A stretch of DNA of 64,000 nt from Patescibacteria group bacterium (GTDB lineage: Bacteria; Patescibacteriota; Patescibacteriia; Magasanikbacterales; UBA922). The position numbers and the translations under genes are program-made. The DNA lies in the NCBI GenBank assembly GCA_018823045.1, contig JAHJIX010000017.1:52300-116299 (forward strand), in the 5' to 3' direction. This document shows positions 1 through 64,000 of the stretch, in pieces (within the stretch, counting starts at the first letter, position 1; the number at the start of each line of letters is the position of its first letter). The notes under the pieces were generated by a model. That model saw nothing but the letters and a program-made list of their open reading frames with translations. It was not told the origin of the DNA and made no database searches.

Positions 1-2070
1 CACATCAGCGCCATCTATTGCACGCAGTTCATCACGTACACTTGCGGCAATGTCATAACTCACACGATCTCGTTCTTTTTTATCTACTAGATTGACCATG
101 ATATTTGCGGTATGATCTCCATTATCAGCAGAATTTCCTGCATAAGCAGAAAAACCAGCACCAATCGTTGTGACATAATTATCTAACTCTGGAATAGATT
201 GAATAATAGATTCCGCCTCAAGCACACGGGCATTTGTTTTATCAACAGATGAACCTGTTGGCAAAGTAACACCTACAACAAAATAATCAAAATCAATAGC
301 CGGAAACATTTCTACTTTCATAATACCAACAATTGGCAGTGAAATCGCTACAAATACTAACACAAGCGCACTCACAATAATACTTCGTCTTTTTGCTTTA
401 GCAATTAATATCTTTCTGAGTGCCACTACATAATCTTTTTTCCACTGTTCTACTTTCTCTCTCCCCTTTTTCATGAGTGGATGTTTTTTCTTTTTTGACA
501 AATCATGACGCACATAAAAACGAGATGCCAGCGCCGGAATAATCACCAAAGCGACAAATAAAGATGCCAACAAAGTTGCAGACACCGTCTTTGGCAAAAT
601 ACTCATGTATTCTCCCATAATCCCAGAGACCAAAAGCATCGGTAAAAATGCAGCAACAGTCGTCATAGTCCCCGCTATAATTGGCCATTTATAATTCCAT
701 ACCGCTAATATTGCAGCTTCTTTTGCAGTCTTTCCGTGCTTATCCATGTATTCATTAATTCCCTCCATAACAATAATAGAATTATCCACCATGAGCCCCA
801 AAGATAGGACTAAAGAAAATAACACCATGCTATTAATCGTCATGCCTTGAAACATGATGAAAATAAAGGCAATCAAAAAGGCAATCGGTACAGAAAATCC
901 AGTAATGAGTGATCCACGTAAACCAAGGACAACTAACAAAAATAAAATAATCAATATCATTGTTTGTCCCCCACTTTTCCCTAATCGAGAAATATCTTCT
1001 TTAATATATACAGAATTATCATTTGTTTTGAGCATACTCACATCAGCCGGAAATACAGCAGAATCTTCTAATTCAGCAATGACAGACTCCGCATTGTCAA
1101 CAATACGCAAAATATTTCCGCCAGTTCGTTTATATATTTGTACAGATACGGTATTTTTTGATGCACTTTGCCCAATACCAATACGAGCACTCGTTTCTTG
1201 CTCTTTAAATCCATCTTGAATTGTAGCAATATCGCGAACATAAACCGGAGCTTCGTCAACATAGGTCACAATGACATCTTTAATATCATCAATACGAGTA
1301 AATTTACCTTGCACACGCACACTATATTCATATCCATCAATAGCAATATCTCCTGAAGGAGCATTCATATTTGACAAACGAATAGCTTGTGCTACTTGTG
1401 CCAAAGACACACCGTACAAATCTAATTTATTTTGATCAACCAGTATTTGATACTCTGGCATAATTTCTCCCACAATTGGTGCACGAGATACGTCGGGCAT
1501 GCGCTCAAATTCATCTTGCAATACTTGTGCAAACTCTCGCATTTGTACATCATTATAATCACCCACAAAACTATAGGTAACAATAGCAATATCATTGAAA
1601 TTCAACTCTTTTACCACAGGCTCTTCTGCATCTTCTGGTAAAAATGGGGCTACTTCGTCTACCGCATCTTTGACATCCGCAAGACTTTTATCAATGTCTG
1701 CTTCGGCCTCAAACTCAACAGAAATACTCGCATACCCCACACCTGCTGTTGCATTATATGCTTTTACATTATCAATATTTTTAATCTTTTCTTCAATTTC
1801 ATCTACAATCAAATCTTCAACATCCACAGGATTAGCCCCCGGATATGGCACCGTAATCATCACAAAAGGAACAGATACTTCAGGCTCAGCTTCTTTTGGT
1901 AATGTCATCATCGCATAAACACCTAACAAAATGATAACCGCCATCATCAAGTATGTCATACGAAAACGCTTGATAAAAAAATGGTTCCACGAAGAAGACT
2001 GTTGTGTTAACACCGTCTCTAATTGCTTTTCCATGTGTTCATCAACAATATGTTCTTCTTGTTCTGTCAT
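1..2070 (-). CDS. RND (AcrB/AcrD/AcrF family) efflux transporter permease; N-terminal ~690 aa present, C-terminus runs off window start
   Basis: Reverse-strand translation from ATG at 2068-2070 gives an uninterrupted frame to position 1. It begins MTEQEEHIVDEHMEKQLETVLTQQSSSWNHFFIKRF followed by the N-terminal TM helix and large periplasmic loops typical of RND pumps (…NSMVLFSLVLSLGLMVDNSIIVMEG…). It abuts the HlyD adaptor gene (stop at 2072). The ORF track omitted it because it is open at the window edge. Confidence 0.8.
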   Translation of the reverse strand, partial: MTEQEEHIVDEHMEKQLETVLTQQSSSWNHFFIKRFRMTYLMMAVIILLGVYAMMTLPKEAEPEVSVPFVMITVPYPGANPVDVEDLIVDEIEEKIKNIDNVKAYNATAGVGYASISVEFEAEADIDKSLADVKDAVDEVAPFLPEDAEEPVVKELNFNDIAIVTYSFVGDYNDVQMREFAQVLQDEFERMPDVSRAPIVGEIMPEYQILVDQNKLDLYGVSLAQVAQAIRLSNMNAPSGDIAIDGYEYSVRVQGKFTRIDDIKDVIVTYVDEAPVYVRDIATIQDGFKEQETSARIGIGQSASKNTVSVQIYKRTGGNILRIVDNAESVIAELEDSAVFPADVSMLKTNDNSVYIKEDISRLGKSGGQTMILIILFLLVVLGLRGSLITGFSVPIAFLIAFIFIMFQGMTINSMVLFSLVLSLGLMVDNSIIVMEGINEYMDKHGKTAKEAAILAVWNYKWPIIAGTMTTVAAFLPMLLVSGIMGEYMSILPKTVSATLLASLFVALVIIPALASRFYVRHDLSKKKKHPLMKKGREKVEQWKKDYVVALRKILIAKAKRRSIIVSALVLVFVAISLPIVGIMKVEMFPAIDFDYFVVGVTLPTGSSVDKTNARVLEAESIIQSIPELDNYVTTIGAGFSAYAGNSADNGDHTANIMVNLVDKKERDRVSYDIAASVRDELRAIDGADV

Positions 2071-2071
2071 A

Positions 2072-3841
2072 TTATTCTTTTATTTTCACCGTGTCTCCAA
2101 CCAACACATGACTAATTGATTCTACAATAGACTCAACATTATCTAAACCAGCAATCACTTCAACCATATTTCCCATTACTCGATCAACCACAACAGGCTG
2201 TGCTTGAACGACTTGATTTTCGTCAAGAATATATACCATAGTTCCGTCCACTCCAATACGCACACTTGATAATGGTAATAACAGTGAATTTGTTTCCATT
2301 TGTTCTGTAGATTCTTCTAAAACGATTTCCACAAAATCACCAACAACAAATTGATCAATATATTCTGCATCAATCGCTACACGTACTTCTACTTTTTTTG
2401 TTGTAGGATCAATACTTGGTGCAATATGCGTAATAGTTCCTGTTGCATGTTCACCGATATGTGCAATACCGCCAACAGCAATACGATTTCTCTCAACACT
2501 ATTAATATATCCTTTAATTTGTAATCCACTTGTGTTGACAATTGATGTCACAATATTACCAGGACTGAGTAATTCTCCTGTTTTGACCGGAAGAACAGCT
2601 ACTGTCCCAGAAATTGGTGAGCGAAATACTGTTTTATTTATTTGTGCATATAATCCATTAATAACCCCTTGTGCACGACGTAATTGCGTATCTCGCCCAC
2701 TTCGTGCTACTTCTTTTTGTGTAAGTTGTGCCTGAGAAGCAGTCACACTAGGATGGTATTGCGCTTCTGCGTATGCAAGATCACGCTCGGCTTTTTCGTA
2801 CGCAATAGTATACTGCTCTAAACTATTTCTTGCGGTATCTGTTGCTTGTATATAAGTATTGATACTTGTTTGTTGCGCTACAATACTTGACCGCGCTGTT
2901 TGGACTGAAGAAACAAGACTGTTAAGTGTTGTTTGGCTCAGTGGCCCAATTGCACGTGTATTATCTAATACAGCTGTCATATCGGTAAACAGTACTGCGT
3001 GTGCTTCAAGACCTTCTTGCACAATTGGAATAATGTCATCAAGCTGACTTGGTGTTGGATGTACCCCAACAGTAGCAAGTGCGGTATCAAGCGCTTGTTT
3101 TTTCCGTTTTGCTTGTAAATAACTCGTTTTTGCTTGTGTTTTTGCACTACTATGTAATACAGATAACACTTGCTCATAACTATCATTCACCAAACTATTG
3201 TCTACCCCTAAAATACTATCTGCTGTATTTAGTGTATTTGCAAATGTTTGCTGGGTTGTCACAATTGCGGTATACAGATTGGCATAAGCATCACGAACAA
3301 TTTGACTATTTTCCTCATCTTCAACTAATTTTAATTGTGCTTCGGCAGCTTCAAGAGCACTTTTCGCTGCAGCAATATTATGTGCTGACGTTTCTTCATT
3401 TTGTTCATGTTGTGCTTGGCCTGCAACAAGTTGTGCATCGTACTCTGCCATAGACAAACGAATTCCATCATAATCTGCGCGTGCTTGTTGCAATTGCGCC
3501 ATTAAGTCAGCGTTTACAATGCCAGCAATGACTTGTCCTTTATAAATATATTGTCCAAGACCAACAGAAACATAAGCGATCTTTCCACTGACTTCACTTT
3601 TCATGTCCACTTGATTTGACGCTTCAATTTCTCCTGTTGTTTGTATTGTCGACTGTGCCTCGCGTATATCTGCTAAACTCAGTAGTGTCACACTGGCCAC
3701 TTTTTCTTGTTGAGATTCTTCTTTCACCTCTTCTTGTACTGCTCGTACAAAAACAATACCCATGAGTGCAAGAATAACTCCTCCAATAATAATTTTCTTT
3801 TTATGTATTGTATATAGTTTTTTTATCATATGTTTATGCAT
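2072..3841 (-). CDS. HlyD-family membrane fusion protein / RND periplasmic adaptor subunit
   Basis: 589-aa ORF with an N-terminal TM anchor, a long coiled-coil (QLQQARADYDGIRLSMAEYDAQLVAGQAQ…), and a beta-barrel/lipoyl-like C-terminal region. It lies immediately upstream of the RND permease and overlaps the upstream repressor gene's stop. Confidence 0.8.
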   Translation of the reverse strand: MHKHMIKKLYTIHKKKIIIGGVILALMGIVFVRAVQEEVKEESQQEKVASVTLLSLADIREAQSTIQTTGEIEASNQVDMKSEVSGKIAYVSVGLGQYIYKGQVIAGIVNADLMAQLQQARADYDGIRLSMAEYDAQLVAGQAQHEQNEETSAHNIAAAKSALEAAEAQLKLVEDEENSQIVRDAYANLYTAIVTTQQTFANTLNTADSILGVDNSLVNDSYEQVLSVLHSSAKTQAKTSYLQAKRKKQALDTALATVGVHPTPSQLDDIIPIVQEGLEAHAVLFTDMTAVLDNTRAIGPLSQTTLNSLVSSVQTARSSIVAQQTSINTYIQATDTARNSLEQYTIAYEKAERDLAYAEAQYHPSVTASQAQLTQKEVARSGRDTQLRRAQGVINGLYAQINKTVFRSPISGTVAVLPVKTGELLSPGNIVTSIVNTSGLQIKGYINSVERNRIAVGGIAHIGEHATGTITHIAPSIDPTTKKVEVRVAIDAEYIDQFVVGDFVEIVLEESTEQMETNSLLLPLSSVRIGVDGTMVYILDENQVVQAQPVVVDRVMGNMVEVIAGLDNVESIVESISHVLVGDTVKIKE

Positions 3842-4095
3842 TACATGCTCGCTAATGTTTTAAAAATTTGTTTTATTTTTTTTCGATCTTCATCATTGGT
3901 AATCACTTCTGAAGAGCTAAAAATTTCTTCCATATACGCAACCCCTATACCATGAAAGGCTCTGTGAACCGCTTTCATTTGTGTCATTATTTTTTCATAT
4001 TGTTTGTGATCTTCTTCAACCATTTTAATAATACCATCGATTTGACCACGTACAATGCTGAGCCGACGACGAATATTCTTTTTATGTAAACACAT
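3841..4095 (-). CDS. CsoR/RcnR/FrmR-family (DUF156) transcriptional repressor
   Basis: 84-aa helical protein (RRRLSIVRGQIDGIIKMVEEDHKQYEKIMTQMKAVHRAFHGIGVAYMEE) matching the RxxRIxGQxxGIxxM signature of the CsoR/RcnR fold. It is the first gene of the repressor-HlyD-RND operon and is preceded by a palindromic operator. Confidence 0.6.
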   Translation of the reverse strand: MCLHKKNIRRRLSIVRGQIDGIIKMVEEDHKQYEKIMTQMKAVHRAFHGIGVAYMEEIFSSSEVITNDEDRKKIKQIFKTLASM

Positions 4096-4130
4096 ATATC
4101 TTTTATTTACTATTATTTAAGATACGCTAT

Positions 4131-4149
4131 TATACCCTATAGGGGTATA
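4131..4149. promoter_or_regulatory. Palindromic operator TATACCC-N-GGGGTATA (CsoR-type GC-core inverted repeat) upstream of the repressor-efflux operon
   Basis: Sequence tataccctataggggtata lies ~35 bp upstream of the repressor start. It resembles known CsoR operators (ATACCC…GGGTAT). Confidence 0.55.
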
Positions 4150-4232
4150 TGGTGTCAAGTGTGTACACTGAATAAAAACCTACAGAACAAATACTCTCAA
4201 TGTATTTTTGTTGCGGAACGTACATTAAACAC

Positions 4233-4250
4233 ATCATTGCGAGGTGGCGT
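4233..4250. repeat. Half-copy (one arm, CATCATTGCGAGGTGGCGT) of the nested-palindrome repeat family
   Basis: Matches the left arm of the 9212-9306 and 12500-12623 elements. No partner arm is present. Confidence 0.5.
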
Positions 4251-4296
4251 ATTACTCATGTATCAAAAAACAGCCCTATACAGGACTGTTTTTATA

Positions 4297-5445
4297 TTAT
4301 GCTACATGCACCGGAGAGAGATTGTGCATCGTATGCTCTTTTTTATACACTGAGATGATTTCTTCAATCACACGATCCCAGGTATATTCTTTTTCAATGA
4401 TTTTTTTGTATTGTTGTCCTTTTTTGTTCAACACGGCTTGTTCTGTTTGAAGTATTATATCAAGCAAACTTGTCAATTGCTTGATACTTCCTGCACGATA
4501 CAATGCTTCTTTATCTCCGAGTAAATACTCATGCTCCGGAATGTCTGACAATATCATAGGGAGACCATAACTCATCGCTTCAAGCACTACGATTGGTAAT
4601 CCTTCATTAAGTGAAGGGTGCACATAAAGTGATGCATGTGAGAATAATGTATAAAGATCGTTCCCGGATTGAAATCCAGTAAAGATAATACTCTTATCCT
4701 CTGCTGCCAAACGATGCAACTCCTGCACATAGGCATTCGTATGGTATCCATCTCCAACAATAACTAATTGCTTATCTTTTCCTGCCGTTCTTTTTCCCCA
4801 TGCTTTAATTAAATGATGCATTGCTTTATGTGGAATCAGACGACTCACTGCTAAAACATAATTACCTGATTGAATCTTATGTTTTGTAAGGACATCAGTT
4901 TCTTCTTTTTTTGTTGGAATATACACTGCATTTGGAATAAACACCGCATCAGTATCATACACATCACGAGCGTACTGTTGAATCGTTTTAGATACCGCAA
5001 TCGTCATATGTGGAAAATGACATGACGCCCACTCACCAACTTTAAGCATAGTGCGAGCAAACAATCCCCATTTTTCATGTTTTCTATCAATCGAATGGAA
5101 TGTTGAAATCACACGAATCTTTGGGGTAAATACACGAGGAATCCATGCTAAAAGTGATGGCCCAACTCCATGATAATGAATCACATCAACATGTTCTTTC
5201 ATTGCATGAATCGTTGACGTAAAGGTATGAGTCAAGGCATCTAAATGTTTTGTTCGAATACTTTTTGTAAAAATGGTACGGACACCATCAACTTCTGTCG
5301 TTTCTTTACCGGTATACCATAAACGGCTATACACAGTCACATCCATGCCTTCTTTTTTTAAACGCATAGCAAGATCGTGAACGTGTTTTTCAACGCCACC
5401 ATGTACAGCAGGAATACCCTTTTGTCCGATCATTGCAATACGCAT
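4297..5445 (-). CDS. Glycosyltransferase family 4 (GT-B fold, group 1)
   Basis: 382 aa. N-term MRIAMIGQKGIPAVHGGVEKHV; C-terminal domain has the EGLPIVVLEAMSYGLP motif (EX7E-like) typical of GT4 enzymes. Confidence 0.8.
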   Translation of the reverse strand: MRIAMIGQKGIPAVHGGVEKHVHDLAMRLKKEGMDVTVYSRLWYTGKETTEVDGVRTIFTKSIRTKHLDALTHTFTSTIHAMKEHVDVIHYHGVGPSLLAWIPRVFTPKIRVISTFHSIDRKHEKWGLFARTMLKVGEWASCHFPHMTIAVSKTIQQYARDVYDTDAVFIPNAVYIPTKKEETDVLTKHKIQSGNYVLAVSRLIPHKAMHHLIKAWGKRTAGKDKQLVIVGDGYHTNAYVQELHRLAAEDKSIIFTGFQSGNDLYTLFSHASLYVHPSLNEGLPIVVLEAMSYGLPMILSDIPEHEYLLGDKEALYRAGSIKQLTSLLDIILQTEQAVLNKKGQQYKKIIEKEYTWDRVIEEIISVYKKEHTMHNLSPVHVA

Positions 5446-5560
5446 AAAGGATGTTAGTAGTAAATAAAGTGAAATAATACTATGCTATATATAGCACATA
5501 TATATCTATATAACAATAGACTATAACACAACATAATGCTTTTGTCAAGTACTAAAAAGC

Positions 5561-5590
5561 AAAAAACAGCTAACCTTAGCTGTTTTTTGC
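5561..5590 (-). terminator. Bidirectional intrinsic terminator (hairpin AACAGCTAACCTTAGCTGTT flanked by A-run/T-run)
   Basis: Perfect 8-bp stem with U-run on both strands, ~95 nt downstream of the hicB stop. Confidence 0.55.
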
Positions 5591-5685
5591 ATATATTCTT
5601 TATATTATTTCAATCCAGCAGCACGTAAAATGCTTTTTAATGTTCCAATTGGGACATCTTTTGTTTTGCTGTTAAACGAGATGTT

Positions 5686-5919
5686 TTAGGCATACGCCAC
5701 ATCAAGAGAAGAAATAAAACTATTTTCATCACTTATAATCTCTTCTTCATGCTCTTCAACGCTTTCTAAATATAATTTAATAGCATCAGCAGCCATTTCT
5801 CTTGCTTCTTCTAAACTTTTACCATATGTAATACACCCAGGTAAAGCTGGTACTTGTACCGTAAATCCTCCCTCAGGTTCTGGACGAAAAATTAAATTGT
5901 AGTGTAATGTTTTTTTCAT
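5686..5919 (-). CDS. hicB: HicB-family antitoxin (UPF0150), type II TA system
   Basis: 77 aa. FRPEPEGGFTVQVPALPGCITYGKSLEEAREMAADAIKLYLESV matches the HicB N-terminal RNase-H-like fold signature. Confidence 0.75.
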   Translation of the reverse strand: MKKTLHYNLIFRPEPEGGFTVQVPALPGCITYGKSLEEAREMAADAIKLYLESVEEHEEEIISDENSFISSLDVAYA

Positions 5920-6008
5920 ATATATTATTAACGTTATGCAACCATATCTAATACAGCATATATATAGTTAGTATAGCAAAATAACATCAAAAGTCAATGA
6001 AATAATCA

Positions 6009-8003
6009 CTAAATTCCACTACTCAAGCCAATAATATCGTCTTTCCCATCAAAATCAACATCAACCGCTCTTACATCGATTCCCTCTTTTAAAAAGCTCT
6101 CATAGGCCACAAATGGCCCAGAAATACGTGTCCCATCTATACTAAATACGGAAATTTCTGGTTTTTTTCCTTTTCCTGCTCCAACAATAATTTCATCCCA
6201 TCCATCACCATCAACATCTCCTGCAGCTACGTTTATCCCACCAGTATAGCTCGCTTCATAGGGCAACCAGGTATGCTCTAACGTATATGGACGATAGGTA
6301 TATACATGTACTTTCGGAGCGTACCCCACTCCCCCAGCAATCACTAAACGATTATTTTTAACAAAGCTCTTGTTTTTAGCGACTGCCAAAGAGTAGCCAC
6401 CAGTATACCCTTCTCCAAATGGATACCAATCTCTATGTTTTTGTATACCATCATAGGTATAAATACGAATAGGTAGAGTGTCCCCCGCCCCTGGAGTTGC
6501 ATAAACTTCCATATGCCGGTCTTTATTGACGTCTGCAACATGAAACGTTACTTCTCCCTCATAATATGGAAATGGATATTTTCTTTTCATCATCGGACGC
6601 CCATCATGCTTATACGCTCGAAAACTATTTTTTGTTGCCACAAAATAATCCCGCTTTCCATCTCCATTTAAATCAATATAGGCAATACGGTCTCCCCCAC
6701 GTTCTTTTTCATCAAAAATAAAGAACCCATTTCGTACACGAGAACCATCTGGCCGAAAAAACCGAACAAAACTCCCATTTGGGAAAATAATATCTTTTAA
6801 GGTATCAAATGTTTTTAAGAGTATACGACTATCATAATAATTTAAAAATATTTCAGAAACAATATCACCACTATTTGCAAGCGGATCTTGCGTGCCATGA
6901 ATTAACTCATACTCTCCATCAAGCTCTACATGTTGTTTTTGATTGGTACTGTTTAATACCACAAGCCCATTTTCAAATGGACGTGTCCAAATGTCATAGA
7001 CATATTCTTTTACACCACTTTTAGAACTGGAGTCATCAATTGGTGCACCTAAATCAATATCATACTCATCATACCACCACGTTTGGCCATGATCTTGATC
7101 GCCGTGGTCAAAAGATGAATAGGCATTTTCAAGCAATGCGCTCCCTAAACCAAAACGCATTTGCTGATAATTATATTGATTACCTGTATTATGTGTGTTG
7201 GTATTTAATATGGTTATGTATGGCTGATCATTTTGCTTCTGATTTTTTACCAGATTATTCATAATAGTAGGCCAGGTACCATTTCCTTCCCATGGTGTCG
7301 GGAATGTTTCAAACATACGTCCATTCACATATGGCTGAAGCGCATCATGAGAAGAACCATTCATGACAATGTATCGTGTATCTAATTGTTCTTGTGCGTA
7401 TTTTAAAAAGAATGTTGTTCGTTTTAACCATTCATTATCAATCGTCAAAGCACTATCTCTTTGCCCATTTTCATCTAAATCAATATCACCATTATTTGCC
7501 CAAGAAATATTATGAGAAACCATATCAAAAAAGACCCCATCCATATCGATTTTTTCTATCATGTAGGTATTAATAAACCCAACAAGATAGCGTGACCAAT
7601 CTTCACTCATATTTATTCCTTTAAGACTTGGCCAAATATATATAGGAGACCCAGCACTACTGCGCAACCACCAATTCTCTTGCACTGTTAAATACCGAAA
7701 TATAGGATCTTGCCCCCAATACGCAGTATTATAACTTTGTATTGGAATATACGCCAAAATAATAATTTCTCTATTTTTTGCTCGAATTTGTGCAACAACA
7801 GACGGATGTGCCTTCATTTGTGCCGGCGTTAAAATAAGCAAATCATATTTTGCCATTTTTGTCGTAAATGATGGTGATGACTGCAATTCATCTAAGTAAT
7901 AATTCGCAATCAAGGGATGATCATCTGATACAGCCTTTGCAGTACTCCCCCAAAGAAAGCACAAAGCAATACTGATAACAGAAATAATTATTTTTTTATA
8001 CAT
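6009..8003 (-). CDS. Secreted protein: N-terminal TIM-barrel glycoside-hydrolase-like domain fused to C-terminal FG-GAP/VCBS-type repeats
   Basis: 664 aa. Signal peptide (MYKKIIISVISIALCFLWGSTAKA). The N-terminal region resembles putative glycosyl-hydrolase-like (GHL/GH114-type) domains. The C-terminus has repeated DxDGDGxxD loops (DLNGDGKRDYFVA, DVDGDGWDEIIVGAG, DVDFDGKDDIIG) typical of FG-GAP beta-propeller blades. Confidence 0.5.
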   Translation of the reverse strand: MYKKIIISVISIALCFLWGSTAKAVSDDHPLIANYYLDELQSSPSFTTKMAKYDLLILTPAQMKAHPSVVAQIRAKNREIIILAYIPIQSYNTAYWGQDPIFRYLTVQENWWLRSSAGSPIYIWPSLKGINMSEDWSRYLVGFINTYMIEKIDMDGVFFDMVSHNISWANNGDIDLDENGQRDSALTIDNEWLKRTTFFLKYAQEQLDTRYIVMNGSSHDALQPYVNGRMFETFPTPWEGNGTWPTIMNNLVKNQKQNDQPYITILNTNTHNTGNQYNYQQMRFGLGSALLENAYSSFDHGDQDHGQTWWYDEYDIDLGAPIDDSSSKSGVKEYVYDIWTRPFENGLVVLNSTNQKQHVELDGEYELIHGTQDPLANSGDIVSEIFLNYYDSRILLKTFDTLKDIIFPNGSFVRFFRPDGSRVRNGFFIFDEKERGGDRIAYIDLNGDGKRDYFVATKNSFRAYKHDGRPMMKRKYPFPYYEGEVTFHVADVNKDRHMEVYATPGAGDTLPIRIYTYDGIQKHRDWYPFGEGYTGGYSLAVAKNKSFVKNNRLVIAGGVGYAPKVHVYTYRPYTLEHTWLPYEASYTGGINVAAGDVDGDGWDEIIVGAGKGKKPEISVFSIDGTRISGPFVAYESFLKEGIDVRAVDVDFDGKDDIIGLSSGI

Positions 8004-9187
8004 ACTCTCTTATATACCACTTCTAATGCATGCAAATAGTTTTCTTTATTATATTTCTTTTTTGTTTCTTTATAGATACTATTTTGCATGATTTGTTTTT
8101 CTTTTGACGATCGACTATACCATAATTTTACCTTTTCTGCAAGAGCATGACTATCTCCTGCTTCACATAATAGTTCTTTTGAAACGAGCTCAGAAATTCC
8201 ACCAATGTCAGCTCCAATAACGATTTTTCCTTTTGCATGTGCTTCTAAAATACTCAATGGACAATTTTCATACCAAATTGATGGCACAACGAGTAATGAT
8301 GCCTTGTCTATATACTGTTCTAATTGTTTCCCTGTTTGCCAACCAACTAACGATACATTCTCTAATTGTTCTTTTTGTATATATGCTTTTATTTTTTTTT
8401 CTTCAGGACCAGTACCAACAATTATATAAGAAATATCTGGTGTTTCTTTTGCTGCAGCGAGCAATACATGAATTCCTTTTTCTTTTGACAATCGTCCAAC
8501 ATAAGCAACATACTTTTTTTCTTTTGTTGCCAACTCCCCAATATCAACAGCATTTGGAATGACATTTATATTTTCTTCAGACAAACCACCTGTTACAGAA
8601 ATATCTTTCATAAACTGACTAGGCGCAATATATGCATCAATCACTTGATGCCATTTTTTCCATACTCTTACATAAGCCTCAATCATTGCAAAAAAACTTT
8701 GCCCCAAAGACTCCATACAATTCCCCAATAAACAACGGTAATATTTTTTACCAATCATCTGTTTTTCAATAGCCCCATGGTGAAACAAACGATAATTTGG
8801 AGAAATCATTTTATAATCATGCAAAGTCATCACTGATGGAATGCACTTTTCTTTTACTACATCAAGTAATGAAAAAGATAGTTGATGATAAATATTATGA
8901 ACATGAACAACATCAGGCTGCACTTGCTCAATATAGGCTGCAAATTTTTTCTTGGCTTCTTTATTATAAATACTTTTCCACCCTGCAGAAATTTTTCCAA
9001 AAAATCCTAAAGAAGCATAATCAATATATGCACTAAACTGTTTTTCATCAATAGTATTTTTTGGGTGATGCATACCAAAAATAAACACCTCATGCCCGGC
9101 ATTCTCTAATAATTCTTTTGTATCAAAAAGTACGCGCTCTGCTCCACCACGAATGTACCAATATTTATTAACAAGTAATATTTTCAT
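7988..9187 (-). CDS. Glycosyltransferase family 4
   Basis: 399 aa. MKILLVNKYWYIRGGAERVL N-terminus and C-terminal E…EAHAKGKIVIGADIGG block typical of GT4/group 1 glycosyltransferases. Confidence 0.75.
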   Translation of the reverse strand: MKILLVNKYWYIRGGAERVLFDTKELLENAGHEVFIFGMHHPKNTIDEKQFSAYIDYASLGFFGKISAGWKSIYNKEAKKKFAAYIEQVQPDVVHVHNIYHQLSFSLLDVVKEKCIPSVMTLHDYKMISPNYRLFHHGAIEKQMIGKKYYRCLLGNCMESLGQSFFAMIEAYVRVWKKWHQVIDAYIAPSQFMKDISVTGGLSEENINVIPNAVDIGELATKEKKYVAYVGRLSKEKGIHVLLAAAKETPDISYIIVGTGPEEKKIKAYIQKEQLENVSLVGWQTGKQLEQYIDKASLLVVPSIWYENCPLSILEAHAKGKIVIGADIGGISELVSKELLCEAGDSHALAEKVKLWYSRSSKEKQIMQNSIYKETKKKYNKENYLHALEVVYKRVCIKK

Positions 9188-9211
9188 AACATATGTTCTT
9201 TCAACCTACGT

Positions 9212-9306
9212 ACGTCATTGCGAGGTGGCGATAGCACAGCGCGGCAATCCCATGGTTTTTGCACGGAAGAATGAGATTGCTTCGTCGTGCCTCCTCGCAA
9301 TGACGT
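9212..9306. repeat. Nested-palindrome intergenic repeat element (copy B): outer arms ACGTCATTGCGAGG/CCTCGCAATGACGT, inner arms GCGGCAATCCC/GATTGCTTCG
   Basis: Direct reading: the 14-bp inverted termini are perfect and the inner inverted pair is nested. The element occupies the gap between a GT4 gene and the radical-SAM gene. Confidence 0.85.
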
Positions 9307-9334
9307 AAACTGTAACCATTCGCCTCCATATTAA

Positions 9335-10330
9335 TTACAAATCACGCATGCCTGTAATTTTATTCTTCACAATCCAGCACGCTACTTTATGTGGGTTCTT
9401 TTTAATCGCTGTTCTTGCAGTACAAATCATCCAGGCAGGTTGCCCAATGGTGCGTACTTGTTTTCGTGATTCATTTGCTTTTTTCCCTTGCCATAAACTA
9501 TCCCAATATGCATGCTCACGCAAATTGCCCATTGGAAAATTATGCACCACAGATGGATACACCACTCCATCTGGATCAAGATAAAAGAATTTTGTTCCTG
9601 GATCATTATTTAACACCTGTTTTTTTTCTATACTAAATTTGTAGAGCCCGTGTGCAAAAAATGCACGAACCCACTTTTTCGGATTCCAGCTAGAGAGCTC
9701 ACTATTCATGATATGCAAATACTGTTTTTTTAACTCTTTTTTATCTGGATTATTATCAATATCGATGCCAAAATAGTGCTCTGAACTTTGCGCAAATGCA
9801 TGGGTAAACTGAATGCCTCGTTTTTTACTCTCATCATATACCTTACCGAAGTCTTGAATATTTTCTGGTAAAATAGTAAATGCCAAGCGTAAATTTTTCA
9901 TGCCTAATTTTTGAAGACGCTCAATCGTATCCATGTCTTTATTCCACGCATCTGGAATACGACGAATTTTTTCATGCATGTCTTTATACCCATCCACAGA
10001 AATTGCAACACCAATATCTGGCATAATCTTTAAAATTTCTTTCATGCGTTTTTCGATCAAATCAGGCATAAACCCGTTTGATGAAATAACAATACGCGCT
10101 TTAGGGCAACGCTCATGCACAACACGAACAATCTCTACAATATCTTTGCGTAAAAATGGTTCACCACCAGAGATATTAATATCTCTAAGTGATTGTGGTA
10201 ATTTTTTATATTCTGCCACTGGTAATTCTGGAGAATTTTTAATTTTCCAAATATTACACATGGTACAGCGAGAATTACAATTATACGTTGTTCCGATCAC
10301 ACAATCAATTGGTTGTTCTACTTTTTTCAT
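9335..10330 (-). CDS. Radical SAM domain protein
   Basis: 331 aa. CxxxCxxC cluster near the N-terminus (YNCNSRCTMCNIW) plus a glycine-rich SAM motif (NISGGEPFL). Confidence 0.7.
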   Translation of the reverse strand: MKKVEQPIDCVIGTTYNCNSRCTMCNIWKIKNSPELPVAEYKKLPQSLRDINISGGEPFLRKDIVEIVRVVHERCPKARIVISSNGFMPDLIEKRMKEILKIMPDIGVAISVDGYKDMHEKIRRIPDAWNKDMDTIERLQKLGMKNLRLAFTILPENIQDFGKVYDESKKRGIQFTHAFAQSSEHYFGIDIDNNPDKKELKKQYLHIMNSELSSWNPKKWVRAFFAHGLYKFSIEKKQVLNNDPGTKFFYLDPDGVVYPSVVHNFPMGNLREHAYWDSLWQGKKANESRKQVRTIGQPAWMICTARTAIKKNPHKVACWIVKNKITGMRDL

Positions 10331-10441
10331 AATCAGACATTATTTGACAAAATTGCTTTTTTATGGTATATTTTACTTACTTTTTGACGCCTCGATTTAT
10401 CGAGGAGGTTCGTCCCCCGCTTCATGCGAGGGACAGTTTTT

Positions 10442-10852
10442 TTATAGAAATTGTTTAATATACACTTCTACTATTTTTTTAAATTCATCTATTGGAACCA
10501 CACCGTCCTTATTTAACAATCTTTTACTACTTATTGTTCTTCCTTGAGTTATATTTATAACTCTTTTTTTATCACCAACACTTACAGGCACCTGATACCA
10601 AACAACTGGATTCTTTATTTGAGTAGTTAGTGGCAAAACAAAACACATATCAGCATTATATTTTTTTACAATCAATACAGGTCGATGAAAATCTTCATGT
10701 TTACCATCTACTTCCAATCCAATGTTCTTTCCTAATGCTGCCCACCAAACTTGCCCTTCATAAAAATAAATGTCTCTTTTCTTTTTTTTGATGTGATATC
10801 TTATTTTCTTTTTTGTCCAATCAATAAATGATTCTGCAATATTCATAATCAT
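10442..10852 (-). CDS. MazF/PemK-family type II toxin (mRNA interferase)-like protein with ~40-aa N-terminal extension
   Basis: 136 aa. EGQVWWAALGKNIGLEVDGKHEDFHRPVLIVKKYNADMCFVLPLTTQ matches the MazF/PemK signature (G-V-W…G-E-GK-RP-L-V…V-PLT). Confidence 0.55.
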   Translation of the reverse strand: MIMNIAESFIDWTKKKIRYHIKKKKRDIYFYEGQVWWAALGKNIGLEVDGKHEDFHRPVLIVKKYNADMCFVLPLTTQIKNPVVWYQVPVSVGDKKRVINITQGRTISSKRLLNKDGVVPIDEFKKIVEVYIKQFL

Positions 10853-10883
10853 AATATAGTGTTAATCATATAATATGTGCGAA

Positions 10884-10944
10884 TTACGAATGTGACTACG
10901 TCACTACGAATAGATTCGTATATTCGTACTATTCGTCATTCGCA
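10884..10944. promoter_or_regulatory. Array of 6-7 ACGAAT/ATTCGT hexamer repeats (direct and inverted) in the 5' region of the MazF-like gene
   Basis: ttacgaat…ctacgaatagattcgtatattcgtactattcgtcattcg; includes the palindrome CGAATAGATTCG. It resembles an operator/iteron cluster. Confidence 0.45.
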
Positions 10945-10948
10945 TCCC

Positions 10949-12451
10949 CTACTCCCATTTATCAGTAAGAAAATCACCTTTTTTCTTTTCTTCTCTCCAA
11001 AAGAGTACCATAATCCCAATCAAAATCCAAATATAAAACATTTGTGTTCTAAATTCAAAATACGGTCCAAAAAAACCAATGACCATATATCCAACTAAGG
11101 TACCCACTAATCCGGTTGCAAAAATATATAATATATTTTTTTCTCGCTGTCTTTGACGCACATAGAGTGCAGCACGAATACTTGCCCCCCAAAGTGCGAT
11201 ATAAGCAAGAAGACCAATAGTCCCAAGCTCTCCCCAGAGGCTCATCCAACTATTATCTATTTGCCCATATTTATTTTCAATACCAAATGGCATTTTTAAG
11301 CGATCATATGTTTCTGTGTTTAATAGCGCTGCTGCGACTCCTCCACCATAATTACCTGGCCCCACTCCAAAAAATGGATGGTACTGCACCACCATACGTG
11401 GCGTATTGATAATAAAGAAAATTCGTCCATATCCTTCATAACTTTCTCGCCATGCCCGCAAACTCACTGCCTCAAGCATACGCTCTGGAATAGATTGGTT
11501 TGGTGTCTCGACTATATGCGAAACATTTTCTTGTACCATGACAAACATACCAATATAGCCAATCATACAGGCCGCAAAAGCTCCAACAGCAATCATGATT
11601 CTTTTATCTTTCATGAGAATAATTCCCATGGTCATCACCGCTGCTACATATCCAATCCAACTTGCTCGTGAATATGTTAGCACTAAGGCAAGAATACCAA
11701 TTGCACTTGCAACCCAATACAAATAATATTGAGTACTCTGTTTTTTAAGTACATATAAAAATGGAAACAGCATGCTCAATCCAATAGCAAGTAAACTTCC
11801 TAAACGATCATAACGCCCCATAGTAGCAAAAACACGACTGCCAGGAGTCCAAAATTGCTCAATGCCACCCAAAACTGCGGTATTCCCAATATTAACCACA
11901 GCTGTAGAAAATAAATAGGCATCAAGTCGTCCACCTGCAGCGTATTGGAGTAAGCCTAATACAGCTTGAAAGAGTATCATGACTCCTCCTAAATATAGCA
12001 ATCGGATAAGAATTGGCTTTTCTAGTCGCAAAAATAATAAAACAAAAAATATTAGACCAAAGCGGAGTATTTGCCGCATACCCAATAACCAAACAAATGG
12101 TTCATATTGATTGAGTATAAGCGAGATACAGGCAAACAAAACAAATAGAACAAACCACTTATTGAGTGGATTTTTAGGAAGAATTTGCCGTGCATTTCGT
12201 ATATAATGCACCCACGCACCAATAGTTAAACTATACAATAATAATTCTGGAATATATTTTATATATGCGTAATAATCGATTGGCGCATATTGCAAAATCA
12301 GACTTTCAAACGGAAACCAAATAATAAGTGCATAAATAATCCAATATGTTCTTTTTATTTGAAACAAAAAGAATAGCCCAAAGAATGCTGTAAATAGTAA
12401 CAGACAAAATAAAATAATATTTGGTGGTAGGTATGCAAGAATGGCTGACAT
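10949..12451 (-). CDS. O-antigen ligase/polymerase family (Wzy_C domain) integral membrane protein
   Basis: 500 aa, ~12 TM helices, with the characteristic LTYSRASWIG motif and a large periplasmic loop. Confidence 0.7.
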   Translation of the reverse strand: MSAILAYLPPNIILFCLLLFTAFFGLFFLFQIKRTYWIIYALIIWFPFESLILQYAPIDYYAYIKYIPELLLYSLTIGAWVHYIRNARQILPKNPLNKWFVLFVLFACISLILNQYEPFVWLLGMRQILRFGLIFFVLLFLRLEKPILIRLLYLGGVMILFQAVLGLLQYAAGGRLDAYLFSTAVVNIGNTAVLGGIEQFWTPGSRVFATMGRYDRLGSLLAIGLSMLFPFLYVLKKQSTQYYLYWVASAIGILALVLTYSRASWIGYVAAVMTMGIILMKDKRIMIAVGAFAACMIGYIGMFVMVQENVSHIVETPNQSIPERMLEAVSLRAWRESYEGYGRIFFIINTPRMVVQYHPFFGVGPGNYGGGVAAALLNTETYDRLKMPFGIENKYGQIDNSWMSLWGELGTIGLLAYIALWGASIRAALYVRQRQREKNILYIFATGLVGTLVGYMVIGFFGPYFEFRTQMFYIWILIGIMVLFWREEKKKGDFLTDKWE

Positions 12452-12499
12452 AGTGACATCATAGATGTCATCTTTAATTCTTATTTACAGACAATACTC

Positions 12500-12623
12500 A
12501 CGTCATTGCGAGGTGGCGTGAGCACACCGCGGCAATCCCGTTGTTAAAGAAAAACAATTGTTTTAAGACATAAACAAAGGGATTGCTGCGCCCCGTTTTA
12601 CAAGACGGAGCTCGCAATGACGT
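12500..12623. repeat. Nested-palindrome intergenic repeat element (copy C)
   Basis: ACGTCATTGCGAGGTGGCGTGAGCACACCGCGGCAATCCC…GGGATTGCTGCGCC…GCTCGCAATGACGT. It has the same outer and inner inverted pairs as copy B, with a longer AT-rich central loop. Confidence 0.85.
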
Positions 12624-12713
12624 AAAGTACTGTAGCACTCAAATTAAGGATGACAGTAATATTGTCATTATACCAAAAATAAGCTCTTTTGAGAAGAAAA
12701 AATAAGTATTATA

Positions 12714-12752
12714 AAACCCTGTCTCCGAAGAAACAGGGTTTTGTTTTTTTTG
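12714..12752. terminator. Intrinsic terminator hairpin (AACCCTGTCTCCGAAGAAACAGGGTT + T8)
   Basis: 11-bp stem followed by TTGTTTTTTTT on the plus strand. A weaker U-run is on the minus strand downstream of the TSP3 gene. Confidence 0.5.
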
Positions 12753-12885
12753 ATCTCATACCACCGAAGTGATTTGAGATACATACCACAGAGCTTTTAG
12801 GTAGCAATGTGGCTAGAGTTACGTGTGCCCTACTCACTCAAACCTAATTTTGAGTGGATCGTTGGGTAGCACTGATGAGTATTAT

Positions 12886-14805
12886 TTATTGATTGTCGCC
12901 GTTGTGGCTACAACCAACAGCGCCTGAAGGCAGCGGTGCGCAGGAATAATCCCCGTTCACCGTGTGGCATATGCACGTGGAAAAGTCCCAAGTGGACACG
13001 CTACACTCGCCTTGCTCGCTCCAGTGCCGGCCGTCAGAAACGGCCTCGTTACGAGAAGCACCTCGGACGGGCCACCACTCAAGGTAGGCCTGGTTACCGG
13101 GGGCGCTCGCGGACGCCGTGATAGTCACTGCAAATGAATTGCAATTGCCAGCTTGAGCGATCTGGACGCAGAGGTCCAATACACAGCTCTCACCGTCAGC
13201 GCAGTCAGCATCGTCCATGCAGGTATCCGCGGGAGGCGGAACCTCACAGAGATTACTGACGCAAACTTCGCCATCACCCTGGCAGGGGTTCTGCGGGTCG
13301 CAGTAGCCGGGGATGGGTAGATTTGCGCAGACACCGCTGTTGCAGGTGTCGTTGGTGCTCGGATCGGAGTCATCACAGTCCGCGTCGGTGACGCAGACTG
13401 CACAACCCTCGTTGATCTCACCGTCACAGTCGTTGTCGGCCATGTCATCACAGAGCTCAGGAGCTCCTGGGTAGACACTCGAGTTTCCGTCTTGGCAATC
13501 GACGTCGGCAGTAAAGCCGTCGCCGTCCAAGTCTTCCTCGCCGGGAGTGAAATCACACGCGCCGGGGGCGTCTTCAACGCCGTCACCGTCACAATCGCTG
13601 TCACAGGCGTTGCCGAGGCCGTCGAGGTCGAGGTCTTCTTGACCGGGGTTGGACACGTTGGGGCAGTTGTCGAGGACGTCGGGCACGCCGTCGCCGTCGA
13701 GATCGCTCTCACAAGCGTCGCCGATGCCATCGCCGTCCTGGTCGCACTGGACCGGATCCGTTGTCGGATCATCGTCGCAGTCGGAGGGGGCGTTGGCTAC
13801 GTCAGGGCAGTTGTCTTCGTCGTTGAGGACGTCATCACCGTCGAGGTCGCCGTCGCAAACGTCGCCGTCGCCGTCACCGTCCGTGTCGAGCTGGTTACGG
13901 TTGGCGAGGATACGACAGTTGTCGTCATCATCGTTCCCAGCGATGCCATCGTGGCCATCGTCAGGGATGCGGTCGTTGTCGTCGTCATCGTCACAGGCGT
14001 CGCCGAACTCGTCGTCGTCGCTGTTCAACTGGTCGACGTTGTGGATATCGGGGCAGTTGTCCACGTCGTTGTCGTGGTCATCGCCGTCACGATCGGTGTC
14101 ACAGACATCGCCGAACTCGTCGCCGTCCATGTTCTCTTGGTTGGGGTTCGCGGTGTCGGGGCAGTTGTCGATGCCATCGCCGATGCCATCGCCGTCACGA
14201 TCGTCCTCACAGACGTCGCCAGTGCCGTCACCGTCGGTGTCAATCTGGTCGGCGTTGGGGACGAGGCGGCAATTGTCGTCGTCTTCGTTTCCGTCGACGC
14301 CGTCATCACCGAAGTCAAGGACGCCGTCGTTGTCGTCATCGTCGTCGCAAGCGTCGCCGAGATCGTCGTCGTCGGTGTTCGCTTGCATCGGGTTGGGCAC
14401 GTCGGGGCAGTTGTCGTCATCGTTGCCGAGGGCGTCGTTATCGCGATCGCTGTCGCACTCGTCGCCGATGCCATCGCTGTCGATGTCGATCTGCCGAACG
14501 CACATGTTCTCGACGCAGAAGATCGGAGCAGCGAACTTGGCGCCATCGGGCCCCACCATGATGGCGGGGATGTCGATGCAGTCGTTGGCGTCGGCGCAGG
14601 CCACGGGGGCCTCGTCGACGAGCGCGGGCTCAGCGGGGGGGTTGGCGGTGCGGGGGCAGTTGTCAGCCCCGATGGGGATGCCGTCGGGGGTCAAGGCCGC
14701 CTCAGAGGCGGACGTGGAAGAGGGACCCTGGCCGGTCGCGCTACACGCGACGGCGAAGATCGAGAAGAGAAACAGGGCGATCATGCGCTGCATGACTTTC
14801 TCCAT
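12886..14805 (-). CDS. Thrombospondin type-3 (TSP3) repeat calcium-binding lipoprotein, Asp-rich
   Basis: 639 aa. Signal peptide + lipobox (LFSIFAVAC|S). More than 10 tandem repeats fit the TSP3 consensus DNCPxxxNxxQxDxDxDGxGDxCDxDxDNDG (e.g. [63 protein letters not shown]). Cys-rich C-terminal domain. ~65% GC. Confidence 0.8.
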
Positions 14806-14882
14806 TACTGGTATCGTGTATGATCTTTATGCTTAAAAAGATTACTTCATATCACGATACGTTAACAAAACCAGAAACTTTT

Positions 14883-15677
14883 CTAGAACGTCCAGCCGGT
14901 AGACACACCTAAGCGTGTCGCACCGAAACCGGATTCTTGCGTCGGAACCATGGGCGGCTCTGTCCCTGCTGGGAAGAGACCGACCTGGGGGCGTTGCGCC
15001 ACCCACTCAGAATGACCGAAACCGACTTGAAGGCCGATCCGAAAACCAGAGTTAAACAGACGCTCAACCTGCAGCTCGCCCATGTGGGTCTGCAACAGGT
15101 CGCCCTCGATATCAGCAGTTTCATCCCAAATGAGAAGACCTCGATACCCAAGCGCAAAGCGCCAGGCATCGATTCCTCGATACTGGGTCCCGAGAAACAC
15201 CGAAGTGCCTCCGGGTTTGAAACCGTCCATGTAGGCCGGAGCCCACGCGGTCGTTCCACGTCCATACCAGTTCTCGGCTATGCGGAGGTTTAACTCCAAA
15301 CCAAGTTCCAATAAAAACGCGTTGTCACCGTTGTCTGGTGTGATCAAGGCCACGGGGGTTAACCCGAGTCCCCAATCCCACTTTTTCTCCAAAGTCTCAA
15401 CCCTCTTTACAATCTGAGGGTCGGCTTGTGGCGGGGGCGGAGGAACTGGACATGAAACGATTTCAGAGGCCGTCTGCTCGTCAGAGCAGATGCCCGTTAT
15501 GCGAACCTTCTTACCAGGCGCACACTCGTTTAGGTCAAGGACCTTTTCCAATACCTCTCCATCCGGACAGGTAAGCTTAACTTTCCAACTGTTTTGTGCG
15601 TTAACCGGGTTCAGCCCGGCACTGATCACGGCCAGCATGGCCGTGACGAAGAGCGCCTTAATGGTGCTCCTTATCAT
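14883..15677 (-). CDS. Outer-membrane beta-barrel-like protein (signal peptide, C-terminal …TGWTF)
   Basis: 264 aa. N-terminal signal peptide (MIRSTIKALFVTAMLAVISAGLNPVNA). Alternating amphipathic beta-strand pattern in the C-terminal half, ending in an aromatic residue (F) as in OMP barrels. Immediately upstream of the TSP3 gene (operon-like). GC-rich. Confidence 0.5.
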   Translation of the reverse strand: MIRSTIKALFVTAMLAVISAGLNPVNAQNSWKVKLTCPDGEVLEKVLDLNECAPGKKVRITGICSDEQTASEIVSCPVPPPPPQADPQIVKRVETLEKKWDWGLGLTPVALITPDNGDNAFLLELGLELNLRIAENWYGRGTTAWAPAYMDGFKPGGTSVFLGTQYRGIDAWRFALGYRGLLIWDETADIEGDLLQTHMGELQVERLFNSGFRIGLQVGFGHSEWVAQRPQVGLFPAGTEPPMVPTQESGFGATRLGVSTGWTF

Positions 15678-15727
15678 ACCAACCTCCTTGCCAGCCGTTT
15701 AGGTGGCGGGGTTTATGTGTTTGGTAA

Positions 15728-15770
15728 CTACAGGATTAAAGAAAGTATATTACTTTGCTTAATCCTGTAG
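15728..15770. repeat. Perfect 12-bp inverted repeat CTACAGGATTAA…TTAATCCTGTAG with a palindromic 19-bp loop, in an AT-rich spacer inside the GC-rich island
   Basis: Direct reading of both arms. No T-run follows. Confidence 0.6.
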
Positions 15771-16026
15771 TCCAAATACAATTGGTAGATATGATGTATA
15801 TTAGTTTAATACTCATCAATTGTAATGATCGATTTAGGATGTGTTAAATCCTCAATCATCATTTAACTTGTCATAAGCATAAATGATGATAGTTGGATCC
15901 TCTATACAAGAAAGTATAGAGGTTAAGGCTCATCTAATAGTTGATCTACGTTGTGGACGTAATTCAATTATATAACGATGCTATCACGCGCCTTGAGGTG
16001 AGTGTGATAGTATTTGAAGATAGAAA

Positions 16027-17004
16027 TTAGGGAATGTACTCCGTCTCCAAACGGGGACGAGCACGAGCAGTCCTTCGACTGTCTCCTAATGATGTGGGGT
16101 TGGAGGCCGGAGCAGGCTTCTTCGCCTTGGCGACGGCCTTATTCTCCTTCTCCCACTTGTTGATTGAATTTTTTGTTAACCAGACACCGTGATCCTTGCG
16201 GATCTTTTTGCGGCACTCTTTGACGCTCTTGGAGGAATTTCGGCAAAGTTTGTACTCTTCCTCATGTCCCTTGGAGCGGAAAGATCGGATGGCGTAGGCC
16301 TGTTGGTTTACCTTTAAAGACAAATTCTTGAAATCATCGTCGTGATCATCTAACCGATCACTGTTGATCTTGATATCTACCCTGTTATCCTTGATCAACT
16401 TTAAATGTCCATCGAAGACGGTCTTGGCTGTTGCAAAGGCCTTATCGTGATTACCGAGACGGGTATCATGACCAGCGAGCTTCGTGTCGTGGTCGACGAG
16501 GCGAGCCTCGACGGCAGTGATACGATCATCTTGGTTATGATTCCAATCCATGAAACCGTCACGAGAAAACACCCAGACCATCGCCAAGATGAGAACTAAG
16601 ATGAGGGCCAAGACCCCCCAGAGCCAGCCTTTCCCGGTAGGGAGGTTGCTCAGGACGGCTTGGAGTCTATCTTCGCGAACGAGCTTATTGTTTGTGCGCC
16701 CGTTGTTGTTCTCGAACGTGTTCAAACGATCAGTGATGTAGGTGTCACGATCATGGTTGGCGAGCTGCGCGGCGGTCTGAACCGCGAGGTAGATCTTGAG
16801 GGCGGCGGCTTGATCGGTAGGGTCAGTGATATCCCTCTTGATCACAGCTTGCCCCTTTGAGGGATCAGCGATGATTTCGTTGAGAGCGGACTCGCTGAGC
16901 CCTGGAATGAGTTCCTTGAGTTTATCCTTCACGGTTCGTTCTTCCTTTGGCCACTGGGGCCGGCTTTTTGGTAAGCCCCAAGTACAGGGCCAGTGACACC
17001 GCAA
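16027..17004 (-). CDS. Hypothetical membrane protein (single TM, His/Asp-rich repeats HD-T-K-L-A-G-HD), GC ~52%
   Basis: 325-aa ORF. TM segment LWGVLALILVLILAMVWVF. Repeated xHDxxL motifs (VDHDTKLAGHDTRLGNHDKAF). The true start is uncertain. Confidence 0.4.
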   Translation of the reverse strand: MRCHWPCTWGLPKSRPQWPKEERTVKDKLKELIPGLSESALNEIIADPSKGQAVIKRDITDPTDQAAALKIYLAVQTAAQLANHDRDTYITDRLNTFENNNGRTNNKLVREDRLQAVLSNLPTGKGWLWGVLALILVLILAMVWVFSRDGFMDWNHNQDDRITAVEARLVDHDTKLAGHDTRLGNHDKAFATAKTVFDGHLKLIKDNRVDIKINSDRLDDHDDDFKNLSLKVNQQAYAIRSFRSKGHEEEYKLCRNSSKSVKECRKKIRKDHGVWLTKNSINKWEKENKAVAKAKKPAPASNPTSLGDSRRTARARPRLETEYIP

Positions 17005-17176
17005 CGATTGTCGCGGCAGGTTTCGGTTTTAATTTTTTTCTATCTTCAATTGTAGGGTACAGTGTTATCTGTAAAGTATATTTTCATACACTTATCATAT
17101 AACAGCACACTATAACACACTTTCAGACTTTTGTCAAGTCTTTCTGTGTGTATAATTATTTTTTGGCTTAAATAAG

Positions 17177-17211
17177 CAAAAAAAGAATCAGATATTACTC
17201 TGATTCTTTTT
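17177..17211 (-). terminator. Bidirectional intrinsic terminator (AGAATCAGATATTACTCTGATTCT flanked by A7/T5)
   Basis: 9-bp stem. U-run on the minus strand directly downstream of the 1779-aa gene. Confidence 0.65.
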
Positions 17212-17227
17212 ACTCTATTATAACTTA

Positions 17228-20200
17228 TTAACTAAAAGTATATACTGGTTTACCATTTTCAAATTTAATTCCTAGAACTTCACTTTGAGCAGCTCCATCT
17301 ACTTTATATAATTTTTCACCATCTGTTTCAAATGTATATCTGTTATCATCAATAAAGACATGTTTTCCTTCTGGTGTTAAATATTTAATTCCATGCCCAT
17401 CAGCAGATACGGCATATGGATTACTCTGATCTACAGGATCAAGTAAATTACCATATCTTGGATGCTCTAAATCACTGATATTATCTTTTAAATTAAAAGC
17501 ATCTCCTGAAGGATTGTTAAGAACTTCTTGTAATTTATCTACAATATGTTTAGCATCCTCACCAATAACATCTAATTTACTCAACATATCATTAGCTTCT
17601 TCAACAGTAGGTTCCATGTCAAAACCATCTATATCATCGCTTTGTTCAATATCTGAAGTAAGATCTTCTTGATATATATTAGCAGCATCTGCTTCAACAG
17701 CGTCAGAACTACCTGATATCTCTTGCAACTTTTGATCTATCTGACTAGAATCTATACTACCCTCATTTAATTTATTGTGAATATCTAGATGTTTATTAAT
17801 ATTTTCTTCCTCAACCAAGATACTCCTCCCCTTATATTCAGCATATATAGCATTACTCTCTGACTCAACTGTATATGCTATATCATGTCCCAATACTTTA
17901 TTGTTTCCTTGAGCATTTGCTATTAACCCCTTTAAGTTCATCAACTTGTCATGAGAATTAGATAAGCCATTAATTGTATCTAATCGTCCTTCTTCTATAG
18001 ATACATCTGCTACCACATCACTACTAACTTCTTGCTCACTAAACAAAGACTTATTGCTCACCTTTGGATGAAAAGCCTTTTTATTGGTATCGATAACCTC
18101 TCTACCACTACGTTCTACCGTTTTTACAGGAGCACCCTCTCCTGCTATAGCACCAGATCCACCTTTCGCATGTACACCAAGCGCATCTTCTCCTGTTTTT
18201 ATAGCTTCAGGCGTCATTGTTTTTTGCTTGATAATATCATCTACAAAATTACGTCTGTCTGTAGGTAAAGGATCTGTTACAAATCTCCCTTCTTCTACTC
18301 TTGGTGGGTTTGATCCTTTAAGTGCATCTAAACTTGTCTTAATAACCGTACCGCTTCCTGTCTTAATATGAACATCTCCAGTTTTTTTATCTGCCCAAAA
18401 TTCATAGCCAAAATCGTCAGATCCACTAGAAGCTGCTAATCCAGTTCTCTTACCTAATCCTTCAGGAAGTTTATCTAGCACCTCTCCACTACTTGCTACA
18501 CGTCGAAGTTCTGCAGCGGCTTGTTCATTATATTCTGTGGTATTCCACTTATCTACCTCTTGATAATTATCATCTGTAACATTAGCTTGTTGATTTGTTT
18601 CAACAACGGTTGTTTCTCCACCACCACGATGATATTCTTTTACGTTGTCAAATAGGTTAATTTGATTGTCTTCTGCAACAATATGGAAATGTGGGTTTCC
18701 TTTTGCGTCAAAAGCAAGCTGAATTTTAGCTCCTGGACGAAGGGTAAAGCCTCTCGCTTCAACTCCCCCACCAATCTTAATTTGCCACTCTTTTAATTGT
18801 GCTCTATACATTCCTTGAATATCTTTATCTGAATGACCATATCCTTCAAGAAGACGTTTCATCGCACGGATTTCTGCTCCACGGACATTATCTGCCCCCA
18901 CATCTATCTCAGCAGCAAGACGTTGCCCATCTGCATTCACTAAATTTTTATCATCAAAATAATTAACATTTGAGACCTTAGCCCCAATTTTTGGTAACTC
19001 TATAGCTGGTTTTAGCTCTGGCGTTGGTTCTGCTTGTTCTGGAGCATTTTTATTTTCTGTACTTCCTTCCTCTTGACTTTGAGTATTAGCAGAGTCTTGA
19101 TGTGTCTCTGCACTGCTTTGAGTTCCCCAATTCTTAGCAACCAATTCACCATCTTCATTATATACTCCTGTTTTTACAGATGCACCAGCTGTTTCACCAG
19201 CAGCAACCATTCTTACAGTATCCTTTGCCTCTTGAACTCCCCAACCAACTAATAAAGCAGCACCTGTACCTAATGTAGCACCAGCTAGTACCCCTATTGC
19301 TCTATATTTGAGCTTACTTTTTCTTTTTCGTGCATCAGCAGTTTCTAATACTTGCCCTGCATTTTTCATTGCACGCACACCGGCTTCTAAATTCATTTTT
19401 TGTTCAGGACTTTCAAGCAAAACGCCTTCTTTCTCTACCTCATATACTAACTGACGAATTTCCGTTAACAATAGTTTATCTCGCATGATCACTTGCTTTC
19501 CATCTTCATCTGCTTCCCAATACATTACTGCTGTCATTTCTTCTGGAGAAGCTGTTCCATGCAATAATCGTTTTAAGTATAATGTTTGCTGTTTTAATTC
19601 CTTCATCTCAGGATTCTCCTTACTAGGATCCAAAAATGCACGAAGATTATCTAAAACACTACTTACATGCGCTTTTTCTTCTTTTCTCTCTCCACTCAAA
19701 CGCATTCCTTCTGCCATACGATAGCCTGTGAGTGTTCCTGCAGCAGCTCCCATAGCCCCTCTATAGATCATACTATCAAACATAATAAACCCTGTTGCGG
19801 CAGCTCCTAATAGGATACTTACTCCTAAACTTTTCTTACCACCAAATGCTTGTAATACGTATTCTAATTTACTAATGACAATAGGATCAACAGTTCCATC
19901 TTCAATTTGTTTTTCTAAATCACCACTGAGACGATCCCCTTGATCGCGCATAACAAAAATAGCTTTTGCAAGTTGCAATTTTTTTGTTTCATTTCCAGCA
20001 TCTGCTCGTTCAATTAATTGATCAAGCATTTGTTGATATACTTTTCTTTCATCTGCAGTTAATTTTGCTAATTCTGTATCTAATTCTTTATTTCCTTCCT
20101 CTGTTCCTTGCACTTGTTCTGTAAGAGCGCGGAGTGTTTGTGACATAATTGCACCAGCCTGTTCTAAATGCTGTGTCATATCTAAAACACCATTATTAAA

Positions 20201-22567
20201 ATCTAAGAGCTCACTTACAATTTCTTGTTTTATTCGTTCTTCTTGTTCTGTCTTAACCGCATCTTGTCCTTTTTTAAACTTACCATTTAACCATGCATTG
20301 TTTGCAATTAAATGACGAAAAGCACCACCAACACCACCACCAGCAACAATCGTTCCTGTAGCGGCTAAACCAGTCAATGCAAAACCTCCTGCAATCAAAC
20401 CAGCTCCTGTTGCTGCACCACCAACTAATCCAATCGTTAACCCCGTTTTTATTGCTAATTGCTTCCACAGTTTCTCTTGCTTCTTTACAAATTCACCTAA
20501 ACCATGCATTCTTTCTGCTACTTTTGCACGCACGGTCTCTTCTGCAGAAATAGCATATGTTTTGGCAACAACTTCAGCAAAACGTCCTTTCCATAGTTCA
20601 ACAAATTCTGGAGACTCTCCCTCTTTTAAAATATCTTGAAATTTACTTAAAATTTCTTGTGACAAAGAACCATTAAATCCATGCTCAACAATATGAGTAT
20701 ATAATTCTTTTAATGCTGCTTGTAATTTCTTCGAATCAATTTTCTCTTTTGCTTCTTTAAGAGACAAATCAAATTCTTTTCCTTGATATTCTCTCCCAGA
20801 AACCCGTTCTTGTAATTCAGCTGTTTCTTGTCTCTTTTTTGCTTTTTCTGCTTCAACTGTAGCTTGGTTGCTAGCTTCTGTGTGTAATGCTCCAAAATGT
20901 TGTTCTTTTAATTTTTTTAATGCTGCTTTTCTATCAGTTACAGCATTTTTACGTTGTTGTGTTATTTGATCTTCCACGGACAGTGAGACATGATTATAAA
21001 CAATACTACTACTACTAGCCAAAACACCCACCAAACTTCCCCCCAATGCTTTCATGTTCTTTGCTAGAGTAATAAATGTATCAATACTATCCTTTAAATT
21101 ATTATCAGTCACCTGAGCCTTTAATGCTTCTGCTTCTATCACTAACGCATCCATTTCTGCCTCAAAATCAAACATTCCCTCTTCGATAGTGTCGGGTCTT
21201 TGTACATTTTCCCAATCATTTAGGAGCTCTTTTAAAATATCAGCAGAACGTGAATCTTTAATACCTAATACATAATCAGTTTCAGCAACAATTCCTACAG
21301 CAACACCACTTGCAGCAAGTTCGGATTCAGGAATTGGATTATGATTACTATCTACAAAATCATCACCAATCTTTTTATATAAAGTGTCACCTTTTTTTTC
21401 TACATTATCTCCAATAAGCTCTTGCTCAGCCTGTTTTTTTCTTTTTTTATCAACTTCATTCCATATATATTGATATAAAGGGTGAGAATTACTCTCTAAA
21501 GAATGAAAAATATCAATATAGACATCTTCTTCTACATGAGCTAACTGATCATTATAATCGGCAATTACTGCTGGAGATAACTTTACTTCATTTGCGTTAA
21601 AATCATTAATTGTAGGAATAATCAACTGTCTTGGAGGAGCACCTCTTCTTCCTCCACCTTGATATTTTACAGGTAAATGATGTTGTTTTAATAATGCTTC
21701 TCTTTGACGATCATTTGCATTTCTAAATTCATCACCACTTAACGTATTCCCTGCTTCATCTCTTGCAGCATTAACCAAATCACTTAAGATAGTCTTCCTA
21801 TCCTCTTCAATATTATTTTTTATCAACTTAATTTCTTTTTCAATTTGTTCTAAAATTCTTTTTGCTAAATCTTTCTTTTCTTTCACCTCTGCTGCAGCAG
21901 GAACCGCTTCAGTCCAATTAGGATCTTTTTCTAATTGAGAAGCCCCTTTTACTTCTTTTACAGCCCTTTCTAGTTCTGCAATCACATCTTGCGCTTGTGT
22001 GTGCAACGCTTCTAATTTTTTTACTCTTTCTTTTATTGCACGCTTTCCTAAATGCGCAATATTTTCCATAGATAAAATTGCCTCTGCTTCAGCAACTGTT
22101 TTTTGTACTTCAGTAATACCTGTTTGTAAAGTAATACCTTCAGCAGATAAAACACCTGTAACTTCTCCTTTTAAACTATCTAATAAATCGCGTGTTTTTT
22201 GTAAATTTTTTAATGCATCGATTATCTCTTGTCCAACTGTATATGTTTCACCACTATGGTTCAATGTATACTCTACAGCACCATTTTTTTCAGATACATT
22301 TGTATCACCTATATTATATCCAGCAGGCAATCCATCTCCTGCCTTATCAACAATATCTGGTGCATAATCAAGCTGAATTGCATCACCATCTCCTTCTAAC
22401 ACAAGAATAAATTTTCCATCTTTACTAATTCGTGCTGGTTTTGCAAGTTTCCTTTCTTGCCATGTATTTCCAATATTAACAACAACCGTTGTATCTTTTA
22501 TATATTGGCTTAGCTCCATTGGCTGTTCCTGTCCTTCTCTATTTTTAAATTTTATTTCTTGTGACAT
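17228..22567 (-). CDS. Giant (1779 aa) hypothetical protein: long coiled-coil regions interrupted by three Gly-zipper hydrophobic hairpins. No signal peptide.
   Basis: ORF track. Gly-zipper segments GLTIGLVGGAATGAGLIAGGFALTGLAATGTIVAGGGVGGAF, GVSILLGAAATGFIMFDSMIYRGAMGAAAGTLTGY, AIGVLAGATLGTGAALLVGWGV. Extensive K/E-rich heptad-like stretches. Beta-rich C-terminus. Confidence 0.6.
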   Translation of the reverse strand: MSQEIKFKNREGQEQPMELSQYIKDTTVVVNIGNTWQERKLAKPARISKDGKFILVLEGDGDAIQLDYAPDIVDKAGDGLPAGYNIGDTNVSEKNGAVEYTLNHSGETYTVGQEIIDALKNLQKTRDLLDSLKGEVTGVLSAEGITLQTGITEVQKTVAEAEAILSMENIAHLGKRAIKERVKKLEALHTQAQDVIAELERAVKEVKGASQLEKDPNWTEAVPAAAEVKEKKDLAKRILEQIEKEIKLIKNNIEEDRKTILSDLVNAARDEAGNTLSGDEFRNANDRQREALLKQHHLPVKYQGGGRRGAPPRQLIIPTINDFNANEVKLSPAVIADYNDQLAHVEEDVYIDIFHSLESNSHPLYQYIWNEVDKKRKKQAEQELIGDNVEKKGDTLYKKIGDDFVDSNHNPIPESELAASGVAVGIVAETDYVLGIKDSRSADILKELLNDWENVQRPDTIEEGMFDFEAEMDALVIEAEALKAQVTDNNLKDSIDTFITLAKNMKALGGSLVGVLASSSSIVYNHVSLSVEDQITQQRKNAVTDRKAALKKLKEQHFGALHTEASNQATVEAEKAKKRQETAELQERVSGREYQGKEFDLSLKEAKEKIDSKKLQAALKELYTHIVEHGFNGSLSQEILSKFQDILKEGESPEFVELWKGRFAEVVAKTYAISAEETVRAKVAERMHGLGEFVKKQEKLWKQLAIKTGLTIGLVGGAATGAGLIAGGFALTGLAATGTIVAGGGVGGAFRHLIANNAWLNGKFKKGQDAVKTEQEERIKQEIVSELLDFNNGVLDMTQHLEQAGAIMSQTLRALTEQVQGTEEGNKELDTELAKLTADERKVYQQMLDQLIERADAGNETKKLQLAKAIFVMRDQGDRLSGDLEKQIEDGTVDPIVISKLEYVLQAFGGKKSLGVSILLGAAATGFIMFDSMIYRGAMGAAAGTLTGYRMAEGMRLSGERKEEKAHVSSVLDNLRAFLDPSKENPEMKELKQQTLYLKRLLHGTASPEEMTAVMYWEADEDGKQVIMRDKLLLTEIRQLVYEVEKEGVLLESPEQKMNLEAGVRAMKNAGQVLETADARKRKSKLKYRAIGVLAGATLGTGAALLVGWGVQEAKDTVRMVAAGETAGASVKTGVYNEDGELVAKNWGTQSSAETHQDSANTQSQEEGSTENKNAPEQAEPTPELKPAIELPKIGAKVSNVNYFDDKNLVNADGQRLAAEIDVGADNVRGAEIRAMKRLLEGYGHSDKDIQGMYRAQLKEWQIKIGGGVEARGFTLRPGAKIQLAFDAKGNPHFHIVAEDNQINLFDNVKEYHRGGGETTVVETNQQANVTDDNYQEVDKWNTTEYNEQAAAELRRVASSGEVLDKLPEGLGKRTGLAASSGSDDFGYEFWADKKTGDVHIKTGSGTVIKTSLDALKGSNPPRVEEGRFVTDPLPTDRRNFVDDIIKQKTMTPEAIKTGEDALGVHAKGGSGAIAGEGAPVKTVERSGREVIDTNKKAFHPKVSNKSLFSEQEVSSDVVADVSIEEGRLDTINGLSNSHDKLMNLKGLIANAQGNNKVLGHDIAYTVESESNAIYAEYKGRSILVEEENINKHLDIHNKLNEGSIDSSQIDQKLQEISGSSDAVEADAANIYQEDLTSDIEQSDDIDGFDMEPTVEEANDMLSKLDVIGEDAKHIVDKLQEVLNNPSGDAFNLKDNISDLEHPRYGNLLDPVDQSNPYAVSADGHGIKYLTPEGKHVFIDDNRYTFETDGEKLYKVDGAAQSEVLGIKFENGKPVYTFS

Positions 22568-22606
22568 ATAACGATGAGTTTATACAAATGATCAGATGAT
22601 AAAATA

Positions 22607-22813
22607 TTAATGATTGGTATCGATATCTTTTAAAACTTCAGCAAGCTTTAGTTTATCAATATCTTTATGAAGTGCTTGCAGGGTTTCCTGTTCTTTTTTT
22701 TCAATATCTTTCCAGGTAGCCAAAAAATGATCATATGCGCGTTGAAGCTTATTAATCTTTATTTGCGTATCATCAATTTCTTGTTGAATATGTTGTGAAT
22801 CTAAGACAGGCAT
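22607..22813 (-). CDS. Small (68 aa) coiled-coil hypothetical protein, co-operonic with the giant protein
   Basis: ORF track. 7-nt gap to the upstream gene, 40-nt gap to the giant gene. Confidence 0.45.
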   Translation of the reverse strand: MPVLDSQHIQQEIDDTQIKINKLQRAYDHFLATWKDIEKKEQETLQALHKDIDKLKLAEVLKDIDTNH

Positions 22814-22819
22814 AGATAT

Positions 22820-23146
22820 TTATGACATGACAGATGCAAATTCTTGTGCAAAATCATCTAATGTTTGTTTGACAATAGCATCAAACTCAGGCACATTGGT
22901 TTGCCAAAACTGTTGTAATTTTTCTGGTGAAATATTTTCATCTTCAAGTAAGCCTTGAAGTTGCTTTGCAGCAGGTTCATCAATTTTATCAATCAGTGCT
23001 AGACCAATACGACGTTGCGCTTCTGCTACAAACTGTGGAATATATTGTGCGCGAGATTCTTCTGAAAGTGTATCAAAACCATGCTGATCTAAAAGTTGTT
23101 CGATGTATTGATTTAAAAAATCAAACTGCTCATTTTGTTGTGACAT
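22820..23146 (-). CDS. Small (108 aa) acidic helical hypothetical protein, first gene of three-gene module
   Basis: ORF track. Acidic, helical (MSQQNEQFDFLNQYIEQLLDQ…). Confidence 0.45.
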   Translation of the reverse strand: MSQQNEQFDFLNQYIEQLLDQHGFDTLSEESRAQYIPQFVAEAQRRIGLALIDKIDEPAAKQLQGLLEDENISPEKLQQFWQTNVPEFDAIVKQTLDDFAQEFASVMS

Positions 23147-23288
23147 ATGTCTTTGAAGTTAGATAATAATTATATATACGATTATTTTATTGTAAACGGC
23201 TTACTATAGCATAAAAAAGCCCTTTTGTCAATTATAGCATGTTTTGGGTGATATGAACAAGCAAAAAAAGTCTGATTGTGCTTGAGGA

Positions 23289-23385
23289 TGGGATTGCTTC
23301 GTCATTCCGCTTCGCTCCATTCCTCGCAATGACGTGCTTTTATTACGTCATTGCGAGCCCTGTGAAACAAGGGCGCGGCAATCCC
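23289..23385. repeat. Nested-palindrome repeat, circularly permuted copy D (GGGATTGCTTCG…CCTCGCAATGACGT | ACGTCATTGCGAG…GCGGCAATCCC)
   Basis: The same four arm sequences as copies B/C, with outer and inner pairs swapped. It abuts the GIY-YIG gene. Confidence 0.8.
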
Positions 23386-23685
23386 TTACTTCATATCCTC
23401 AATCCATTGTTTATATAAATCCTCCCATTTAGGATTGTTTTTATTAATCAATAACTCTTTTTTTACACGCGAACCTGATTTTAACTGTTTTTCACGACTG
23501 ATTGCATCTTTTATACTGTCATATGTTTCTACATGTACCAACATATGTACATTATATTTTTTTGTAAAATGAGAACCGATTCCTTGTTTATGTTCAATAA
23601 TTCTTTTCTGTATATTTTGTGTTACTCCTACATATAATACGGTCTTTCTAAAATTTGTTAAAATATAGGTATAGTATGTATCCAT
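23386..23685 (-). CDS. GIY-YIG nuclease family protein (small YhbQ/UPF0213-like)
   Basis: 99 aa. YTYILTN…VLYVGVTQNIQKRIIEHKQG matches the GIY-x10-YIG motif with the downstream R and E. Confidence 0.7.
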   Translation of the reverse strand: MDTYYTYILTNFRKTVLYVGVTQNIQKRIIEHKQGIGSHFTKKYNVHMLVHVETYDSIKDAISREKQLKSGSRVKKELLINKNNPKWEDLYKQWIEDMK

Positions 23686-23710
23686 ATTTAATGTTTAGTG
23701 AGTTGTTGTA

Positions 23711-23757
23711 TGGGATTGCTTCGTCATTCCGCTTCGCTCCATTCCTCGCAATGACGT
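23711..23757. repeat. Half-element copy E of the repeat family (identical to first half of copy D)
   Basis: TGGGATTGCTTCGTCATTCCGCTTCGCTCCATTCCTCGCAATGACGT. It supplies the last 11 codons and the stop of the KilA-N ORF. Confidence 0.8.
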
Positions 23758-24104
23758 GGTAAAAAAAAGGGGTCGAATTCAAAAGCAATGTCTTTGTGTG
23801 CAAAAGTGCCACCATATCGACCCGCTTTTGATACGATACCTATGGCATTAACACCTTCAATCCATCGTTTTGATGTCATGACAAAATGATTTAACCCAGC
23901 CTCCATTCTAAACCCAGGGTTATTAATTTGCTCCCATAACCCCAAAAACTGCAAAGTATTTTTATTCCTTAACCAATTTTTAATGACATCATCCATTCTT
24001 TTTGCATCTTTAAATCGTGCAATATCAGTTAACGAAATAAAGTCATGCTCATTTTTAACAAAAAAATTGACATGAATATCTTTTACAATAAGATCTTGTT
24101 TCAT
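23724..24104 (-). CDS. KilA-N domain protein
   Basis: 126 aa. FISLTDIARFKDAKRMDDVIKNWLRNKNTLQFLGLWEQINNPGF resembles the KilA-N/APSES-type DNA-binding domain. The C-terminal PRHCEEWSEAE* is encoded by the repeat element. Confidence 0.5.
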   Translation of the reverse strand: MKQDLIVKDIHVNFFVKNEHDFISLTDIARFKDAKRMDDVIKNWLRNKNTLQFLGLWEQINNPGFRMEAGLNHFVMTSKRWIEGVNAIGIVSKAGRYGGTFAHKDIAFEFDPFFLPRHCEEWSEAE

Positions 24105-24184
24105 ATGCTCCTCCTTTTTTAATATCTAAAAGTCTAACCGTGTCAAATTCGACACGGTTAACTGTATTACTACATTCAGTAATA

Positions 24185-24802
24185 CTACCCAAAATGCCTT
24201 TTTTGCTTTTGCAAAACAAGTACTGCCCCAAATAGCAAACCAGCAAACAATCCAAATAGACCATTTACAACAATATTTGGACGCACTGGCCATTTTGTTA
24301 CTACTGGGCGATTAACAATTTTCATGGTGACGTCTCCCCCAACATACTCCCAACCTTTTGAGACAAGCGCATCAACGGTAGCACCCGCAAAAGCGATTGC
24401 TTGATTTTTATCTGTATTATACGCACTTACCCGCAAGACTCCTGTACCAAATACAACTGAAGATTGTACCATCTTCCCCCATGCTTTTCTTTTTTCTCTT
24501 GCACTGAGTGCATCTAATTCTAATGTATCTAAACTATACCCTGGCTGATCAATGACTTTTGCATAAAAATCATCTGTCGCAGTAATTTGTGCAAGATTTT
24601 CTCCCACACGTTCCGCTGATTTAATAACGGTATACGGGTCGACCCCATAGCGTGTTTTTGAAATAATAAGTACATCAGCATCTGCACGATATTCAAGTGG
24701 CAACACAATAGTCACCAATAAAGAAATAACCATAAACAACGCCCCCATAAGAAAAAGGAAGTTTTTTCGTTTGAGTAAGAGACGCATAGGATGATGATGC
24801 AT
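24185..24802 (-). CDS. Wzz/CpsC-like polysaccharide chain-length-determinant-type membrane protein (N- and C-terminal TM helices)
   Basis: 205 aa, two terminal TM segments flanking a soluble domain (LRVSAYNTDKNQAIAFAGATVDALV). Confidence 0.4.
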   Translation of the reverse strand: MHHHPMRLLLKRKNFLFLMGALFMVISLLVTIVLPLEYRADADVLIISKTRYGVDPYTVIKSAERVGENLAQITATDDFYAKVIDQPGYSLDTLELDALSAREKRKAWGKMVQSSVVFGTGVLRVSAYNTDKNQAIAFAGATVDALVSKGWEYVGGDVTMKIVNRPVVTKWPVRPNIVVNGLFGLFAGLLFGAVLVLQKQKRHFG

Positions 24803-24900
24803 ATACTTGTAATAAAAAATAAATGATAGATTTATAATAATATTATAGCATTTTTTTTGTTTTGATGCGAGAGGACATAGAAAAACATAATTTATCTCTC

Positions 24901-24983
24901 ACGTCATTGCGAGTGTAGCGAAGCAATCCCGCACTTTAATACCCTAAACATTGAGATTGCCGCGCTGTGCTAACGCCAGCTCG
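24901..24983. repeat. Nested-palindrome repeat copy F (variant with inner arms swapped: CGAAGCAATCCC … GATTGCCGCG)
   Basis: ACGTCATTGCGAGTGTAGCGAAGCAATCCC…GATTGCCGCGCTGTGCTAACGCCAGCTCGCAATGAC. Confidence 0.85.
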
Positions 24984-25059
24984 CAATGACATATATTTTT
25001 TTTGACAAAATAAATAATTCATGTTAATCTAAAGTTAATCTATATATAAACTTCAGAAT

Positions 25060-25287
25060 ATGCAAAAAACATACCCTATTATTGGCGTAAAAGAGTTGCG
25101 AGAAAATTTAAATTTCTATATTCAACAAATAAATGAAGGGCACAGCTTCACCATTGTAAAAAGATCAAAGCCTGTTTTTCATATAACCCCAATACAAGAA
25201 GATGAAGCATGGGAACAAGTCGCTGATTTTACACAAATCCAAACCGGTGGAGTAAACATACAAGACATCTTGTCTCGATTATCATAA
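25060..25287 (+). CDS. Phd/YefM-family antitoxin
   Basis: 75 aa. IIGVKELRENLNFYIQQINEGHSFTIVKRSKPVFHITP is the typical Phd/YefM N-terminal domain. 1-nt gap to the toxin gene. Confidence 0.7.
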   Translation: MQKTYPIIGVKELRENLNFYIQQINEGHSFTIVKRSKPVFHITPIQEDEAWEQVADFTQIQTGGVNIQDILSRLS

Positions 25288-25288
25288 T

Positions 25289-25528
25289 ATGGTCGACAAA
25301 ATAACAAAAACATTACAACGCCTCTCTCCAAAAGAAAAAAAATGGGTAAAAAATATTCTTACACAACTTAAAAAAAAAAATTTGAAACATCTTGATATAA
25401 AAAAGCTAAAAGGAAGAACTGATGTGTACAGAATAAGAAAAGGAAAAATACGTATTATGTTTCGGATGCACAAAGAAGATATCTATTTACTTGCAATAGA
25501 AAGACGTGCAGATACTACATATAACTAA
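25289..25528 (+). CDS. RelE/ParE-family toxin
   Basis: 79 aa. GRTDVYRIRKGKIRIMFRMHKEDIYLLAIERRADTTY matches the RelE/ParE core (R…YRIR-G-YRI…L-I-HR). Confidence 0.7.
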   Translation: MVDKITKTLQRLSPKEKKWVKNILTQLKKKNLKHLDIKKLKGRTDVYRIRKGKIRIMFRMHKEDIYLLAIERRADTTYN

Positions 25529-25547
25529 TATATAAGTATAAAGAACC

Positions 25548-25639
25548 ACGTCATTACGAGTGTAGCGAAGCAATCCCATTGTTTGGTGCATTAAACGATA
25601 AGATTGCCGCGCTGTGCTAACGCCAGCTCGCAATGACGT
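25548..25639. repeat. Nested-palindrome repeat copy G (same variant and orientation as copy F)
   Basis: ACGTCATTACGAGTGTAGCGAAGCAATCCC…GATTGCCGCGCTGTGCTAACGCCAGCTCGCAATGACGT. It shares ~85% identity with copy F over the shared arms and forms a direct repeat with it around the TA pair. Confidence 0.85.
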
Positions 25640-25694
25640 ATATAATAAAAAAAAGAAGAAAAGCATCTTCTTTTTTTTATCTTGAATCTAGCGA

Positions 25695-26789
25695 TTAAAT
25701 TGCAACCTTTTCCACCTCAATATCAAGCACCTCAGATCCGCGTAACACTTGAAATGTAATCGTACTTGTTCCGCTCGTTAAGATATCTTTTGCAATTGTT
25801 TGTGCGTGAAACGGACGACCTTGTACAGTCAAAATAACATCACCAATACGCAGTGTACTTTTTGCTAACTGATACGGCACAAAAGAAATATAAAATCCTT
25901 CTATTGCTGTTTGACTACCCTCTTCTGTTTGCATATATGAGACCACTTGCCCTTTTAGTGGAATTCCACTATAAGCAATCACTCCTTGATCAAATAAAGA
26001 AGCTAACTGTGTTGCCATATACCAAGAAGGAAGCAAAGTACCATCTTCGCGCATAAATCCAACAAATGCTCCACGGTCGGTAACCAGCGGCTGGTTAATC
26101 AATGCATCAATCTCTTTACCTGCATCAAGCTCTAATGCTTGTGTTTCTTGAGATAATACAATAGTATGTTGGTCAACCATTGGCACTGAAGAACCAATCG
26201 TTATCGGTGTTTCTGTATCAACGACACTCCACAAGATATTTCCAGGAGTAATTTCTTCCCAATCTGGAAAATGAACATCACCACGAAATCCTTCACCACG
26301 TAATTGTATATATAACACATCACTCATTGGATCTTGAATAACCGTTTCTACAGAAGCAATGTGTCCTTGATGATCAACCACTTCCATATATTGCTCCATA
26401 CCACGAGTGTATTGTGGAATCATCACTGTTGCCCATCCTTCATTACTCAAGACAATCGCATGCCCAAGCAAGGCATTTTTTGTATAATAGCCTCCAGATA
26501 ATTTTTCTCGTGTATCAAAAATTTGCACCATTCTTTGCGCTACTTGTTGCTGTACAAAAGAATCCAACTGTGGTGTTTCTTCTGTAACATGTGTATAATT
26601 TGAAGAAATAAATGGTTGATACATCATTGAAGGGTTTGGAACAACCCAGGCAATCGCAACCATTGTTGCCGCAAAACCACTCACAATAGCTAAAATAACA
26701 ACCATAAATACCCATGGAAGTGATTCATAGGTACGACGTAAACGAATATGACAAGCTTTTGGTGGTAAATGTGGCGGAAAATACTTCAT
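25695..26789 (-). CDS. Membrane-anchored PDZ-domain protein
   Basis: 364 aa. N-terminal TM (VFMVVILAIVSGFAATMVAIAWVV). C-terminal PDZ-like block (LRIGDVILTVQGRPFHAQTIAKDIL…ITFQVLRGSEVLDIEV). Confidence 0.45.
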   Translation of the reverse strand: MKYFPPHLPPKACHIRLRRTYESLPWVFMVVILAIVSGFAATMVAIAWVVPNPSMMYQPFISSNYTHVTEETPQLDSFVQQQVAQRMVQIFDTREKLSGGYYTKNALLGHAIVLSNEGWATVMIPQYTRGMEQYMEVVDHQGHIASVETVIQDPMSDVLYIQLRGEGFRGDVHFPDWEEITPGNILWSVVDTETPITIGSSVPMVDQHTIVLSQETQALELDAGKEIDALINQPLVTDRGAFVGFMREDGTLLPSWYMATQLASLFDQGVIAYSGIPLKGQVVSYMQTEEGSQTAIEGFYISFVPYQLAKSTLRIGDVILTVQGRPFHAQTIAKDILTSGTSTITFQVLRGSEVLDIEVEKVAI

Positions 26790-26816
26790 AACAATCTTTC
26801 TTTTTTAATCAATGTC

Positions 26817-27605
26817 TTACACCCAACGGACGAAGAGCCATAACAATAGCACAAACAAGACCACATTTGCAATAAGGAAGGCCTTTTGTTTTTCCCAAAG
26901 TACTCCACGACTGGTAAAATGAAAACGCGCAAGCAGCTGAAATACATACCATACCCATGTCACAAAAAATCCTAAAATTGGGTATCCAAAGGGTAATAAA
27001 TGCACGACCCAGATTAATTCCATGGTCACAACGCCCATAATAAGCATCCAAAAAAGAAAAGCTTTTACTTGGACACGAAAATACAAACGCCACATAAATA
27101 AAGACAGTACAGCAAACCACAGCCCACCTAACACGGTAAAAAGTAGTGGCAAACGTGGTGATGAAGTAAATGAAGAGAGCGCAAAAAAGAATGTTATGAG
27201 CGCATAGGCATCAAAAGCAAGCACCATAGAGGCAAAACGCCGAAAAGGCTTTTCACTCTTCCACCCCGCATCAATGCGCACTATCCCCCATCCATAGAGC
27301 GCTCCTACAATGGCAGCAATGACAACTATTAATACAAAACGAATTTGCGCACGCTCAACAACAGATAATAAACTAAATAAAGAAAAAACAGTCACCAATA
27401 TATATGCAAGCAATGGATACTTCCATCCAAAACGAATATCAATATACCAATATGCTAAAATAAGCAACACAAGCCAAGATACCATGACTGGAAAAAAGAC
27501 AGCTAATGATGGAAATTGATGCACAGTAAATAACGCGGCAGCACTCAACGCCCCTATAATGGCTCCAATATGTGTAGGTGATTGCATAAACAGTCTTTGT
27601 AACAT
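26817..27605 (-). CDS. Polytopic integral membrane protein, hypothetical
   Basis: 262 aa, ~8 hydrophobic helices. Confidence 0.4.
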   Translation of the reverse strand: MLQRLFMQSPTHIGAIIGALSAAALFTVHQFPSLAVFFPVMVSWLVLLILAYWYIDIRFGWKYPLLAYILVTVFSLFSLLSVVERAQIRFVLIVVIAAIVGALYGWGIVRIDAGWKSEKPFRRFASMVLAFDAYALITFFFALSSFTSSPRLPLLFTVLGGLWFAVLSLFMWRLYFRVQVKAFLFWMLIMGVVTMELIWVVHLLPFGYPILGFFVTWVWYVFQLLARFHFTSRGVLWEKQKAFLIANVVLFVLLLWLFVRWV

Positions 27606-27701
27606 ACAAAGGAAACATTTTCCCCTTGTAAAAATAATCTAAGTATAGTATACAATATTGACTATATATAGTACAATGTATACAGGAAATAATCAAGTAA
27701 A

Positions 27702-28154
27702 TTGTATATGCCTACTCTTGCCAAAAACAAAAAAGCATTTTTTGACTATACGATCCTCGAGAAATTTGAGGCGGGTTTAGTATTGACCGGGCAAGAAGTA
27801 AAATCGCTACGTACAGGCAATATTCGCCTTACTGGGGCCTATGTGACTTTTCACAAAGATAGCCCACAATTAACCAATGTACATATTCCACTGTATAAAT
27901 ACGCAAGCCCAAAAGAAGAATACGATCCTGAACGATCACGGGCGCTCTTATTAAAGAAAAAAGAAATAGCTTATTTAAGAGGAAAAACACAAGAAAAAGG
28001 CTTGACAATAGTGCCACTTTCAGTATATACTAAAGGACGAAAAATAAAGATAGAAATCGGTATTGCTCAAGGAAAAAAACAATACGACAAACGACGTGCA
28101 ATCCAAAAAAGAGATCAGCAACGAGAAGATCGACGAATGATGAAAGAAATGTAA
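27702..28154 (+). CDS. smpB: SsrA-binding protein SmpB
   Basis: 150 aa. KKAFFDYTILEKFEAGLVLTGQEVKSLRTGNIRLTGAYV matches SmpB (NRKARHDY…E-EAGI-L-GTEVKSLR). Confidence 0.85.
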   Translation: MYMPTLAKNKKAFFDYTILEKFEAGLVLTGQEVKSLRTGNIRLTGAYVTFHKDSPQLTNVHIPLYKYASPKEEYDPERSRALLLKKKEIAYLRGKTQEKGLTIVPLSVYTKGRKIKIEIGIAQGKKQYDKRRAIQKRDQQREDRRMMKEM

Positions 28155-28282
28155 CTTTTTTCAAAAAGTTCCTTACAATTTTACCCATACAATAAAGCAC
28201 TTGTCCTTGCGAAAAAAGACATAAGCTCTGCCACCATTCTCATGTAAATATATTGCATACGATTGTTTTGTGGCAACAGCCG

Positions 28283-28314
28283 GTCACGTAAAAGCCCTAC
28301 CGGGCTCACGTGAC
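28283..28314. repeat. 31-bp hairpin motif GTCACGTAAAAGC…GCTCACGTGAC (inverse orientation of the motif found downstream of ssrA)
   Basis: Its arms are the reverse complements of GTCACGTGAGC / GCTTTTACGTGAC at 28788-28818 and 28893-28923. Confidence 0.6.
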
Positions 28315-28342
28315 GCTCAAAAAAGCTTACGCTTTTTTTCGC

Positions 28343-28760
28343 GGGGATGACAGGCTTCGATAGACGGCAACGTTATCTATGTATGCATACCAAGAGTGTC
28401 ATCTCTTGTAAATCAATGACAAATCGATACGTGTAAACGTTATCAGTCGAGTAAAAGGCGCTATTGCTAACGCATTTAGCATGCCACAACTCGCATCTGT
28501 TGTTGCCTAAATAAGGCTAAACGACCATCGCCATGAAGATACTCGCTATTCATATCCGCGGTGTCAACCATACAGAGTTCGTCTCTGTGAGCGAGCGTAG
28601 AATATATGTGCTGACTGACGCGTATATTTGAACTTCCATCAGTATGTAGTGTGTTTCTTTTTGATATTTTTAAAAAAGCACATGAACCAACAAAATATCT
28701 ATGTATGTAGAGTACCTAGCTAACCCGATCTAGACCCGGGTTCAATTCCCGGCATCTCCA
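28343..28760 (+). ncRNA. ssrA: tmRNA (ssrA)
   Basis: 5' end GGGGAUGACAGGCUUCGAUAGACGG matches the tmRNA 5' consensus (GGGGxUGA…GGxUUCGA…ACGG). 3' end GACCCGGGUUCAAUUCCCGGCAUCUCCA has a T-arm and an acceptor 3' strand complementary to the 5' GGGGAUG, with the G3·U pair. It lies immediately downstream of smpB. A candidate tag frame ends …GCA UCU GUU GUU GCC UAA-A-UAA (28496-28512). Confidence 0.75.
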
Positions 28761-28785
28761 CGAAAAATGGCGCTAGCTATTTTTC

Positions 28786-28974
28786 GTGTCACGTGAGCAC
28801 GAAGTGCTTTTACGTGACCAGTATAAACATACCCGTCCTAGCACGGCGCCATCTCGTGGCGAGCCAATCAAAATGATACAGCAATATTAAGTGTCACGTG
28901 AGCACGAAGTGCTTTTACGTGACCAGTATAAACATACCCGTCCTAGCACGGCGCCATCTCGTGGCGAGCCAATC
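28786..28974. repeat. Tandem direct repeat, 2 × 84 bp separated by 21 bp, each starting with a GTCACGTGAGCACGAAGTGCTTTTACGTGAC hairpin
   Basis: Copies at 28786-28869 and 28891-28974 are identical by eye. They lie immediately 3' of ssrA and 5' of a GIY-YIG gene. Confidence 0.85.
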
Positions 28975-29002
28975 CAACACAAAACAATAAGGAGGAACAC
29001 AT

Positions 29003-29260
29003 ATGTATATTATCTATTTTCTAGAGTCTATCCAAGATAATACAAGACATTATATTGGATATACAACAAATCTAACACAACGCATAAAAACACATAACAA
29101 CGGTTCTGTTTCTTCAACAAAAAGATATAGACCCTGGAAAATAATCTATGCAGAAGCATATATACACCAACAAGATGCACGTGGAAGAGAAAAATTCCTT
29201 AAAAGTGGATCTGGATGGAAATACTTAAAAAAACAGCTAACACATCACTTTAACACTTAG
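29003..29260 (+). CDS. GIY-YIG nuclease family protein (second small YhbQ-like paralog)
   Basis: 85 aa. MYIIYFLESIQDNTRHYIGYTTNLTQRIKTHN (GIY…YIG, R, E/H). Strong SD AAGGAGG 8 nt upstream. Confidence 0.7.
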   Translation: MYIIYFLESIQDNTRHYIGYTTNLTQRIKTHNNGSVSSTKRYRPWKIIYAEAYIHQQDARGREKFLKSGSGWKYLKKQLTHHFNT

Positions 29261-29264
29261 ATCT

Positions 29265-29813
29265 ATGCGAATATCCCGAAAAAAACGCCCAAAGAAATCC
29301 CTAGTCCCTCGTTATAACCTGAATCACAGTATTACAGCAAAAGAAGTACGTGTGCTTGGGGCTGATGGATCAAATGTTGGTGTTATGACTCTATCAGCTG
29401 CGATTTCAATGGCAAAAGACCTAGAACTCGATTTGGTAGAAATTAACCCAAAAGCACTCCCTCCTGTAACACAAATCCTTGATTTCAAGCATTTCAAATA
29501 CCAAAAAGAAAAAGAAATGCGAAAACAAAAAAATAATTCTCATGTAAGCGATATAAAAGGAATTCGCCTTTCTATGCGTATTGGTGCAGGTGATATGGAA
29601 ACACGAAAAAATCAAGCAGTAAAATTTCTTGATCGTGGTGATAAAGTAAAGGTTGAAATCATCCTTCGTGGTGCAGAAAGATACAAAACTCCCCTTGCAT
29701 TTGACGTTATTGGTAAATTTTACACCTTATTACATGAAGAAATGAACGTAAAATACGAACAAGAAGCCCTTCGTCAAGGAAACAAAATTACAGCAATTAT
29801 TATAAAATCATAG
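29265..29813 (+). CDS. infC: Translation initiation factor IF-3
   Basis: 182 aa. N-domain ITAKEVRVLGADGSNVGVMTLSAAISMAKDLELDLVEINPKALPPV and C-domain VKVEIILRGAERYKTPLAFDVIGKF are IF-3 hallmarks. Confidence 0.85.
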   Translation: MRISRKKRPKKSLVPRYNLNHSITAKEVRVLGADGSNVGVMTLSAAISMAKDLELDLVEINPKALPPVTQILDFKHFKYQKEKEMRKQKNNSHVSDIKGIRLSMRIGAGDMETRKNQAVKFLDRGDKVKVEIILRGAERYKTPLAFDVIGKFYTLLHEEMNVKYEQEALRQGNKITAIIIKS

Positions 29814-29889
29814 AATAGTGCACAGCCTCCTATTGACTTAATGGCGAGATATAGTGTATACTTCCTGCGTCTTATCTAAGAAAAATTGT

Positions 29890-30105
29890 ATGCCAAAAAT
29901 AAAAACACACAAGGCAACAGCAAAGCGATTTCGCGCAACCAAGCCAAAAGACAAAGCTAAAGTTAAATTCATGCACGCAACTGGTGGACGTGGACACTTT
30001 AATGGAAAAGAGAGTGGCAATACGGGAACAGCGAAAAGAACTGATGCTAGCGCAGTACGCGCAGATGTTTCAACTATTAAACGATCTATGCCGTACGCTG
30101 CATAA
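29890..30105 (+). CDS. rpmI: 50S ribosomal protein L35
   Basis: MPKIKTHKATAKRFRATKPKDKAKVKFMHATGG… The start is taken at the internal Met of the ORF-track frame. Confidence 0.8.
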   Translation: MPKIKTHKATAKRFRATKPKDKAKVKFMHATGGRGHFNGKESGNTGTAKRTDASAVRADVSTIKRSMPYAA

Positions 30106-30119
30106 TTAATGAAGAATAT

Positions 30120-30464
30120 ATGCCTAGAGTAAAACGTGGTTTAGGACACTTAAAGAAACGCCGTTCACTCATGAAACGAGTAAAAGGATTTCGTGGTGGC
30201 CTCAGAAAATTACAAAAACAAGCAAAAACAGCTGATACACGTGCCGGAATGCATGCATACCGTGATCGTCGTGTAAAAAAACGTCTCTTCCGCCGTCTAT
30301 GGCAAGTACGTATCAATGCAGCTATACGTAACTACGATATGAGTTACAGTGCTTTCATGGGTAAACTCAAAGAAAAACAAGTTGGTTTAAACAGAAAAAT
30401 GCTTTCAGAAGTAGCAGCATCAAAACCAGAAGTGTTTAAAAAAATTATAGAGTTTGTCAAATAA
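30120..30464 (+). CDS. rplT: 50S ribosomal protein L20
   Basis: MPRVKRGLGHLKKRRSLMKRVKGFRGG…RDRRVKKRLFRRLWQVRINAA. Canonical L20. Confidence 0.9.
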   Translation: MPRVKRGLGHLKKRRSLMKRVKGFRGGLRKLQKQAKTADTRAGMHAYRDRRVKKRLFRRLWQVRINAAIRNYDMSYSAFMGKLKEKQVGLNRKMLSEVAASKPEVFKKIIEFVK

Positions 30465-30684
30465 TTATCAAAAAAACTCTCTATATTGATATATAATTAG
30501 AGAGTTTTTTTATACACTAAAAAAATAGACCACCTTTTTAACATATTGGATATAACAGATCATTGTTTATATAATACATATAATTATCCACAACACATAT
30601 ATTAAACAAAGGGGTCCCCTACTTGACAAAATGCTCATAAACTGTTATACTGGGGCATCATCAAAAATGGAAATGGTCAATATC

Positions 30685-30935
30685 ATGTTCGCACATGAGC
30701 AGGAGCACCCCCTCCTTTGCTCCTTTGCTCTGTGTGAACATCATGTTGATCAATACAATCAAACAAAGGTCTCGAGAATGTTCGCACATGAGCAGGAGCA
30801 CCCCCTCCTTTGCTCCTTTGCTCTGTGTGAACATTCTCGAGATCTATAACAATAAATGCCCACTGTATGTTCGTACATGAGCAGGAGCACCCCCTCCTTT
30901 GCTCCTTTGCTCTGTACGAACATACAGTGGGTTTT
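30685..30935 (+). repeat. Three tandem copies of a 57-bp hairpin-forming element (ATGTTCGCACATGAGCAGGAGCACCCCCTCCTTTGCTCCTTTGCTCTGTGTGAACAT). The third is extended and followed by T7, acting as the rplT operon terminator.
   Basis: Copies at 30685-30741, 30778-30834, 30867-30923, with spacers of 36 and 32 bp bounded by TCTCGAGA. The last copy sits in the stem CCCACTGTATGTTCG…CGAACATACAGTGGG + TTTTTTT. Confidence 0.8.
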
Positions 30936-31222
30936 TTTATACCCATAAAAACCTTGACAATTCTATCATATTCTAGTATCATATGCTTGTAATTTGTTAG
31001 CAAAATATATGGGACTTCGAAAGAAAAACAACCAAAAAAGATACCAACAACGATTGATTGCAAAAGCAAAAAGAAATATCAAAAAATTGAACCGTCTTGC
31101 AAAAGCAAAAACTCCCGGTCAAACACTTCACGATACAATGCATAGAAGAAAAGAGGCATAATCACTTTGCAAAAAAATAAATATATGATATACTCTTATC
31201 TATAATAAGATAAGAGGTTACT

Positions 31223-31296
31223 GGATCGGTAGTTCAACTGGTTAGAGCACCGCCCTGTCACGGCGGAAGTTGCGGGTTCGAGTCCCGTCCGGTCCG
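31223..31296 (+). tRNA. tRNA-Asp (anticodon GUC)
   Basis: Cloverleaf: acceptor GGATCGG/CCGGTCC; D-arm GTTCAACTGGTTAGAGC; anticodon loop CTGTCAC; T-arm GCGGGTTCGAGTCCCGT; discriminator G. CCA is not encoded. Confidence 0.85.
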
Positions 31297-32847
31297 CTCA
31301 ACGGAAGGCAAAGCACCCGAAAGGGTGTTTTTTGCTTTTGTTAAGCTATTTTCTGAAGTTCTAAAGCTTGTATTACGTTTCATTATCATTTCGAACGGTT
31401 TTCTATACTCTATAACTAATTTCTTATCGATAAGCTGACAGTTCGAAAGTAAATATCCAAGTAGCTCCCTTTTCTCTTCATCATTAGCCATACGGTATAA
31501 TTTAGAAGCCTTATGAGCTAATTCTAATATACCTGAACCATAACGATAATAATCAATATCAGCTTGCGTATAATTTGAAATACGACTATCTAAATCTGTT
31601 ACCTGCTCCGTATACTCATTAAATTTTCTATTATAAAAATCCTCAGTAATATTATTATCTAACTTATCCTCATAAAGTCTATCGAGACGTGTCATTAGTT
31701 TTATCTTTCTATCCTCTAATCGTTTACGTTCTCTATCCGTTGTATCACGTTTAATATCCAATGAATCTTTTAATGCTTCGGTAATATAGTCAACGGTATC
31801 TTTTGGCAATTCAATATCTTTTAATGCTTGCTCTATCTGCTCGTTAATAGCATTCTCATTAACTGGCTTTTGTGAACACTCACTCTTATATTTTGTACAA
31901 CGATAATAAACATACTCCTTACCTGAACTCTTTGTTTTCTTATCTCCCGTAACAGTTCTATGACACTCTCCACACTCAAGTAACCCTTTAAATGTAAAGT
32001 GCCTAGTCCCCCATTTGGCTTGCTTTCCTCTATTTTCTCGACTATCCAGTATATCTTGTACATTCTTCCATAATACTTTATTGATAATCGGCTCATGTAC
32101 TCCTACATGAATTTTATCTTTCCAAATGAAATCACCGTAATAAATAGGATTACGTAAAATCCTTTGAACAGAGCTTTTACTTATTTTTTTTAGTTTAGAG
32201 CTTCTCGGAAAATTTTCAGGTATAACAATACCCTCCTTATACAATTCATCAATAAGACTCTTCAAAGAATATCTACCAGTAGCAAATCTCTCAAACATAG
32301 CTATTACTAAATCTCTATTCAATTCATCTACTACAGGACCCGCCTTATCGGCTATCTTCCCCATCTTGTAACCTAACGGGGGCATACTACAAGGATATAT
32401 TCCCTGCTCTGCTTTTTGTTTGAGTCCTTTCTTTACTTCTTCACTCAAATTATCTACATAGTTTTTTGCCATCAAGACCTTAATTCCATGCATGAACTTT
32501 TGATGAGAAGAGGCTTCTTTTCCAATAACTTCATTTTCTTTAACCAAAAAAACCGTAACATCAAGCTCGTCTATCAAAACGTAATCTTTAAAGTTACGGT
32601 ATAGTCTATCCGTCTTTTCGACAAGAATTGTATTTACATCTTTGTGTGACTTTACATAGTCCACCATTGCCCCAAAATTGCTCCTACCGGAACTTTTAGC
32701 CGTCTCATCGTCCTCAAACTCCTGTACTATACTAAAGCCATTCTGACGTGCAAATTCTTTAAGTAACTTCCTCTGAGCAGGTATTGAATACCCCTCTTGT
32801 TTTTGTTCACGAGAAGATACACGTACGTAAATGACGGCTTTTTTCAT
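31258..32847 (-). CDS. Large serine recombinase (resolvase domain + recombinase domain + zinc ribbon)
   Basis: 529 aa. Begins [12 protein letters not shown]…GYSIPAQ (catalytic Ser motif) and has a Cys-rich zinc ribbon (CGECHRTV…[11 protein letters not shown]). The ORF's last ~13 codons overlap tRNA-Asp (31258-31296), so the real stop may differ. Confidence 0.75.
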
Positions 32848-33023
32848 ACTTTAGTCTTCTCTAAAAAATCAGCAAAATCTTCTGTGGAAATCCTAAACTC
32901 CTTACCTAACTTATTAGCTTTTAGCTTACCCGCTTCTATATATCTATAAACTGTCATCTTTGAAATTCTTAATTTGCTTGCTATTTCTTCAACTAAATAA
33001 AAATCTTTATCTATTTCTTTCAT
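32844..33023 (-). CDS. Small helix-turn-helix DNA-binding protein (excisionase/AlpA-like), overlapping recombinase start by 4 nt
   Basis: Manual translation: [59 protein letters not shown] (59 aa). HTH is EIASKLRISKMTVYRYIEAG. Below the ORF-track size cut-off. Confidence 0.55.
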   Translation of the reverse strand: MKEIDKDFYLVEEIASKLRISKMTVYRYIEAGKLKANKLGKEFRISTEDFADFLEKTKV

Positions 33024-33031
33024 AAACTAAA

Positions 33032-33955
33032 TTAAGTAGATAAAACTTTCTCAATTTTTTTTGCTATAGCTCGTATTACAGGTACAGCAACACTATTCCC
33101 AAATTGTTTATAACACTGTACATTACTAACAGTTAATACAAAATCTTTGGGAAATCCTTGTAGTCGAGAAGCTTCTCTTGGAGTAATCTTTCGAGGATTT
33201 TTATTTTTTTGTCTAATCAAAATTTCAGAACCATCTTTATAATACCTAGCTGACATAGTACTTGTATATGCAGAATTGGCATCAAATAGACTATATCCAA
33301 ATCCATTACCCTTTAATTTATGAGCTTCCTTTCTTCTTTTATGACCTGCCCACAATTTATCTGATATTGTATATTTTTCATCAACTTTTTCTTCTAAAAT
33401 ATCTCCTAATTTAACTTTTTTGTATGAAGGAGTTGGAAAAACAAATTCGTTATAATTTTTTACTTTCTTTTTATTAAATGCAATTATATATATTCTCTCT
33501 CTATTTTGAGGTACACCGAAGTCTTTAGCATTAAATATCTTATCAAAAACATGATAATCTAGTTTTTCTAAACTTTCTTTTACTATCTTAAAGGTATTCC
33601 CCTTATCATGTGATTTAAACCCTTTAACATTTTCTAAAAAAACTAGCTCAGGTTTATGATAAGCAATTATTTTTTCAATATAAAAAAACAATGTCCCTCT
33701 AGTATCTTGAAAGCCCTTTTTAAGACCAGCATTAGAAAAAGGCTGACAAGGAAATCCCGCAAGAATTATATTATGTTTAGGTATATCAGCAACCTTAATT
33801 TTAGTTATATCTCCATCGGGACACTCACCAAAGTTATCTTTATATGTTTGTTGAGAAAACTTATCCCACTCAGAAGTAAATACACAGTTATAACCAATTT
33901 CATCAAATGGAATTCTAATTCCACCAATGCCTGCAAATAAATCAATAAATTTCAT
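33032..33955 (-). CDS. DNA (cytosine-5)-methyltransferase
   Basis: Motif I DLFAGIGG, motif IV GFPCQPFS, motif VI ENVKG, motif VIII QNRERIYII. The start is taken at the Met of MKFIDLFAGIGG (the ORF-track frame extends to 34012). Confidence 0.8.
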   Translation of the reverse strand: MKFIDLFAGIGGIRIPFDEIGYNCVFTSEWDKFSQQTYKDNFGECPDGDITKIKVADIPKHNIILAGFPCQPFSNAGLKKGFQDTRGTLFFYIEKIIAYHKPELVFLENVKGFKSHDKGNTFKIVKESLEKLDYHVFDKIFNAKDFGVPQNRERIYIIAFNKKKVKNYNEFVFPTPSYKKVKLGDILEEKVDEKYTISDKLWAGHKRRKEAHKLKGNGFGYSLFDANSAYTSTMSARYYKDGSEILIRQKNKNPRKITPREASRLQGFPKDFVLTVSNVQCYKQFGNSVAVPVIRAIAKKIEKVLST

Positions 33956-33959
33956 ATTT

Positions 33960-34847
33960 TTATTTCCAATAATCAAGATATTTAGGAATTTCTTCAAAGA
34001 AATATTCTTCAAAACTAATTATATTTTTGCAGTCCAACAAACTGTCACTATCTGCCAATTCTTTTGAAGTCACAATAACTATATTATGCATACCCATTTC
34101 TTTTGCTTTACTACCCGCAATATGAGTATCAACCGTTAATAAATGAATTTCAGGTATTTTTGTACGTTCAATTTCTTCTGCTACTTCCTGCCATCTTTCT
34201 CTAAGACTTGTTTTCATCGTCCCTATAATAGTTTTGTTTCTTCTTCGCTTGAATTCTTCTATACTTGGTAAAACAGAATCAACTTTTTTACCAAGTCCCA
34301 CAGACTCAAACACCTTTCTTCCAACTTTTCCTTGAGAATCAAATGGATAATCTAAAATATCATATATTTTATATATAATAGCTTCAAATGTTCTACCTGA
34401 CCTCGATCTTCGTGAATTAGTATTACTTAAAGAAAGCATATATACATATGGAGCAACTCGTCCAGCATATTCTCCACATACACTATAGATAGCAACCTTT
34501 AATTCTTCACCCGTCTTATTAACAATCTCACTAGTAACTAAAAAGTCTAAAATTTTCTTAGGTGTTTCAATTCTTTTATGTAAATCCTTTAAAAGTGTTG
34601 CATTAAACTCTGCCTCCTCTTTCAAAAATAAATTATAAGCACGCTCTCTTACCTCTAATATTACCTTAGACACATCTTTATGCTCTATGATCTCTTTTGA
34701 ATAATTACCTTCATCAAAAACCTGAGCAACAAATTCATCAGATGTTCTTATAGATTCTTTTCTTGTCTTTTTTATTAAATTAGCAAATATTTCCTTCTCT
34801 GATTCAGGAACATCAATCAAACTCCTAATATCCTTATTTACATCCAT
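33960..34847 (-). CDS. Putative type II restriction endonuclease partner of the m5C MTase
   Basis: 295-aa ORF immediately upstream and co-directional with the MTase (gap of a few nt). No recognisable family motif by eye. The call rests on the R-M context only. Confidence 0.4.
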   Translation of the reverse strand: MDVNKDIRSLIDVPESEKEIFANLIKKTRKESIRTSDEFVAQVFDEGNYSKEIIEHKDVSKVILEVRERAYNLFLKEEAEFNATLLKDLHKRIETPKKILDFLVTSEIVNKTGEELKVAIYSVCGEYAGRVAPYVYMLSLSNTNSRRSRSGRTFEAIIYKIYDILDYPFDSQGKVGRKVFESVGLGKKVDSVLPSIEEFKRRRNKTIIGTMKTSLRERWQEVAEEIERTKIPEIHLLTVDTHIAGSKAKEMGMHNIVIVTSKELADSDSLLDCKNIISFEEYFFEEIPKYLDYWK

Positions 34848-34927
34848 ACTTATATTTATAAAACTTATTGATACAATATTATAATATCTACTATATCATA
34901 CTTTACAATGGTTAACAATTAGTCCTA

Positions 34928-36016
34928 TCAATCCATCCTTTGAGCTACAAATTTTAAGAGCTCTTCCTTACTCAAAGAAGCAACATTTACTCTAGTAAGG
35001 TTATTAAATGAAATTTCTTGTATTATTCTTGCCTGTTTTAGTGAGTCAATATGTCCATACCCATAACTTCCAAAAGTGGTACCAACATTTTCATGACCCA
35101 AATTTTGACTAAAAGCTTTCTTTTGTATTTCAGTAAGTGGTAATTTAGATATTTCACTCACCAACAAATTTCTAAAGGTATGAGGATGAAAATATGTTAC
35201 TCCTGCCTGCTTAAATCGCTTTTCAAATATCTTTCTCAAAGAAGTAGTACTCTTCCAAAACGTAGCTTCCACTTCCCCATTACTATAAAATCCTAAATTT
35301 TTTTTACCTACTTCTGTTTTTGTTGCAGGGAAAATAGGATCAACAGGTTTAAAACCTTTCTGCACCTCAAGATATTCTACCCATTCCATAAAATACTTTT
35401 GTGCTTTTTTGTATGGAATAGGTACAAAAACGGAAGTTATCCTTTTACTGAACTTTGTTTTTACACCCAACTTAGGATTTTGATCGATAATCATAGTCTT
35501 TTTATCAAAACACTGCAAAGACAAACTAGCTAATGCTGAGATACGTATCCCCGTTAATAAATTAAGAGAAATAAGTGCTTTATCTCGCATTTCAACTTCT
35601 GTATTACCCTCAATATGCTCTATCACCGTTTTTACTTGATCAATTGATGGAAAACTAGTATTAGTGCTTTGTGTAGCTATTCTATTTTCTGCCTTTGTGA
35701 GATTAAGATATTCTACATCTTGCTCATGTACCTTTGATTTATATCCATCTTGTTTAGACAACCACACAAAAAAAGATTTCAAATATCTTATATTATTATA
35801 GCAATAAGATAAACTCACATTACCTTCACCATGTTTCTTTTTTTTTGATTTCAACCAACTTTTGAAATCAATAGCTTTTTGTTTATTAAATAAAGCAAAA
35901 TCATCTTGAACTGAGAACTCTTCCCAAAGCCAAATTCCTTTCTCATAACATCTAATCGATTTTGTTGAATACTGCTTTGCATTTTCAAGATATACATAAA
36001 AACTTCTTATTGTCAA
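34928..36016 (-). CDS. Tyrosine-type site-specific recombinase/integrase
   Basis: 362 aa. Box I R (ALISLNLLTGIRISALASL), HxxR (HPHTFRNLLVS) and the catalytic Tyr region (GHENVGTTFGSYGY). Confidence 0.75.
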   Translation of the reverse strand: MTIRSFYVYLENAKQYSTKSIRCYEKGIWLWEEFSVQDDFALFNKQKAIDFKSWLKSKKKKHGEGNVSLSYCYNNIRYLKSFFVWLSKQDGYKSKVHEQDVEYLNLTKAENRIATQSTNTSFPSIDQVKTVIEHIEGNTEVEMRDKALISLNLLTGIRISALASLSLQCFDKKTMIIDQNPKLGVKTKFSKRITSVFVPIPYKKAQKYFMEWVEYLEVQKGFKPVDPIFPATKTEVGKKNLGFYSNGEVEATFWKSTTSLRKIFEKRFKQAGVTYFHPHTFRNLLVSEISKLPLTEIQKKAFSQNLGHENVGTTFGSYGYGHIDSLKQARIIQEISFNNLTRVNVASLSKEELLKFVAQRMD

Positions 36017-36093
36017 TATACATTATACTTTATTTTGACAAATACGACAGTCTGATATAAGCTATTACTATAATTAATAAAAAAACGAATAAT

Positions 36094-36432
36094 ATGGCTA
36101 CAATAACAATGAAACTAGAACCAAAGCCTTTTGATGCTATAAAATCTAAAAAAAAACAAATTGAACTACGCCTATACGATGATAAAAGAAAAAACATTAA
36201 TATTGGAGACATTATTGAATTTAAAAGAGAACCTGAACGAACAATATCCATTAAAACGCGGGTTGTCGCACTACTCAGATATGAAAATTTCTCAAAATTA
36301 TTTGAAGACTTTGAACCTAGTATATTTGGAGGAAATAATAAGCAAGAATTACTTGATGGTGTTACACGATTTTATTCAAAAGAAAAACAAAATGAATACG
36401 GCATACTAGGCATAAAAATAGAATTACTCTAA
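36094..36432 (+). CDS. ASCH (PUA-like) domain protein
   Basis: 112 aa. MKLEPKPFDAIKSKKKQIELRLYDDKRKNINIGDIIEF is an ASCH beta-barrel signature. Confidence 0.5.
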   Translation: MATITMKLEPKPFDAIKSKKKQIELRLYDDKRKNINIGDIIEFKREPERTISIKTRVVALLRYENFSKLFEDFEPSIFGGNNKQELLDGVTRFYSKEKQNEYGILGIKIELL

Positions 36433-36493
36433 AAAAAGAAAAAAGGGGTCCGATGAAAGACCTCTTTTAATTTATCTGGGAAGAATCCCCGCG

Positions 36494-36844
36494 CTATACA
36501 ACCTCTTCAAGTTGAAACACCAGAACTCCTAACCTCTCCTTGTTTGGTGGAAAAATCTTCCTTATGTTACGCAACTGTTGCTCCGCACTACGATACGGGT
36601 TTATTTTTTGTACATCCTCGTTAGCCAACATCTCTCTAAAGTTGTTGTACTTGCTCACACGCACGACGCGTCTATCGCAAGAACGCTGTTTACAAAGGAA
36701 GCGTACAGTATCCCCTCTCTGAATGCGCAGCAAACTACTGTATGCGACACGAACCTCCACAGTTTTTGTTCCTTCGACGATCATGTCAAAGTATTGTTTA
36801 TAGATCTGGAGAGTCCGGATCCGTTTTTTTTTCGCCATTTTCAC
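36494..36844 (-). CDS. ASCH (PUA-like) domain protein
   Basis: 116 aa. IYKQYFDMIVEGTKTVEVRVAYSSLLRIQRGDTVRF. Confidence 0.5.
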   Translation of the reverse strand: MKMAKKKRIRTLQIYKQYFDMIVEGTKTVEVRVAYSSLLRIQRGDTVRFLCKQRSCDRRVVRVSKYNNFREMLANEDVQKINPYRSAEQQLRNIRKIFPPNKERLGVLVFQLEEVV

Positions 36845-37935
36845 TCTTCCTTTCGATAGGCTTCAAGAAGCCTCATTATCTCGGTGTAGGTATAACATCT
36901 GAACATGTGCCTCGGATGACTCAAAAACTGTTGAACCAACCAAATCATCTTTGACACATAGTCAGGATGTTCTTCACGGAATTTACTCATATCTAAGAGC
37001 CAATTAGGCACATCAAACATACTACCATCATTATCTCTTATGAGAGATTTAGATAACTTAGCTCCTGTCCCCGTAATGACCTGAGGAGTAAAAAACCTCA
37101 TTGGTGTATTGACTGAGGTATAACCTAATGCACCAAGTGCCCAATCAACGGGCTGTGTGCTCATAGTCCAGTCCCCGCCTTTTACCATAACACCAAGTGT
37201 ACCATTTTCTTGACTGTAAACAGCCTCTTTTATTACATTCCTATATAATGTATTCAAATCAAGATAGGTACCATCATCACCATCGACAGAAACCATTTTT
37301 TCATAAAATCTTCCATCTCTAGCACGACACCTAAACAATACCTTGTCTTTCCCTGTATAAATAATTTTTGTATGCTCCCCCCTTTTTTGAGCATAAAAAT
37401 CATCATCAGAGTTAGGTAATCGCACTCTCAAAATACCATTTGAAGGTGCTACACACCAACGGATAACTTCTTGAAATTGCAAAGACTTGATGAATTGATA
37501 GCGAAATGAAGGCATACTTTGCTGATCTTTATAAGTAGACCAACTATATGAGATACCCACAATTTTTGCTAATTCATCAAAAAAATCTAAATAGTGCACA
37601 GATAATAAATCATGTAATTCCAAAGAGGATAATACATGACCATAGGCGCGCTGGAATTCGGTACCATCCTTCCCTTGTGTAATATCATAAGGAGCATTAT
37701 CAAGTGCTCCAAAGCAAACCTCACAAGGGATATCAAACTTTTCTTGGATCATTCCGGCGAGTACAAAACTTGTCGTCTGGACGAGATATGTACCAATGTG
37801 CGGGATACCATTAATCTGAGTACCCACTGAAAATACTACGCGCTCAGGATTTGAAATAGCAATACGAGCACCAATGAGATCAATTGCACAGTTCAAGCTA
37901 TTAGCCAAAACGGTATTTGGAGAGTGGATGAGCAT
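36841..37935 (-). CDS. Class I aminoacyl-tRNA-synthetase-like protein, catalytic domain only (HIGH-like PHIGT and KMSKS-like KLSKS motifs)
   Basis: 364 aa. GTQINGIPHIGTYLV near the N-terminus and TGTGAKLSKSLIRDNDG ~240 aa later. This spacing is typical of class I LysRS (LysK)/GluQRS-type Rossmann domains. No anticodon-binding domain. Confidence 0.45.
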   Translation of the reverse strand: MLIHSPNTVLANSLNCAIDLIGARIAISNPERVVFSVGTQINGIPHIGTYLVQTTSFVLAGMIQEKFDIPCEVCFGALDNAPYDITQGKDGTEFQRAYGHVLSSLELHDLLSVHYLDFFDELAKIVGISYSWSTYKDQQSMPSFRYQFIKSLQFQEVIRWCVAPSNGILRVRLPNSDDDFYAQKRGEHTKIIYTGKDKVLFRCRARDGRFYEKMVSVDGDDGTYLDLNTLYRNVIKEAVYSQENGTLGVMVKGGDWTMSTQPVDWALGALGYTSVNTPMRFFTPQVITGTGAKLSKSLIRDNDGSMFDVPNWLLDMSKFREEHPDYVSKMIWLVQQFLSHPRHMFRCYTYTEIMRLLEAYRKEE

Positions 37936-38124
37936 TGTTTTTCCCTTTGTTGTAGTGAACGAAACCTTTTTATTTAGATACCAGATCTAAATAACTATTA
38001 TAAAAAGGTTAGCAGATTTCCCTACTTTTGTCAACCATTTTAAAGAAACCGGAATTTTTATAATCACAGTCAATTTTGACCCAATCTAAAGTTCTAAAAT
38101 CGTCCCGTAAGCCCCGCTAATGGA

Positions 38125-38147
38125 ATATACCCCTAAATGGGGTATAT
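38125..38147. promoter_or_regulatory. Second CsoR-type operator-like palindrome ATATACCCC-TAAAT-GGGGTATAT
   Basis: Perfect 9-bp arms. Same core as the operator at 4131-4149. Located in the 383-bp intergenic region between 37935 and 38319. Confidence 0.5.
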
Positions 38148-38318
38148 TTTATTTGTGTATTGTGATATCTGAAGGTCCCGCGTGCCCCGCAATGGCTAGG
38201 ACAGATGAAGCGATAGCGAATCTGCCTAAGACATGTTCCTTCATAGATCCTGTTCACTAATAAAAAACATTTTTGTCAATCTATGCTATACTATATATAG
38301 TTAATTTTAAAAAAATCT

Positions 38319-38690
38319 ATGAACAGCAAACTCAAAACATTTTTTATGGTCATTGGAATTATTTCTACCATTGCCCTCATTATTATCATTATTGTTATTT
38401 TTGGTGTCTATAATATTATTAAAAACATGACAGGATCATATACAACAGCACCAATAAATACAGATGGAGTAAACACAGAAGAAGTCTACGATCACCCAGC
38501 ATTGTCTGAAGATCAAGAACAAACACTAGATAAACTTGGTATTGATGTCTCAACACTTCCAACAAGTATTACTCCTGAACAACAAGCCTGTGCTGTTGAA
38601 AAACTTGGACAAGACCGAGTTCTTGAAATAGTTGGCGGCGCATCACCTAGTGCTATAGAATTAGTAAAAGCAGGATCTTGTTTTAAATAA
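38319..38690 (+). CDS. Small membrane-anchored hypothetical protein
   Basis: 123 aa. N-terminal TM (FFMVIGIISTIALIIIIIVIFGV). C-terminal soluble domain with two Cys. Confidence 0.4.
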   Translation: MNSKLKTFFMVIGIISTIALIIIIIVIFGVYNIIKNMTGSYTTAPINTDGVNTEEVYDHPALSEDQEQTLDKLGIDVSTLPTSITPEQQACAVEKLGQDRVLEIVGGASPSAIELVKAGSCFK

Positions 38691-38755
38691 TACATCTTTA
38701 TACAAAAAAAATAACTGATATACTCAGTTATTTTTTATTTACACAATATTATCTA

Positions 38756-40153
38756 TTAAAACAACTTATCAATTAATACCAAACCACTAAAAAATCCAAA
38801 GAATAAGAAAATACCGATCATGACAATCTTTCTCCACCAACGTGGACGGTATGCCTTTGGTAATAGTTTGTGATTGACAACAAAGACCAACCCGACATGA
38901 ACAAACATGGCAAATGCATTAATAACAGCGGCTAAGACAAGAAGAGTCTTTGGCTCATAAATATTAAATAAAAACAAGAGAATGCCAAATCCAATTTGCG
39001 CCCACAAAAAAATATAATATAATTTGCTTAGGTTCACCGTTTCTTTTTTATCATGTTCTACTTGCTTGATTGCAACATTTTCTGCCATAATTCGAGAGGT
39101 TGAGTCCATAACCCCTAATTGTGTCTGAAATAACATAACTCCAACAACAAATAAAAAGCTGACACCTACCGCAGGGAATAATTGCGATCCAATAGCAGCC
39201 CCTTCATAGATAACAAACAGAATGCCCTCTTCTGTGCCTGTGGAGCCGTATACAGTAACATAAGCCAACAACATGAGCAAACACATAGACAAGAGCCCTA
39301 CAAACCAAAATATAAGTCCATGCTCAATACTAATCATCTTCCACCACTGATTAAATCGTGCACGATGTTCTTTATTGTCGACAAAAGAAGTCCCTGTCAA
39401 CTTAATCTTTTGAGCACCATCTTTACTTGCAAAAAGACCAGCTATCTTTTGGGCGTACTTCCCCATGCCATAGCCTTTTTCTTTTACGTAAATTGATTGG
39501 GTTAAATTTAAATTACCAGCAGCACCAGAATACGCAAATGCAGCCAAAAATGTCGCAAATGATATTCCCGCTGGGAAAAATGTATATCCCTCACCTTTAC
39601 CCATTAATCCTTGAAATAAGGTCCCCCAGTCACTTGATTGACTTAATACAATTGTAAGAACAAATACAAAAGGAACACCTATTAAAATAATCGTACGAGT
39701 AAGCCCCTCCATAAGGGTATAGACTGTTTTCCCAACAGAAAGAATAATACCAATCAATAGTAAAAAGATAATCGCAATCCACTTAAATTGTTCTACGCCT
39801 ATAATTGAACCAAATACTTGGGCAGAAGCCGCAATAATACCAGGTAAACCAAAACCGATAAATGTAGAAAAAATAAACCAATACACTGCTTTTGGAAAAA
39901 TTTTAGCAATACCAACAAAAACGCTCTCCCCTTTTACTAAGGCATAGCGCTCAATTTCCATGTTAATAAAATATTGAAATGTAATCCCTAAAAATGCTCC
40001 CCAGGCTATCCCTAAGCCATAATTTGATACCATATACGGCCAAAGGATGACTTCTCCTGACCCGAGCCCTAAAGCCAAAATAATAAAACTAGGACCAATA
40101 AGTTGTTTAAAGGGAACCGGTTTTGGAAATACTTTTTTTGATTGTTTTTTCAT
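38756..40153 (-). CDS. Polytopic membrane transporter, Nramp/APC-superfamily-like (putative divalent-metal transporter)
   Basis: 465 aa, ~11 TM helices. N-terminal LIGPSFIILALGLGSGEVILWPY resembles the Nramp GPGxL…DPGN region. Confidence 0.4.
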   Translation of the reverse strand: MKKQSKKVFPKPVPFKQLIGPSFIILALGLGSGEVILWPYMVSNYGLGIAWGAFLGITFQYFINMEIERYALVKGESVFVGIAKIFPKAVYWFIFSTFIGFGLPGIIAASAQVFGSIIGVEQFKWIAIIFLLLIGIILSVGKTVYTLMEGLTRTIILIGVPFVFVLTIVLSQSSDWGTLFQGLMGKGEGYTFFPAGISFATFLAAFAYSGAAGNLNLTQSIYVKEKGYGMGKYAQKIAGLFASKDGAQKIKLTGTSFVDNKEHRARFNQWWKMISIEHGLIFWFVGLLSMCLLMLLAYVTVYGSTGTEEGILFVIYEGAAIGSQLFPAVGVSFLFVVGVMLFQTQLGVMDSTSRIMAENVAIKQVEHDKKETVNLSKLYYIFLWAQIGFGILLFLFNIYEPKTLLVLAAVINAFAMFVHVGLVFVVNHKLLPKAYRPRWWRKIVMIGIFLFFGFFSGLVLIDKLF

Positions 40154-40517
40154 ACGATAGAAGAAAAAATATATTTATATTAGTATAAGTATAACATAAT
40201 TACTCCTCTTTGATTAATTCTCCCCCTACGAGGGGGAGTTAGAGGGGGTCCATCTTTGCAATTTAAATGGTTTAGTCTATGATATTCTTTATTTACTTCA
40301 AAAGACCCCACCTAACCTCCCCTCACAGGGGAGGAATATTTCCCAAAAAATAACTACAAAAAATATATTATTTTTAGTAGTATTTTTTAGCTAACCTTAG
40401 CCAAGTCAATAGGCACAGCTATTGACAAAAGGAATAAAATGTGGTATAGTATGCTGTTGTAAGGGAGTCCGTTAGGGACTTTTTTTATTACAATATATTC
40501 AGTCATAATCAATACAT

Positions 40518-41033
40518 ATGAATACATTACTCCTTATATTTTTCGGATTTACGAATCTTGCAACAAACCACGTAAATACTATCCCCATGATTTCAACGGC
40601 TATCATACCCCAAGAAATTGTAGAACAAGTAGAAGTAGATACACGTGCTGCACGTGTTGATGCATACTTTGCAAAAAGAAACATGCCCCTTGAAGGGTAT
40701 GGTGCACAATTTATAGAAACAGCAGATAAATATAACATGGACTGGAGATTACTTCCTGCGATTGCCGTACGTGAATCATCTGGTGGAAAAAATCTTATGA
40801 ACAACAATCCATTTGGTTGGGGTTCTGCAAAAATTCCATTTGAGGATTTTAATCATGCAATTGACATTGTTGGCATGCATTTATCTGGTAATCACGAAGC
40901 AACTGCTCGTTATTACAAAGATAAAGATGTATATGATAAATTATACTCATATAACGGAACAGTACTTCCATCATACCCAAATGAAGTTATTGCCATCATG
41001 GATTTATTTGAAACAACTTCTATTGATGCCTAA
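40518..41033 (+). CDS. Secreted hypothetical protein with glucosaminidase (FlgJ/Bax-like)-type motif
   Basis: 171 aa, signal peptide. AIAVRESSGGKNLMNNNPFGWG resembles the ESGWG…NNxFG motif of the glucosaminidase domain. Confidence 0.3.
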   Translation: MNTLLLIFFGFTNLATNHVNTIPMISTAIIPQEIVEQVEVDTRAARVDAYFAKRNMPLEGYGAQFIETADKYNMDWRLLPAIAVRESSGGKNLMNNNPFGWGSAKIPFEDFNHAIDIVGMHLSGNHEATARYYKDKDVYDKLYSYNGTVLPSYPNEVIAIMDLFETTSIDA

Positions 41034-41178
41034 AAACTTGATCTCTATGCGAGATCAAACAGAGAAAAGAAAACTGGCCTTTTTAAAGCCGTATAAAAGA
41101 TATTATACAGGTTCTACACAAGATACAAAGAAAAACATCCCGACGTAGTCAGGATGTTTTTTTATATCTAATATATTT

Positions 41179-44100
41179 TTATTTTTCTTTTGCTAAGTCA
41201 TTAGCATCACAAACCTGCCAAGCATCTGGTACATCACAAGGAGTTGCAAATGCCTGACAACTACCCTCTTCATTCTTTCGCGCATAGGTAACCATTTGTA
41301 CACAAACTCGCTTTTCACGCACATCCCAATGATTCCACGCATATGACTCATCTTCCAAAAAGACAATGGTATCCAAGATCTCTTGCAAATGCTCCCCATT
41401 TCCATTTATTTCTATTATTTTTTCTTCATCAATCGGAATTTCAATAATAGTCATAGTTTGTTTATTTACCCCGTCTCCAATAACCTCTTCAAAACGCCAG
41501 GCTTTCTTTTCTCCTACCAGTACCGTTGTTTTATTTTTTTGGTCAATCGGGTGATCTACCAGTTGTAAAAAGAGACTAACATACTCTTCGCTCGATCTGT
41601 CTTCAAAAACGACCCCATTTGGCCAACGCGTTGTTGCCCAAGTACTCGGAAAACTCAATGTTAAATTCGCAAATGTTTTATCTTCAAATACAGATACACG
41701 ATTAGCAAATTCTTCTTCTTTTTTCTGTGTTGTTTTTTCTACAGTACGCTCCCGAATTGCCGCAGGTGAAATATAATTATCAGTATGTACAGCAATATCT
41801 TGTGTTGGACTAACACATCCTGCGCCAACTGATAATATTCCTGCAGCAAGCAAACCAAATGCAACAACTAACCCTAAAAATGGCTTATTCGTCTTTTTCC
41901 CTTTTTTCCCTAATGTCTTTTCAAGAGCCGCTATTTGTGTTTTTGTTTCAATTACTTTGTCTGGATTAATCGAAATACTATCAATCCCCTGTTTCACGAT
42001 CCACTCCGCAAACTCAGGAGAATCACTCGGTGCTTGCCCACAAATACCAATCTTTTTCTTATGTTTATGTGCTACTTTAATAACTGACTGAATCAATTTT
42101 TTTACGGTTTCATCTTGTTCATCATAAATATGGCTCACTAAGGCCGAATCTCGGTCAATACCTAAAGCAAGTTGAGTCAAATCATTTGAACCAATACTAA
42201 ATCCATCAAATATCTGTGCAAAATCTTCTGCTAAAATAACATTTGATGGAATTTCACACATCACATACACCTGCAAGCCATTTTCTCCTTGTTTCAAGCC
42301 AAAAGACTCCATGGTTTTTAGCACTTTTCTTCCTTCTTCTGGTGTTCGACAAAATGGAATCATGACAATCACATTTGTTAATCCCCAATCTTCTCGTACT
42401 TTTTTAATTGCCGCACACTCAAGTCCAAATGCTTCTTTGTATTCTTTTGAATAATATCTACTTGCACCACGCCAACCAATCATTGGATTTTCTTCTTTTG
42501 GTTCAAATTCTTTTCCACCAATTAATGTCGCATATTCATTTGTTTTAAAATCACTTAAACGAATAATCACGGGCTTATCGTAAGCGGCAACAGCAATACG
42601 TGCAATACCTTCTGCTAATTTATTAACACAATAATCTGATTTTTTCTTATACCCTCGTGTCATGTCTGAAATCAATTTTTTTGCCTTTTTATCTTTTAGT
42701 GTTTTATAGTGAATCAATGCAAGTGGATGAATTCGGATAAAATGAGAAAAAATAAATTCTTCTCGTGCAAGACCAATACCATCATGTGGCAAAAAGGATA
42801 ATGCAAACGCATTGTCAGGGTCTCCAATATTCATCATGATTTTTGTCTTTGTTTTTGGCAACACTTTTACTTCGGTCTTTTTTACCTCAAAAGAAAGCGC
42901 CCCTTTGTAAATCATACCAACATCTCCTTCTGCACATGATACTGTCACTGCTTGACCATTTTTACATATCTTTCGCGCATCAGCAGCCCCCACAATACAT
43001 GGAACACCAAGTTCACGTGATACAATTGCAGCATGGCTTGTTTTTCCACCTTGCTCAGTAACAATGGCTGAAGCCATACGCATAATTGGCTCCCAATCAG
43101 GATCAGTAATACGCGTTACCAATACCTCCCCTTTTTTAAATTGTTTCATCTCTGTAGGAGTTTGAATAATTCTCACTTTTCCAACTCCAATCTTTTGCCC
43201 AACAGCAACACCCCGCAATAATTCTTTCCCGACTGTTTTGAGCTGATATTGTTCAATAATCGTTTTACTTCCTTGAGATTTTACTGTTTCAGGTCGAGCT
43301 TGAACAATATAAAGTTTTCCACTCTCCCCGTCTTTTGCCCATTCAATATCTTGCGCCTTACCATAATGTTCTTCAATCAACATTCCCCATGTTGTCAATG
43401 TTGTTAAATCTTCTTGTGAAATAGAAAACGTATCTCTTTTTGCTTTTGGTACCGTTGCCTGTTTTGTTCCTCCATTTTTTCCATATATCAACTTCACATC
43501 TTTTGTTCCTAAAATGCTACTGATCACAGCTTTTTTTCCTTTTTTTACTCCTGCTTTAAATACATAAAATTGATCTGGCGTTACACGGCCTTTCACTATA
43601 TATTCTCCTAAACCATAACTCGAATTAATAAGTGTGACACCCTCAAAACCAGATTCTGTATCAACAGTAAACATCACTCCGCTACTCCCCATATCTGAAC
43701 GAACCATGATTTGAACCGTAACGGACAAAGCCACATGATGATGTTGAAATCCTTTTGTTTCTCTGTATGAAATTGCACGATCAGTAAAGAGTGACGCTAT
43801 ACATTTTTTTGTTGCCAAAAGCAATGCTTTTTCTCCAACAACATTTAAATACGTTTCTTGCTGCCCTGCAAAACTCGCATCTGGCAAATCCTCGGCTGTG
43901 GCACTTGATCTTACTGCTACAGCAATATTTTTCGTACTACCTAAACGCTTATATGCATGTACAATAGCTTGCTCAATTTCTTTTGGAATATCAGCCGCTA
44001 AAATAAGTGCTCGAATTTTTTTTCCTGTTTTTTCTAACGCTGCAATATCATGAACATCTAAACCACTGAGTATTTTTTTAATCTGTTTATCTAACCCTGT

Positions 44101-44286
44101 TGTACGCAAAAATTGCCAATACGCATCGGCAGTCATGGCAAAACCATTTGGAACATTTACTCCTTTTTTCGTCAAATGACGATACATTTCTCCTAAACTG
44201 GCGTTTTTTCCACCAACAATAGGGACATCTTGTATAGAAATATCCTCAAACCAGCGAACAAATTGTGTTTGCTTTACTCCTTTCAT
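41179..44286 (-). CDS. ppsA: Phosphoenolpyruvate synthase (pyruvate, water dikinase) with a ~250-aa C-terminal TM + unknown-domain extension
   Basis: FVRWFEDISIQDVPIVGGKNASLGEM N-terminus (ATP-grasp). Phospho-His domain (GGKTSHAAIVSRELGVPCIVG). PEP-utilising TIM barrel. The frame continues into KPFLGLVVAFGLLAAGILSVGAGC… and a Cys-containing C-terminal domain. The start is set at the Met preceding KGVKQTQF. Confidence 0.8.
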   Translation of the reverse strand: MKGVKQTQFVRWFEDISIQDVPIVGGKNASLGEMYRHLTKKGVNVPNGFAMTADAYWQFLRTTGLDKQIKKILSGLDVHDIAALEKTGKKIRALILAADIPKEIEQAIVHAYKRLGSTKNIAVAVRSSATAEDLPDASFAGQQETYLNVVGEKALLLATKKCIASLFTDRAISYRETKGFQHHHVALSVTVQIMVRSDMGSSGVMFTVDTESGFEGVTLINSSYGLGEYIVKGRVTPDQFYVFKAGVKKGKKAVISSILGTKDVKLIYGKNGGTKQATVPKAKRDTFSISQEDLTTLTTWGMLIEEHYGKAQDIEWAKDGESGKLYIVQARPETVKSQGSKTIIEQYQLKTVGKELLRGVAVGQKIGVGKVRIIQTPTEMKQFKKGEVLVTRITDPDWEPIMRMASAIVTEQGGKTSHAAIVSRELGVPCIVGAADARKICKNGQAVTVSCAEGDVGMIYKGALSFEVKKTEVKVLPKTKTKIMMNIGDPDNAFALSFLPHDGIGLAREEFIFSHFIRIHPLALIHYKTLKDKKAKKLISDMTRGYKKKSDYCVNKLAEGIARIAVAAYDKPVIIRLSDFKTNEYATLIGGKEFEPKEENPMIGWRGASRYYSKEYKEAFGLECAAIKKVREDWGLTNVIVMIPFCRTPEEGRKVLKTMESFGLKQGENGLQVYVMCEIPSNVILAEDFAQIFDGFSIGSNDLTQLALGIDRDSALVSHIYDEQDETVKKLIQSVIKVAHKHKKKIGICGQAPSDSPEFAEWIVKQGIDSISINPDKVIETKTQIAALEKTLGKKGKKTNKPFLGLVVAFGLLAAGILSVGAGCVSPTQDIAVHTDNYISPAAIRERTVEKTTQKKEEEFANRVSVFEDKTFANLTLSFPSTWATTRWPNGVVFEDRSSEEYVSLFLQLVDHPIDQKNKTTVLVGEKKAWRFEEVIGDGVNKQTMTIIEIPIDEEKIIEINGNGEHLQEILDTIVFLEDESYAWNHWDVREKRVCVQMVTYARKNEEGSCQAFATPCDVPDAWQVCDANDLAKEK

Positions 44287-44357
44287 ATATATTGAGTATA
44301 TCATGAATATATGAAGAAAACAATGAACTATACACAAAAAAACCTCTGTGAATTTGA

Positions 44358-45797
44358 TTAATCCAAATCCCGTACTTCAAGCAAATTTACATGCCCTTTT
44401 TGTCCAACAGGCTCTCCAGCAACGATAATAATTCTGTCTCCTTTTTTTAATAATTTTTTTTCTTTTAAATGCACCAAAGAACGTTCAATCAGTTCTTCAA
44501 TCGTATGACAACGAGGCAAGACAAATGGTTGCACTCCCCATGAAAGAGCCAACTGGGCCTCAACACGCTTATTTTCTGCCGCAACAAATACTGGCAACTC
44601 TGGACGATACCGACTAATTAAACGACCTGTTTCTCCTGATAAAGAAGCCGCTAAAATAGCTTTTGCTCCAACATCTTCTGCAAGCACTCGAGAAAGACCA
44701 CTAATAATATCATCTACATTATGTTTATTTTTTTGAATATATACAGGTAACGAATCGTAGGTTGATTTTTCAACTTCAGAAATAATAGCATGCATCATTT
44801 CCACTGATTTTACTGGATAAGCCCCCATAGCAGTTTCATTTGATAACATAACTGCATCTGTATGATCAATAACAGCATTTGCCACATCAGACACTTCCGC
44901 ACGTGTTGGTCGTGGATTACTATACATGGAATCAAGCATCTGAGTTGCAACGATAACCGGTTTTGCCTGAAGAAGACATGCATCAATTAACCGTTTTTGA
45001 ACGAGTGGAACCTGTTGAACAGGAATTTCAATTCCTAAATCACCGCGCGCAACCATAATACCATCAGATACTTCAATAATTTCTTTCATATGCTCAACAG
45101 CTTCTCTTCGTTCTATTTTTGCAATAATTTTAATTGGATGTTCTTGTACAATATTTTTTTCTTGTACATATGCATCAATAAAATATCGTAAATCTAAAAT
45201 ATCTTGTGGACGAGTCACAAAAGACATCGCAATCATGTCTACTTGTTGCTCTATACCAAACAACACATCTTCTTTATCTTTATCAGTAAGTACGGGAATA
45301 TGAGAAACAACATCAGGAACATTAATCCCTGCATAAGAAAATATTTTTCCAGCAACAACTACCACAGCATATATTCGAGTACCAACAATACTGGTAATAG
45401 ATACTTCTACTTTTCCATCTGATAACAATAAACGCTCTCCTGCTTGTACCATCGTATGCAATTGATCATATCCTATTGGAATAATATCTTCATGATATTT
45501 TTCTAATCCTGTATCAAATATAATCGCCTCATCTTCAGCAAGCATAATTCCTTCTTCAGGAAGTATTCCTAAACGAATTTTTGGTCCCTGTATATCTTGA
45601 AGAACACCAACAACTTGTTGTTTTTCTGTGGCAACCGCACGTACAATACGAATAAAGTTTGCATGATTTTCGTGTGTACCATGAGAAAAATTAAGGCGAG
45701 CAACATTCATTCCAGCATCAATTAATTGACCAATTTTTTCTTCGGTATTACAGGCTGGCCCAAGTGTACATACAATTTTCGTTCTTTTCTTGATCAT
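44358..45797 (-). CDS. pyk: Pyruvate kinase
   Basis: 479 aa. TKIVCTLGPA…ARLNFSHG…MVARGDLGIEIP motifs. Confidence 0.9.
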   Translation of the reverse strand: MIKKRTKIVCTLGPACNTEEKIGQLIDAGMNVARLNFSHGTHENHANFIRIVRAVATEKQQVVGVLQDIQGPKIRLGILPEEGIMLAEDEAIIFDTGLEKYHEDIIPIGYDQLHTMVQAGERLLLSDGKVEVSITSIVGTRIYAVVVVAGKIFSYAGINVPDVVSHIPVLTDKDKEDVLFGIEQQVDMIAMSFVTRPQDILDLRYFIDAYVQEKNIVQEHPIKIIAKIERREAVEHMKEIIEVSDGIMVARGDLGIEIPVQQVPLVQKRLIDACLLQAKPVIVATQMLDSMYSNPRPTRAEVSDVANAVIDHTDAVMLSNETAMGAYPVKSVEMMHAIISEVEKSTYDSLPVYIQKNKHNVDDIISGLSRVLAEDVGAKAILAASLSGETGRLISRYRPELPVFVAAENKRVEAQLALSWGVQPFVLPRCHTIEELIERSLVHLKEKKLLKKGDRIIIVAGEPVGQKGHVNLLEVRDLD

Positions 45798-45861
45798 AAT
45801 ACTTATACATGATAAATAATGAAACTTGTTATAGAATACACATCTACGGTAACCAAGTCTA

Positions 45862-46185
45862 CTACTTTAATAAACCCTCTAATTGCTGAAAAAATGAAGA
45901 AGAAATTCCATCTGCACTTGAATTTCCAAACTCTTGAATATACGTATCAACATACCCTGGTAGATAAAAAATACTTAATAAAATAGCAATAATGATAGGC
46001 AAATAGACAAATACAAAACGGATAAGATTCCCAATACTCATCCACAACAGACGACGCTGGATTTTTTCATTCTGTGCATAAATATCCTCTAACATTTTTT
46101 TTTCAACCACAACAAACTCTTCTTTCTTTTTTTTCTTTGATACGGATTCTTGCACCTTTTCTATTTTTTTGGGCAACATACACAA
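45862..46185 (-). CDS. Small membrane hypothetical protein
   Basis: 107 aa. K/E-rich N-terminus, one TM helix. Confidence 0.35.
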   Translation of the reverse strand: MCMLPKKIEKVQESVSKKKKKEEFVVVEKKMLEDIYAQNEKIQRRLLWMSIGNLIRFVFVYLPIIIAILLSIFYLPGYVDTYIQEFGNSSADGISSSFFQQLEGLLK

Positions 46186-46190
46186 AAAAG

Positions 46191-46646
46191 TTAACTATTT
46201 TTTTTTAGAGATTGCACTGTTTCTTTAAATGTATCAACATCACTAAATGCACGATAAATTGATGCAAAACGAATGTAACCTACATGATCAAAGGCTTTTA
46301 GTTGATCCATTACAATATCTCCAATAACTTTACTCGATATTTCACGTTGTTTCTTTTTTTGAATATCTCGCTCTATTGCAAATAATAATTGGTCAATATC
46401 TTCCTGACCATATGGTAATTTTATAAGAGAATGTTTTATTCCTTCAAGAATTTTATCTCGCTGATAGGCTTCTCTTTTTCCTGTTCTTTTTATCACAATA
46501 ATATCAAGCAATTCAATCTGCTCAAGTGTAGAAAATCTATATTCACAGGCAGTACATTCGCGTCGACGGCGAATACTCATTCCATCAGTACTACCTCTTG
46601 AGTCAACAACTTTTATATCAGGTGATTGGCAAATTGGACAAAACAT
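46191..46646 (-). CDS. nrdR: Transcriptional repressor NrdR (zinc ribbon + ATP cone)
   Basis: MFCPICQSPDIKVVDSRGSTDGMSIRRRRECTACEYRFST… The start is taken at this Met (the ORF-track frame extends 8 codons upstream). Confidence 0.85.
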   Translation of the reverse strand: MFCPICQSPDIKVVDSRGSTDGMSIRRRRECTACEYRFSTLEQIELLDIIVIKRTGKREAYQRDKILEGIKHSLIKLPYGQEDIDQLLFAIERDIQKKKQREISSKVIGDIVMDQLKAFDHVGYIRFASIYRAFSDVDTFKETVQSLKKNS

Positions 46647-46765
46647 ATTATGTAAGAATAGAAATAACATGCCTATTCGGCTTATTTTACAACAAGTCTA
46701 TTATAGCATTTTTTCTTTTATCATAAAAGAAGGCAGTCAACTACCTTCTTTTTATTAAACATTTT

Positions 46766-48097
46766 TTACATTCCCATCTTCTTTCGAATAAATGCAGGGA
46801 TTTCTAAATCATCAGCAGGATCATCATCACTTTTATTCTTTTTTTGTGCAAGTGATTGCTGCATAGACTGCGTTGACATTGTTGATGAATTAATGACCGG
46901 TTTTTGATGTACATCTTCTTCTGTATCAACAACCTGCTTTGTCGTAAATCGTCTCTCTTGCGTAGTAGTTGGTTCAGAAAACATATATTCTGACTCTTCT
47001 CGTTTTGGAGACTCAGGTTCTACTGGTTTTTGAGCAAACGGAGAACGATATGGTTTACTGACTCGTTTAGTAAACACTGAGTGTATTTCTTTTTCTGAAA
47101 GATCCTTTTCAGCAGGAATAATACTTGATGAAATAGAATTTCCACCACGATCAAATCCTGTAGCAATAACAGTAATACGAACATCTTCGCCAAGGCTTTC
47201 ATCAATAACCGTCCCAAAGATTACTTTCACATCATCTGAAGCGCTACTGGTAACAATTTGTGCTGCCTCAGATACTTCTTGCATACCAAGACTTTTTCCA
47301 CCAGTAATAGTAAAAAGAATACCACGCGCACCTTCAATAGACATTTCAAGAAGTGGACTAGAAATTGCCGCTTTTGCAGCATCTGCTGCACGACTTTCTC
47401 CTGAACCAACACCAATACCCATAAGAGATGATCCCTTATCTTTCATAATCGTTTTTACATCAGCAAAATCAACGTTGATTAACCCAGGGACAGTAATTAA
47501 TTCTGAAATTCCTTGCACTCCTTGCCTAAGCACATCATCAGCAATCTTAAATGCATCGAGCATTGAAGTCTTTTTATCTATAATTTGTAAAATACGATCA
47601 TTTGGAATAGTAATGATCGTATCAACATTACGGACCAAATCTTCATATGCTTGATTTGCAATTTTCGTTCTTTGTGGTCCTTCAAAGGTGAATGGTTTTG
47701 TAACAACGGCAACAGTTAAAGCACCAACTTCACGTGCAATTTGAGCAATAGTAGGACTTGCTCCTGATCCGGTTCCTCCACCAAGTCCACAGGTAACAAA
47801 AACCATATCCGTGTCTTTAAGCAATTCACGAATTTCATTTTGTGATTCTTCAGCACTGCGTTTTCCCATTTCAGGATCCATTCCTGCCCCGAGTCCTCGA
47901 GTAACGGTTTTTCCAATATGTAATTTGGTTGCAGCACTATTATGATGCAAGGCTTGTACGTCTGTATTCATGACAACAAATTCAACCCCTCGAATACCGG
48001 TTTTTACCATTCGGTCAACTGCAGAATTTCCTGATCCCCCTACACCGACGACTTTAATTTTTGCAAATGTTTCAACTTCTGGTTTCACTTGCGGCAT
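46766..48097 (-). CDS. ftsZ: Cell division protein FtsZ
   Basis: GVGGSGNSAVDRM…GLGGGTGSGASPTIAQIARE tubulin signature. Long low-complexity C-tail ending in a conserved peptide. Confidence 0.95.
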   Translation of the reverse strand: MPQVKPEVETFAKIKVVGVGGSGNSAVDRMVKTGIRGVEFVVMNTDVQALHHNSAATKLHIGKTVTRGLGAGMDPEMGKRSAEESQNEIRELLKDTDMVFVTCGLGGGTGSGASPTIAQIAREVGALTVAVVTKPFTFEGPQRTKIANQAYEDLVRNVDTIITIPNDRILQIIDKKTSMLDAFKIADDVLRQGVQGISELITVPGLINVDFADVKTIMKDKGSSLMGIGVGSGESRAADAAKAAISSPLLEMSIEGARGILFTITGGKSLGMQEVSEAAQIVTSSASDDVKVIFGTVIDESLGEDVRITVIATGFDRGGNSISSSIIPAEKDLSEKEIHSVFTKRVSKPYRSPFAQKPVEPESPKREESEYMFSEPTTTQERRFTTKQVVDTEEDVHQKPVINSSTMSTQSMQQSLAQKKNKSDDDPADDLEIPAFIRKKMGM

Positions 48098-48228
48098 AGC
48101 TGTTAGTTATTGAACAATTTTTATACTCACTAAAGAAAACTCCTCTAGTATCTATAGTGTATCTTGTTTTTCCTTATAGGTCAAGATACAGCTGGGTACT
48201 ATATAATCATCCGATAGATATACCTATT

Positions 48229-49500
48229 CTACGGAACTAAAAATTTAAATATCTTTCGCATATGAGTGGCTACCTGCTTTCCACCTGGGAACCGAATCAT
48301 ACTTTTATCCCCACTTCTCATATTCATCAGTGCACCCCATTTAACTAAACCAATGGCTCCTGTATATGCAGAATCTTTAATTTTATCAGTGGCACTTTGT
48401 ATCCCATGTGGATATCCAAGTGTTGCATTAACTTGCAATACTTGCTTTGCAACATCAGTCATTCCACGCAACTTTGAACCACCACCTGCAAAAATAGCTC
48501 CTGCAGGTAACAGTGCTTTTCGTTGAATACTTAGTAATTCTGCATTAATTTTTTCCATTAATTCTGTTACGCGAGCTGAAATAATTTCTACCATAAATGC
48601 TTTTGATACAGGCTGAGGCTCTTCACCAAATTCAGATAGGTCAATAATATCATCTGATGAAACTCCTTTCATGGTACATTGACCATAAGCCATCTTTATT
48701 TGATCAGCAACATCAATTGAAGTTTGTAACCCTAAAGCTAAATCATTCGTAATATGATTTGATCCAATAGGAATAACCGCAGAATGAATCATATTTCCTT
48801 CTTCATACACAGCAATAGTCGTAGTGCTTCCACCAACATCAACCATAACAACACCTAATTCTTTTTGACGTGAGGTAAGCACAATATCTGCAGTAGCAAC
48901 AACAGATAACACCAAGTCATCAATATCTATCCCTGTACGATATACAGCTTTACTAATATTTTTAATATGAGAACTTGCGCCATAAATCATTTGTGCATCA
49001 ACTTCTAAACGAATTCCTGTCATACCAACAGGATCTTTTACTCCTGTTTGCCCATCAACAGTAAACGTTTTTGGTAAAATATGAATTACTTCATAATTTA
49101 ATGGTGCAGCAACTGTTTGTGCCGCGTCAACTACTCGTGAGACATCTTCATAAGAAATTTCTCCATCACTTTTAGCTACAGCAACAACTCCCCTACTTTC
49201 TTGAGAAATAATTTGCGCACCACATATACCTATCCAAGCATGCTCAACAGGAACACCAACTAAACGTTCAGCTTCTTCAAGTATATGAGAAACAGATGAG
49301 ACCACTTCTTCAATACTCGTTATAGTGCCCCGATGCATCCCTTCAGATGCTACTTCTGCGGTACCAATAATTTGAATATCAGGTGCTTGACCATCAGTAA
49401 ATACATATTGTCCTATGGCAATACGAATAGCCGTTGACCCAATATCCAGGCCAGCAATAATATCTGTATGTGTGTTCCCACGAACCATATTGGTATTCAT
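48229..49500 (-). CDS. ftsA: Cell division protein FtsA
   Basis: Actin-fold motifs GLDIGSTAIRIAIGQ and VMVDVGGSTTTIAVYEEG. Lies immediately upstream of ftsZ. Confidence 0.9.
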   Translation of the reverse strand: MNTNMVRGNTHTDIIAGLDIGSTAIRIAIGQYVFTDGQAPDIQIIGTAEVASEGMHRGTITSIEEVVSSVSHILEEAERLVGVPVEHAWIGICGAQIISQESRGVVAVAKSDGEISYEDVSRVVDAAQTVAAPLNYEVIHILPKTFTVDGQTGVKDPVGMTGIRLEVDAQMIYGASSHIKNISKAVYRTGIDIDDLVLSVVATADIVLTSRQKELGVVMVDVGGSTTTIAVYEEGNMIHSAVIPIGSNHITNDLALGLQTSIDVADQIKMAYGQCTMKGVSSDDIIDLSEFGEEPQPVSKAFMVEIISARVTELMEKINAELLSIQRKALLPAGAIFAGGGSKLRGMTDVAKQVLQVNATLGYPHGIQSATDKIKDSAYTGAIGLVKWGALMNMRSGDKSMIRFPGGKQVATHMRKIFKFLVP

Positions 49501-49613
49501 GAAATACTTACGTTCTTTATATGCGTAAGCGATGAGTAAATATCACCCTCTTTTTCTTCTACATTGTGTATATAAACACAAAAAAGTGCTTCGTATACAT
49601 TAGTATATCATTT

Positions 49614-49973
49614 TTACCAAAAGAACTCAAACATATACGGCCAAAATAATATCCCTCCAATAACAACGGCTCCTATTGATGCCATCAACACCATTGCCGC
49701 TAACATATCCTTTACAATCTTTACCTGATATACCAAACGAGGTCTGAGTACATCAAGCATCTTTTCAAATACCGTATTTAATATTTCAAGTGTCAATACC
49801 GCTAAACTCATTGCAACAACAACAATCATCTCCCAACGATTCATCCCCACAAAAATTCCTCCAGCTATGACAATATAGGCACAAATCAATTGTAAACGAA
49901 AATTATATTCATGTTGAAATACATAAACTATACCTTCCCAAGCATACAAAAAACTTTTTAATACTTTTTTCAT
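49614..49973 (-). CDS. dgkA: Diacylglycerol kinase (DgkA family)
   Basis: 119 aa, three TM helices. ENxxR-type N-terminus and LEILNTVFEKMLDVLRP core. Confidence 0.7.
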   Translation of the reverse strand: MKKVLKSFLYAWEGIVYVFQHEYNFRLQLICAYIVIAGGIFVGMNRWEMIVVVAMSLAVLTLEILNTVFEKMLDVLRPRLVYQVKIVKDMLAAMVLMASIGAVVIGGILFWPYMFEFFW

Positions 49974-50392
49974 AAGAACTTTTTTATATACTGTTCTTGC
50001 AACTGATACATCTGTTGTGCTTCTTTTTCTTTTTGATGGTCATGCCCCAATAAATGAAGGAGGCCATGTACTAACATGCGCATACTTTCTTCACGATACG
50101 ATACATCAAAACGTTTTGCCTGTGCACGAATATATGGTACTGAAATAAAAATATCACCTAAATCTTCTGTTGGTGTAATCCACTCTCCCTCTTGCTGTGC
50201 AAACGATAAAACATCGGTAGAATACTCTTTTCCTCTATATTGTTTATTTAGACGTTTCATTTTTGTATCTCCAATAAAATGCACACTCACATCTCCATGT
50301 ACCTTAGACTGTTTTAATATAAAAGAAACAAGTTCTTTAATTGTCTTTTCTGAAACACCTTTCTTTTTTACTGTTGAATATATACTAATCAT
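49970..50392 (-). CDS. ybeY: rRNA maturation endoribonuclease YbeY
   Basis: 140 aa. HGLLHLLGHDH zinc-binding motif. 4-nt overlap with dgkA. Confidence 0.85.
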   Translation of the reverse strand: MISIYSTVKKKGVSEKTIKELVSFILKQSKVHGDVSVHFIGDTKMKRLNKQYRGKEYSTDVLSFAQQEGEWITPTEDLGDIFISVPYIRAQAKRFDVSYREESMRMLVHGLLHLLGHDHQKEKEAQQMYQLQEQYIKKFL

Positions 50393-51534
50393 AGCGTTGA
50401 AGAAACAGAGCTTGTCACTACAGGTTCGGGAAGAACAGTTTGCTCTGGAATCACAATATTTGTTTTGCTTGGACGAAAACTTTCCAAAAGCATATTCATA
50501 ATATATGGATATGCAACTGTTTTTGTATCTCCAAATTGATATGTGATCACATAAACAAATGACTCTGACGGAACATACGCCACTAATCCATCATTTCTTT
50601 TATATGCCTCTACGGTAAATATATTAGAAAAACGACTGATATCACTATATGACTCCCCCGTTGCATAACGTGCAAACCATGAACGAAAATTTTCTATATC
50701 AGCTAATGGAATTGCTCGAATATCAATATAATCTCCTGTAATACTACTCACTAATACATGCGCTGATTTTGGGTCAACACTTGCAGCATTCCATGACAAT
50801 GGATAATATAAACGATATCCATACTCTGGATTAATATATTCTCGCACCAATCCAGAATCAATTAATTTCATAGGTGCTACACCTTTTGGATTATATAAGT
50901 GTGCAACTTCTTGTCCATCATAATATCCATCTCCATCTGTATCCCAAACAGACAAATCAACGCCAAACACTTCTTCTTCTGCGTCAGTCAGCTCATCATT
51001 ATCTTGATCAGCTCCTTTTGTAAAAAATATATTAGGGAATTGTAAAGGAAGAATAGTTACAATCCCCATATTTGATTCTTCTTTTATGATCGTTGATGTT
51101 GTACTTGTCACAACAATTGGGATCACTTCTTCTTTCACTTCAGGAAGAGTTGAGGAAACAATAGGCACTACAACCTCTTGTTCGGGTACAAATACTTGAG
51201 GAATAACTGTTGCTTGTTGTTTTTTTGCATCAGACAAATAATACCACGTAGCTCCTGTAATAAATATAATAAAAAAAAGTATAAATGCAACAATCCAAGG
51301 CCATTTTTTCTTTGGTCTGTCTTGAGGAATATACTCATATACTGATTTCTTTTTTTCTCTAATATCTTCAGAAAATCGTGCAGGAATAGATTTGTTTTCT
51401 GCCATTTGTTCTTCAGGAGATTTTTTATAAATTTCAGGATTTTTTCCACCATAAAAAGAACTCGGTATTATTTGAATATCTACCGCGTCTTTTTTTTGTT
51501 GTTCTGCTTTTGGTTGTACTAAAGTAGATTTCAT
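50389..51534 (-). CDS. Membrane-anchored hypothetical protein with one EF-hand-like loop (DTDGDGYYDGQE) + GYNPxG motif (paralog 1 of 3)
   Basis: 381 aa. Charged N-terminus, single TM (WIVAFILFFIIFITGATWYYL), then DTDGDGYYDGQEVAHLYNPKG. Confidence 0.5.
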   Translation of the reverse strand: MKSTLVQPKAEQQKKDAVDIQIIPSSFYGGKNPEIYKKSPEEQMAENKSIPARFSEDIREKKKSVYEYIPQDRPKKKWPWIVAFILFFIIFITGATWYYLSDAKKQQATVIPQVFVPEQEVVVPIVSSTLPEVKEEVIPIVVTSTTSTIIKEESNMGIVTILPLQFPNIFFTKGADQDNDELTDAEEEVFGVDLSVWDTDGDGYYDGQEVAHLYNPKGVAPMKLIDSGLVREYINPEYGYRLYYPLSWNAASVDPKSAHVLVSSITGDYIDIRAIPLADIENFRSWFARYATGESYSDISRFSNIFTVEAYKRNDGLVAYVPSESFVYVITYQFGDTKTVAYPYIMNMLLESFRPSKTNIVIPEQTVLPEPVVTSSVSSTL

Positions 51535-51564
51535 ATTGAAATATAGTACATTTAAATACCGATC

Positions 51565-52776
51565 CTACATACCTTCAGGAATACGTGCACACGCGGCTAA
51601 TTGCTTAGCAATATCTTCTACTACTTTATTATATACTACTAAATCTTCCCATAACTCTGGTTTTTGCAGTAATGTAATGTCTTGTGCAAGTGCTGCAGGA
51701 ATACTATATCCCTGCGCATCTAAATCAAGCATTACTGTTTCAACAGCAAGCAAAATATCTTCACCAGTACACTGACTTAAATCAACACTATTGGTTGGTT
51801 CAGATATGGGTTTTACTTCTAAAATACGTCCAGGTCCAGCAGGATTATATCCATTTTTTACTTCTTGACCATCAAGATAGGTATCGCCATCACTGTCTTG
51901 GACTAATGGATCTGTTTTCCAAATAGTAACTTCATTTCCATCACTTAAATCATCTCCATCAGTATCCCAATTATACGGATCTGTCCGTAGTGTTTCTTCT
52001 CGTAAATCATCAAGCCCATCTTCATCTGAATCAAGTGGCTGACCAAATAAAATATCATTTTCTCTTGTTTTTGTAGTATTAAGTGCATTGTCTTCTACTG
52101 GATTTAATATCTCATCAATAACAGGTGTTGTAAACTCTTCATCTAAAGTAGTGTCTACCAATGGCTCTTGAAATGCAGGAACAACGACGGTTGGCTCAAC
52201 AATAAATGATTGATAAATCCAAAAACCACCACCACCTAAAATAGCAACCACCACCACAATGATAATAGCAGACATAATTCCCCGACTCAGTGCAGGCTCT
52301 TTAATCCGATACAAATCATCTTGTGCTCCTTGTGGAAGTACATCAATTCCTCCGATATCTCCACCGGAAATTTGTCCATCCATATATGATGGTGCTTGAC
52401 CAGTCATCGGTATTTTTTCTTGAATTTGGTGCTGTGTTCTTGCAATTAACGGCTCTTCAAACGTTGTTGGTGGCACTCCTTCCATAGCAGGTGCCACTTG
52501 TGGAATGACTGGCTCTGGTGGCACTGTAGGAGAAACAGGATCAACTGACGGCATTTGATCAACTTGCTTTGGACGCAAAATTCCAGCATCAAGTGCACTT
52601 GGAGGTGCCTGAGGTATTTCTGGTGGAATAGCCCCTGGTACCGCCTGCACTGGCATTTGTGGCACAGCTGGTGTTGCCATAGGGTCCGTTCCCGCAAAAA
52701 TATCTTCAGTGCCATTAGCAATTGGTAAATTTGGTGGGATTTGTCCTAGGGCAACTCCCTGATGATCATCAAACAT
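51565..52776 (-). CDS. Membrane-anchored Pro-rich hypothetical protein with two EF-hand-like loops (paralog 2 of 3)
   Basis: 403 aa. Pro-rich N-terminus, TM (IMSAIIIVVVVAILGGGGFWIY), then DTDGDDLSDGNEV and DSDGDTYLDGQEVKNGYNPAGPG. Confidence 0.5.
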   Translation of the reverse strand: MFDDHQGVALGQIPPNLPIANGTEDIFAGTDPMATPAVPQMPVQAVPGAIPPEIPQAPPSALDAGILRPKQVDQMPSVDPVSPTVPPEPVIPQVAPAMEGVPPTTFEEPLIARTQHQIQEKIPMTGQAPSYMDGQISGGDIGGIDVLPQGAQDDLYRIKEPALSRGIMSAIIIVVVVAILGGGGFWIYQSFIVEPTVVVPAFQEPLVDTTLDEEFTTPVIDEILNPVEDNALNTTKTRENDILFGQPLDSDEDGLDDLREETLRTDPYNWDTDGDDLSDGNEVTIWKTDPLVQDSDGDTYLDGQEVKNGYNPAGPGRILEVKPISEPTNSVDLSQCTGEDILLAVETVMLDLDAQGYSIPAALAQDITLLQKPELWEDLVVYNKVVEDIAKQLAACARIPEGM

Positions 52777-52788
52777 ATAACAATAATT

Positions 52789-53286
52789 TTATTGAACAGG
52801 AATATTTCCTGCGCCATTAGGATTATAGCCTTTTAATATTTCAAAACCGTCAGCAAATCCATCGCCATCTGTATCTCTATTTAATGGATCAGTATTCCAC
52901 ACAGTTATTTCTACTTGATCACTTATCCCATCTCCATCAGTATCAAAATCATCTGATGATGTGCCGAGTCGCTCTTCTTCACTATTTGAAATACCATCTC
53001 GATCAGTATCATCTGGATATAAATCAATACGCTCAACCACTTCTTTTTGTTCTTCTATTATCTGTGGAACATCAGTGTTATCTTTTTCTTTTGAAAGAGA
53101 AGAAAAGACAAGTACTAATAGAACACTCACCAACACAAATATACCGACAAGCAAAAATACTCCCCATTTTCTTTTTTTCGACGGAGGAACAGGAGAAACA
53201 GCCGGCATTTGTGCTTGCCTGTTTTGCGGTTGATATTGTGGTGGCATTTGTTGATATGTTGGTTCCATAATGATGTACGTTATCAT
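52789..53286 (-). CDS. Membrane-anchored hypothetical protein with three EF-hand-like loops (paralog 3 of 3)
   Basis: 165 aa. TM (WGVFLLVGIFVLVSVLLVLVF), then DTDRDGISNSEE, DTDGDGISDQVE, DTDGDGFADGFEILKGYNPNGAGN. Confidence 0.5.
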   Translation of the reverse strand: MITYIIMEPTYQQMPPQYQPQNRQAQMPAVSPVPPSKKRKWGVFLLVGIFVLVSVLLVLVFSSLSKEKDNTDVPQIIEEQKEVVERIDLYPDDTDRDGISNSEEERLGTSSDDFDTDGDGISDQVEITVWNTDPLNRDTDGDGFADGFEILKGYNPNGAGNIPVQ

Positions 53287-53398
53287 GTACGCTATATTTT
53301 TTCACAAATATTTTTATCATTGCACAATCGTGTATCTAGTATACCATAAAACAAGTACACCCGTCATTATATCTTTATAATGACGGATAACTTATTTG

Positions 53399-56300
53399 TT
53401 AATTAATAGGAATAGGATGACGAGGAATATTTCCAAAGATTTGTTTAAGATTTGTTTCAACTGTTCCTATTGGTCGTATATTTTGACCGACTTTACTCAC
53501 ATTAAATACATGCCAATACTTTGCTGCTAAGTTTTCACTTGTATCTACCGATGCACTATCAAAAGTAAATGAATAATCTGGTGTATAGAGTGAGAGTAAA
53601 CCAAGTTGCTCTTTATGATATTCGTACACATCAACACTAATCCCTAAGTCAATAAAATTACCTATAGATAACTCTGCACCATCTGCAGAAATAATACTGA
53701 CAAAGAAAGCATAATGATAATCACTTGAAGTCATATCACCTATACCCAAAGTCATTGCACTGGCAACTGTTTCTTCTAATTCTCCAAATGCATGCATATA
53801 TACTCTATCAGACTGAGGATCACTTTCAAGATGACGTGTATTTGTTAGTTTTAACCATGCACAACTTGCTGCCGGTACCCAATATTCATCTTTTTCTTGT
53901 AAATCTCCACAAATATATGGTTGATCTTGGGTTGCTGACATGACTTGTAGTGCATTTAATGTATGAAATGTACTACTTGCTAATGGATAATTGGTCGTAT
54001 CATCTTGAAATCCATCTTCTGAATACAAATTCGCTAAAACAATAATATCTTCATCAATTTTTGATTTATCATAACGCACTACAATACGATAGACCTCTTC
54101 AGGTACAGCAGGAGAAAGCACAAACTCACGATTAATTACTCCTGCTTGATGAGTTACTGGATATGGGAAGAAGCTTGTATATTTTTCAATCTCATAACCA
54201 TACGTATCTTCATCTACAACAGCACTCTCTTGCCATGGATCACCAATGTTTAAACTATTTATGATACTCTCTCGATTAAATACCACCGCATATTCATCTT
54301 TACATAATGGATAGGTCTTTATTCCTAATTGAAGAGAATCTTCAATCCAGTTTCCATTATCCAAACGTTCTCTTTCGAAAAAGGCATCAAATGGATAATC
54401 ATTATTGTCAGCAAGTAACCATTGTGAATCTGTATATTTTTTATAATTAACACCTTCCCTATATCGATAATCTGGAAATACAGTATCTGAAATATCTTTC
54501 CAAAATGAATTACCTAACAAATCAGGATTTCCTAATTCATCCATATCAAATAATTCTTTTCTTATGGTAGGGCCCCACTGTTCTTCAGCATTCGGAATCC
54601 AAATATTTTCTCCCAAATCAAGTGTTTGATTATCTGTATATGTATCAACAACTGTATACCCATCACCCCCTTTTGTCGCTAAAACATTAAGCACAGATAT
54701 TTTTGGTACCGCTGACTCTGGGTCATTTGTCACCACTCCACATTCAACACAATTATTCACTACTTTTTTACAATCATCTGAACACTCATATGCCCCTTTA
54801 TCTGTACAAATTGCTTCTGCCACAGTTATACCATTTTCTTGGAAGCTTTCTGTCAACCAAGTTTCTGCTGCATCATATTTTTTAATAACAATACCATCTT
54901 GTGTATCACACTCTTCATAAGCTGGATCACCATTTTCGTCTACACCAACTTGATCAGTATCAATAATTCCATTACCGCACCATGCTGTTTGCTCACGGGT
55001 CATGACTCGACAATCAGCACTACAATACTCACAACTTTCACCATATGCAGGGTCACATACGATACCATTTTCTTCTCCTAAATCACAAACTTCGCGGAGA
55101 TTATCTACATTTGGTGATTGCACAACACCATCACCACAAGTTCCTGGTGGCGTTGTTGGTGGTGCTTGTTGGCCATCGTAAACTCCATCACAATATACGG
55201 CAACAAACAAGCTATGCTCTACTTGATTTTCCAAAAAATCTAATCCTAAAAATTCTGTTAAATCAGTTTCACAATCTACTGCACTGTCTCTTCCATAAAA
55301 TATAGTTGTATAATCACAGGTGAGACCATATGCCCTACAAACATCAGCTGCAGTTGTATTTTCATAGCAAGAATCAATTTGAGTATCAAAAAGATAATCA
55401 TCTCCCTCATTATTTATCACCACCATTGTACTCCCCACAGGATTTTCACTAAATGTTGCCTCGGCCTTACAAGCAAAATTTTCTTTCTGACATTCATTAC
55501 TACACCCATCTAAACTCTCTCTATTTCCATCATCACAAGCTTCACCTTCATCATATTGTACTTCTCCATCACCACAATATTCACCGTAATCTTGACAGGT
55601 GTATGAACAAGATTTTTCTTTCTCAAGTGCGTATGAGTTAAATTCATAAATTCTACTTCCTGAACCTTGACTAGAATATACAGAAGCATCACAGAGCTCT
55701 AATAAAGCAAGTGGTTGATCAGGAGAATTTGAAGCTTTATTAATAAATCCATCTTTATTTCTATCTAGATAGTCTTTTTCTATATTCCCACAAAACTGCC
55801 AATGTGGCCCTTTACATGCTTTTACACGATTAGGATCATCACCACCCAAATAATCAGAACAGTGACCATATGTTCCATTTAACTCACCATCATCACATAC
55901 TTCATACCTTTCAATAATACCATTACCACAGTCAAATTCGGGTTCACAACTTCCATACTCAAACTCACAAGTATCAGAACATGTTTTTTGTGCATGATTG
56001 TTATCAAAACAACTACCATTATCAGTTTCTACCACCCATTCAATAAACTTCCCGGGTGGATCACATTGTTCACCACTACTTACAATACCATCACCACAAC
56101 GAGCACCAAAAGGACTGTGCACCTGCTCTGGTTGGCACCAACGAGTATCACTTACATGATCACTATTAATACCAAATACTTCTGACACAATATTATATGA
56201 TGTATCAAAATATTCAAACGGAACATGTAATGTATAATCATCTCCCTGACTTTCATATTCAAAAGTACTCATGCTCACAGGGCAAATAAATTGTGCAACC

Positions 56301-59300
56301 CCTTCATCCCAACAGGTTTGTGCATCGAGCTGTGTACAGGTATTATTTTCTCCCGGGCAATCACTATCTGCAGTACAACTCGTTACTTGTACTGTTTGAC
56401 CACTTGCGACTACTTGTTGTGGTAGCGATTCATTTGGTACACCATCTAAATTATCATCCAGTCGCCACTCCCCATCAAGACAAACCTTATTACTACCATA
56501 TTCTAATCCCCGCACTGCTGTATCCCATATTTCTCCATCAGGACGACAAGAATCATCTTCTGGCATAAATCCACATTCATTTCTTCCACAACACACACCT
56601 ATATCTCCCCCTATTTTACTACATTTTCCTGTTTGACATTCATTATCTTGTGTACACTCACTTTGTCTCGCTAAATCTCCTGTTTCACCTAAAAATTCTT
56701 CTACAGGAACTTCAACTATTTCTGTACAACGACCACAACTACTCCACTGATCAATTGGATCTTTTTGCGTCGTTCCAATGGCAGCACCAAATACATTGCC
56801 CCATGATGGCCAACGACTATTCACATAGTTTGGAATATACGTTCCTGAAGCAAGTGCAGGGTACAAACTATCTCCTGCATAATCTTCTAATTTGTCAACA
56901 ACTGTTCCTGCACGATTTAAACGATCCCAATCACGTAAAAATTTTGTTTTCACATTAGAACACACTCCGTTTGTCCCTTCACGTGGATATCCTTCACTCG
57001 TACGACAATCTAAATCAGTAGAACAAGACACATCAACATCAGCAACAATATTTGCTCGATCATCATGAGGAACACGTCTATTAATTAATGGAATATTTTC
57101 ATCAACATCACTGGCAAGACAATATCCTAAATCACTTAAATTTGTATTAAAGGCAAGAGAAGCTAGTAATTGATCAAAGACGGTTCGTGTACTATCTTGT
57201 GCTCCAGCATTAATACTTAAGAGCATTATATTATTATATACATTACCATTACTTTCATTGAGCACATTTATATAGTAATTATTTCCATCAGTAATGGCAT
57301 CATACCCTGCCACTGAAATTCCTTGCATATCATCAGCACTCCCTGGTAATGTAAATTGATCTAAAAACCAACTCATTGCAGACATACGCTCGGTATTTGA
57401 AAATAATTGCATTCCTATGACATCTTCATTTTGTTCATTAAAGAATAATGTTCTGTAAAGTAAATTTTCACCCATGGCTACATTAAAACTACCTGTATCT
57501 TCTGGTTTACAATCAGGAATACCATTTTGATTTGTATCAATTATAGCAGATAAACCACCTTGAGATAATAACGATTTATCATTACTATTAATAACTCCAT
57601 TACAATCAATGTCTGCTTCATTTACTGTTGATTGCATACATCCTTCCATACCCACAATCATCCATCCATAACATTGAACATCTAGTATCGTTATTTGTCC
57701 ATCATTTGTAATATCTCCATACAAAGAAGTATTACGATCAGCGGTCACCACAGCACGTAAATACGGCAAATCATCTGTCTCAATACCAGACAAACCATCA
57801 TCTGTACAATACCCCATACTAAAATTATAAACATCATTTGTGTATGGATACAATACTCGTTCAGGCCAAGGTCTTTCACAAAAATCAGCAATAAGTTGTG
57901 TCGTCCCACTGATAATATTTCCCTCTTGATCTCCACTACTATCTGCAACAATGGTTACTTGTGCAGCGGCAAATAATTCTCCTTCAATATCTTTTGAGGC
58001 AATCGTTATTTGTGCAGTTTCATCTGTCTCTGGTGGTAATGGAATAGAAAACAATGCATTATTTTCTGGTCCCCAAGACCATACCCAGTCATATGAATCT
58101 GTCGGTTGAATAAATTGTCCAGATGTACTTTCTACTAATGCCTCAAATACTTGTGATTCTGATGGCGTTGTAAAGAGTGCAGTACTTGGTACAACTGAAA
58201 TTTCTTTAATGCGACAAATATCTTCACCTGTGCTAAAAGTAAACACATCATCAGATGGGAAGACTCCTTGTATCTCATTTTTTCCACGAATACTGACTCC
58301 TTCTGCATTCACAATACCTGAAAGACCACCTTGTAATACCACGGCATATGTTTCTGTTGGATCTAAAATATCTGTAAGCTGAACATGAATTTGTGTTTGG
58401 ACTTCGTCGGTATCCACTTCTTCAATATAATTTACTTCTGTTTGTACTCCTGGGACAAGACACCATACTGCCATATCTCCTGCAGCAGCAGAAACATTAT
58501 CGCTAAATAATCCAACAAACCAATCACGAATTGATTGCCAGATTCGTTTAAAAAATCCGACAGGCTCACCTGCTTGTACAAAGAATTGATGGACATCGTT
58601 CGTTACATCTTTTGTCACACAAATATGCTCTTCATCAGTGTACCCTTGCGCAAGTAACACAGAACCTTCAACACTGTCTTCATCAATACGCTCATCAAAT
58701 GTGACAGAAATAGCCACATTTCGACACATCCCAATCGCTTCATCTTCAGGATAGGTATAACTATATGTTGGACGAGGATAACAGCAAGAATTAAATCCAA
58801 CACCCTCTGTATTCCCTTCATTATCAGGGCAATCGTTTACTGTACTTACTGGGACATCTGTATAGGCAACAATACGCACATCATCAATAAATGCAATGCC
58901 CCCTGAATTACTAAATCGAGTTAAAAATGGAGTCCCAGCATTTTCTGGAAGAGTAAATACTCGCTCATAATATACCCAAGAACCATTTGTTAACCCAAGT
59001 ATAGAACCTGCACCTTCAAAATCATTATTTGCACGATTATTTACACCAATAATATGTGATAGGGTTCCAGAATCAATACGATACCAAAATGATACTTGAT
59101 ATGTTTTTCCTGCCTCCATTGCTAAATCTGTTTGATATAGTCCTCCCCCATTTATTGTTTCTCCTAATAACAAACTTCTATTTCCATTATGAAAAACATC
59201 TGTTGTTTTTCTCCAATCAGTATTGCCACCCCAACCACGCCAAAAATCAATATCATCTCTTTCCATGTCACCATCATTGACCAAATTACTCGTATATGCG

Positions 59301-62300
59301 GTTGAAATCCATTCGCTATATCCACACATCAATTGATACGCCCCATCACCATACACATCTTCTTCAATATCAACCAATGTACTATCTGGTAACTCAAGAC
59401 GAAGCGCCCGTGCACGTACACTTGTTTCTTGTACCGGGTCTTCTGCCGCAATATTTTTACCAACGGCAGTAACTACTTGTATTGGATTTTGTCCTAATTG
59501 TGCCCGTGTTTGTGCTGTAACAACTTCACAACCTGCATATTCTCCAATACCGACAACACTATCACCACAAAATGATGATTCATCATAAAGTACAGAAGAA
59601 CCAATTAATTGACATGTTGCATCATAGCACCCCGGTGTTCCTGGTTGACAACGAAGTCCCCCAAGGTCAACACTACGTACAGCTAATCCTAATTCACAAA
59701 TATTTACTGCCAAACAACTATTACTACAATATCTTTCCGGATTTCTATTACGAGGAAGTGTTACTCTTCCATTTTGTCCTGCAAGATAGAGATTTCCATC
59801 AATAACTTCACATGACTCTCCTACTTCAAATATACCATTTCCACAAACACTAAGAGCAGAACTACAGGCACGATAAATTTCATCTGAATCATCTTGATGA
59901 ATACTACACCATACTTGAGATAATGATGTCCCTTCGTGCAAACATTGTGCAGAACATAATTCACTAGATAAATATTTTTGATCTTCTGGAGCACCAGCAT
60001 ATGACAAAGCAATATCACAATCTTCTCCTGTAGTTACTTCTCGACTTCCACACCATGGAACATCTTCCCCTTGTGGTTCTTGTCTTGATGAACCGGTATT
60101 TAAACAAGTATTTGAACAAAAATCACTATCATTATCACATTCTTCTCCAACAGATGCTTCAACAACACCATTTCCACATGATCCAGCCCCATTCCCCACT
60201 TGCTCATTTCCTGGACGAAGACAAGATAAGGTACAACTTGCACCAATAACTTCTTGTGGCAACGCAATATCACAATCTTCTCCTGGACCAACGACTCCAT
60301 CACCACATAAAGATGGTAATCGTGTATAGTCAGCACTAGACACATCACTTCCAGCAAGTAAACAACCAGAAGTACAGTAGGGTTTTTCTTCTACAGCAGA
60401 AGCAAAGTCGCTAATAGTAGCAACGGAAGAATCAAGTACTGACCAATTCCAACCATATTCCCACGGATTTAATTCTTGTCCAATAGGACTACACTCATTT
60501 CTTGCACTGTATGGTAATGATAAATATTTTGTTTTTTCTCCAATATTATTTGCAACAAAAGATACAGGATCGATCCGAATAGAATCAAGAACACAATACC
60601 CATCAACTGATTTTGTTCTAAATTTCCAACTAAACGGAGTAAGCGCTGGTCCTGCTAATGGAAGAGGCTCTGCAAAACGTGCAATAGAATCAATTGCGTC
60701 TGTTGCTTCAACAAGATACCAAGTATTTTCTTCTAAGACCTCTCGTGGATTTGCACGATATATATAATAATTTTCCTGTAGAGCATCCAGAGCTATTTCA
60801 TCAGTAACACGATTAATATCTTCCATTTGACACGCCTCATTGGCACAACGATACAAATGGATGCCGTCATCATACGTATCAGGAATCATTGCGCGATTAA
60901 ACCGAAGTCCAATGACTGCATTCGTACATGATTCTGCACAGTTTGGCCAATTATCAATAACTTTTGGATCTCCAATATTTATGACTAATTCAGATAAAGC
61001 TTGCATTGGTCCAAGTGCATCTTCATTAGATAAGTTCGCTGTAATTTCTACCACATCTGGCGCAGTATGTTCTAAAGCATCAACCACTGCACGAGAGTCA
61101 GTATACACACGACCACCGACATTTCCTGCCTGTAATTGTACCTCTGCACGCAAGTCATTACTTCTCCATTCCCATCCTAAACCATCGGCTGATAATGGTT
61201 GACATACTTTTTCTCCTCGTCCCCACACATTATAATATAATGGATATACAGGATTAAAAATATGTGTACTATCAAAAGCATAACGTGGATCTTGTAGACG
61301 CCCTAAATAACTGGCCGTATGATCGGGTGGTTCAATTGCGGCATGTTGAATTTCGCAAGCACCATTCCCTGTTTTAAATTCAAAACAATACGCTGTTCCA
61401 TCTCCACAAGGACGTGTTGCTTGTAGTGGATATGATTTTTCTTCAATTGCTCCTAAAATTTGTACTTGTTCAAGTGATTGAATACTGTCAGCTAACTCTA
61501 CACGATACCATTGGTTTGGATTTAACAGGATACCATCATGAGGTTCCCAAATATAGAGTGCTGGATGGATATAACTAATAACCGTGTCATTAACTTCTTG
61601 TTTATTTGTACAATCAGGACTTCCATAAAGTTCATCACAAGTAAACATTTTCACAAAATCACTTGTAAGTGTCTCTTCATCCATTCCAACACTAAATTTC
61701 ACAAGAATTGATGCATTTAAACAAGATTCTTGCCCTTGAGGGCGTTGCGCCCAAGGTGCAGGTGATGGCAATGCCATTGCCGCTCCCTCTGTATGCCATT
61801 CTCCTTGTGCACATTCTTCAAGCACACGAGGAAAATTAGGGATAATTCCTGAACTAAATCTCCAGACATACCCAGCGTCTCGTGTTTCTCCTGCACAAAT
61901 AAATCCTTCTTCTTTCCATTGTCCCGCTTCCGTTCCACTTTCACAACAATGATAATTTTCTCCAGGATTCCCATCTCCATCACGACAATCAAGTACAGTG
62001 TAATACACAGGATTACTTAACTTTCCATCAACAACCACTCGGATAGGATTGTCTCCTCGCATGAGCGTTTGTCCTTCATCAGTAAATGGAAGGTATGTTT
62101 TTAACATGTCTCCATCATTATTTGATACTACTCCTGCAAGAATAGCATCACCATTCATCCGTGTTTCATTTGCTGAAGATAACCACGTACTCATGATGTC
62201 ATTAAGATCATCACTTGCTTGTGCGGCTGTATTCCAATAATATACCGTTGGATCATTTGAAATATTTATTCCGTAAATTGCAAGTGGGTCAGCATCTTCT

Positions 62301-64000
62301 GCTAATGGAGCAGTCCCTATTTGTGGGAGTATTGCACAAAGCCCTGGTTGTGGACCACCAGCAATAATATCTAAACGTTCGGTGCTATTTGATAAAAATC
62401 CATCGGCATTACGCACGACTGGATAATATGTCCCTTCTTCTACTTCTGCTGTGTTTGGAATTTTTATAATAATATGATTATTACTCCATGTATCTCCGCA
62501 AAAAGCATGTTCTACTTCTGCCAACACACATGTTTGTGGTGTACACGTTTGCCCAAGTTCTGGATTTGTAGCCAAATAAACAACACCTACGGCTTCCCCA
62601 AACCGTTCTCCACTCACAGTAACAAAACTACCTTTTGTTGTCTCTCTTGGACTAATATCTGTAATGAATGGCGTATGCTCTGCAGCATTTGGGTCAGCAA
62701 TATTTAAAGGATATTGATTACTCACTTCTCCTTCTACTTCTACAAAAACACCAACACGCCCAAAGATACGAGGGACTTCTGTTTGTACCATCGTATTATT
62801 CCAAAAACTAAAACCATTATCACGAGTACCAAACACTATTTTTCGGTCTCCTTCTGTCCCAAAGCCTTTTCCTTGTACTGCAACGGCTATTTCAGGAGCA
62901 GCCGCAGTAATAACTGGCCCAATATTTCCATCAACAATTTCTTTTATGACACAAATACCCGGGCGACTTACATTATTATTTACAAATATTCCTAAGCGTG
63001 GACCTGGTTTTGGTCCATGTGCGTCGGTACTTGTATCTTCAAAAGTAAGATCCATTGCTTTTTGTACACGAATACGTGCTGGAGTTCCTTGTGGCAATGC
63101 TGCCGGCACACTCACGATAATCCAATTATCTCTCCATAAATCATTTCCTAAACATTCCTCAGGTAAAAATGCTTCATAGCTTTGAAGAACAACACCGCTA
63201 TCATTTACTGTATCAAAAAATACACGTCCAACATCTTCTCCAAAAAACTTTCCTTCAATAGTTACTAAATTACCACTTGCACCATCCCAAGAATTTGGGG
63301 TCATCCCAGTAATCATTGGCCATACAATACATTGATTATCCACACAACGATTTGACGCGCACTCCCAATCTTCAGTACAAGCACCCATACCTAAACATGA
63401 ACCACCAATATCAACTCCTGTCTCATCTCCATCTTGAATACCATTTGAACATGTTTCTCCAACCAATACAAAATGACTTTCTTTTACTTCTTGATTTGAA
63501 TCAATATCAGTAGCAGTCATCACAACCGTATATCGCGCAGGGACAGGAATACCTACCCCAAGTGGAAATTGATACAATATGTCTATCGCATTTTTAGCAG
63601 CATCAATGTCTACCCGTGGTGCATTATAGCGAAATACTTCATCATCACCGCCATCACGAAATACATGTGTTTCGACGAGTGATACTCCTCCTTGATCATT
63701 TTTACGATCTTTTACAACACTCTGCACAGAAAAATTTTGTCCTCGCTGTAATATAATTCCATTAACACCCGCTACTTCTTCTGTTTTCCCATCAATTTCA
63801 ATTGCATCTATTGTTGGTTTTACTTGATCTAGTTGATCTTTATTATTTTGAAATTTACTCTTTGCTTTAAAGACACCACACACCGTATCTGTTTGTAAAA
63901 CTTGTCCAAAATTATCTTCTAATAGTTCATTTACATCTACGATATACGTATCTACTGGCAAACAAGACTCATGCTGATTGTTTTGACAAACGGCAGTATC
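53399..64000 (-). CDS. Giant (>3530 aa) Cys-rich surface protein with Myxococcus-type cysteine-rich repeats (CGDG…E-CDDGN). 5' end beyond window.
   Basis: The ORF-track frame starts at a TTG at 63961, but the frame remains open to 64000 (…DTAVCQNNQHESCLPVDTY…). Multiple CGDGVV…GE-CD/ CGNGII…CDDGELNG repeats and DTDGDG motifs. No internal stops over 10.6 kb. Confidence 0.8.
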   Translation of the reverse strand, partial: DTAVCQNNQHESCLPVDTYIVDVNELLEDNFGQVLQTDTVCGVFKAKSKFQNNKDQLDQVKPTIDAIEIDGKTEEVAGVNGIILQRGQNFSVQSVVKDRKNDQGGVSLVETHVFRDGGDDEVFRYNAPRVDIDAAKNAIDILYQFPLGVGIPVPARYTVVMTATDIDSNQEVKESHFVLVGETCSNGIQDGDETGVDIGGSCLGMGACTEDWECASNRCVDNQCIVWPMITGMTPNSWDGASGNLVTIEGKFFGEDVGRVFFDTVNDSGVVLQSYEAFLPEECLGNDLWRDNWIIVSVPAALPQGTPARIRVQKAMDLTFEDTSTDAHGPKPGPRLGIFVNNNVSRPGICVIKEIVDGNIGPVITAAAPEIAVAVQGKGFGTEGDRKIVFGTRDNGFSFWNNTMVQTEVPRIFGRVGVFVEVEGEVSNQYPLNIADPNAAEHTPFITDISPRETTKGSFVTVSGERFGEAVGVVYLATNPELGQTCTPQTCVLAEVEHAFCGDTWSNNHIIIKIPNTAEVEEGTYYPVVRNADGFLSNSTERLDIIAGGPQPGLCAILPQIGTAPLAEDADPLAIYGINISNDPTVYYWNTAAQASDDLNDIMSTWLSSANETRMNGDAILAGVVSNNDGDMLKTYLPFTDEGQTLMRGDNPIRVVVDGKLSNPVYYTVLDCRDGDGNPGENYHCCESGTEAGQWKEEGFICAGETRDAGYVWRFSSGIIPNFPRVLEECAQGEWHTEGAAMALPSPAPWAQRPQGQESCLNASILVKFSVGMDEETLTSDFVKMFTCDELYGSPDCTNKQEVNDTVISYIHPALYIWEPHDGILLNPNQWYRVELADSIQSLEQVQILGAIEEKSYPLQATRPCGDGTAYCFEFKTGNGACEIQHAAIEPPDHTASYLGRLQDPRYAFDSTHIFNPVYPLYYNVWGRGEKVCQPLSADGLGWEWRSNDLRAEVQLQAGNVGGRVYTDSRAVVDALEHTAPDVVEITANLSNEDALGPMQALSELVINIGDPKVIDNWPNCAESCTNAVIGLRFNRAMIPDTYDDGIHLYRCANEACQMEDINRVTDEIALDALQENYYIYRANPREVLEENTWYLVEATDAIDSIARFAEPLPLAGPALTPFSWKFRTKSVDGYCVLDSIRIDPVSFVANNIGEKTKYLSLPYSARNECSPIGQELNPWEYGWNWSVLDSSVATISDFASAVEEKPYCTSGCLLAGSDVSSADYTRLPSLCGDGVVGPGEDCDIALPQEVIGASCTLSCLRPGNEQVGNGAGSCGNGVVEASVGEECDNDSDFCSNTCLNTGSSRQEPQGEDVPWCGSREVTTGEDCDIALSYAGAPEDQKYLSSELCSAQCLHEGTSLSQVWCSIHQDDSDEIYRACSSALSVCGNGIFEVGESCEVIDGNLYLAGQNGRVTLPRNRNPERYCSNSCLAVNICELGLAVRSVDLGGLRCQPGTPGCYDATCQLIGSSVLYDESSFCGDSVVGIGEYAGCEVVTAQTRAQLGQNPIQVVTAVGKNIAAEDPVQETSVRARALRLELPDSTLVDIEEDVYGDGAYQLMCGYSEWISTAYTSNLVNDGDMERDDIDFWRGWGGNTDWRKTTDVFHNGNRSLLLGETINGGGLYQTDLAMEAGKTYQVSFWYRIDSGTLSHIIGVNNRANNDFEGAGSILGLTNGSWVYYERVFTLPENAGTPFLTRFSNSGGIAFIDDVRIVAYTDVPVSTVNDCPDNEGNTEGVGFNSCCYPRPTYSYTYPEDEAIGMCRNVAISVTFDERIDEDSVEGSVLLAQGYTDEEHICVTKDVTNDVHQFFVQAGEPVGFFKRIWQSIRDWFVGLFSDNVSAAAGDMAVWCLVPGVQTEVNYIEEVDTDEVQTQIHVQLTDILDPTETYAVVLQGGLSGIVNAEGVSIRGKNEIQGVFPSDDVFTFSTGEDICRIKEISVVPSTALFTTPSESQVFEALVESTSGQFIQPTDSYDWVWSWGPENNALFSIPLPPETDETAQITIASKDIEGELFAAAQVTIVADSSGDQEGNIISGTTQLIADFCERPWPERVLYPYTNDVYNFSMGYCTDDGLSGIETDDLPYLRAVVTADRNTSLYGDITNDGQITILDVQCYGWMIVGMEGCMQSTVNEADIDCNGVINSNDKSLLSQGGLSAIIDTNQNGIPDCKPEDTGSFNVAMGENLLYRTLFFNEQNEDVIGMQLFSNTERMSAMSWFLDQFTLPGSADDMQGISVAGYDAITDGNNYYINVLNESNGNVYNNIMLLSINAGAQDSTRTVFDQLLASLAFNTNLSDLGYCLASDVDENIPLINRRVPHDDRANIVADVDVSCSTDLDCRTSEGYPREGTNGVCSNVKTKFLRDWDRLNRAGTVVDKLEDYAGDSLYPALASGTYIPNYVNSRWPSWGNVFGAAIGTTQKDPIDQWSSCGRCTEIVEVPVEEFLGETGDLARQSECTQDNECQTGKCSKIGGDIGVCCGRNECGFMPEDDSCRPDGEIWDTAVRGLEYGSNKVCLDGEWRLDDNLDGVPNESLPQQVVASGQTVQVTSCTADSDCPGENNTCTQLDAQTCWDEGVAQFICPVSMSTFEYESQGDDYTLHVPFEYFDTSYNIVSEVFGINSDHVSDTRWCQPEQVHSPFGARCGDGIVSSGEQCDPPGKFIEWVVETDNGSCFDNNHAQKTCSDTCEFEYGSCEPEFDCGNGIIERYEVCDDGELNGTYGHCSDYLGGDDPNRVKACKGPHWQFCGNIEKDYLDRNKDGFINKASNSPDQPLALLELCDASVYSSQGSGSRIYEFNSYALEKEKSCSYTCQDYGEYCGDGEVQYDEGEACDDGNRESLDGCSNECQKENFACKAEATFSENPVGSTMVVINNEGDDYLFDTQIDSCYENTTAADVCRAYGLTCDYTTIFYGRDSAVDCETDLTEFLGLDFLENQVEHSLFVAVYCDGVYDGQQAPPTTPPGTCGDGVVQSPNVDNLREVCDLGEENGIVCDPAYGESCEYCSADCRVMTREQTAWCGNGIIDTDQVGVDENGDPAYEECDTQDGIVIKKYDAAETWLTESFQENGITVAEAICTDKGAYECSDDCKKVVNNCVECGVVTNDPESAVPKISVLNVLATKGGDGYTVVDTYTDNQTLDLGENIWIPNAEEQWGPTIRKELFDMDELGNPDLLGNSFWKDISDTVFPDYRYREGVNYKKYTDSQWLLADNNDYPFDAFFERERLDNGNWIEDSLQLGIKTYPLCKDEYAVVFNRESIINSLNIGDPWQESAVVDEDTYGYEIEKYTSFFPYPVTHQAGVINREFVLSPAVPEEVYRIVVRYDKSKIDEDIIVLANLYSEDGFQDDTTNYPLASSTFHTLNALQVMSATQDQPYICGDLQEKDEYWVPAASCAWLKLTNTRHLESDPQSDRVYMHAFGELEETVASAMTLGIGDMTSSDYHYAFFVSIISADGAELSIGNFIDLGISVDVYEYHKEQLGLLSLYTPDYSFTFDSASVDTSENLAAKYWHVFNVSKVGQNIRPIGTVETNLKQIFGNIPRHPIPIN

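Follow-up and report, generated by a model that had tools for sequence, protein, structure and literature searches.

The two repeats, F and G, that flank a small toxin-antitoxin (TA) operon in the window (the whole 64,000-nucleotide stretch analysed here) are, as judged from their sequence features, hairpin sites of the recently described Ssn single-stranded DNA (ssDNA) nuclease system. The combined interpretation, which we regard as quite likely, is that F and G are doublets of the Ssn-related motif (SRM), of the same family as a nearby nuclease-encoding element (element E), that the TA operon is a separate module carrying its own promoter, and that the F-TA-G block as a whole is a secondary insertion. 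Since the repeats are assigned to the Ssn hairpin sites, F-TA-G would be a new example of a known arrangement and not a new kind of cassette. The features discussed below are collected in Table 1.

A toxin-antitoxin operon between two direct repeats

A sequence-only reading of this DNA had described a same-orientation direct repeat tightly bracketing a Phd/YefM-RelE/ParE operon (25060-25528), and direct comparison of the two copies bore this out. F and G are 86% identical over 97 nt (positions 24900-24996 versus 25547-25643), their start-to-start spacing is 647 nt, and their asymmetric arms place them in the same orientation. The boundary of F needed correction: it had been put at 24983, while the copy in fact ends at 24992 (CTCGCAATGACAT). 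The spacers are short, with 67 nt between F and the antitoxin ATG and 19 nt between the toxin stop codon and G. F thereby lies upstream of the putative TA promoter, and G falls in the predicted 3′ untranslated region of the TA transcript, before an AT-rich palindrome.

By family signatures and gene order, the two adjacent small genes constitute a type II TA operon. The antitoxin scores 26.2 bits against TIGR01552 (cutoff 20.8), the two genes are separated by 1 nt, and in 78 of 80 loci the toxin homolog is preceded by an antitoxin homolog. The toxin itself has a weak Pfam match; among its 73 homologs (46-63% identity) some have a precomputed PF05016 match and one bears the NCBI name RelE/ParE. 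Exact-protein look-ups of the toxin and the antitoxin returned only three near-identical contigs, with an identical context in all three. The region between F and the antitoxin gene, which contains a TTGACA and a GTTAATCT direct repeat, would serve as the operon's own promoter/operator; a consensus promoter scan did not call it. The palindrome beyond G is probably a bidirectional terminator serving both the TA operon and the PDZ gene, and it was not called by the terminator scan because its stem has no G-C pairs.

Table 1. Coordinates of the repeat copies, associated genes and putative control elements in the window
Feature	Position	Strand	Description or basis
Truncated fragment of one hairpin arm (ACATCATTGCGAGGTGGCGTA...)	4231..4251	+	Alignable with the beginning of the well-conserved arm in copies B and C
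Gene-less doublet B	9212..9306	.	Between GT4 glycosyltransferase and radical-SAM genes; motif, arm alignment
Gene-less doublet C	12500..12623	.	Between Wzy_C-like gene and GC-rich stretch; motif, arm alignment
Solo arm D	23290..23335	-	9 nt from element E; identical to upstream arm of ssn element E
Gene-bearing element E	23345..23757	-	GIY-YIG ORF between two hairpin arms
Element E arms	23345-23388 and 23712-23757		Arm comparison
Ssn-type GIY-YIG ORF, 99 aa, single-domain	23386-23685	-	Pfam GIY-YIG E 9.7e-15, residues 4-73
KilA-N domain ORF	23724..24104	-	Pfam KilA-N E 3.8e-12
Hairpin doublet F	24901..24992	.	Direct repeat comparison, arm alignment, ssDNA folds
F plus-strand arm	24902-24929		Weak hairpin; ssDNA fold -3.1 kcal/mol
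F minus-strand arm	24954-24991		Well-formed stem-loop; ssDNA fold -9.0 kcal/mol
Putative TA promoter/operator	25002..25059	+	Sequence reading and comparison with conserved upstream regions of homologous TA loci
TTGACA in putative TA promoter	25002-25007	+	Sequence reading
Direct repeat in putative TA promoter/operator	25023-25041	+	Sequence reading
Phd/YefM-family antitoxin, 75 aa	25060..25287	+	Pfam PF02604 (PhdYeFM) E 1.6e-6; TIGR01552
RelE/ParE-family toxin, 79 aa	25289..25528	+	Pfam ParE_toxin weak, E 0.008
Hairpin doublet G	25548..25639	.	Direct repeat comparison, arm alignment, ssDNA folds
G plus-strand arm	25549-25576		Degenerate, ATTAC in place of ATTGC; ssDNA fold -1.7 kcal/mol
G minus-strand arm	25601-25638		Well formed; ssDNA fold -8.9 kcal/mol
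Perfect AT-rich palindrome, 15-nt arms	25645..25680	.	Flanking T/A runs; inverted repeat I8

The repeats belong to a family that includes a GIY-YIG gene

The terminal 11-mer of the repeats, GTCATTGCGAG, occurs 12 times in the window when at most one mismatch is allowed, compared to 0.72 occurrences expected from shuffled sequences; none of 100 shuffles reached this count. Each copy is an inverted doublet, composed of two stem-loops of the form (C/T)GTC-ATTGC...GCAAT-C; terminal inverted repeats of 13 nt are present. The copies are found in either orientation relative to the neighbouring genes. All of them fall in the envelope polysaccharide region (4-26 kb), with none at 26-64 kb, and so they are not spread evenly over housekeeping genes, the distribution that the sequence-only reading had taken to speak against a cassette. 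As ssDNA, the gene-less doublets B and C fold at -26.3 kcal/mol (z -4.9) and -36.9 kcal/mol (z -8.5), respectively, and the loops of the gene-less copies have ...TAAAC-AT... in common with the 5′ UTR of element E. Rfam searches, conducted at gathering thresholds over the whole window and with E values up to 10 over 23200-25750, left the repeats unmatched.

Among the copies of the family, F and G are each other's closest relatives and share a private variant of the 5′ arm. Their minus-strand arms fold about as well as the canonical NTS (the Neisseria SRM), which folds at -8.9 kcal/mol. Their plus-strand arms are poor hairpins, so half of each doublet may be non-functional. The adjacency of two copies, taken alone, is statistically unremarkable: when five complete copies were placed at random in 20-60 intergenic gaps, at least one adjacent pair arose in 30-72% of trials.

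Element E lies 1.2 kb from the F-TA-G block. A Pfam domain search found no second convincing domain in its 99-aa GIY-YIG protein, and the nearest solved structures are the UPF0213 single-domain GIY-YIG proteins 1zg2 and 1ywl. The last ~11 codons and the stop codon of the neighbouring KilA-N ORF come from a hairpin arm of element E; the KilA-N ORF is absent in the relative L165, described below.

The association between the hairpins and the GIY-YIG gene extends well beyond the window. About 45 of 80 homolog loci, from many phyla and with 46-58% protein identity, have GTCATTGCGAG upstream and CTCGCAATGAC downstream of the GIY-YIG ORF, and the density of the motif is 0.48 per kb in these GIY-YIG homolog loci versus 0.0066 per kb in the TA-homolog loci (304 kb). 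The distances from left to right terminus are bimodal (44-148 nt without an ORF, 322-578 nt with an ORF), and at least eight GIY-YIG loci have a hairpin-ORF-hairpin arrangement at a spacing like that of F-TA-G. Compensatory changes within arms comprise five pair types in at least 14 genomes: ATTTC/GAAAT (12), ACTGC/GCAGT (9), ATTCC/GGAAT (6), ATTAC/GTAAT (4) and ATCGC/GCGAT (3). This within-arm covariation rules out the alternative that each 90-nt copy is a single long hairpin whose loop holds the gene; each arm forms its own stem-loop. The GTC and the trailing C of the arms are kept across phyla. On this comparative evidence, the repeat is a hairpin-forming unit with sequence-specific positions flanking the stem.

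Relation to the Ssn system and to other repeat families

The Ssn nuclease and its SRM/NTS hairpins were described by Chenal et al. (2025, Nat Commun 16:2388; PMC11893778). SsnA is a 94-aa GIY-YIG protein, hairpin repeats flank ssnA in 71% of homologs, and NTS-gene-NTS configurations have been described. Cleavage is restricted to ssDNA: SsnA requires a (C/T)GTC tag, a palindrome and a C after it, cuts a few nucleotides upstream of the hairpin, and does not bind RNA (PMC11893778). By their sequence and gene association, the repeats of the window are best identified as Ssn-related hairpin motifs of this published system. The two have in common a single-domain GIY-YIG protein of ~95-100 aa (the 99-aa window protein compares with ~94 aa for Ssn) with hairpin repeats on either side, seen at element E both 5′ and 3′ of the nuclease gene; a (C/T)GTC tag 5′ of a palindrome starting with AT, with a C right after it; many gene-less copies grouped near envelope or surface genes; and hairpin-gene-hairpin configurations. 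The window variant differs in that its arms are longer (28-44 nt), with an outer stem of 5-6 bp (ATTGC/GCAAT) and a variable inner stem/loop, in that its copies are inverted doublets of ~90-125 nt, and in that the host belongs to the Patescibacteria (CPR) and two of the doublets enclose a type II TA operon as cargo.

The published SRM search pattern, HGTCWYN(0-2)YYVSBRHN(0-5)WNVSBRGN(0-2)RNCYNB (PMC11893778), is matched in 12 of the 80 GIY-YIG loci and nowhere in the window. The window arms do have the HGTC tag, a palindrome starting with AT and a C following it, but their stem composition and long interior fall outside the pattern. What supports the assignment to SRMs is therefore the shared features together with protein homology; the published definition itself does not cover these arms. 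Canonical SRMs fitting the published pattern do flank other homologs of the window protein (loci L027, L033, L053, L056, L063, L071 and L073); homologs flanked in this way are 47-55% identical to it, and their SRMs include the canonical TGTCATTCCCGCGCAAGCGGGAATCC (L027 and others). The nuclease activity and specificity of the window protein would, by analogy, resemble those of SsnA.

Several other families of palindromic repeats resemble the window copies in part. For CGTC-tagged REPs, which include Neisseria dRS3 and Rickettsia RPE-4/6, Di Nocera et al. (2013; PMC3733652) found no associated transposase and made no link to an enzyme. They share with the window repeats a CGTC/TGTC tag, a stem starting with AT and a short C-rich tail, and they too are mainly inverted dimers and mostly intergenic; their stems are 8-9 bp with loops of 4-5 nt (PMC3733652), whereas in the window arms the outer stem is short and the interior long.

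The REP/REPIN-RAYT system likewise consists of inverted doublets of short hairpins scattered in intergenic DNA; the same hairpins border its single-copy enzyme gene and are recognised on ssDNA. RAYT is an HUH tyrosine (Y1) transposase and RAYT-linked REPs carry a GTAG terminal tag; the window repeats have a different tag. Membership of this system was rejected since, despite the doublet architecture, the gene enclosed by the repeats encodes a GIY-YIG nuclease.

TA modules are common integron cargo, and the sequence-only reading had compared the repeats to integron attC sites and to MITE termini. The resemblance lies in a small accessory module with structured, imperfect palindromes at either end, and it did not hold up on closer comparison. 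The neighbours of the block encode Wzz-like, PDZ, KilA-N and GIY-YIG proteins; next to it there is no integron integrase and no attI, and the TA operon appears to have its own promoter. Recombinases were found only in a tRNA-Asp island 6-10 kb away. The repeats lack an attC core and matched no RNA or DNA family, and they are unrelated to homologous TA loci elsewhere, so an integron cassette was rejected. A MITE was rejected as well: terminal inverted repeats are present, but there was no target-site duplication at any of the five copies examined, and the gene-bearing relative, element E, encodes a GIY-YIG nuclease and not a transposase.

Insertion and rearrangement between the PDZ and Wzz genes

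Comparison with relatives shows the F-TA-G block to be a secondary insertion between a PDZ-domain gene and a Wzz-like gene that are adjacent in those genomes. In two distant relatives the PDZ-Wzz gap is 45 bp (L083) and 54 bp (L084), and contains neither the TA operon nor a repeat. The closest informative relative, L165, is already quite diverged, with 43% identity to the window for PDZ, 72% for Wzz and 83% for GIY-YIG; it was reached through the GIY-YIG homolog P0002, a word-indexed search with the PDZ protein having missed it. At its PDZ-Wzz site, L165 has a 67-aa ORF that resembles the antitoxin over its C-terminal 28 aa (57% identity). This ORF is followed, 5 nt later, by a solo arm. The toxin is absent, and with respect to its neighbouring genes the block has the opposite orientation. 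Because the module is turned round here, has lost part of its sequence and stops at a hairpin arm, the repeats coincide with rearrangement of the TA module. The solo arm is 84% identical to that of G in a setting where the surrounding intergenic DNA is unalignable, which indicates that the arms are constrained, whatever their origin.

Alternative explanations of the bracket

The sequence-only reading had proposed that the block is a cassette, and one part of this stands: F-TA-G is inserted in a conserved gene pair, is rearranged in L165, and has a gene-bearing member of the repeat family nearby. A mobile cassette would consist of F-TA-G, or of one doublet with the TA operon, moving between hairpin sites, either by recombination between doublets or because ssDNA cut by Ssn releases a hairpin-plus-cargo piece of ~647 nt that re-enters another hairpin; in function, such a unit would resemble an integron cassette or a MITE with a captured gene. 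A mobile cassette would accommodate the PDZ-Wzz spacers that lack the block and the opposite orientation in L165. The Ssn authors remarked on the likeness of NTS-ssnA-NTS to an insertion sequence (PMC11893778). Further points in its favour are that the GIY-YIG gene shows this geometry, hairpin-ORF-hairpin, in at least eight genomes and stands in a different genomic context in L174, and that an AbiEii-type (AbiE) TA pair is bracketed likewise in L079.

The rest of the comparison weighs against mobility. The motif is missing from 79 of 80 homologous TA loci, and in the single exception it is ~1.4 kb from the pair; TA pairs without flanking repeats in relatives, which the sequence-only reading had held to be incompatible with its proposal, are therefore largely what was found. 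Across these loci, there is no general link between the window's TA family and the repeat. No target-site duplications were found, the 80 loci and the window contained no single pair of termini enclosing 700-2500 nt of cargo, and the F-TA-G unit was not seen at a second site, the three contigs with exact proteins all having the same context. It had also been asked whether other copies bracket small cargo genes; the AbiE pair lies between such hairpins in L079, but ordinary glycosyltransferase, NeuB-like and CooC-like genes also lie between hairpins. Finally, GIY-YIG enzymes are nucleases and are not known to have strand-transfer or ligation activity. On balance, we consider a mobile cassette unlikely. 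That Ssn nucleases and hairpin doublets together form a cassette-exchange system working on ssDNA seems quite unlikely. If it were true, a hairpin-plus-gene unit (here 647 nt, with the TA operon) would be freed by cuts just outside two doublets of the same orientation, this unit could then be copied to other hairpin sites or be inverted or deleted at such sites, and defence or addiction modules such as the Phd-RelE pair and the AbiE pair of L079 would be trafficked without an integrase or transposase.

The bracket could also be a by-product of the way in which the TA module inserted, and not of repeat biology: a doublet already present between PDZ and Wzz would have been duplicated as a target of ~100 nt, giving F and G. 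The sister relationship of the two copies, with their common private arm variant, would be expected in this case, and some homologous TA loci are indeed flanked by direct target duplications of 39-42 nt with ~92% identity, the duplicated piece in L089 and L092 being the end or start of a neighbouring gene. Such flanking duplications were seen in only ~5 of 63 testable TA loci, all of them shorter, and F and G begin and end at the termini proper to the element, as B, C and E do, and not at arbitrary target positions. The differences between F and G are concentrated in the loop (12 of 24 positions versus 2 of 68 in the arms, Fisher p 5e-7), which is unexpected after a simple duplication unless the arms were separately constrained. 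As an argument against a duplication origin this is weakened by the L165 arm, since the arms are constrained regardless. We judge this origin very unlikely.

It is highly improbable that the hairpins act at the RNA level, as terminators, mRNA stabilisers or a structured non-coding RNA regulating the TA operon: although G lies in the 3′ untranslated region ahead of a terminator-like palindrome, the copies fold well as single strands, and an arm variant in L021 (ATTGT/GTAAT) pairs solely via G-T wobbles, Rfam searches with E values up to 10 gave no match, conservation across phyla concerns specific sequence positions beyond what structure alone would demand, the copies occur in both orientations relative to neighbouring genes, the putative TA promoter is downstream of F, and SsnA does not bind RNA (PMC11893778).

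Proposed history and significance of the locus

If F and G are Ssn hairpin sites, their arm anatomy would provide what SsnA needs for hairpin binding and cutting, namely the (C/T)GTC tag, the ATTGC...GCAAT palindrome and the C directly after it. The TA operon would be a separate, self-promoted selfish module within the hairpin-gene-hairpin configuration typical of the Ssn system. F and G would be sister copies: either one doublet was copied locally so that it came to stand on each side of the module, or a doublet was duplicated on the module's arrival. Since then, selection or gene conversion would have preserved the arms, and the loops would have drifted. By analogy with Neisseria, the repeats would also affect recombination or mobility at this locus. 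The resident nuclease would cut any single strand carrying the locus at both doublets, and since such cutting would separate the TA genes from the flanking homology, it would lower allelic replacement by transformation. As quasi-palindromes, the doublets would be hot spots for inversion and deletion, as may have happened in L165.

The locus is a Patescibacteria example in which the nuclease gene, a solo arm and gene-less doublets occur in one neighbourhood. The description of the Ssn system dates from 2025 (PMC11893778). The hairpin type found here, ATTGC...GCAAT with a long interior, borders over half of the nearest homologs, in many phyla; since such arms are missed by the published pattern, surveys using that pattern probably undercount the system. 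For annotation, repeats of this kind should not be labelled as attC sites or MITEs. A TA module that sits between doublets, and that in a relative is inverted and partly deleted at the hairpins, bears on how such repeats may shape the turnover of accessory genes.

The toxin-antitoxin operon lies between two same-orientation hairpin repeats

Two imperfect palindromes of ~92 nt, F and G, lie in the same orientation within the region 24600-26000; 24900-24996 and 25547-25643 are 86% identical across 97 nt, and both ORFs of a Phd/YefM-RelE/ParE toxin-antitoxin (TA) pair were found between them. The bracket described in the sequence-only reading is thus real, with the right end of F at 24992 instead of 24983. 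The spacers are 67 nt from F to the antitoxin ATG and 19 nt from the toxin stop codon to G. Homologs of the toxin (n=73, 46-63% identity) include one that NCBI names RelE/ParE, and in 78/80 related loci the toxin homolog is preceded by a homolog of the antitoxin. The window has 12 copies of the terminal 11-mer of the repeats, GTCATTGCGAG, versus 0.72 expected; given this count, and with the repeats and ORFs as described, the observation stands. The antitoxin operator is probably a direct repeat, GTTAATCT-N3-GTTAATCT, that follows a TTGACA box and precedes the start codon of the antitoxin; similar repeats were found upstream of homologous TA pairs.

Repeat copies, genes and other features of the window
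Feature	Position	Strand	Remarks
Arm fragment	~4231		truncated
Doublet B	9212-9306		gene-less
Doublet C	12500-12623		gene-less
GC-rich stretch	12600-16000		GC 0.49-0.55 vs ~0.35 elsewhere
Thrombospondin type 3 repeat protein	12886-14805		639 aa
Giant ORF	17228-22567	minus	1779 aa
Solo arm D	23290-23335		
Element E	23345-23757		two arms enclosing 99-aa ORF (minus strand)
KilA-N domain ORF	23724-24104		
GTTAATCT direct repeat	25023-25041		
Antitoxin ORF	25060-25287	plus	Phd/YefM; Pfam E 1.6e-6; TIGR01552 above cutoff
Toxin ORF	25289-25528	plus	ParE_toxin, weak, Pfam E 0.008
tmRNA gene	28343-28763		Rfam 96.6 bits
Second GIY-YIG gene	29003-29260		85 aa
tRNA-Asp	31223-31297		
Probable integrated island	31223-36016		GC 0.31-0.32
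Large serine recombinase	31258-32847		ORF overlaps tRNA gene
Tyrosine integrase	34928-36016		
Giant ORF	53399-63961	minus	3520 aa

The ORF within element E encodes a single-domain GIY-YIG protein (Pfam E 9.7e-15), and a ...TAAAC-AT... stretch is common to its 5' untranslated region and the loops of the gene-less copies. No target-site duplication was found at any of the 5 complete copies. Every copy in the window is confined to the first 26 kb, which codes for glycosyltransferases, a Wzy_C-like protein, a radical-SAM enzyme, a Wzz-like protein and large repeat proteins; no copy lies in 26-64 kb, which holds SmpB, tmRNA, IF3, L20, PPDK, pyruvate kinase, FtsZ, FtsA and the tRNA-Asp island. The copies are therefore not at equal density around housekeeping genes.

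Each arm of the repeat behaves as a stem-loop

In short copies, when the ATTGC of one arm is altered, its GCAAT is altered to match, and the second arm stays consensus. The variant pairs, drawn from at least 14 genomes, are ATTTC/GAAAT (12 arms), ACTGC/GCAGT (9), ATTCC/GGAAT (6), ATTAC/GTAAT (4) and ATCGC/GCGAT (3), counts that are inflated because the best-pairing candidate was chosen by script. A compensating 5-mer in the right context is present in about two thirds of arms versus ~1% by chance (our estimate). These within-arm changes show that the 90-nt repeat is made of two hairpins, each (C/T)GTC-ATTGC...GCAAT-C, arranged as an inverted doublet. As single-stranded DNA, F and G have minus-strand arms with folding energies of -9.0 and -8.9 kcal/mol, the same as for the canonical Neisseria hairpin described below (-8.9 kcal/mol); the plus-strand arms are weak (-3.1 and -1.7 kcal/mol).

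The repeats accompany a GIY-YIG nuclease gene across bacteria

Homologs of the GIY-YIG protein (46-60% identity) occur in nearly every bacterial phylum. In ~45/80 genome loci GTCATTGCGAG (at most 1 mismatch) is located 50-120 nt upstream of the GIY-YIG ORF, and its reverse complement 15-90 nt downstream; motif density is 0.48 per kb at GIY-YIG loci versus 0.0066 per kb at unrelated control loci (304 kb). The distances between left and right termini fall into two classes, 44-148 nt without a gene and 322-578 nt where the GIY-YIG ORF is present, with none of 700-2500 nt. In at least 8 loci the ORF has a complete short copy on each side, both in direct orientation, one ending ~70-100 nt before the start codon and the other starting ~10-25 nt past the stop codon, and the whole block of F, TA operon and G (F-TA-G) has this same geometry.

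CGTC-tagged REPs consist of a CGTC or TGTC tag, an AT-starting stem and a short tail, and occur mainly as inverted dimers without a known transposase (Di Nocera et al. 2013, PMC3733652). The Neisseria hairpin repeat NTS, CGTCATTCCCGCG...GCGGGAATC, is the target of SsnA, a 94-aa single-domain GIY-YIG protein that binds it on single-stranded DNA only and on one strand only, and that cuts a few nucleotides upstream of it; cutting requires three bases before the palindrome, and binding a C after it (Chenal et al. 2025, PMC11893778). Ssn-related motifs (SRMs) lie in the flanks of 71% of ssnA homologs, on both sides in 42%, and are clustered at particular genes; in the NTS-gene-NTS configuration, transformation is reduced in SsnA-expressing cells (PMC11893778).

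All qualitative features of the Ssn/SRM system are present in the window element, but the published degenerate SRM pattern has 0 matches in the window. This pattern matches 12/80 GIY-YIG loci, the matches being canonical NTS-like hairpins that directly flank homologs with 47-55% identity to the window protein, one of them from a Saccharibacteria genome, which links the window protein with the Ssn family. The ATTGC...GCAAT type, which the published pattern misses, flanks ~45/80 of the nearest homologs. On this basis, we file the window repeats as a putative SRM variant and the GIY-YIG protein as a putative Ssn-family member. Rather than attC sites or MITE termini, the comparisons drawn in the sequence-only reading, the repeats appear to be hairpin sites of a known nuclease-repeat system; what is new here is a hairpin variant outside the published search pattern.

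Left termini form tandem arrays with 22-26 nt spacing at loci L006 and L068. A KilA-N domain ORF directly upstream of the window nuclease gene has its last ~11 codons and stop codon supplied by the hairpin arm (...PRHCEEWSEAE*); it is missing in the relative L165, and L174 has a RhuM-family gene at the equivalent position. In Lacinutrix venerupis (L065, 1625-2908) a type I restriction specificity subunit gene (Methylase_S E 4e-41) contains solo hairpin termini, with hairpin-derived sequence translated within its N-terminal region (...RNRHCERSEAISS...). A second small GIY-YIG gene, between tmRNA and infC, has a weak T5orf172 match and 44% identity to the window's Ssn-type protein across 55 aa; the distant relative L084 has a GIY-YIG gene at the matching position, and neither type of hairpin motif is present close to the window gene.

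The TA module at the PDZ-Wzz site

The gene string SmpB-membrane protein-PDZ-Wzz is kept in distant relatives, in which the PDZ-Wzz gap is 45 bp (L083) or 54 bp (L084) and holds neither TA nor repeat. F-TA-G is thus an insertion of ~840 bp, antisense to the SmpB-to-Wzz string. L165, from a closer relative (Candidatus Magasanikbacteria), was found via its 83%-identical GIY-YIG protein (Wzz 72%, PDZ 43% identity). Its PDZ-Wzz site carries an ORF of 67 aa, the final 28 residues of which share 57% identity with the C-terminus of the antitoxin; a solo hairpin arm with 84% identity to the well-formed arm of G follows after 5 nt, and there is no toxin gene. Since this block aligns plus/plus with the window and the flanking genes plus/minus, it is inverted relative to its neighbours; the arrangement was found in several independent assemblies. 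The association of module and hairpins at this site is thus older than the split of the two lineages; later, the module was inverted and suffered a deletion that ends at a hairpin.

The proposal that the TA pair is a cassette is partly supported, by the absence of F-TA-G from the L083 and L084 gaps, by the inverted, toxin-less block in L165, and by a parallel in Marinospirillum insulare (L079, 1000-2800), where clusters of the same hairpins bracket an AbiEii-type TA pair, at 74 nt and 13 nt from its two ends. The latter pair (toxin Pfam E 4e-32, upstream partner 211 aa) adjoins an Ssn-type gene, and the locus has 15 terminal-motif matches within 6 kb. Against it, when homologous TA pairs were checked for flanking repeats, 79/80 metagenomic loci lacked the motif and the remaining one had it 1.4 kb away, so this TA family is not generally linked to the hairpin repeats. 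Moreover, the F-TA-G unit was not seen at any second location, target-site duplications are missing, genes between hairpins in other genomes include ordinary ones (glycosyltransferase, methyltransferase, NeuB-like, CooC-like) and an HsdS gene, and chance alone would place 2/5 copies next to each other in 30-72% of trials.

F and G have a private 5'-arm variant in common and an identical well-formed arm, and are therefore sister copies. They differ at 12/24 loop positions and 2/68 arm positions (Fisher p 5e-7). In L165, too, the orthologous arm is conserved amid unalignable intergenic DNA, so the arms are constrained, and the loop divergence says only that the duplication is old. Alternatively, F and G may have arisen as a target duplication during TA insertion, as 39-42 nt duplications of neighbouring gene ends flank some homologous TA loci (L089, L092); however, F and G begin and end at the termini of the element itself, which makes copying of the element the likelier origin. 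The duplications at L089 (about 560-600 and 1125-1165) and L092 (about 1000-1040 and 1592-1635) are direct, have ~92% identity and copy the end or start of the neighbouring gene; L106, L139 and L154 have weaker TA-flanking duplications. Insertion of this TA family may therefore involve duplication of the target.

Other features of the window

GC content rises right after doublet C, and this GC-rich stretch, which also codes for a 264-aa protein without Pfam match, looks like foreign DNA. The tRNA-Asp island also codes for an HTH_17 protein, a Dcm-type methylase and an EcoRII-C nuclease. Relatives encode giant proteins of 2250-2806 aa that are syntenic with the 1779-aa ORF, and the tmRNA gene adjoins smpB and has the tag peptide AIANAFSMPQLASVVA (ARAGORN).

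Possible consequences of the hairpin bracket

The TA module sits in, and was rearranged at, a hairpin-gene-hairpin configuration. The quasi-palindromic doublets would be a source of short inverted and direct homologies, which could underlie the L165 inversion and deletion; the outer ends of F and G are perfectly complementary over 13 nt (inverted repeat I10). By analogy with SsnA, the resident nuclease would recognise the well-formed arms on single-stranded DNA; as these are on the minus strand in F and G, cuts would be expected just right of 24991 and 25638. Whichever strand is considered, the two doublets would part the TA genes from the homologous DNA around them and, following the published Ssn model, may thereby lessen their allelic replacement by incoming DNA.

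Follow-up and report, generated by a model that had tools for sequence, protein, structure and literature searches.

Several described systems resemble parts of a locus found in a 64-kb stretch of DNA (64,000 nucleotides, hereafter the window) of a Patescibacteria group bacterium, a member of a group of ultra-small bacteria. Free-standing GIY-YIG homing genes (phage T4 Seg; intronless homing) are ORFs wedged between conserved genes, patchily present in close relatives and more conserved than their flanks, with flanking DNA that varies along with the nuclease gene. REP/BIME sequences and REPtrons (REP plus RAYT transposase) consist of short, imperfectly palindromic repeats whose stems undergo compensatory changes; they are arranged in tandem or inverted, vary in copy number and adjoin a nuclease gene. 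In rRNA operons, the two flanks of a stable RNA pair into RNase III stems that extend its terminal helix. Genomic islands bounded by attL and attR are sited at the ssrA 3' end, and ssrA 3' ends are classic integration sites. Finally, in tRNA-mRNA co-transcripts (tRNA punctuation; E. coli tRNA-tufB) a tRNA-like gene lies between protein genes, so that excision of the stable RNA would create mRNA ends.

The locus described here, in which one or two structured units and a mini gene for a predicted GIY-YIG nuclease form a cassette directly 3' of a tRNA-like gene, shares these likenesses and departs from each system. Unlike those of the homing genes, its protein is of only 85 aa, lacks the DNA-binding domain of sequence-specific enzymes and is nearer to Slx1/UPF0213 than to I-TevI or Seg; the cassette always has the structured unit and a tRNA-like gene ahead of the nuclease gene and is chromosomal in Patescibacteria. 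Unlike REP and MITE sequences, the unit is not a dispersed repeat, since its three copies in 64 kb all adjoin ssrA; units occur only at tRNA-like gene ends, each combines two hairpins with a box instead of being a single REP, and the enzyme is GIY-YIG and not a Y1 transposase. No target-site duplication was evident by eye at unit ends. As in rRNA operons, the window sequences on both sides of the stable RNA are complementary over ~60-100 nt, but this complementarity shows no co-evolution and either side is dispensable in relatives. In contrast to islands, the insert is of only 0.5 kb, with neither direct repeats of the ssrA 3' end nor an integrase, and tRNA punctuation differs in having neither dedicated repeated hairpin units at the junctions nor an extra nuclease gene. 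A literature search on GIY-YIG in combination with tmRNA or Patescibacteria, and on UPF0213 or YhbQ, retrieved no description of the cassette, and the ~105-nt unit is previously undescribed. The features of the locus are the following:

27708-28154, + strand: smpB, 148 aa (PF01668 match, E 1.5e-51)
28002-28031, + strand: promoter-like TTGACA-N18-TATACT, within smpB codons GLTIVPLSVYT
28204-28227, + strand: leader segment complementary to 28324-28347, the leader 3' end and first tmRNA bases (inverted repeat I3, 24 nt, 79%)
28283-28314, - strand: hairpin A of a solo mirror unit, within the pre-tmRNA leader (model R1, 41.1 bits)
28315-28342, - strand: linker and hairpin B of the mirror unit (AAAAAAGC-TTAC-GCTTTTTT), ending 4 nt before tmRNA +1 (folds)
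28343-28763, + strand: ssrA, standard one-piece tmRNA (ARAGORN, Rfam RF00023)
28433-28510, + strand: predicted tag reading frame VNVISRVKGAIANAFSMPQLASVVA plus TAA (translation, alignment with 7 relatives)
28762-28785, + strand: terminator-like hairpin B' (GAAAAATGGC-GCTA-GCTATTTTTC), beginning on the last ssrA bases (folds, -17.6 kcal/mol)
28786-28869, + strand: unit 1, exact 84-bp copy (hairpin A' 28788-28818, spacer, box GGCGCCATCTCGTGGCG 28845-28861)
28870-28890, + strand: 21-nt spacer AAAATGATACAGCAATATTAA (D1 repeat, AGCTATTTTTCGT vs AGCAATATTAAGT)
28891-28974, + strand: unit 2, exact 84-bp copy (hairpin A' 28893-28923, box 28950-28966)
29003-29260, + strand: mini GIY-YIG nuclease gene, 85 aa, catalytic domain only (PF01541, E 1.2e-14, 54.8 bits)

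The smpB-ssrA pair and its tag

ARAGORN called a tmRNA at 28343-28761 on the + strand, and Rfam RF00023 matched 28343-28763 with 96.6 bits (E 2e-36; gathering score 47), covering model positions 1-374 completely and without truncation, the 5' and 3' ends of the gene forming the tRNA-like domain. The 3' CCA is not encoded, the gene ending in ..CTCCACGA. Its partner gene smpB adjoins it on the upstream side, and a protein identical to the window SmpB carries that annotation in a Patescibacteria MAG. The smpB-ssrA assignment, the strand and the approximate ends given in the initial annotation were right. A permuted (two-piece) tmRNA, which that annotation had left open, was excluded, since the standard model matched end to end and RF04321, with a gathering score of 47, scored no more than 11.5 bits across 17 nt. 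The gene is contiguous and no intron family matched in the window, so no group I intron was found in the tmRNA; group I introns in Patescibacteria tRNA genes, the subject of a 2026 paper (PMC13011429), are a different feature.

The resume codon in the window is GUA (Val), which is rare, the usual one being GCN. At this position the window reads GTA AAC vs GCA AAC in all seven aligned relatives, and the consensus GCa of the Rfam alignment falls on the window GUA. ARAGORN reported a shorter tag, beginning at the next in-frame GCU. By homology, the tag is the longer VNVISRVKGAIANAFSMPQLASVVA, and the candidate first put forward was not the full tag, the longer frame being fixed by alignment to the seven relatives. 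Its terminus ...LASVVA, followed by TAA-A-TAA, had been correctly identified and was the same in the translation and in ARAGORN; it had been considered atypical, but tags of relatives end in AVA, VAA or VVA, and a ...VVA end is normal for this Magasanikbacteria clade. For tmRNA annotation, this case indicates that the ARAGORN tag can come out truncated where the resume codon is not GCN.

TTGACA-N18-TATACT, within smpB, was the top promoter-like site of the region (score 11/12). The codon choice that preserves both hexamers is kept across Patescibacteria smpB (n = 68 genes): Leu is TTG in 66 of 67 (background 19%) and Thr is ACT in 51 of 52 (background 28%). This site is the putative promoter of ssrA, and the literature search retrieved no description of a promoter within smpB. 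It is a side finding that provides a testable model of ssrA expression across the phylum.

Anatomy and conservation of the hairpin units

The motif GTCACGTGAGC..GCTTTTACGTGAC had exactly three matches in 64 kb and none in 100 shuffles. One of them lies upstream of ssrA (28283-28314, - strand) and two downstream (28788-28818 and 28893-28923, + strand), so the inverted copies do bracket ssrA as first reported; a covariance model run with filters off found no further unit copy in the 64-kb window. This 31-nt motif corresponds to hairpin A, the central part of a modular unit of ~105 nt that in its own sense comprises a terminator-like hairpin B, hairpin A and a conserved box. In hairpin B, a CAC/GUG lower helix that draws on the final bases of the tRNA-like gene is followed by a GA/GA internal loop and then by an A-run/U-run stem that resembles an intrinsic terminator. 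Hairpin A has a 7-bp outer stem, a conserved G.U pair beside a UU bulge and a variable inner stem, and the box is GGCGCCATCTCGTGGCG..GCC, with CTCGTGGC as its core. Two candidate roles for hairpin A were rejected: a promoter with the conserved GTAAAA(T/G) as -10 has no consistent -35 (a candidate TTGnnn was seen by eye 19-20 nt away in some genomes only), and a K-turn in the internal loop was discarded because the bulge is not succeeded by G.A pairs.

Downstream of ssrA, TRF delimited a repeat at 28786-28974 (period 105, 1.8 copies, 100% match). The perfect 2 x 84-bp tandem of the initial annotation holds in that both copies (28786-28869 and 28891-28974) are exact, but they are 21 nt apart and therefore not head to tail. 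The spacer differs both from the sequence that precedes copy 1 and from the one that follows copy 2; since this makes a single 105-bp duplication impossible, a simple fresh tandem duplication was rejected, and recombination between two older units fits better. The spacer may be read as the degenerate B' of a second unit, and relative L106 has a complete second B' at the equivalent place. The best explanation of the 84-bp copies is two tandem units kept identical by recombination, and the earlier suggestion of a duplicated regulatory structure was close in spirit to this ~105-nt unit.

Related lineages that also have the unit number at least 12, its anatomy being present in L003, L092, L093/94, L097, L106, L109, L110, L113, L114 and L117-119. 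The outer stem of hairpin A was 100% paired in 13 copies, with three of its seven pairs staying paired through two-sided changes, and its covariation score was reached by none of 500 shuffles; homologues of the leader hairpin A with compensatory changes were found in L003, L010, L092, L113, L114 and L117. The B stems vary by genome (GC, GGGC, GCAGC, GTGGCGTAAC) and always pair. The box was kept in 22 copies from relatives with an invariant core. Compensatory changes are absent from it, as expected of a sequence motif, and a hairpin under structural selection was rejected on this ground; for the box as a remnant of the tmRNA 3' end, only ~9 of 12 bases match. In relatives, the module of linker and hairpin B directly adjoins tmRNA +1, as it does tRNA-Asp +1 in L110 and L092; hairpin B' is kept in L083, L003, L092 and L101, and a hairpin equivalent to I3 (GCGAAAAGTG..CACTTTTCGC|GGGG) occurs in L083, a relative devoid of the cassette.

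Mirror-image solo units sit 5' of ssrA and of tRNA-Asp, where they would be transcribed antisense relative to the unit. These mirror copies retain the unit's own G/UUU and GA/GA asymmetry and are not adapted to the transcribed strand; of 20 copies of hairpin A, 18 form the better fold when read in the trailer sense, which is also the only sense in which the GA/GA loop of B exists. Copy number also varies, L119 having two units and L117/L118 one with the same GIY-YIG protein encoded, while L106 and L113 have two diverged units each. In ~0.7 Mb of related loci every strong unit match adjoined a tRNA-like gene. A search of 28100-29100 against Rfam at permissive thresholds returned the tmRNA only: no family matched the units at E <= 10, the L20 leader did not match them, and no transposase-associated RNA rose above noise. 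The 16-nt box had 10 matches in viral contigs, none with hairpin A nearby, which were taken as chance matches.

The mini GIY-YIG gene and its distribution

The GIY-YIG gene is preceded by a Shine-Dalgarno sequence (AGGAGG, 28990-28995) and stops 4 nt before infC (29265-29813). The catalytic domain takes up residues 1-69, and the closest solved structures by sequence are UPF0213 (1zg2, 1ywl) and SLX1; a separate DNA-binding domain is absent from the protein, its best PDB relatives being the single-domain UPF0213 and SLX1. From ssrA to tRNA-Asp the window contains only the ORFs GIY-YIG, infC, rpmI and rplT, the cassette being wedged ahead of infC-rpmI-rplT. A second mini GIY-YIG gene of the window has perfect 49-nt repeats on its flanks.

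Homologues at 65-74% identity hold an identical smpB-ssrA-GIY-infC slot. All eight sampled homologues (53-74% identity) have a same-strand tRNA-like gene 100-460 nt upstream (ssrA in four, tRNA-Gln in two, tRNA-Arg and tRNA-Phe in one each), with an A-type hairpin between this gene and the GIY-YIG gene. The ssrA-linked orthologues are under purifying selection, and L113 and L114 share 94% identity in the GIY-YIG protein vs ~86% in DNA. Mean identity was 70% for GIY-YIG vs 62% for SmpB and 60% for IF3; between L113 and L114, SmpB and IF3 were only 65% and 59% identical. The presence of the cassette at one conserved intergenic site is sporadic: L083, which is the closest relative with 80% identity in SmpB, carries only B and B', the cassette being absent, and cassette-positive and cassette-negative loci are interleaved in an SmpB tree that is weakly resolved, with 148 residues. 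In relative L004, infC begins 13 nt past ssrA, pointing to co-transcription as the ground state of the clade.

Explanations for the cassette

With moderate confidence, we regard these features as a lineage-specific cassette, prone to gain and loss, that flanks a normal smpB-ssrA pair and for which tRNA-like genes are landing pad and source of transcription. Its transcription and processing may be pictured as follows. The promoter embedded in smpB would drive ssrA transcription, RNase P would cleave at 28343, and, because CCA is not encoded, an endonuclease cut after the discriminator would free the tmRNA. Most transcripts would end at B', and the read-through RNA, starting with B', A' and box, would provide a structured 5' end for the GIY-YIG-infC message. 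As to mobility, gains and losses of the cassette would follow the pattern of a selfish, free-standing gene of homing type, with tRNA-like genes as its landing pad and source of transcription. The one constant slot and the purifying selection on ssrA-linked orthologues also fit a domesticated host gene lost several times.

In a rather unlikely alternative, units are vertically inherited cis-elements of the host (a terminator, a protection of mRNA ends or an operator of the infC-rpmI-rplT operon), GIY-YIG is domesticated, nothing is mobile and the patchiness reflects repeated loss. The slot and operon order are constant in all ssrA-linked cases, the GIY-YIG ORF abuts or overlaps infC, the stem covariation means selection on structure, the protein is under purifying selection, and hairpins lie 1-5 nt from the predicted RNase P and 3' cleavage sites, a location in which 5'- and 3'-terminal stem-loops are known to protect mRNA ends. 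However, the unit and GIY-YIG are also found after tRNA genes for Arg, Phe and Gln, which are unrelated and do not precede infC, the cassette is wholly missing from the closest relative, GIY-YIG is more conserved than its housekeeping neighbours, no Rfam family (L20 leader included) matches the units, and the mirror copies keep their asymmetry.

A bolder and quite unlikely version of mobility is that the unit and the Slx1-like nuclease constitute a new minimal mobile element, a functional analogue of the REPtron whose nuclease recognises DNA structure and not sequence. The nuclease would target the hairpins or the acceptor-stem cruciform base of tRNA-like genes. Such a nuclease would explain why units, mirrored in orientation and at an identical 1-nt offset, directly adjoin both mature ends (5' and 3') of the tmRNA and of several tRNAs, and why the cassette hitch-hikes on tRNA-gene transcription.

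We consider it improbable that the inverted leader and trailer copies pair in the primary transcript as a processing stalk, in which the tmRNA acceptor stem would be prolonged into a long duplex, as in rRNA operons, and cut by RNase III to free the pre-tmRNA from the smpB and infC messages. When 28270-29002 was folded as one RNA, 28282-28342 paired with 28762-28819 in both MFE and centroid structures (z -8.7), the leader-trailer duplex reached -71.8 kcal/mol (z -11.8) in the window and -56.8 (z -5.8) in L003, and the linkers are mirror-conserved too (leader ACTCAAA, trailer TTTGAGTG). Strong as it is in the window, a selected pairing was rejected, since no co-evolution was found among relatives: within-genome leader x trailer duplexes (mean -99) are no better than cross-genome ones (-94.6 +/- 22), the A and A' stems of L114 and L003 differ, being locally compensated and mismatched across the long helix, and changes in the variable parts of B are not matched in B'. 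Moreover, L093 and L106 have only the trailer unit and L010 only the leader unit, and tRNA-Asp in L092 has a leader unit with an ordinary terminator downstream. In the window, local folds (-75.4) are about as stable as the duplex (-82.7) and form ~420 nt earlier in transcription.

That the exact 84-bp duplication is an assembly artefact is very improbable. The copies are 100% identical and Logan contig L002 ends inside the first, but such a break is expected of a real repeat, an independent public assembly (L001, GCA_018824665.1) has the same sequence with both copies, the 21-nt spacer is unique sequence, and L106, L113 and L119 have two-unit arrays. Hardly credible is the earlier proposal of att-site remnants or a degraded island integrated at the ssrA 3' end: a gene for a large serine recombinase is found at a distance of 2.3 kb (31258-32847), but it overlaps tRNA-Asp and is part of a different insertion, the motif copies are inverted across ssrA whereas att sites are direct, repeat searches found no copy of the tmRNA 3' end downstream, there is no integrase between smpB and infC, and the unit architecture is common to many lineages, recurring at ssrA and at tRNA-Asp, -Arg, -Phe and -Gln.

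If the reading as a gain-and-loss-prone cassette is true, Patescibacteria harbour a compact selfish or semi-domesticated cassette of ~0.4-0.5 kb, made up of a structured RNA/DNA unit and an 85-aa nuclease, with the 3' flank of tRNA-like genes as its specialised niche. It would account for the recurrent unannotated GC-rich hairpins beside tRNA and tmRNA genes in Patescibacteria MAGs, would flag a cause of assembly breaks and copy-number variation, and would represent a new way for GIY-YIG genes to persist in highly reduced genomes.

The smpB-ssrA pair and the tag

The SmpB encoded in the window is identical to the one annotated in the MAG GCA_018824665.1, and its best homologues bear Magasanikbacteria names, pointing by sequence to a Candidatus Magasanikbacteria-like Patescibacteria as the source genome. 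ARAGORN and Rfam agreed on a standard tmRNA beside smpB, as the initial annotation had proposed, and RF00023 scored 96.6 bits across the full model. The permuted form that had been left open there was discarded, since the permuted-tmRNA model scored only 11.5 bits. The gene does not encode the 3' CCA and reads ..CTCCACGA there.

27708-28154 (+), smpB, 188 nt upstream of ssrA
28343-28761/28763 (+), ssrA, standard tmRNA
28433-28507 (+), stop 28508-28510, tag reading frame VNVISRVKGAIANAFSMPQLASVVA, from the alignment with relatives and the Rfam alignment

ARAGORN called the tag as AIANAFSMPQLASVVA. The tags of relatives have 24-26 residues and the form ANVISRVKGAIAQAFSVPAFAPAVA (taken from L083, the locus of the closest relative). 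In the aligned tag region, the GTA AAC of the window stands against GCA AAC in each of 7 relatives, and the consensus resume codon of the Rfam alignment falls on this GUA as well; therefore, the tag of the window is VNVISRVKGAIANAFSMPQLASVVA. Its VVA ending, previously regarded as atypical, is indeed present but typical for the clade, where tags end in AVA, VAA or VVA. The unusual feature is the Val resume codon (GUA, 28433-28435), with an identical base in all three independent assemblies.

A structured unit and a mini GIY-YIG gene

The motif GTCACGTGAGC..GCTTTTACGTGAC had been reported as occurring once upstream of ssrA, inverted, and twice downstream within perfect 84-bp copies. A motif search of the 64-kb window recovered this pattern, with exactly three matches against a chance expectation of none.

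28283-28314 (-), 28788-28818 (+) and 28893-28923 (+), motif copies
28786-28869 and 28891-28974 (+), exact 84-bp copies, 21 nt apart (period 105), each containing one downstream motif copy
29003-29260 (+), mini GIY-YIG ORF of 85 aa (PF01541), a bare catalytic domain

Comparison loci from related genomes (L-numbers) were gathered via SmpB, the ssrA 3' end and homologues of the downstream ORF, and they revealed a three-part unit of about 105 nt, described here in the orientation of the downstream (trailer) copies. In hairpin B', the final bases of the tRNA-like gene (ssrA or a tRNA gene) contribute to a CAC/GUG lower helix, and next come a GA/GA internal loop and a stem of an A-run and a U-run that is similar to an intrinsic terminator; hairpin A' corresponds to the motif; and 3' of it, after a spacer, comes a box, GGCGCCATCTCGTGGCG..GCC. 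Complete trailer units were found in L003, L092, L093/94, L097, L106, L109, L110, L113, L114 and L117-119. In 13 copies of hairpin A, pairing of the outer stem is 100% and is kept through two-sided changes in three of seven pairs, and the covariation score was equalled in none of 500 shuffles. The B stems vary in sequence among genomes and always keep their pairing. Among 22 copies of the box, the core CTCGTGGC never varies and compensatory changes are absent, which is how a sequence motif behaves. The units have no match in any Rfam family.

A strong Shine-Dalgarno sequence lies between the units of the window and the GIY-YIG ORF, which ends 4 nt short of infC. The nearest solved relatives of its product, by sequence, are UPF0213 proteins and SLX1. 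Homologues at 65-74% identity all occupy the smpB-ssrA-GIY-infC-rpmI-rplT slot; more distant ones (53-57%) lie 100-460 nt 3' of tRNA-Arg, tRNA-Phe or tRNA-Gln genes that share their strand, and here too a B'-like or A-type hairpin intervenes. A tRNA-like gene was upstream in all 8 sampled homologues, far above chance from tRNA-gene density. L083 (SmpB 80% identical) has only B and B', ssrA running straight into infC, and in a short, weakly resolved SmpB tree, loci with and without the unit-plus-gene cassette are interleaved. Mean identity is 70% for GIY-YIG versus 62% for SmpB and 60% for IF3. Between L113 and L114 these values are 94% versus 65% and 59%, and DNA identity is about 86% in the GIY-YIG gene versus 60-75% in the flanks. 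Two units are present in L119 and one each in L117 and L118, with an identical GIY-YIG protein in all three; in L106 and L113 the two units have diverged.

The reading that we favour, with middling confidence, is a cassette of one or more structured units and a mini GIY-YIG gene placed directly 3' of tRNA-like genes. B' would punctuate or terminate the stable RNA, and read-through would allow expression of the GIY-YIG gene and, in the window, of infC too. The cassette would be gained and lost in a homing-like manner. Upstream copies may be inverted solo derivatives, arising, speculatively, by a template switch across the inverted repeat of the acceptor stem. Alternatively, the units may serve the host alone, as an element for regulation or stability that was repeatedly lost, which we regard as possible if doubtful.

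Upstream mirror units and possible leader-trailer pairing

The mirror unit 5' of ssrA in the window retains hairpins A and B only, the box being decayed. Mirror units also precede ssrA in L003, L010, L092, L113, L114 and L117, and in L110 with hairpin A partly lost; others lie directly 5' of tRNA-Asp in L110, where a good promoter precedes the copy, and in L092. On both sides the unit starts one nucleotide past the acceptor-helix end. The best promoter-like site of the region lies within smpB:

28002-28031 (+), TTGACA-N18-TATACT within smpB codons GLTIVPLSVYT

Codons spelling its hexamers are almost fixed across 68 Patescibacteria smpB genes (background from the same genes):

Leu codon, TTG kept in 66/67 (background 19%)
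Thr codon, ACA kept in 45/68 (background 26%)
Tyr codon, TAT kept in 66/68 (background 66%)
next codon (Thr), ACT in 51/52 of Thr codons (background 28%)

Synonymous sites in the 18 nt separating the hexamers vary freely. The site probably serves ssrA as a conserved dual-coding promoter, which would place the mirror unit upstream of ssrA within the pre-tmRNA leader. In the related locus L004, infC starts 13 nt past ssrA, so that ssrA-infC co-transcription would be the clade's ground state.

The inverted copies bracketing ssrA could form a stalk for leader-trailer processing by RNase III: in the window they can pair over about 60 nt (duplex -71.8 kcal/mol, z -11.8), and the whole-precursor fold adopts this pairing. 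However, leader-trailer energies within genomes (mean -99) are no better than across genomes (-94.6 +/- 22), L114 and L003 have A hairpins with differing, locally compensated stems, and the variable stretches of B fail to track B'. Moreover, L093 and L106 have only a trailer unit and L010 only a leader unit, and tRNA-Asp of L092 combines a leader unit with an ordinary downstream terminator. We consider the stalk unlikely; with no comparative support for selected pairing, the complementarity is a by-product of homologous units in opposite orientation. For 18 of 20 copies, upstream ones included, hairpin A is stabler when read as in the trailer, because a conserved G.U pair adjoins a UU bulge, and the GA/GA loop of B exists in the trailer sense only. 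The unit thus has an intrinsic sense.

An assembly artefact is very improbable: both 84-bp copies recur in one independent assembly, and a third breaks within the repeat. The 21 nt between the copies look like a decayed B' (compare L106) and match neither of the flanks; therefore, the identity of the copies would derive from recombination between two older units, and a fresh simple duplication was rejected on the same ground. That the copies are att remnants at ssrA, as initially suggested, is hardly credible.

Neighbouring elements and wider setting

Several other elements were observed in the window:

about 12000-16000, island of 49-55% GC versus 35-38% elsewhere
13788-14373, tandem repeats (108-nt and shorter) inside the island
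23288-23336 and 23710-23758, perfect 49-nt direct repeats, with a hairpin in each
about 23386-23684 (-), second mini GIY-YIG gene, flanked by these repeats, no tRNA nearby
30685-30923 (+), long hairpin repeated in tandem (2.6 copies, period 89), between rplT and tRNA-Asp
31223-31297, tRNA-Asp
31258-32847 (-), large serine recombinase gene (529 aa), overlapping the tRNA-Asp 3' end
32844-33023, excisionase-like small ORF, following the recombinase gene

The island may be of foreign origin or consist of a gene rich in repeats. The tandem hairpin, a candidate small RNA, has a core, GGAGCACCCCCTCCTTTGCTCC, with a C-rich, anti-Shine-Dalgarno-like loop, and a T-run follows the last copy; L117 has a single occurrence of the core (about 4090-4150), downstream of TTGACA-17-TACACT. 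The recombinase and the excisionase-like ORF suggest an element integrated into tRNA-Asp, and L111 has a recombinase at the equivalent place. In L117 (4444-4956), several small GC-rich hairpins break up a tRNA-Asp-like sequence, and behind it lie, in this order, a GIY-YIG gene (4624-4893) and an intact tRNA-Asp (4884-4956); this has the look of a tRNA copy that was displaced and is decaying, next to a GIY-YIG insertion.

Unrelated-looking GC-rich hairpins and more distant GIY-YIG genes lie 3' of ssrA at further Patescibacteria loci, namely L007, L020, L025, L047, L073 and L006. In L101/L108 the ORF after ssrA is not GIY-YIG; judged by its translation, it encodes a putative four-helix-bundle protein of the rRNA-intervening-sequence type. 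More generally, the 3' flank of ssrA looks like a hotspot for small genes of selfish appearance. No description of the unit/GIY-YIG arrangement at tRNA-like genes was found in Rfam or the searchable literature. It combines the known themes of free-standing GIY-YIG genes, REP-like hairpins and tRNA-linked transcription in a configuration that is new.

Follow-up and report, generated by a model that had tools for sequence, protein, structure and literature searches.

A 6,820-bp segment (31298-38117) immediately 3' of tRNA-Asp in a genome from uncultured Magasanikbacteria (Patescibacteria) is very probably an integrative element, one member of a family in Patescibacteria (Magasanikbacteria and others). 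The locus has the anatomy of an island, is polymorphic for presence and absence, carries att motifs found family-wide, and has a counterpart junction in the attP form within the family. The mobility of this 6.8-kb element is predicted from sequence comparison. Coordinates refer to the window, that is, the whole 64,000-nucleotide stretch of DNA that was analyzed. The sequence features named in a first-pass annotation were all present in it, and the locus comprises the following:

31223-31297, + strand: host target gene tRNA-Asp(GTC), called by ARAGORN and by Rfam (64.4 bits)
31294-31297, + strand: putative crossover core of attL, CCGC, formed by the final 4 nt of the tRNA; the B arm is to its left and the P' arm to its right
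31298-31342, + strand: attL P' arm, contained in the 3'-terminal part of the LSR ORF; the terminator scan places a terminator-like hairpin at 31310-31331
31258-32847, - strand: large serine recombinase (LSR; integrase), 529 aa; Pfam Resolvase, Recombinase and Zn_ribbon_recom
32844-33023, - strand: HTH_17/excisionase-family protein, 59 aa; Pfam HTH_17 (E 7e-13), TIGR01764 excisionase (E 2e-13)
33032-33955, - strand: m5C DNA methyltransferase; PF00145 (E 4e-106), M.HhaI (E 4.5e-73), PADLOC MTase_II; coordinates use the likely ATG start, and the TTG-started ORF reaches 34012
33960-34847, - strand: type II restriction endonuclease, Ecl18kI/PspGI/EcoRII-C type; PF09019 (E 1.3e-14), PADLOC REase_II
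34928-36016, - strand: tyrosine recombinase (TyrRec); PF00589
36094-36432, + strand: ASCH protein 1, 112 aa; PF04266 (E 4.6e-9), phrog_19935 (E 6e-22)
36494-36844, - strand: ASCH protein 2, 116 aa; PF04266 (E 3.8e-11), phrog_19935 (E 3e-22)
36841-37935, - strand: protein with a class-I aaRS-like catalytic domain, most similar to class I LysRS; phrog_35625 'tRNA synthetase' (E 4.7e-84)
38079-38117, + strand: attR, with P arm (38079-38113) and putative core CCGC (38114-38117)
38102-38117, + strand: tRNA 3'-end mimic, 16 nt: GTCCCGT (38102-38108), AAGCC (38109-38113) and CCGC
38118-38153, + strand: B' arm, with a stem-loop (38119-38153; 15 pairs and a T run, terminator scan) containing a perfect palindrome (38125-38147)
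38175-38195, + strand: second, degenerate att-like motif GTCCCGCGTGCCCCGCAATGG, a weak local alignment to the attR motif

The recombinase at the left end matches the PHROG integrase family phrog_95 (E 1.7e-82) and, weakly, CcrA/B/C and XisF. As had been proposed, its gene runs antisense over the 3' half of tRNA-Asp: the ORF crosses attL and covers tRNA positions 31258-31297 in antisense with its final 13 codons and a TGA stop, which faces the anticodon loop. LSR homologues of 56-61% identity show the same overlap and the same TGA stop in L091/L092, L095 (beside lgt) and L098, where the host neighbourhoods differ but tRNA-Asp is again the target; these three further contexts lend weight to insertion at this gene. 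A peptide encoded antisense to the tRNA T arm ([DEG][SL]N[PSLQR]) occurs within the last 30 residues of 62 of the 120 best LSR homologues, as compared to 0/120 and 1/120 in two control families. One homologue with this peptide (43% identity) belongs to an ICE with an F-type T4SS, where it covers an entire tRNA-Pro.

The distal boundary, left open in the first-pass annotation, is fixed by a 29-nt motif, ACGGGACGATTTCAGAACTCTTGATTGGG, that six elements carry at their far end, in a single copy each and with 1-4 mismatches. The window copy lies at 38108-38080 (region 38080-38108) and places attR where the end had been guessed to be, just before the palindrome. The P arm of the window matches the family consensus at 26 of 29 positions, the distal ends of L089, L091, L094, L095 and L098 are homologous to attR, and L089, with an LSR of 79% identity, has an almost identical P' arm. 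The attL and attR regions of the window align at a score of 36, which 0 of 300 shuffles reach. When attB (from L009, the closest relative found), attL and attR (window) and attP (contig L101) were compared, CCGC was the only block common to all four; the crossover is likely to fall within it (31294-31297 and 38114-38117). The pentanucleotide is of the tRNA type at attL (CCGGT) and of the element type at attR and attP (AAGCC, AGTCC), so the crossover should lie 3' of it. Contig L101 shows the attP form: the P-arm motif, element-type pentanucleotide included, runs straight on from the 3' end of the LSR gene. The tail of P0164 is similar to the attP form, as is the L099 junction of P0187, which is more degenerate.

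A direct repeat of the tRNA 3' end had been anticipated as attR, and this part of the original proposal fails: no copy of the tRNA-Asp 3' half with <=3 mismatches was found anywhere in the window, and the core is only ~4 nt. The tRNA-like 16 nt at 38102-38117 were considered as such a repeat and rejected, as they belong to the element's own P arm in L101. On inspection only, the P and P' arms have no obvious dyad symmetry. The alignment score of GTCCCGCGTGCCCCGCAATGG is reached by 4 of 500 shuffles, and the motif is possibly a relic of an earlier integration.

We infer that catalysis is by the LSR, which would insert the element at the very 3' terminus of tRNA-Asp by crossover at a dinucleotide among the final 4 nt of the gene. 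With the crossover at this position, tRNA-Asp would remain wholly host-encoded following integration, and only its terminator would be moved to the far end (38119-38153). The first-pass annotation was thus right about an inserted segment at tRNA-Asp, but the tRNA gene itself is uninterrupted, the junction being its last 4 nt. The attP site would overlap the LSR gene at its 3' end. Once the element is integrated, the ORF would continue across attL into the tRNA antisense and its TGA, while in the free attP form it would read into the P arm and so acquire a different C-terminal tail. The P arm appears to imitate the T-stem/acceptor strand of the tRNA over 16 nt (GTCCCGT-AAGCC-CCGC), presumably because the left half-sites of attB and attP have to be recognised by the same domains of the protein. 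The predicted attP junction is ...AGTTCTAAAATCGTCCCGTAAGCCCCGC joined to TCAACGGAAGGCAAAGCACCC..., and the predicted attB junction is ...GTCCCGTCCGGTCCGC joined to TAATGGAATATACCCC... The HTH_17 protein, whose gene is present in every family member and overlaps the LSR start by ATGA as annotated, is a candidate recombination directionality factor or regulator; in the proposed mechanism it would act as the former, and the window copy may still be able to excise.

L009 (IF3 77% and L20 89% identical) lacks every element gene at the tRNA-Asp locus. It is collinear with the window up to 31297 and again from 38765 (the Nramp gene), with none of the intervening window genes, which supports insertion at tRNA-Asp. 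Its tRNA-Asp is conserved, with compensatory changes. Between the collinear flanks are 863 bp of unrelated DNA in L009 versus 7,467 bp in the window, and the right-flank alignment is marginal (16 of 300 shuffles reach its score). Given both its own 863 bp and this alignment, L009 is not a clean empty site.

The window copy lacks the ImmR/ImmA, 57-aa, 134-aa and Rep genes of its relatives and therefore may be a decaying or non-autonomous derivative. It is possible, though we regard it as doubtful, that it is a fixed, immobile remnant, an old and vertically inherited LSR element without its former regulation and replication genes; the origin by integration would still hold. Besides the missing genes, the similar divergence of LSR (61% identity) and IF3 (63%) between hosts is in keeping with this reading, and long vertical residence with occasional loss is conceivable. 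The degenerate motif at 38175-38195 likewise suggests an old, much-used locus. Exact-pattern scans of metagenome and viral collections yielded neither a circular junction, the free form, nor an empty site of the window element, a weak zero result because these collections evidently lack even the sample of L098. Against immobility, two assemblies have intact ORFs for the LSR, HTH_17 and TyrRec (in the second, the LSR and the nuclease have stop-free reading frames), the P arm retains the family consensus, the closest relative is without the element, and attP-form junctions exist within the family.

The palindrome at 38125-38147 is real, but the label 'CsoR-type' given to it suits it less well than that of a terminator. 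The hairpin at 38119-38153 is most likely the displaced original terminator of tRNA-Asp: the terminator scan scores it as intrinsic, with a T run; a CCCC/GGGG hairpin, different in each, occupies the same position relative to attR in all six family members; and in L009 the tRNA is followed immediately by a plain terminator. A functional CsoR operator at this position is unlikely, even though ATACCCTATAGGGGTAT, which immediately precedes a CsoR-family gene (3841-4095), has arms, ATACCC/GGGTAT, identical to those of the palindrome. Such sites number only two in 64 kb versus 0.01 expected, and an Nramp metal transporter lies ~600 bp downstream of the palindrome, but the palindrome's spacer is 2 bp longer than that of ATACCCTATAGGGGTAT.

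Homologues of the TyrRec occur at 52-82% identity across Patescibacteria. The gene order TyrRec - HTH_17 - [R-M or nothing] - LSR was found in all five TyrRec contexts examined (the window, L094 with a JGI contig, L095, L097 and L098), and TyrRec is therefore a backbone gene of the element family. The backbone reads [regulation/replication module] - TyrRec or Phage_CRI-type Rep - HTH_17 - [swappable R-M slot] - LSR, and it is conserved in L089, L091, L094, L095, L097 and L098. The R-M slot of relatives holds a BglII-type, EcoO109I-type or type III system, or none (L097 is without any R-M, and none was recognised in L095). At the far end, relatives carry an HTH_3 repressor and an M78 peptidase (ImmR/ImmA-type), in place of which the window copy has the aaRS-like/ASCH/ASCH trio.

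The presence of two recombinases had suggested nested elements or a composite, in which a second small element, with TyrRec as its integrase, would have carried the R-M genes into the LSR element. Low GC (0.28-0.31 at 33-36 kb vs 0.35-0.38 around), which also counts in favour of integration of the LSR element, coincides exactly with the TyrRec and R-M genes, and in the window R-M adjoins TyrRec, upstream of HTH_17, rather than lying between HTH_17 and LSR as in relatives. Nesting is nonetheless very unlikely: HTH_17 and LSR are downstream of TyrRec in all five contexts read, L097 and L095 included, no att-like repeats flank TyrRec and R-M, and the Phage_CRI-type Rep takes the TyrRec position where TyrRec is absent.

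The cargo of the LSR element comprises, as first described, the methyltransferase, the endonuclease and the aaRS-like/ASCH genes, all of which lie inside the att-bounded segment. The best match of the nuclease among solved structures is R.Ecl18kI (E 2.8e-28; PspGI E 1e-5), and its specificity is probably of the CCNGG/CCWGG type. The trio is an uncharacterised gene set. The aaRS-like protein contains PHIGT (HIGH-like) and KLSKS (KMSKS-like) motifs, is without an anticodon-binding domain, and has no sequence match in Pfam, NCBIfam or PDB. Its gene is always found with ASCH, paired or fused, and in Actinobacteria the trio is fused as one protein; in the window the ASCH 2 gene and the stop of the aaRS-like gene overlap by GTGA. 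The ASCH 1 octapeptide, KKKQIELR, retains the catalytic Lys and Glu as read from sequence and compared with bioRxiv 10.64898/2026.02.27.708502; that of ASCH 2 is GTKTVEVR. It is improbable that the trio represents ordinary host genes adjoining a shorter element that ends near 36050: its GC (0.36-0.38) is host-like and it occurs without recombinases in unrelated chromosomal contexts of other Patescibacteria (L005/L006, L008), but the family-wide P-arm/attR motif lies beyond it (38080-38117), the L009 locus lacks it, and Streptomyces phage Picard carries the aaRS-like/ASCH pair beside a serine integrase.

Like serine-integrase prophages and islands (phiC31, Bxb1, A118; SCCmec with CcrAB), the window element has a three-domain large serine recombinase, a very short putative crossover core and its integrase gene at one end. 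SCCmec with CcrAB inserts at the 3' end of rlmH/orfX and leaves that conserved gene functional, as the window element would. Unlike serine-integrase islands, the window element targets the end of a tRNA gene, which is a textbook habit of tyrosine integrases, has its attP inside the integrase ORF with a C-terminal tail predicted to change with integration state, and includes a tyrosine recombinase in its backbone. The word 'tRNA' does not occur in the main text of a large LSR survey (PMC10083194).

With P4-like and ICE tRNA islands, which use tyrosine integrases, the element has in common the tRNA 3'-end site, presence/absence and defence cargo. It differs from them in having a serine recombinase as integrase and in lacking a 15-45-nt direct repeat of the tRNA end; nor does it substitute a copy of its own for the 3' end of the tRNA. 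Archaeal integrases of the SSV1 type have attP within the int gene and integration alters the ORF, much as proposed here; in contrast, the window LSR, a serine and not a tyrosine recombinase, would change only its last ~12 or more codons, and its gene is unsplit. ImmR/ImmA regulation of the ICEBs1 type is represented in relatives by the HTH_3 repressor and M78 peptidase, a module that the window copy has lost. Compared to class I LysRS and to aaRS-like ligases that do not charge tRNA (BshC, MshC, GluQRS and TmcAL), the window protein is without an anticodon-binding domain and is ASCH-linked; TmcAL was not among its 60 best structural matches. Picard is a 39.5-kb tailed temperate phage with a single ASCH gene and, in the stretch read, no R-M or TyrRec, but its gp28-gp29-gp30 region has the same association, an aaRS-like protein (41% identical over its full length) followed by an ASCH 'RNA-binding protein', next to a serine integrase.

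Comparison with related loci shows that a real integrated element lies at tRNA-Asp. Its boundaries are defined by those relatives. It is a serine-integrase island that targets a tRNA end and has its attP site embedded in an open reading frame.

Genes at the tRNA-Asp target and within the element (window coordinates)
31223-31297, plus strand: tRNA-Asp(GTC)
31258-32847, minus strand: large serine recombinase (LSR), 529 aa, with Resolvase, Recombinase and Zn_ribbon_recom domains
32844-33023, minus strand: HTH_17/excisionase-family gene, 59 aa, with an ATGA overlap with the LSR start
33032-33955, minus strand: m5C methyltransferase
33960-34847, minus strand: nuclease, nearest to R.Ecl18kI and next to PspGI and EcoRII-C
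34928-36016, minus strand: tyrosine recombinase (TyrRec)
36094-36432, plus strand: ASCH1
36494-36844, minus strand: ASCH2
36841-37935, minus strand: 364-aa aminoacyl-tRNA synthetase-like (aaRS-like) protein

Seven of the eight genes from tRNA-Asp to position 37935 are on the minus strand, the exception being ASCH1. The LSR matches the phrog_95 integrase (E 1.7e-82) and possesses the resolvase catalytic, recombinase and zinc-ribbon domains of a serine integrase (PF00239, 4-149; PF07508, 181-270; PF13408, 286-343). Its frame crosses a terminator-like hairpin at 31310-31331 and then runs antisense through 40 nt of the tRNA, to a TGA stop opposite the anticodon loop. The HTH_17 product is a candidate directionality factor for LSR-mediated excision. 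Every particular that the first-pass annotation had observed here was confirmed, including the gene list, the antisense overlap of the LSR with tRNA-Asp and the ATGA overlap. A contig of the Patescibacteria MAG GCA_018814165.1 is near-identical to the window, with a few mismatches and a single repeat unit separating the two. Its shorter gene calls (LSR 295 aa, nuclease 159 aa) do not represent mutations, since the DNA reads through; they are annotation choices. The methyltransferase (PF00145) adjoins a PD-(D/E)XK nuclease of a known type II family (PF09019), on the same strand and 4 nt apart, and the pair constitutes a type II restriction-modification (R-M) system. The match of the nuclease to R.Ecl18kI has an E value of 2.8e-28, and from the likeness to Ecl18kI, PspGI and EcoRII we infer that the system probably recognizes CCNGG/CCWGG.

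The infC relatives of the window are Candidatus Magasanikbacteria, and 80 loci around infC homologues were compared. The closest, L009 (IF3 77% and L20 89% identical), has the order infC-rpmI-rplT-orf55-tRNA-Asp, followed 0.9 kb on by an Nramp gene and orf171. DNA likeness between the window and L009 reaches 31297 and restarts at 38765, and none of the eight element genes is present in L009. This presence/absence pattern is that of a mobile element, and the conserved synteny in relatives that the first-pass annotation had named as a refutation is not seen. Most of the other 79 infC loci have no LSR match near tRNA-Asp. The only two that do have distant ones (24-27% identity), which abut or overlap the tRNA: L016, another Magasanikbacteria MAG (11735-13163), and L053, an Uhrbacteria MAG (19941-20422). 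Related elements also occur at tRNA-Asp in unrelated host neighbourhoods, namely at L091/L092, L095 (lgt side) and L098.

Several other features of the host sequence were recorded. Just upstream of tRNA-Asp, a very basic 55-aa ORF (30994-31161) is probably a real gene, because it is conserved in L009 (74%) and L020 (54%). Between rplT and this ORF are three tandem units of about 90 nt (30672-30937), each an internal palindrome around GAGCAGGAGCACCCCCTCCTTTGCTCCTTTGCTC; similar units are found in L009, and their copy number varies, as GCA_018814165.1 holds one unit fewer. Perfect 84-nt direct repeats (28786-28869 and 28891-28974) come right after the tmRNA gene (28343-28761). A block at 12886-17004 has a GC content of 0.48-0.62, against about 0.36 for the genome, as though acquired from a donor of high GC. 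It encodes a secreted protein of 639 aa (12886-14805, minus strand) that is dense in thrombospondin type-3-like calcium-binding repeats (DxDxDGxxDxCDNCP...), and it contains two further ORFs, at 14883-15677 and 16027-17004.

The first-pass annotation had sought attR as a direct repeat of the tRNA-Asp 3' end and had left the distal boundary open. No such repeat was detected at up to three mismatches, as two 21-22-mers of the tRNA 3' end matched only the tRNA itself. An ungapped search for a tRNA-end repeat across 31400-39000 remained at chance level (131 of 200 shuffles were as good), and a general repeat search returned only promoter-like and AT-rich chance pairs. The direct repeat of 15-45 nt of the tRNA 3' end that marks the far end of a classical tRNA island is therefore absent. 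The boundary could nevertheless be placed, at 38117, by comparison with relatives. The sequence at 38079-38120 resembles the far ends of L089 and L091, and a 29-nt motif, ACGGGACGATTTCAGAACTCTTGATTGGG in the LSR sense, is found in six elements, as a single copy at the far end of each: that of the window (38108-38080) and those of L089, L091, L094, L095 and L098. In all six it is preceded by GCGG, five variable bases and a host-specific hairpin.

The position of the crossover follows from a contig, L101, in which the LSR 3' end is joined directly to the far-end motif (TGGCGG-GGACT-GCGGGAC-GACTTTAGAACTCTTGATTGG), the configuration of an attP site. The pentanucleotide is of the element type in attP and attR, and attL holds the tRNA's own CCGGT. 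CCGC is the only block common to attB, attL, attR and attP, a short core of the kind used by serine integrases. Because attP and attR are element-type and attL is tRNA-type, and CCGC is shared by the four sites, the crossover is placed 3' of the pentanucleotide, within CCGC, and is predicted to fall most probably at its non-palindromic CC. We infer cores at 31294-31297 and 38114-38117, which would delimit an element of 6,820 bp at 31298-38117. The tRNA-Asp would then stay host-encoded after integration, and the tRNA-like 16 nt at 38102-38117, the short far-end likeness, would be an element-derived P arm that imitates the host B arm. An initial model put the crossover within GTCCCGT and took attR for the decayed remnant of a host tRNA end; it was rejected, as L101 shows the "decayed" pentanucleotide to be element-borne. 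The attL and attR regions are also alike on the right side of the core (spacer, CCC/GGG hairpin and T run; score 36, reached by 0 of 300 shuffles), which fits P' and B' as right half-sites followed by terminators. Excision of the window element is predicted to yield an attP junction of CTAAAGTTCTAAAATCGTCCCGTAAGCCCCGC with TCAACGGAAGGCAAAGCACCCGAAAGGGTG and an attB junction of GGGTTCGAGTCCCGTCCGGTCCGC with TAATGGAATATACCCCTAAATGGGGTATAT. Exact scans of metagenome and viral collections for the predicted attP junction and the P arm gave 0 matches, but this result is uninformative, because they also missed L098, a JGI contig with the P-arm pattern. An attP-form junction was seen for one family member, L101; for the window copy the collection scans gave none, and neither an excised form nor an empty site was observed. 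A second, degenerate att-like motif, GTCCCGCGTGCCCCGCAATGG, is present at 38175-38195, 72 nt beyond attR (score reached by 4 of 500 shuffles), and may have been left by a previous integration at this tRNA; L009 was dismissed as its source (200 of 500 shuffles, not significant).

The palindrome at 38125-38147 is situated 8 nt past the core in the host-derived B' arm and scores as an intrinsic terminator. The hairpin in this position differs in every family member, and in L009 a terminator comes straight after the tRNA. From these comparisons the palindrome is read as the probable original terminator of tRNA-Asp, displaced by 6.8 kb. Binding by CsoR is an improbable alternative. The window does encode an 84-aa CsoR/RcnR-family repressor (3841-4095, minus strand), and 37 nt upstream of its start is a palindrome, ATACCCTATAGGGGTAT (4132-4148), with arms identical to those of 38125-38147; this is presumably what the first-pass annotation counted as the first CsoR palindrome. 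The spacer at 38125-38147, however, is 2 bp longer than that of the CsoR-gene site, and its position, about 170 nt upstream of orf123, is terminator-like.

The presence of two recombinases had suggested nested elements or a composite to the first-pass annotation, a reading that the gene orders of related elements do not support and that is rejected.

Gene orders of related elements
L089/L090 (LSR 79% identical) and L091 (61%): HTH_3 repressor, M78 peptidase, small ORF, Phage_CRI-type Rep, X, HTH_17, R-M, LSR
L094 and a JGI contig (TyrRec 82% identical): HTH_3, M78, 57 aa, 134 aa, TyrRec, HTH_17, EcoO109I-type nuclease, m5C methyltransferase, LSR of 529 aa
L095: 134 aa, TyrRec, two ORFs, HTH_17, LSR
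L097: 133 aa, TyrRec, 61 aa, HTH_17, LSR; cargo absent
L098: 139 aa, TyrRec, HTH_17, type III R-M, LSR

Because L094, L095, L097 and L098 hold TyrRec together with HTH_17 and the LSR, TyrRec belongs to the backbone of one element family, in which a Rep module can take its place, and the slot next to the LSR takes R-M systems of unrelated types. The window copy differs in that its R-M genes are between TyrRec and HTH_17, and in that the far-end regulatory module is replaced by the aaRS-like/ASCH/ASCH trio. Without the regulatory and replication genes that its relatives carry, it may be non-autonomous. Element sizes are about 6.8-10.6 kb, from two copies with both ends mapped. Among viral contigs, the search for LSR relatives gave a single distant match (24% identity). 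At L089 (11545-11600 and 11780-19371) only the final 25 nt of tRNA-Asp remain at the LSR end, and beyond them come unrelated DNA and an entire type I R-M system; the tRNA is thus truncated, and the locus resembles a defence island in the course of growth. On L099, a 50.7-kb contig, the LSR end reads into degenerate P-arm-like sequence, and two Phage_rep_O modules and many defence genes (GmrSD, DUF2130, AAA_15/21, DndB) occur in succession (1-21440). LSR elements may be arrayed in tandem here.

LSR homologues number in the thousands (a set of 5,947 matches), and their C-terminal tails are of two kinds, either tRNA-antisense or a translation of the far-end motif (...DW-RGLRDDFRTLDW...). A T-arm signature is found in the tails of 62 of 120 homologues, versus 0 of 120 and 1 of 120 in two control families. 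The LSR stop is inside tRNA-Asp also in L092, L095 and L098, and the L101 protein has the second kind of tail. For the window LSR, the predicted free-form tail, encoded by the P arm, is ...ERGLRDDFRTLDWVKIDCDYKNSGFFKMVDKSREIC. A further LSR, 43% identical to that of the window, is on an ICE with an F-type T4SS (L096, 9001-10656), and its frame runs antisense across a whole tRNA-Pro(GGG) gene (10561-10637). This overlap and the tail statistics suggest a cross-phylum LSR clade specialized for tRNA ends. In this clade attP may be embedded in the LSR's own frame, such that the tail would be tRNA-antisense when the element is integrated and P-arm-encoded (...RGLRDDFRTLDW...) when it is free. The difference in tails could serve as a built-in integration-state sensor or directionality cue, and integration-state-dependent tails are a testable idea for recombinase biology. 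The word tRNA is absent from the main text of a large LSR survey (PMC10083194). A serine-integrase clade with a core of about 4 nt at tRNA ends would offer conserved, predictable target sites for the LSR toolbox.

To our knowledge, little has been published on the mobile elements of Patescibacteria (CPR). In a literature search no account of this family in Patescibacteria was found, an absence that is no proof of novelty. With its compact size, defined att sites and swappable R-M slot, the family provides a concrete route for defence-gene exchange among the reduced Patescibacteria genomes.

The trio extends beyond this family. In other Patescibacteria, an aaRS-like gene and two ASCH genes are found in unrelated chromosomal contexts without recombinases, and the aaRS-like family, of at least 592 homologues, ranges over CPR bacteria, Actinobacteria and one actinophage. 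Actinobacteria have the aaRS-like part and a C-terminal ASCH domain in a single fused protein, and the ASCH motif GxKTxExR is kept in all 59 fused homologues. PHROGs includes both families, and in Streptomyces phage Picard an aaRS-like/ASCH pair adjoins a serine integrase. The 364-aa protein has a class I Rossmann fold with HIGH and KMSKS motifs, and 276 residues were aligned in a fold comparison with 1irx (508 aa). Among the 120 best homologues, the HIGH-like motif is present in all and KMSKS in 115. The protein gave no Pfam, NCBIfam or PDB sequence match, nor did a profile search of the family against PDB sequences; among these comparisons, fold alone gave a match. It lacks an anticodon-binding domain and membership of a synthetase sequence family; hence it is aaRS-like and not an aaRS. 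Both ASCH proteins match PF04266 and have the fold and catalytic residues of an ASCH domain of the N4-acylcytidine amidohydrolase type, the octapeptides KKKQIELR and GTKTVEVR being read from the sequence against the published motif, with its catalytic Lys and Glu/Thr (bioRxiv 10.64898/2026.02.27.708502). No PADLOC defence model matched the aaRS-like protein, ASCH1, the LSR or TyrRec, and ASCH2 had only a marginal match (PDC-M11B, E 0.0012).

The catalytic motifs of the aaRS-like/ASCH module are intact and, because it is carried on mobile elements, it is a candidate for new chemistry in RNA modification or defence. Speculatively, the LysRS-like enzyme would activate a carboxylate or amino acid by adenylation and attach it to cytidine or another RNA or nucleoside amine, with ASCH as a binding, proofreading or erasing partner. 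The class-I-LysRS-like protein with one or more obligatory ASCH partners may constitute an undescribed ATP-dependent RNA/nucleoside acylation system. If so, phages and mobile elements would carry such a system to manipulate tRNA, or for defence or counter-defence. The two linked readings, of this system and of a tRNA-end LSR clade with state-dependent tails, are tentative and held to be rather doubtful. A 2026 preprint reports that ASCH proteins strip ac4C from tRNA, and it notes that ac4C is written from acetate and ATP by the aaRS-like enzyme TmcAL (bioRxiv 10.64898/2026.02.27.708502). By analogy with this writer and this eraser, the aaRS-like/ASCH module could be an N4-acyl- or aminoacyl-cytidine writer with a built-in eraser or proofreader.
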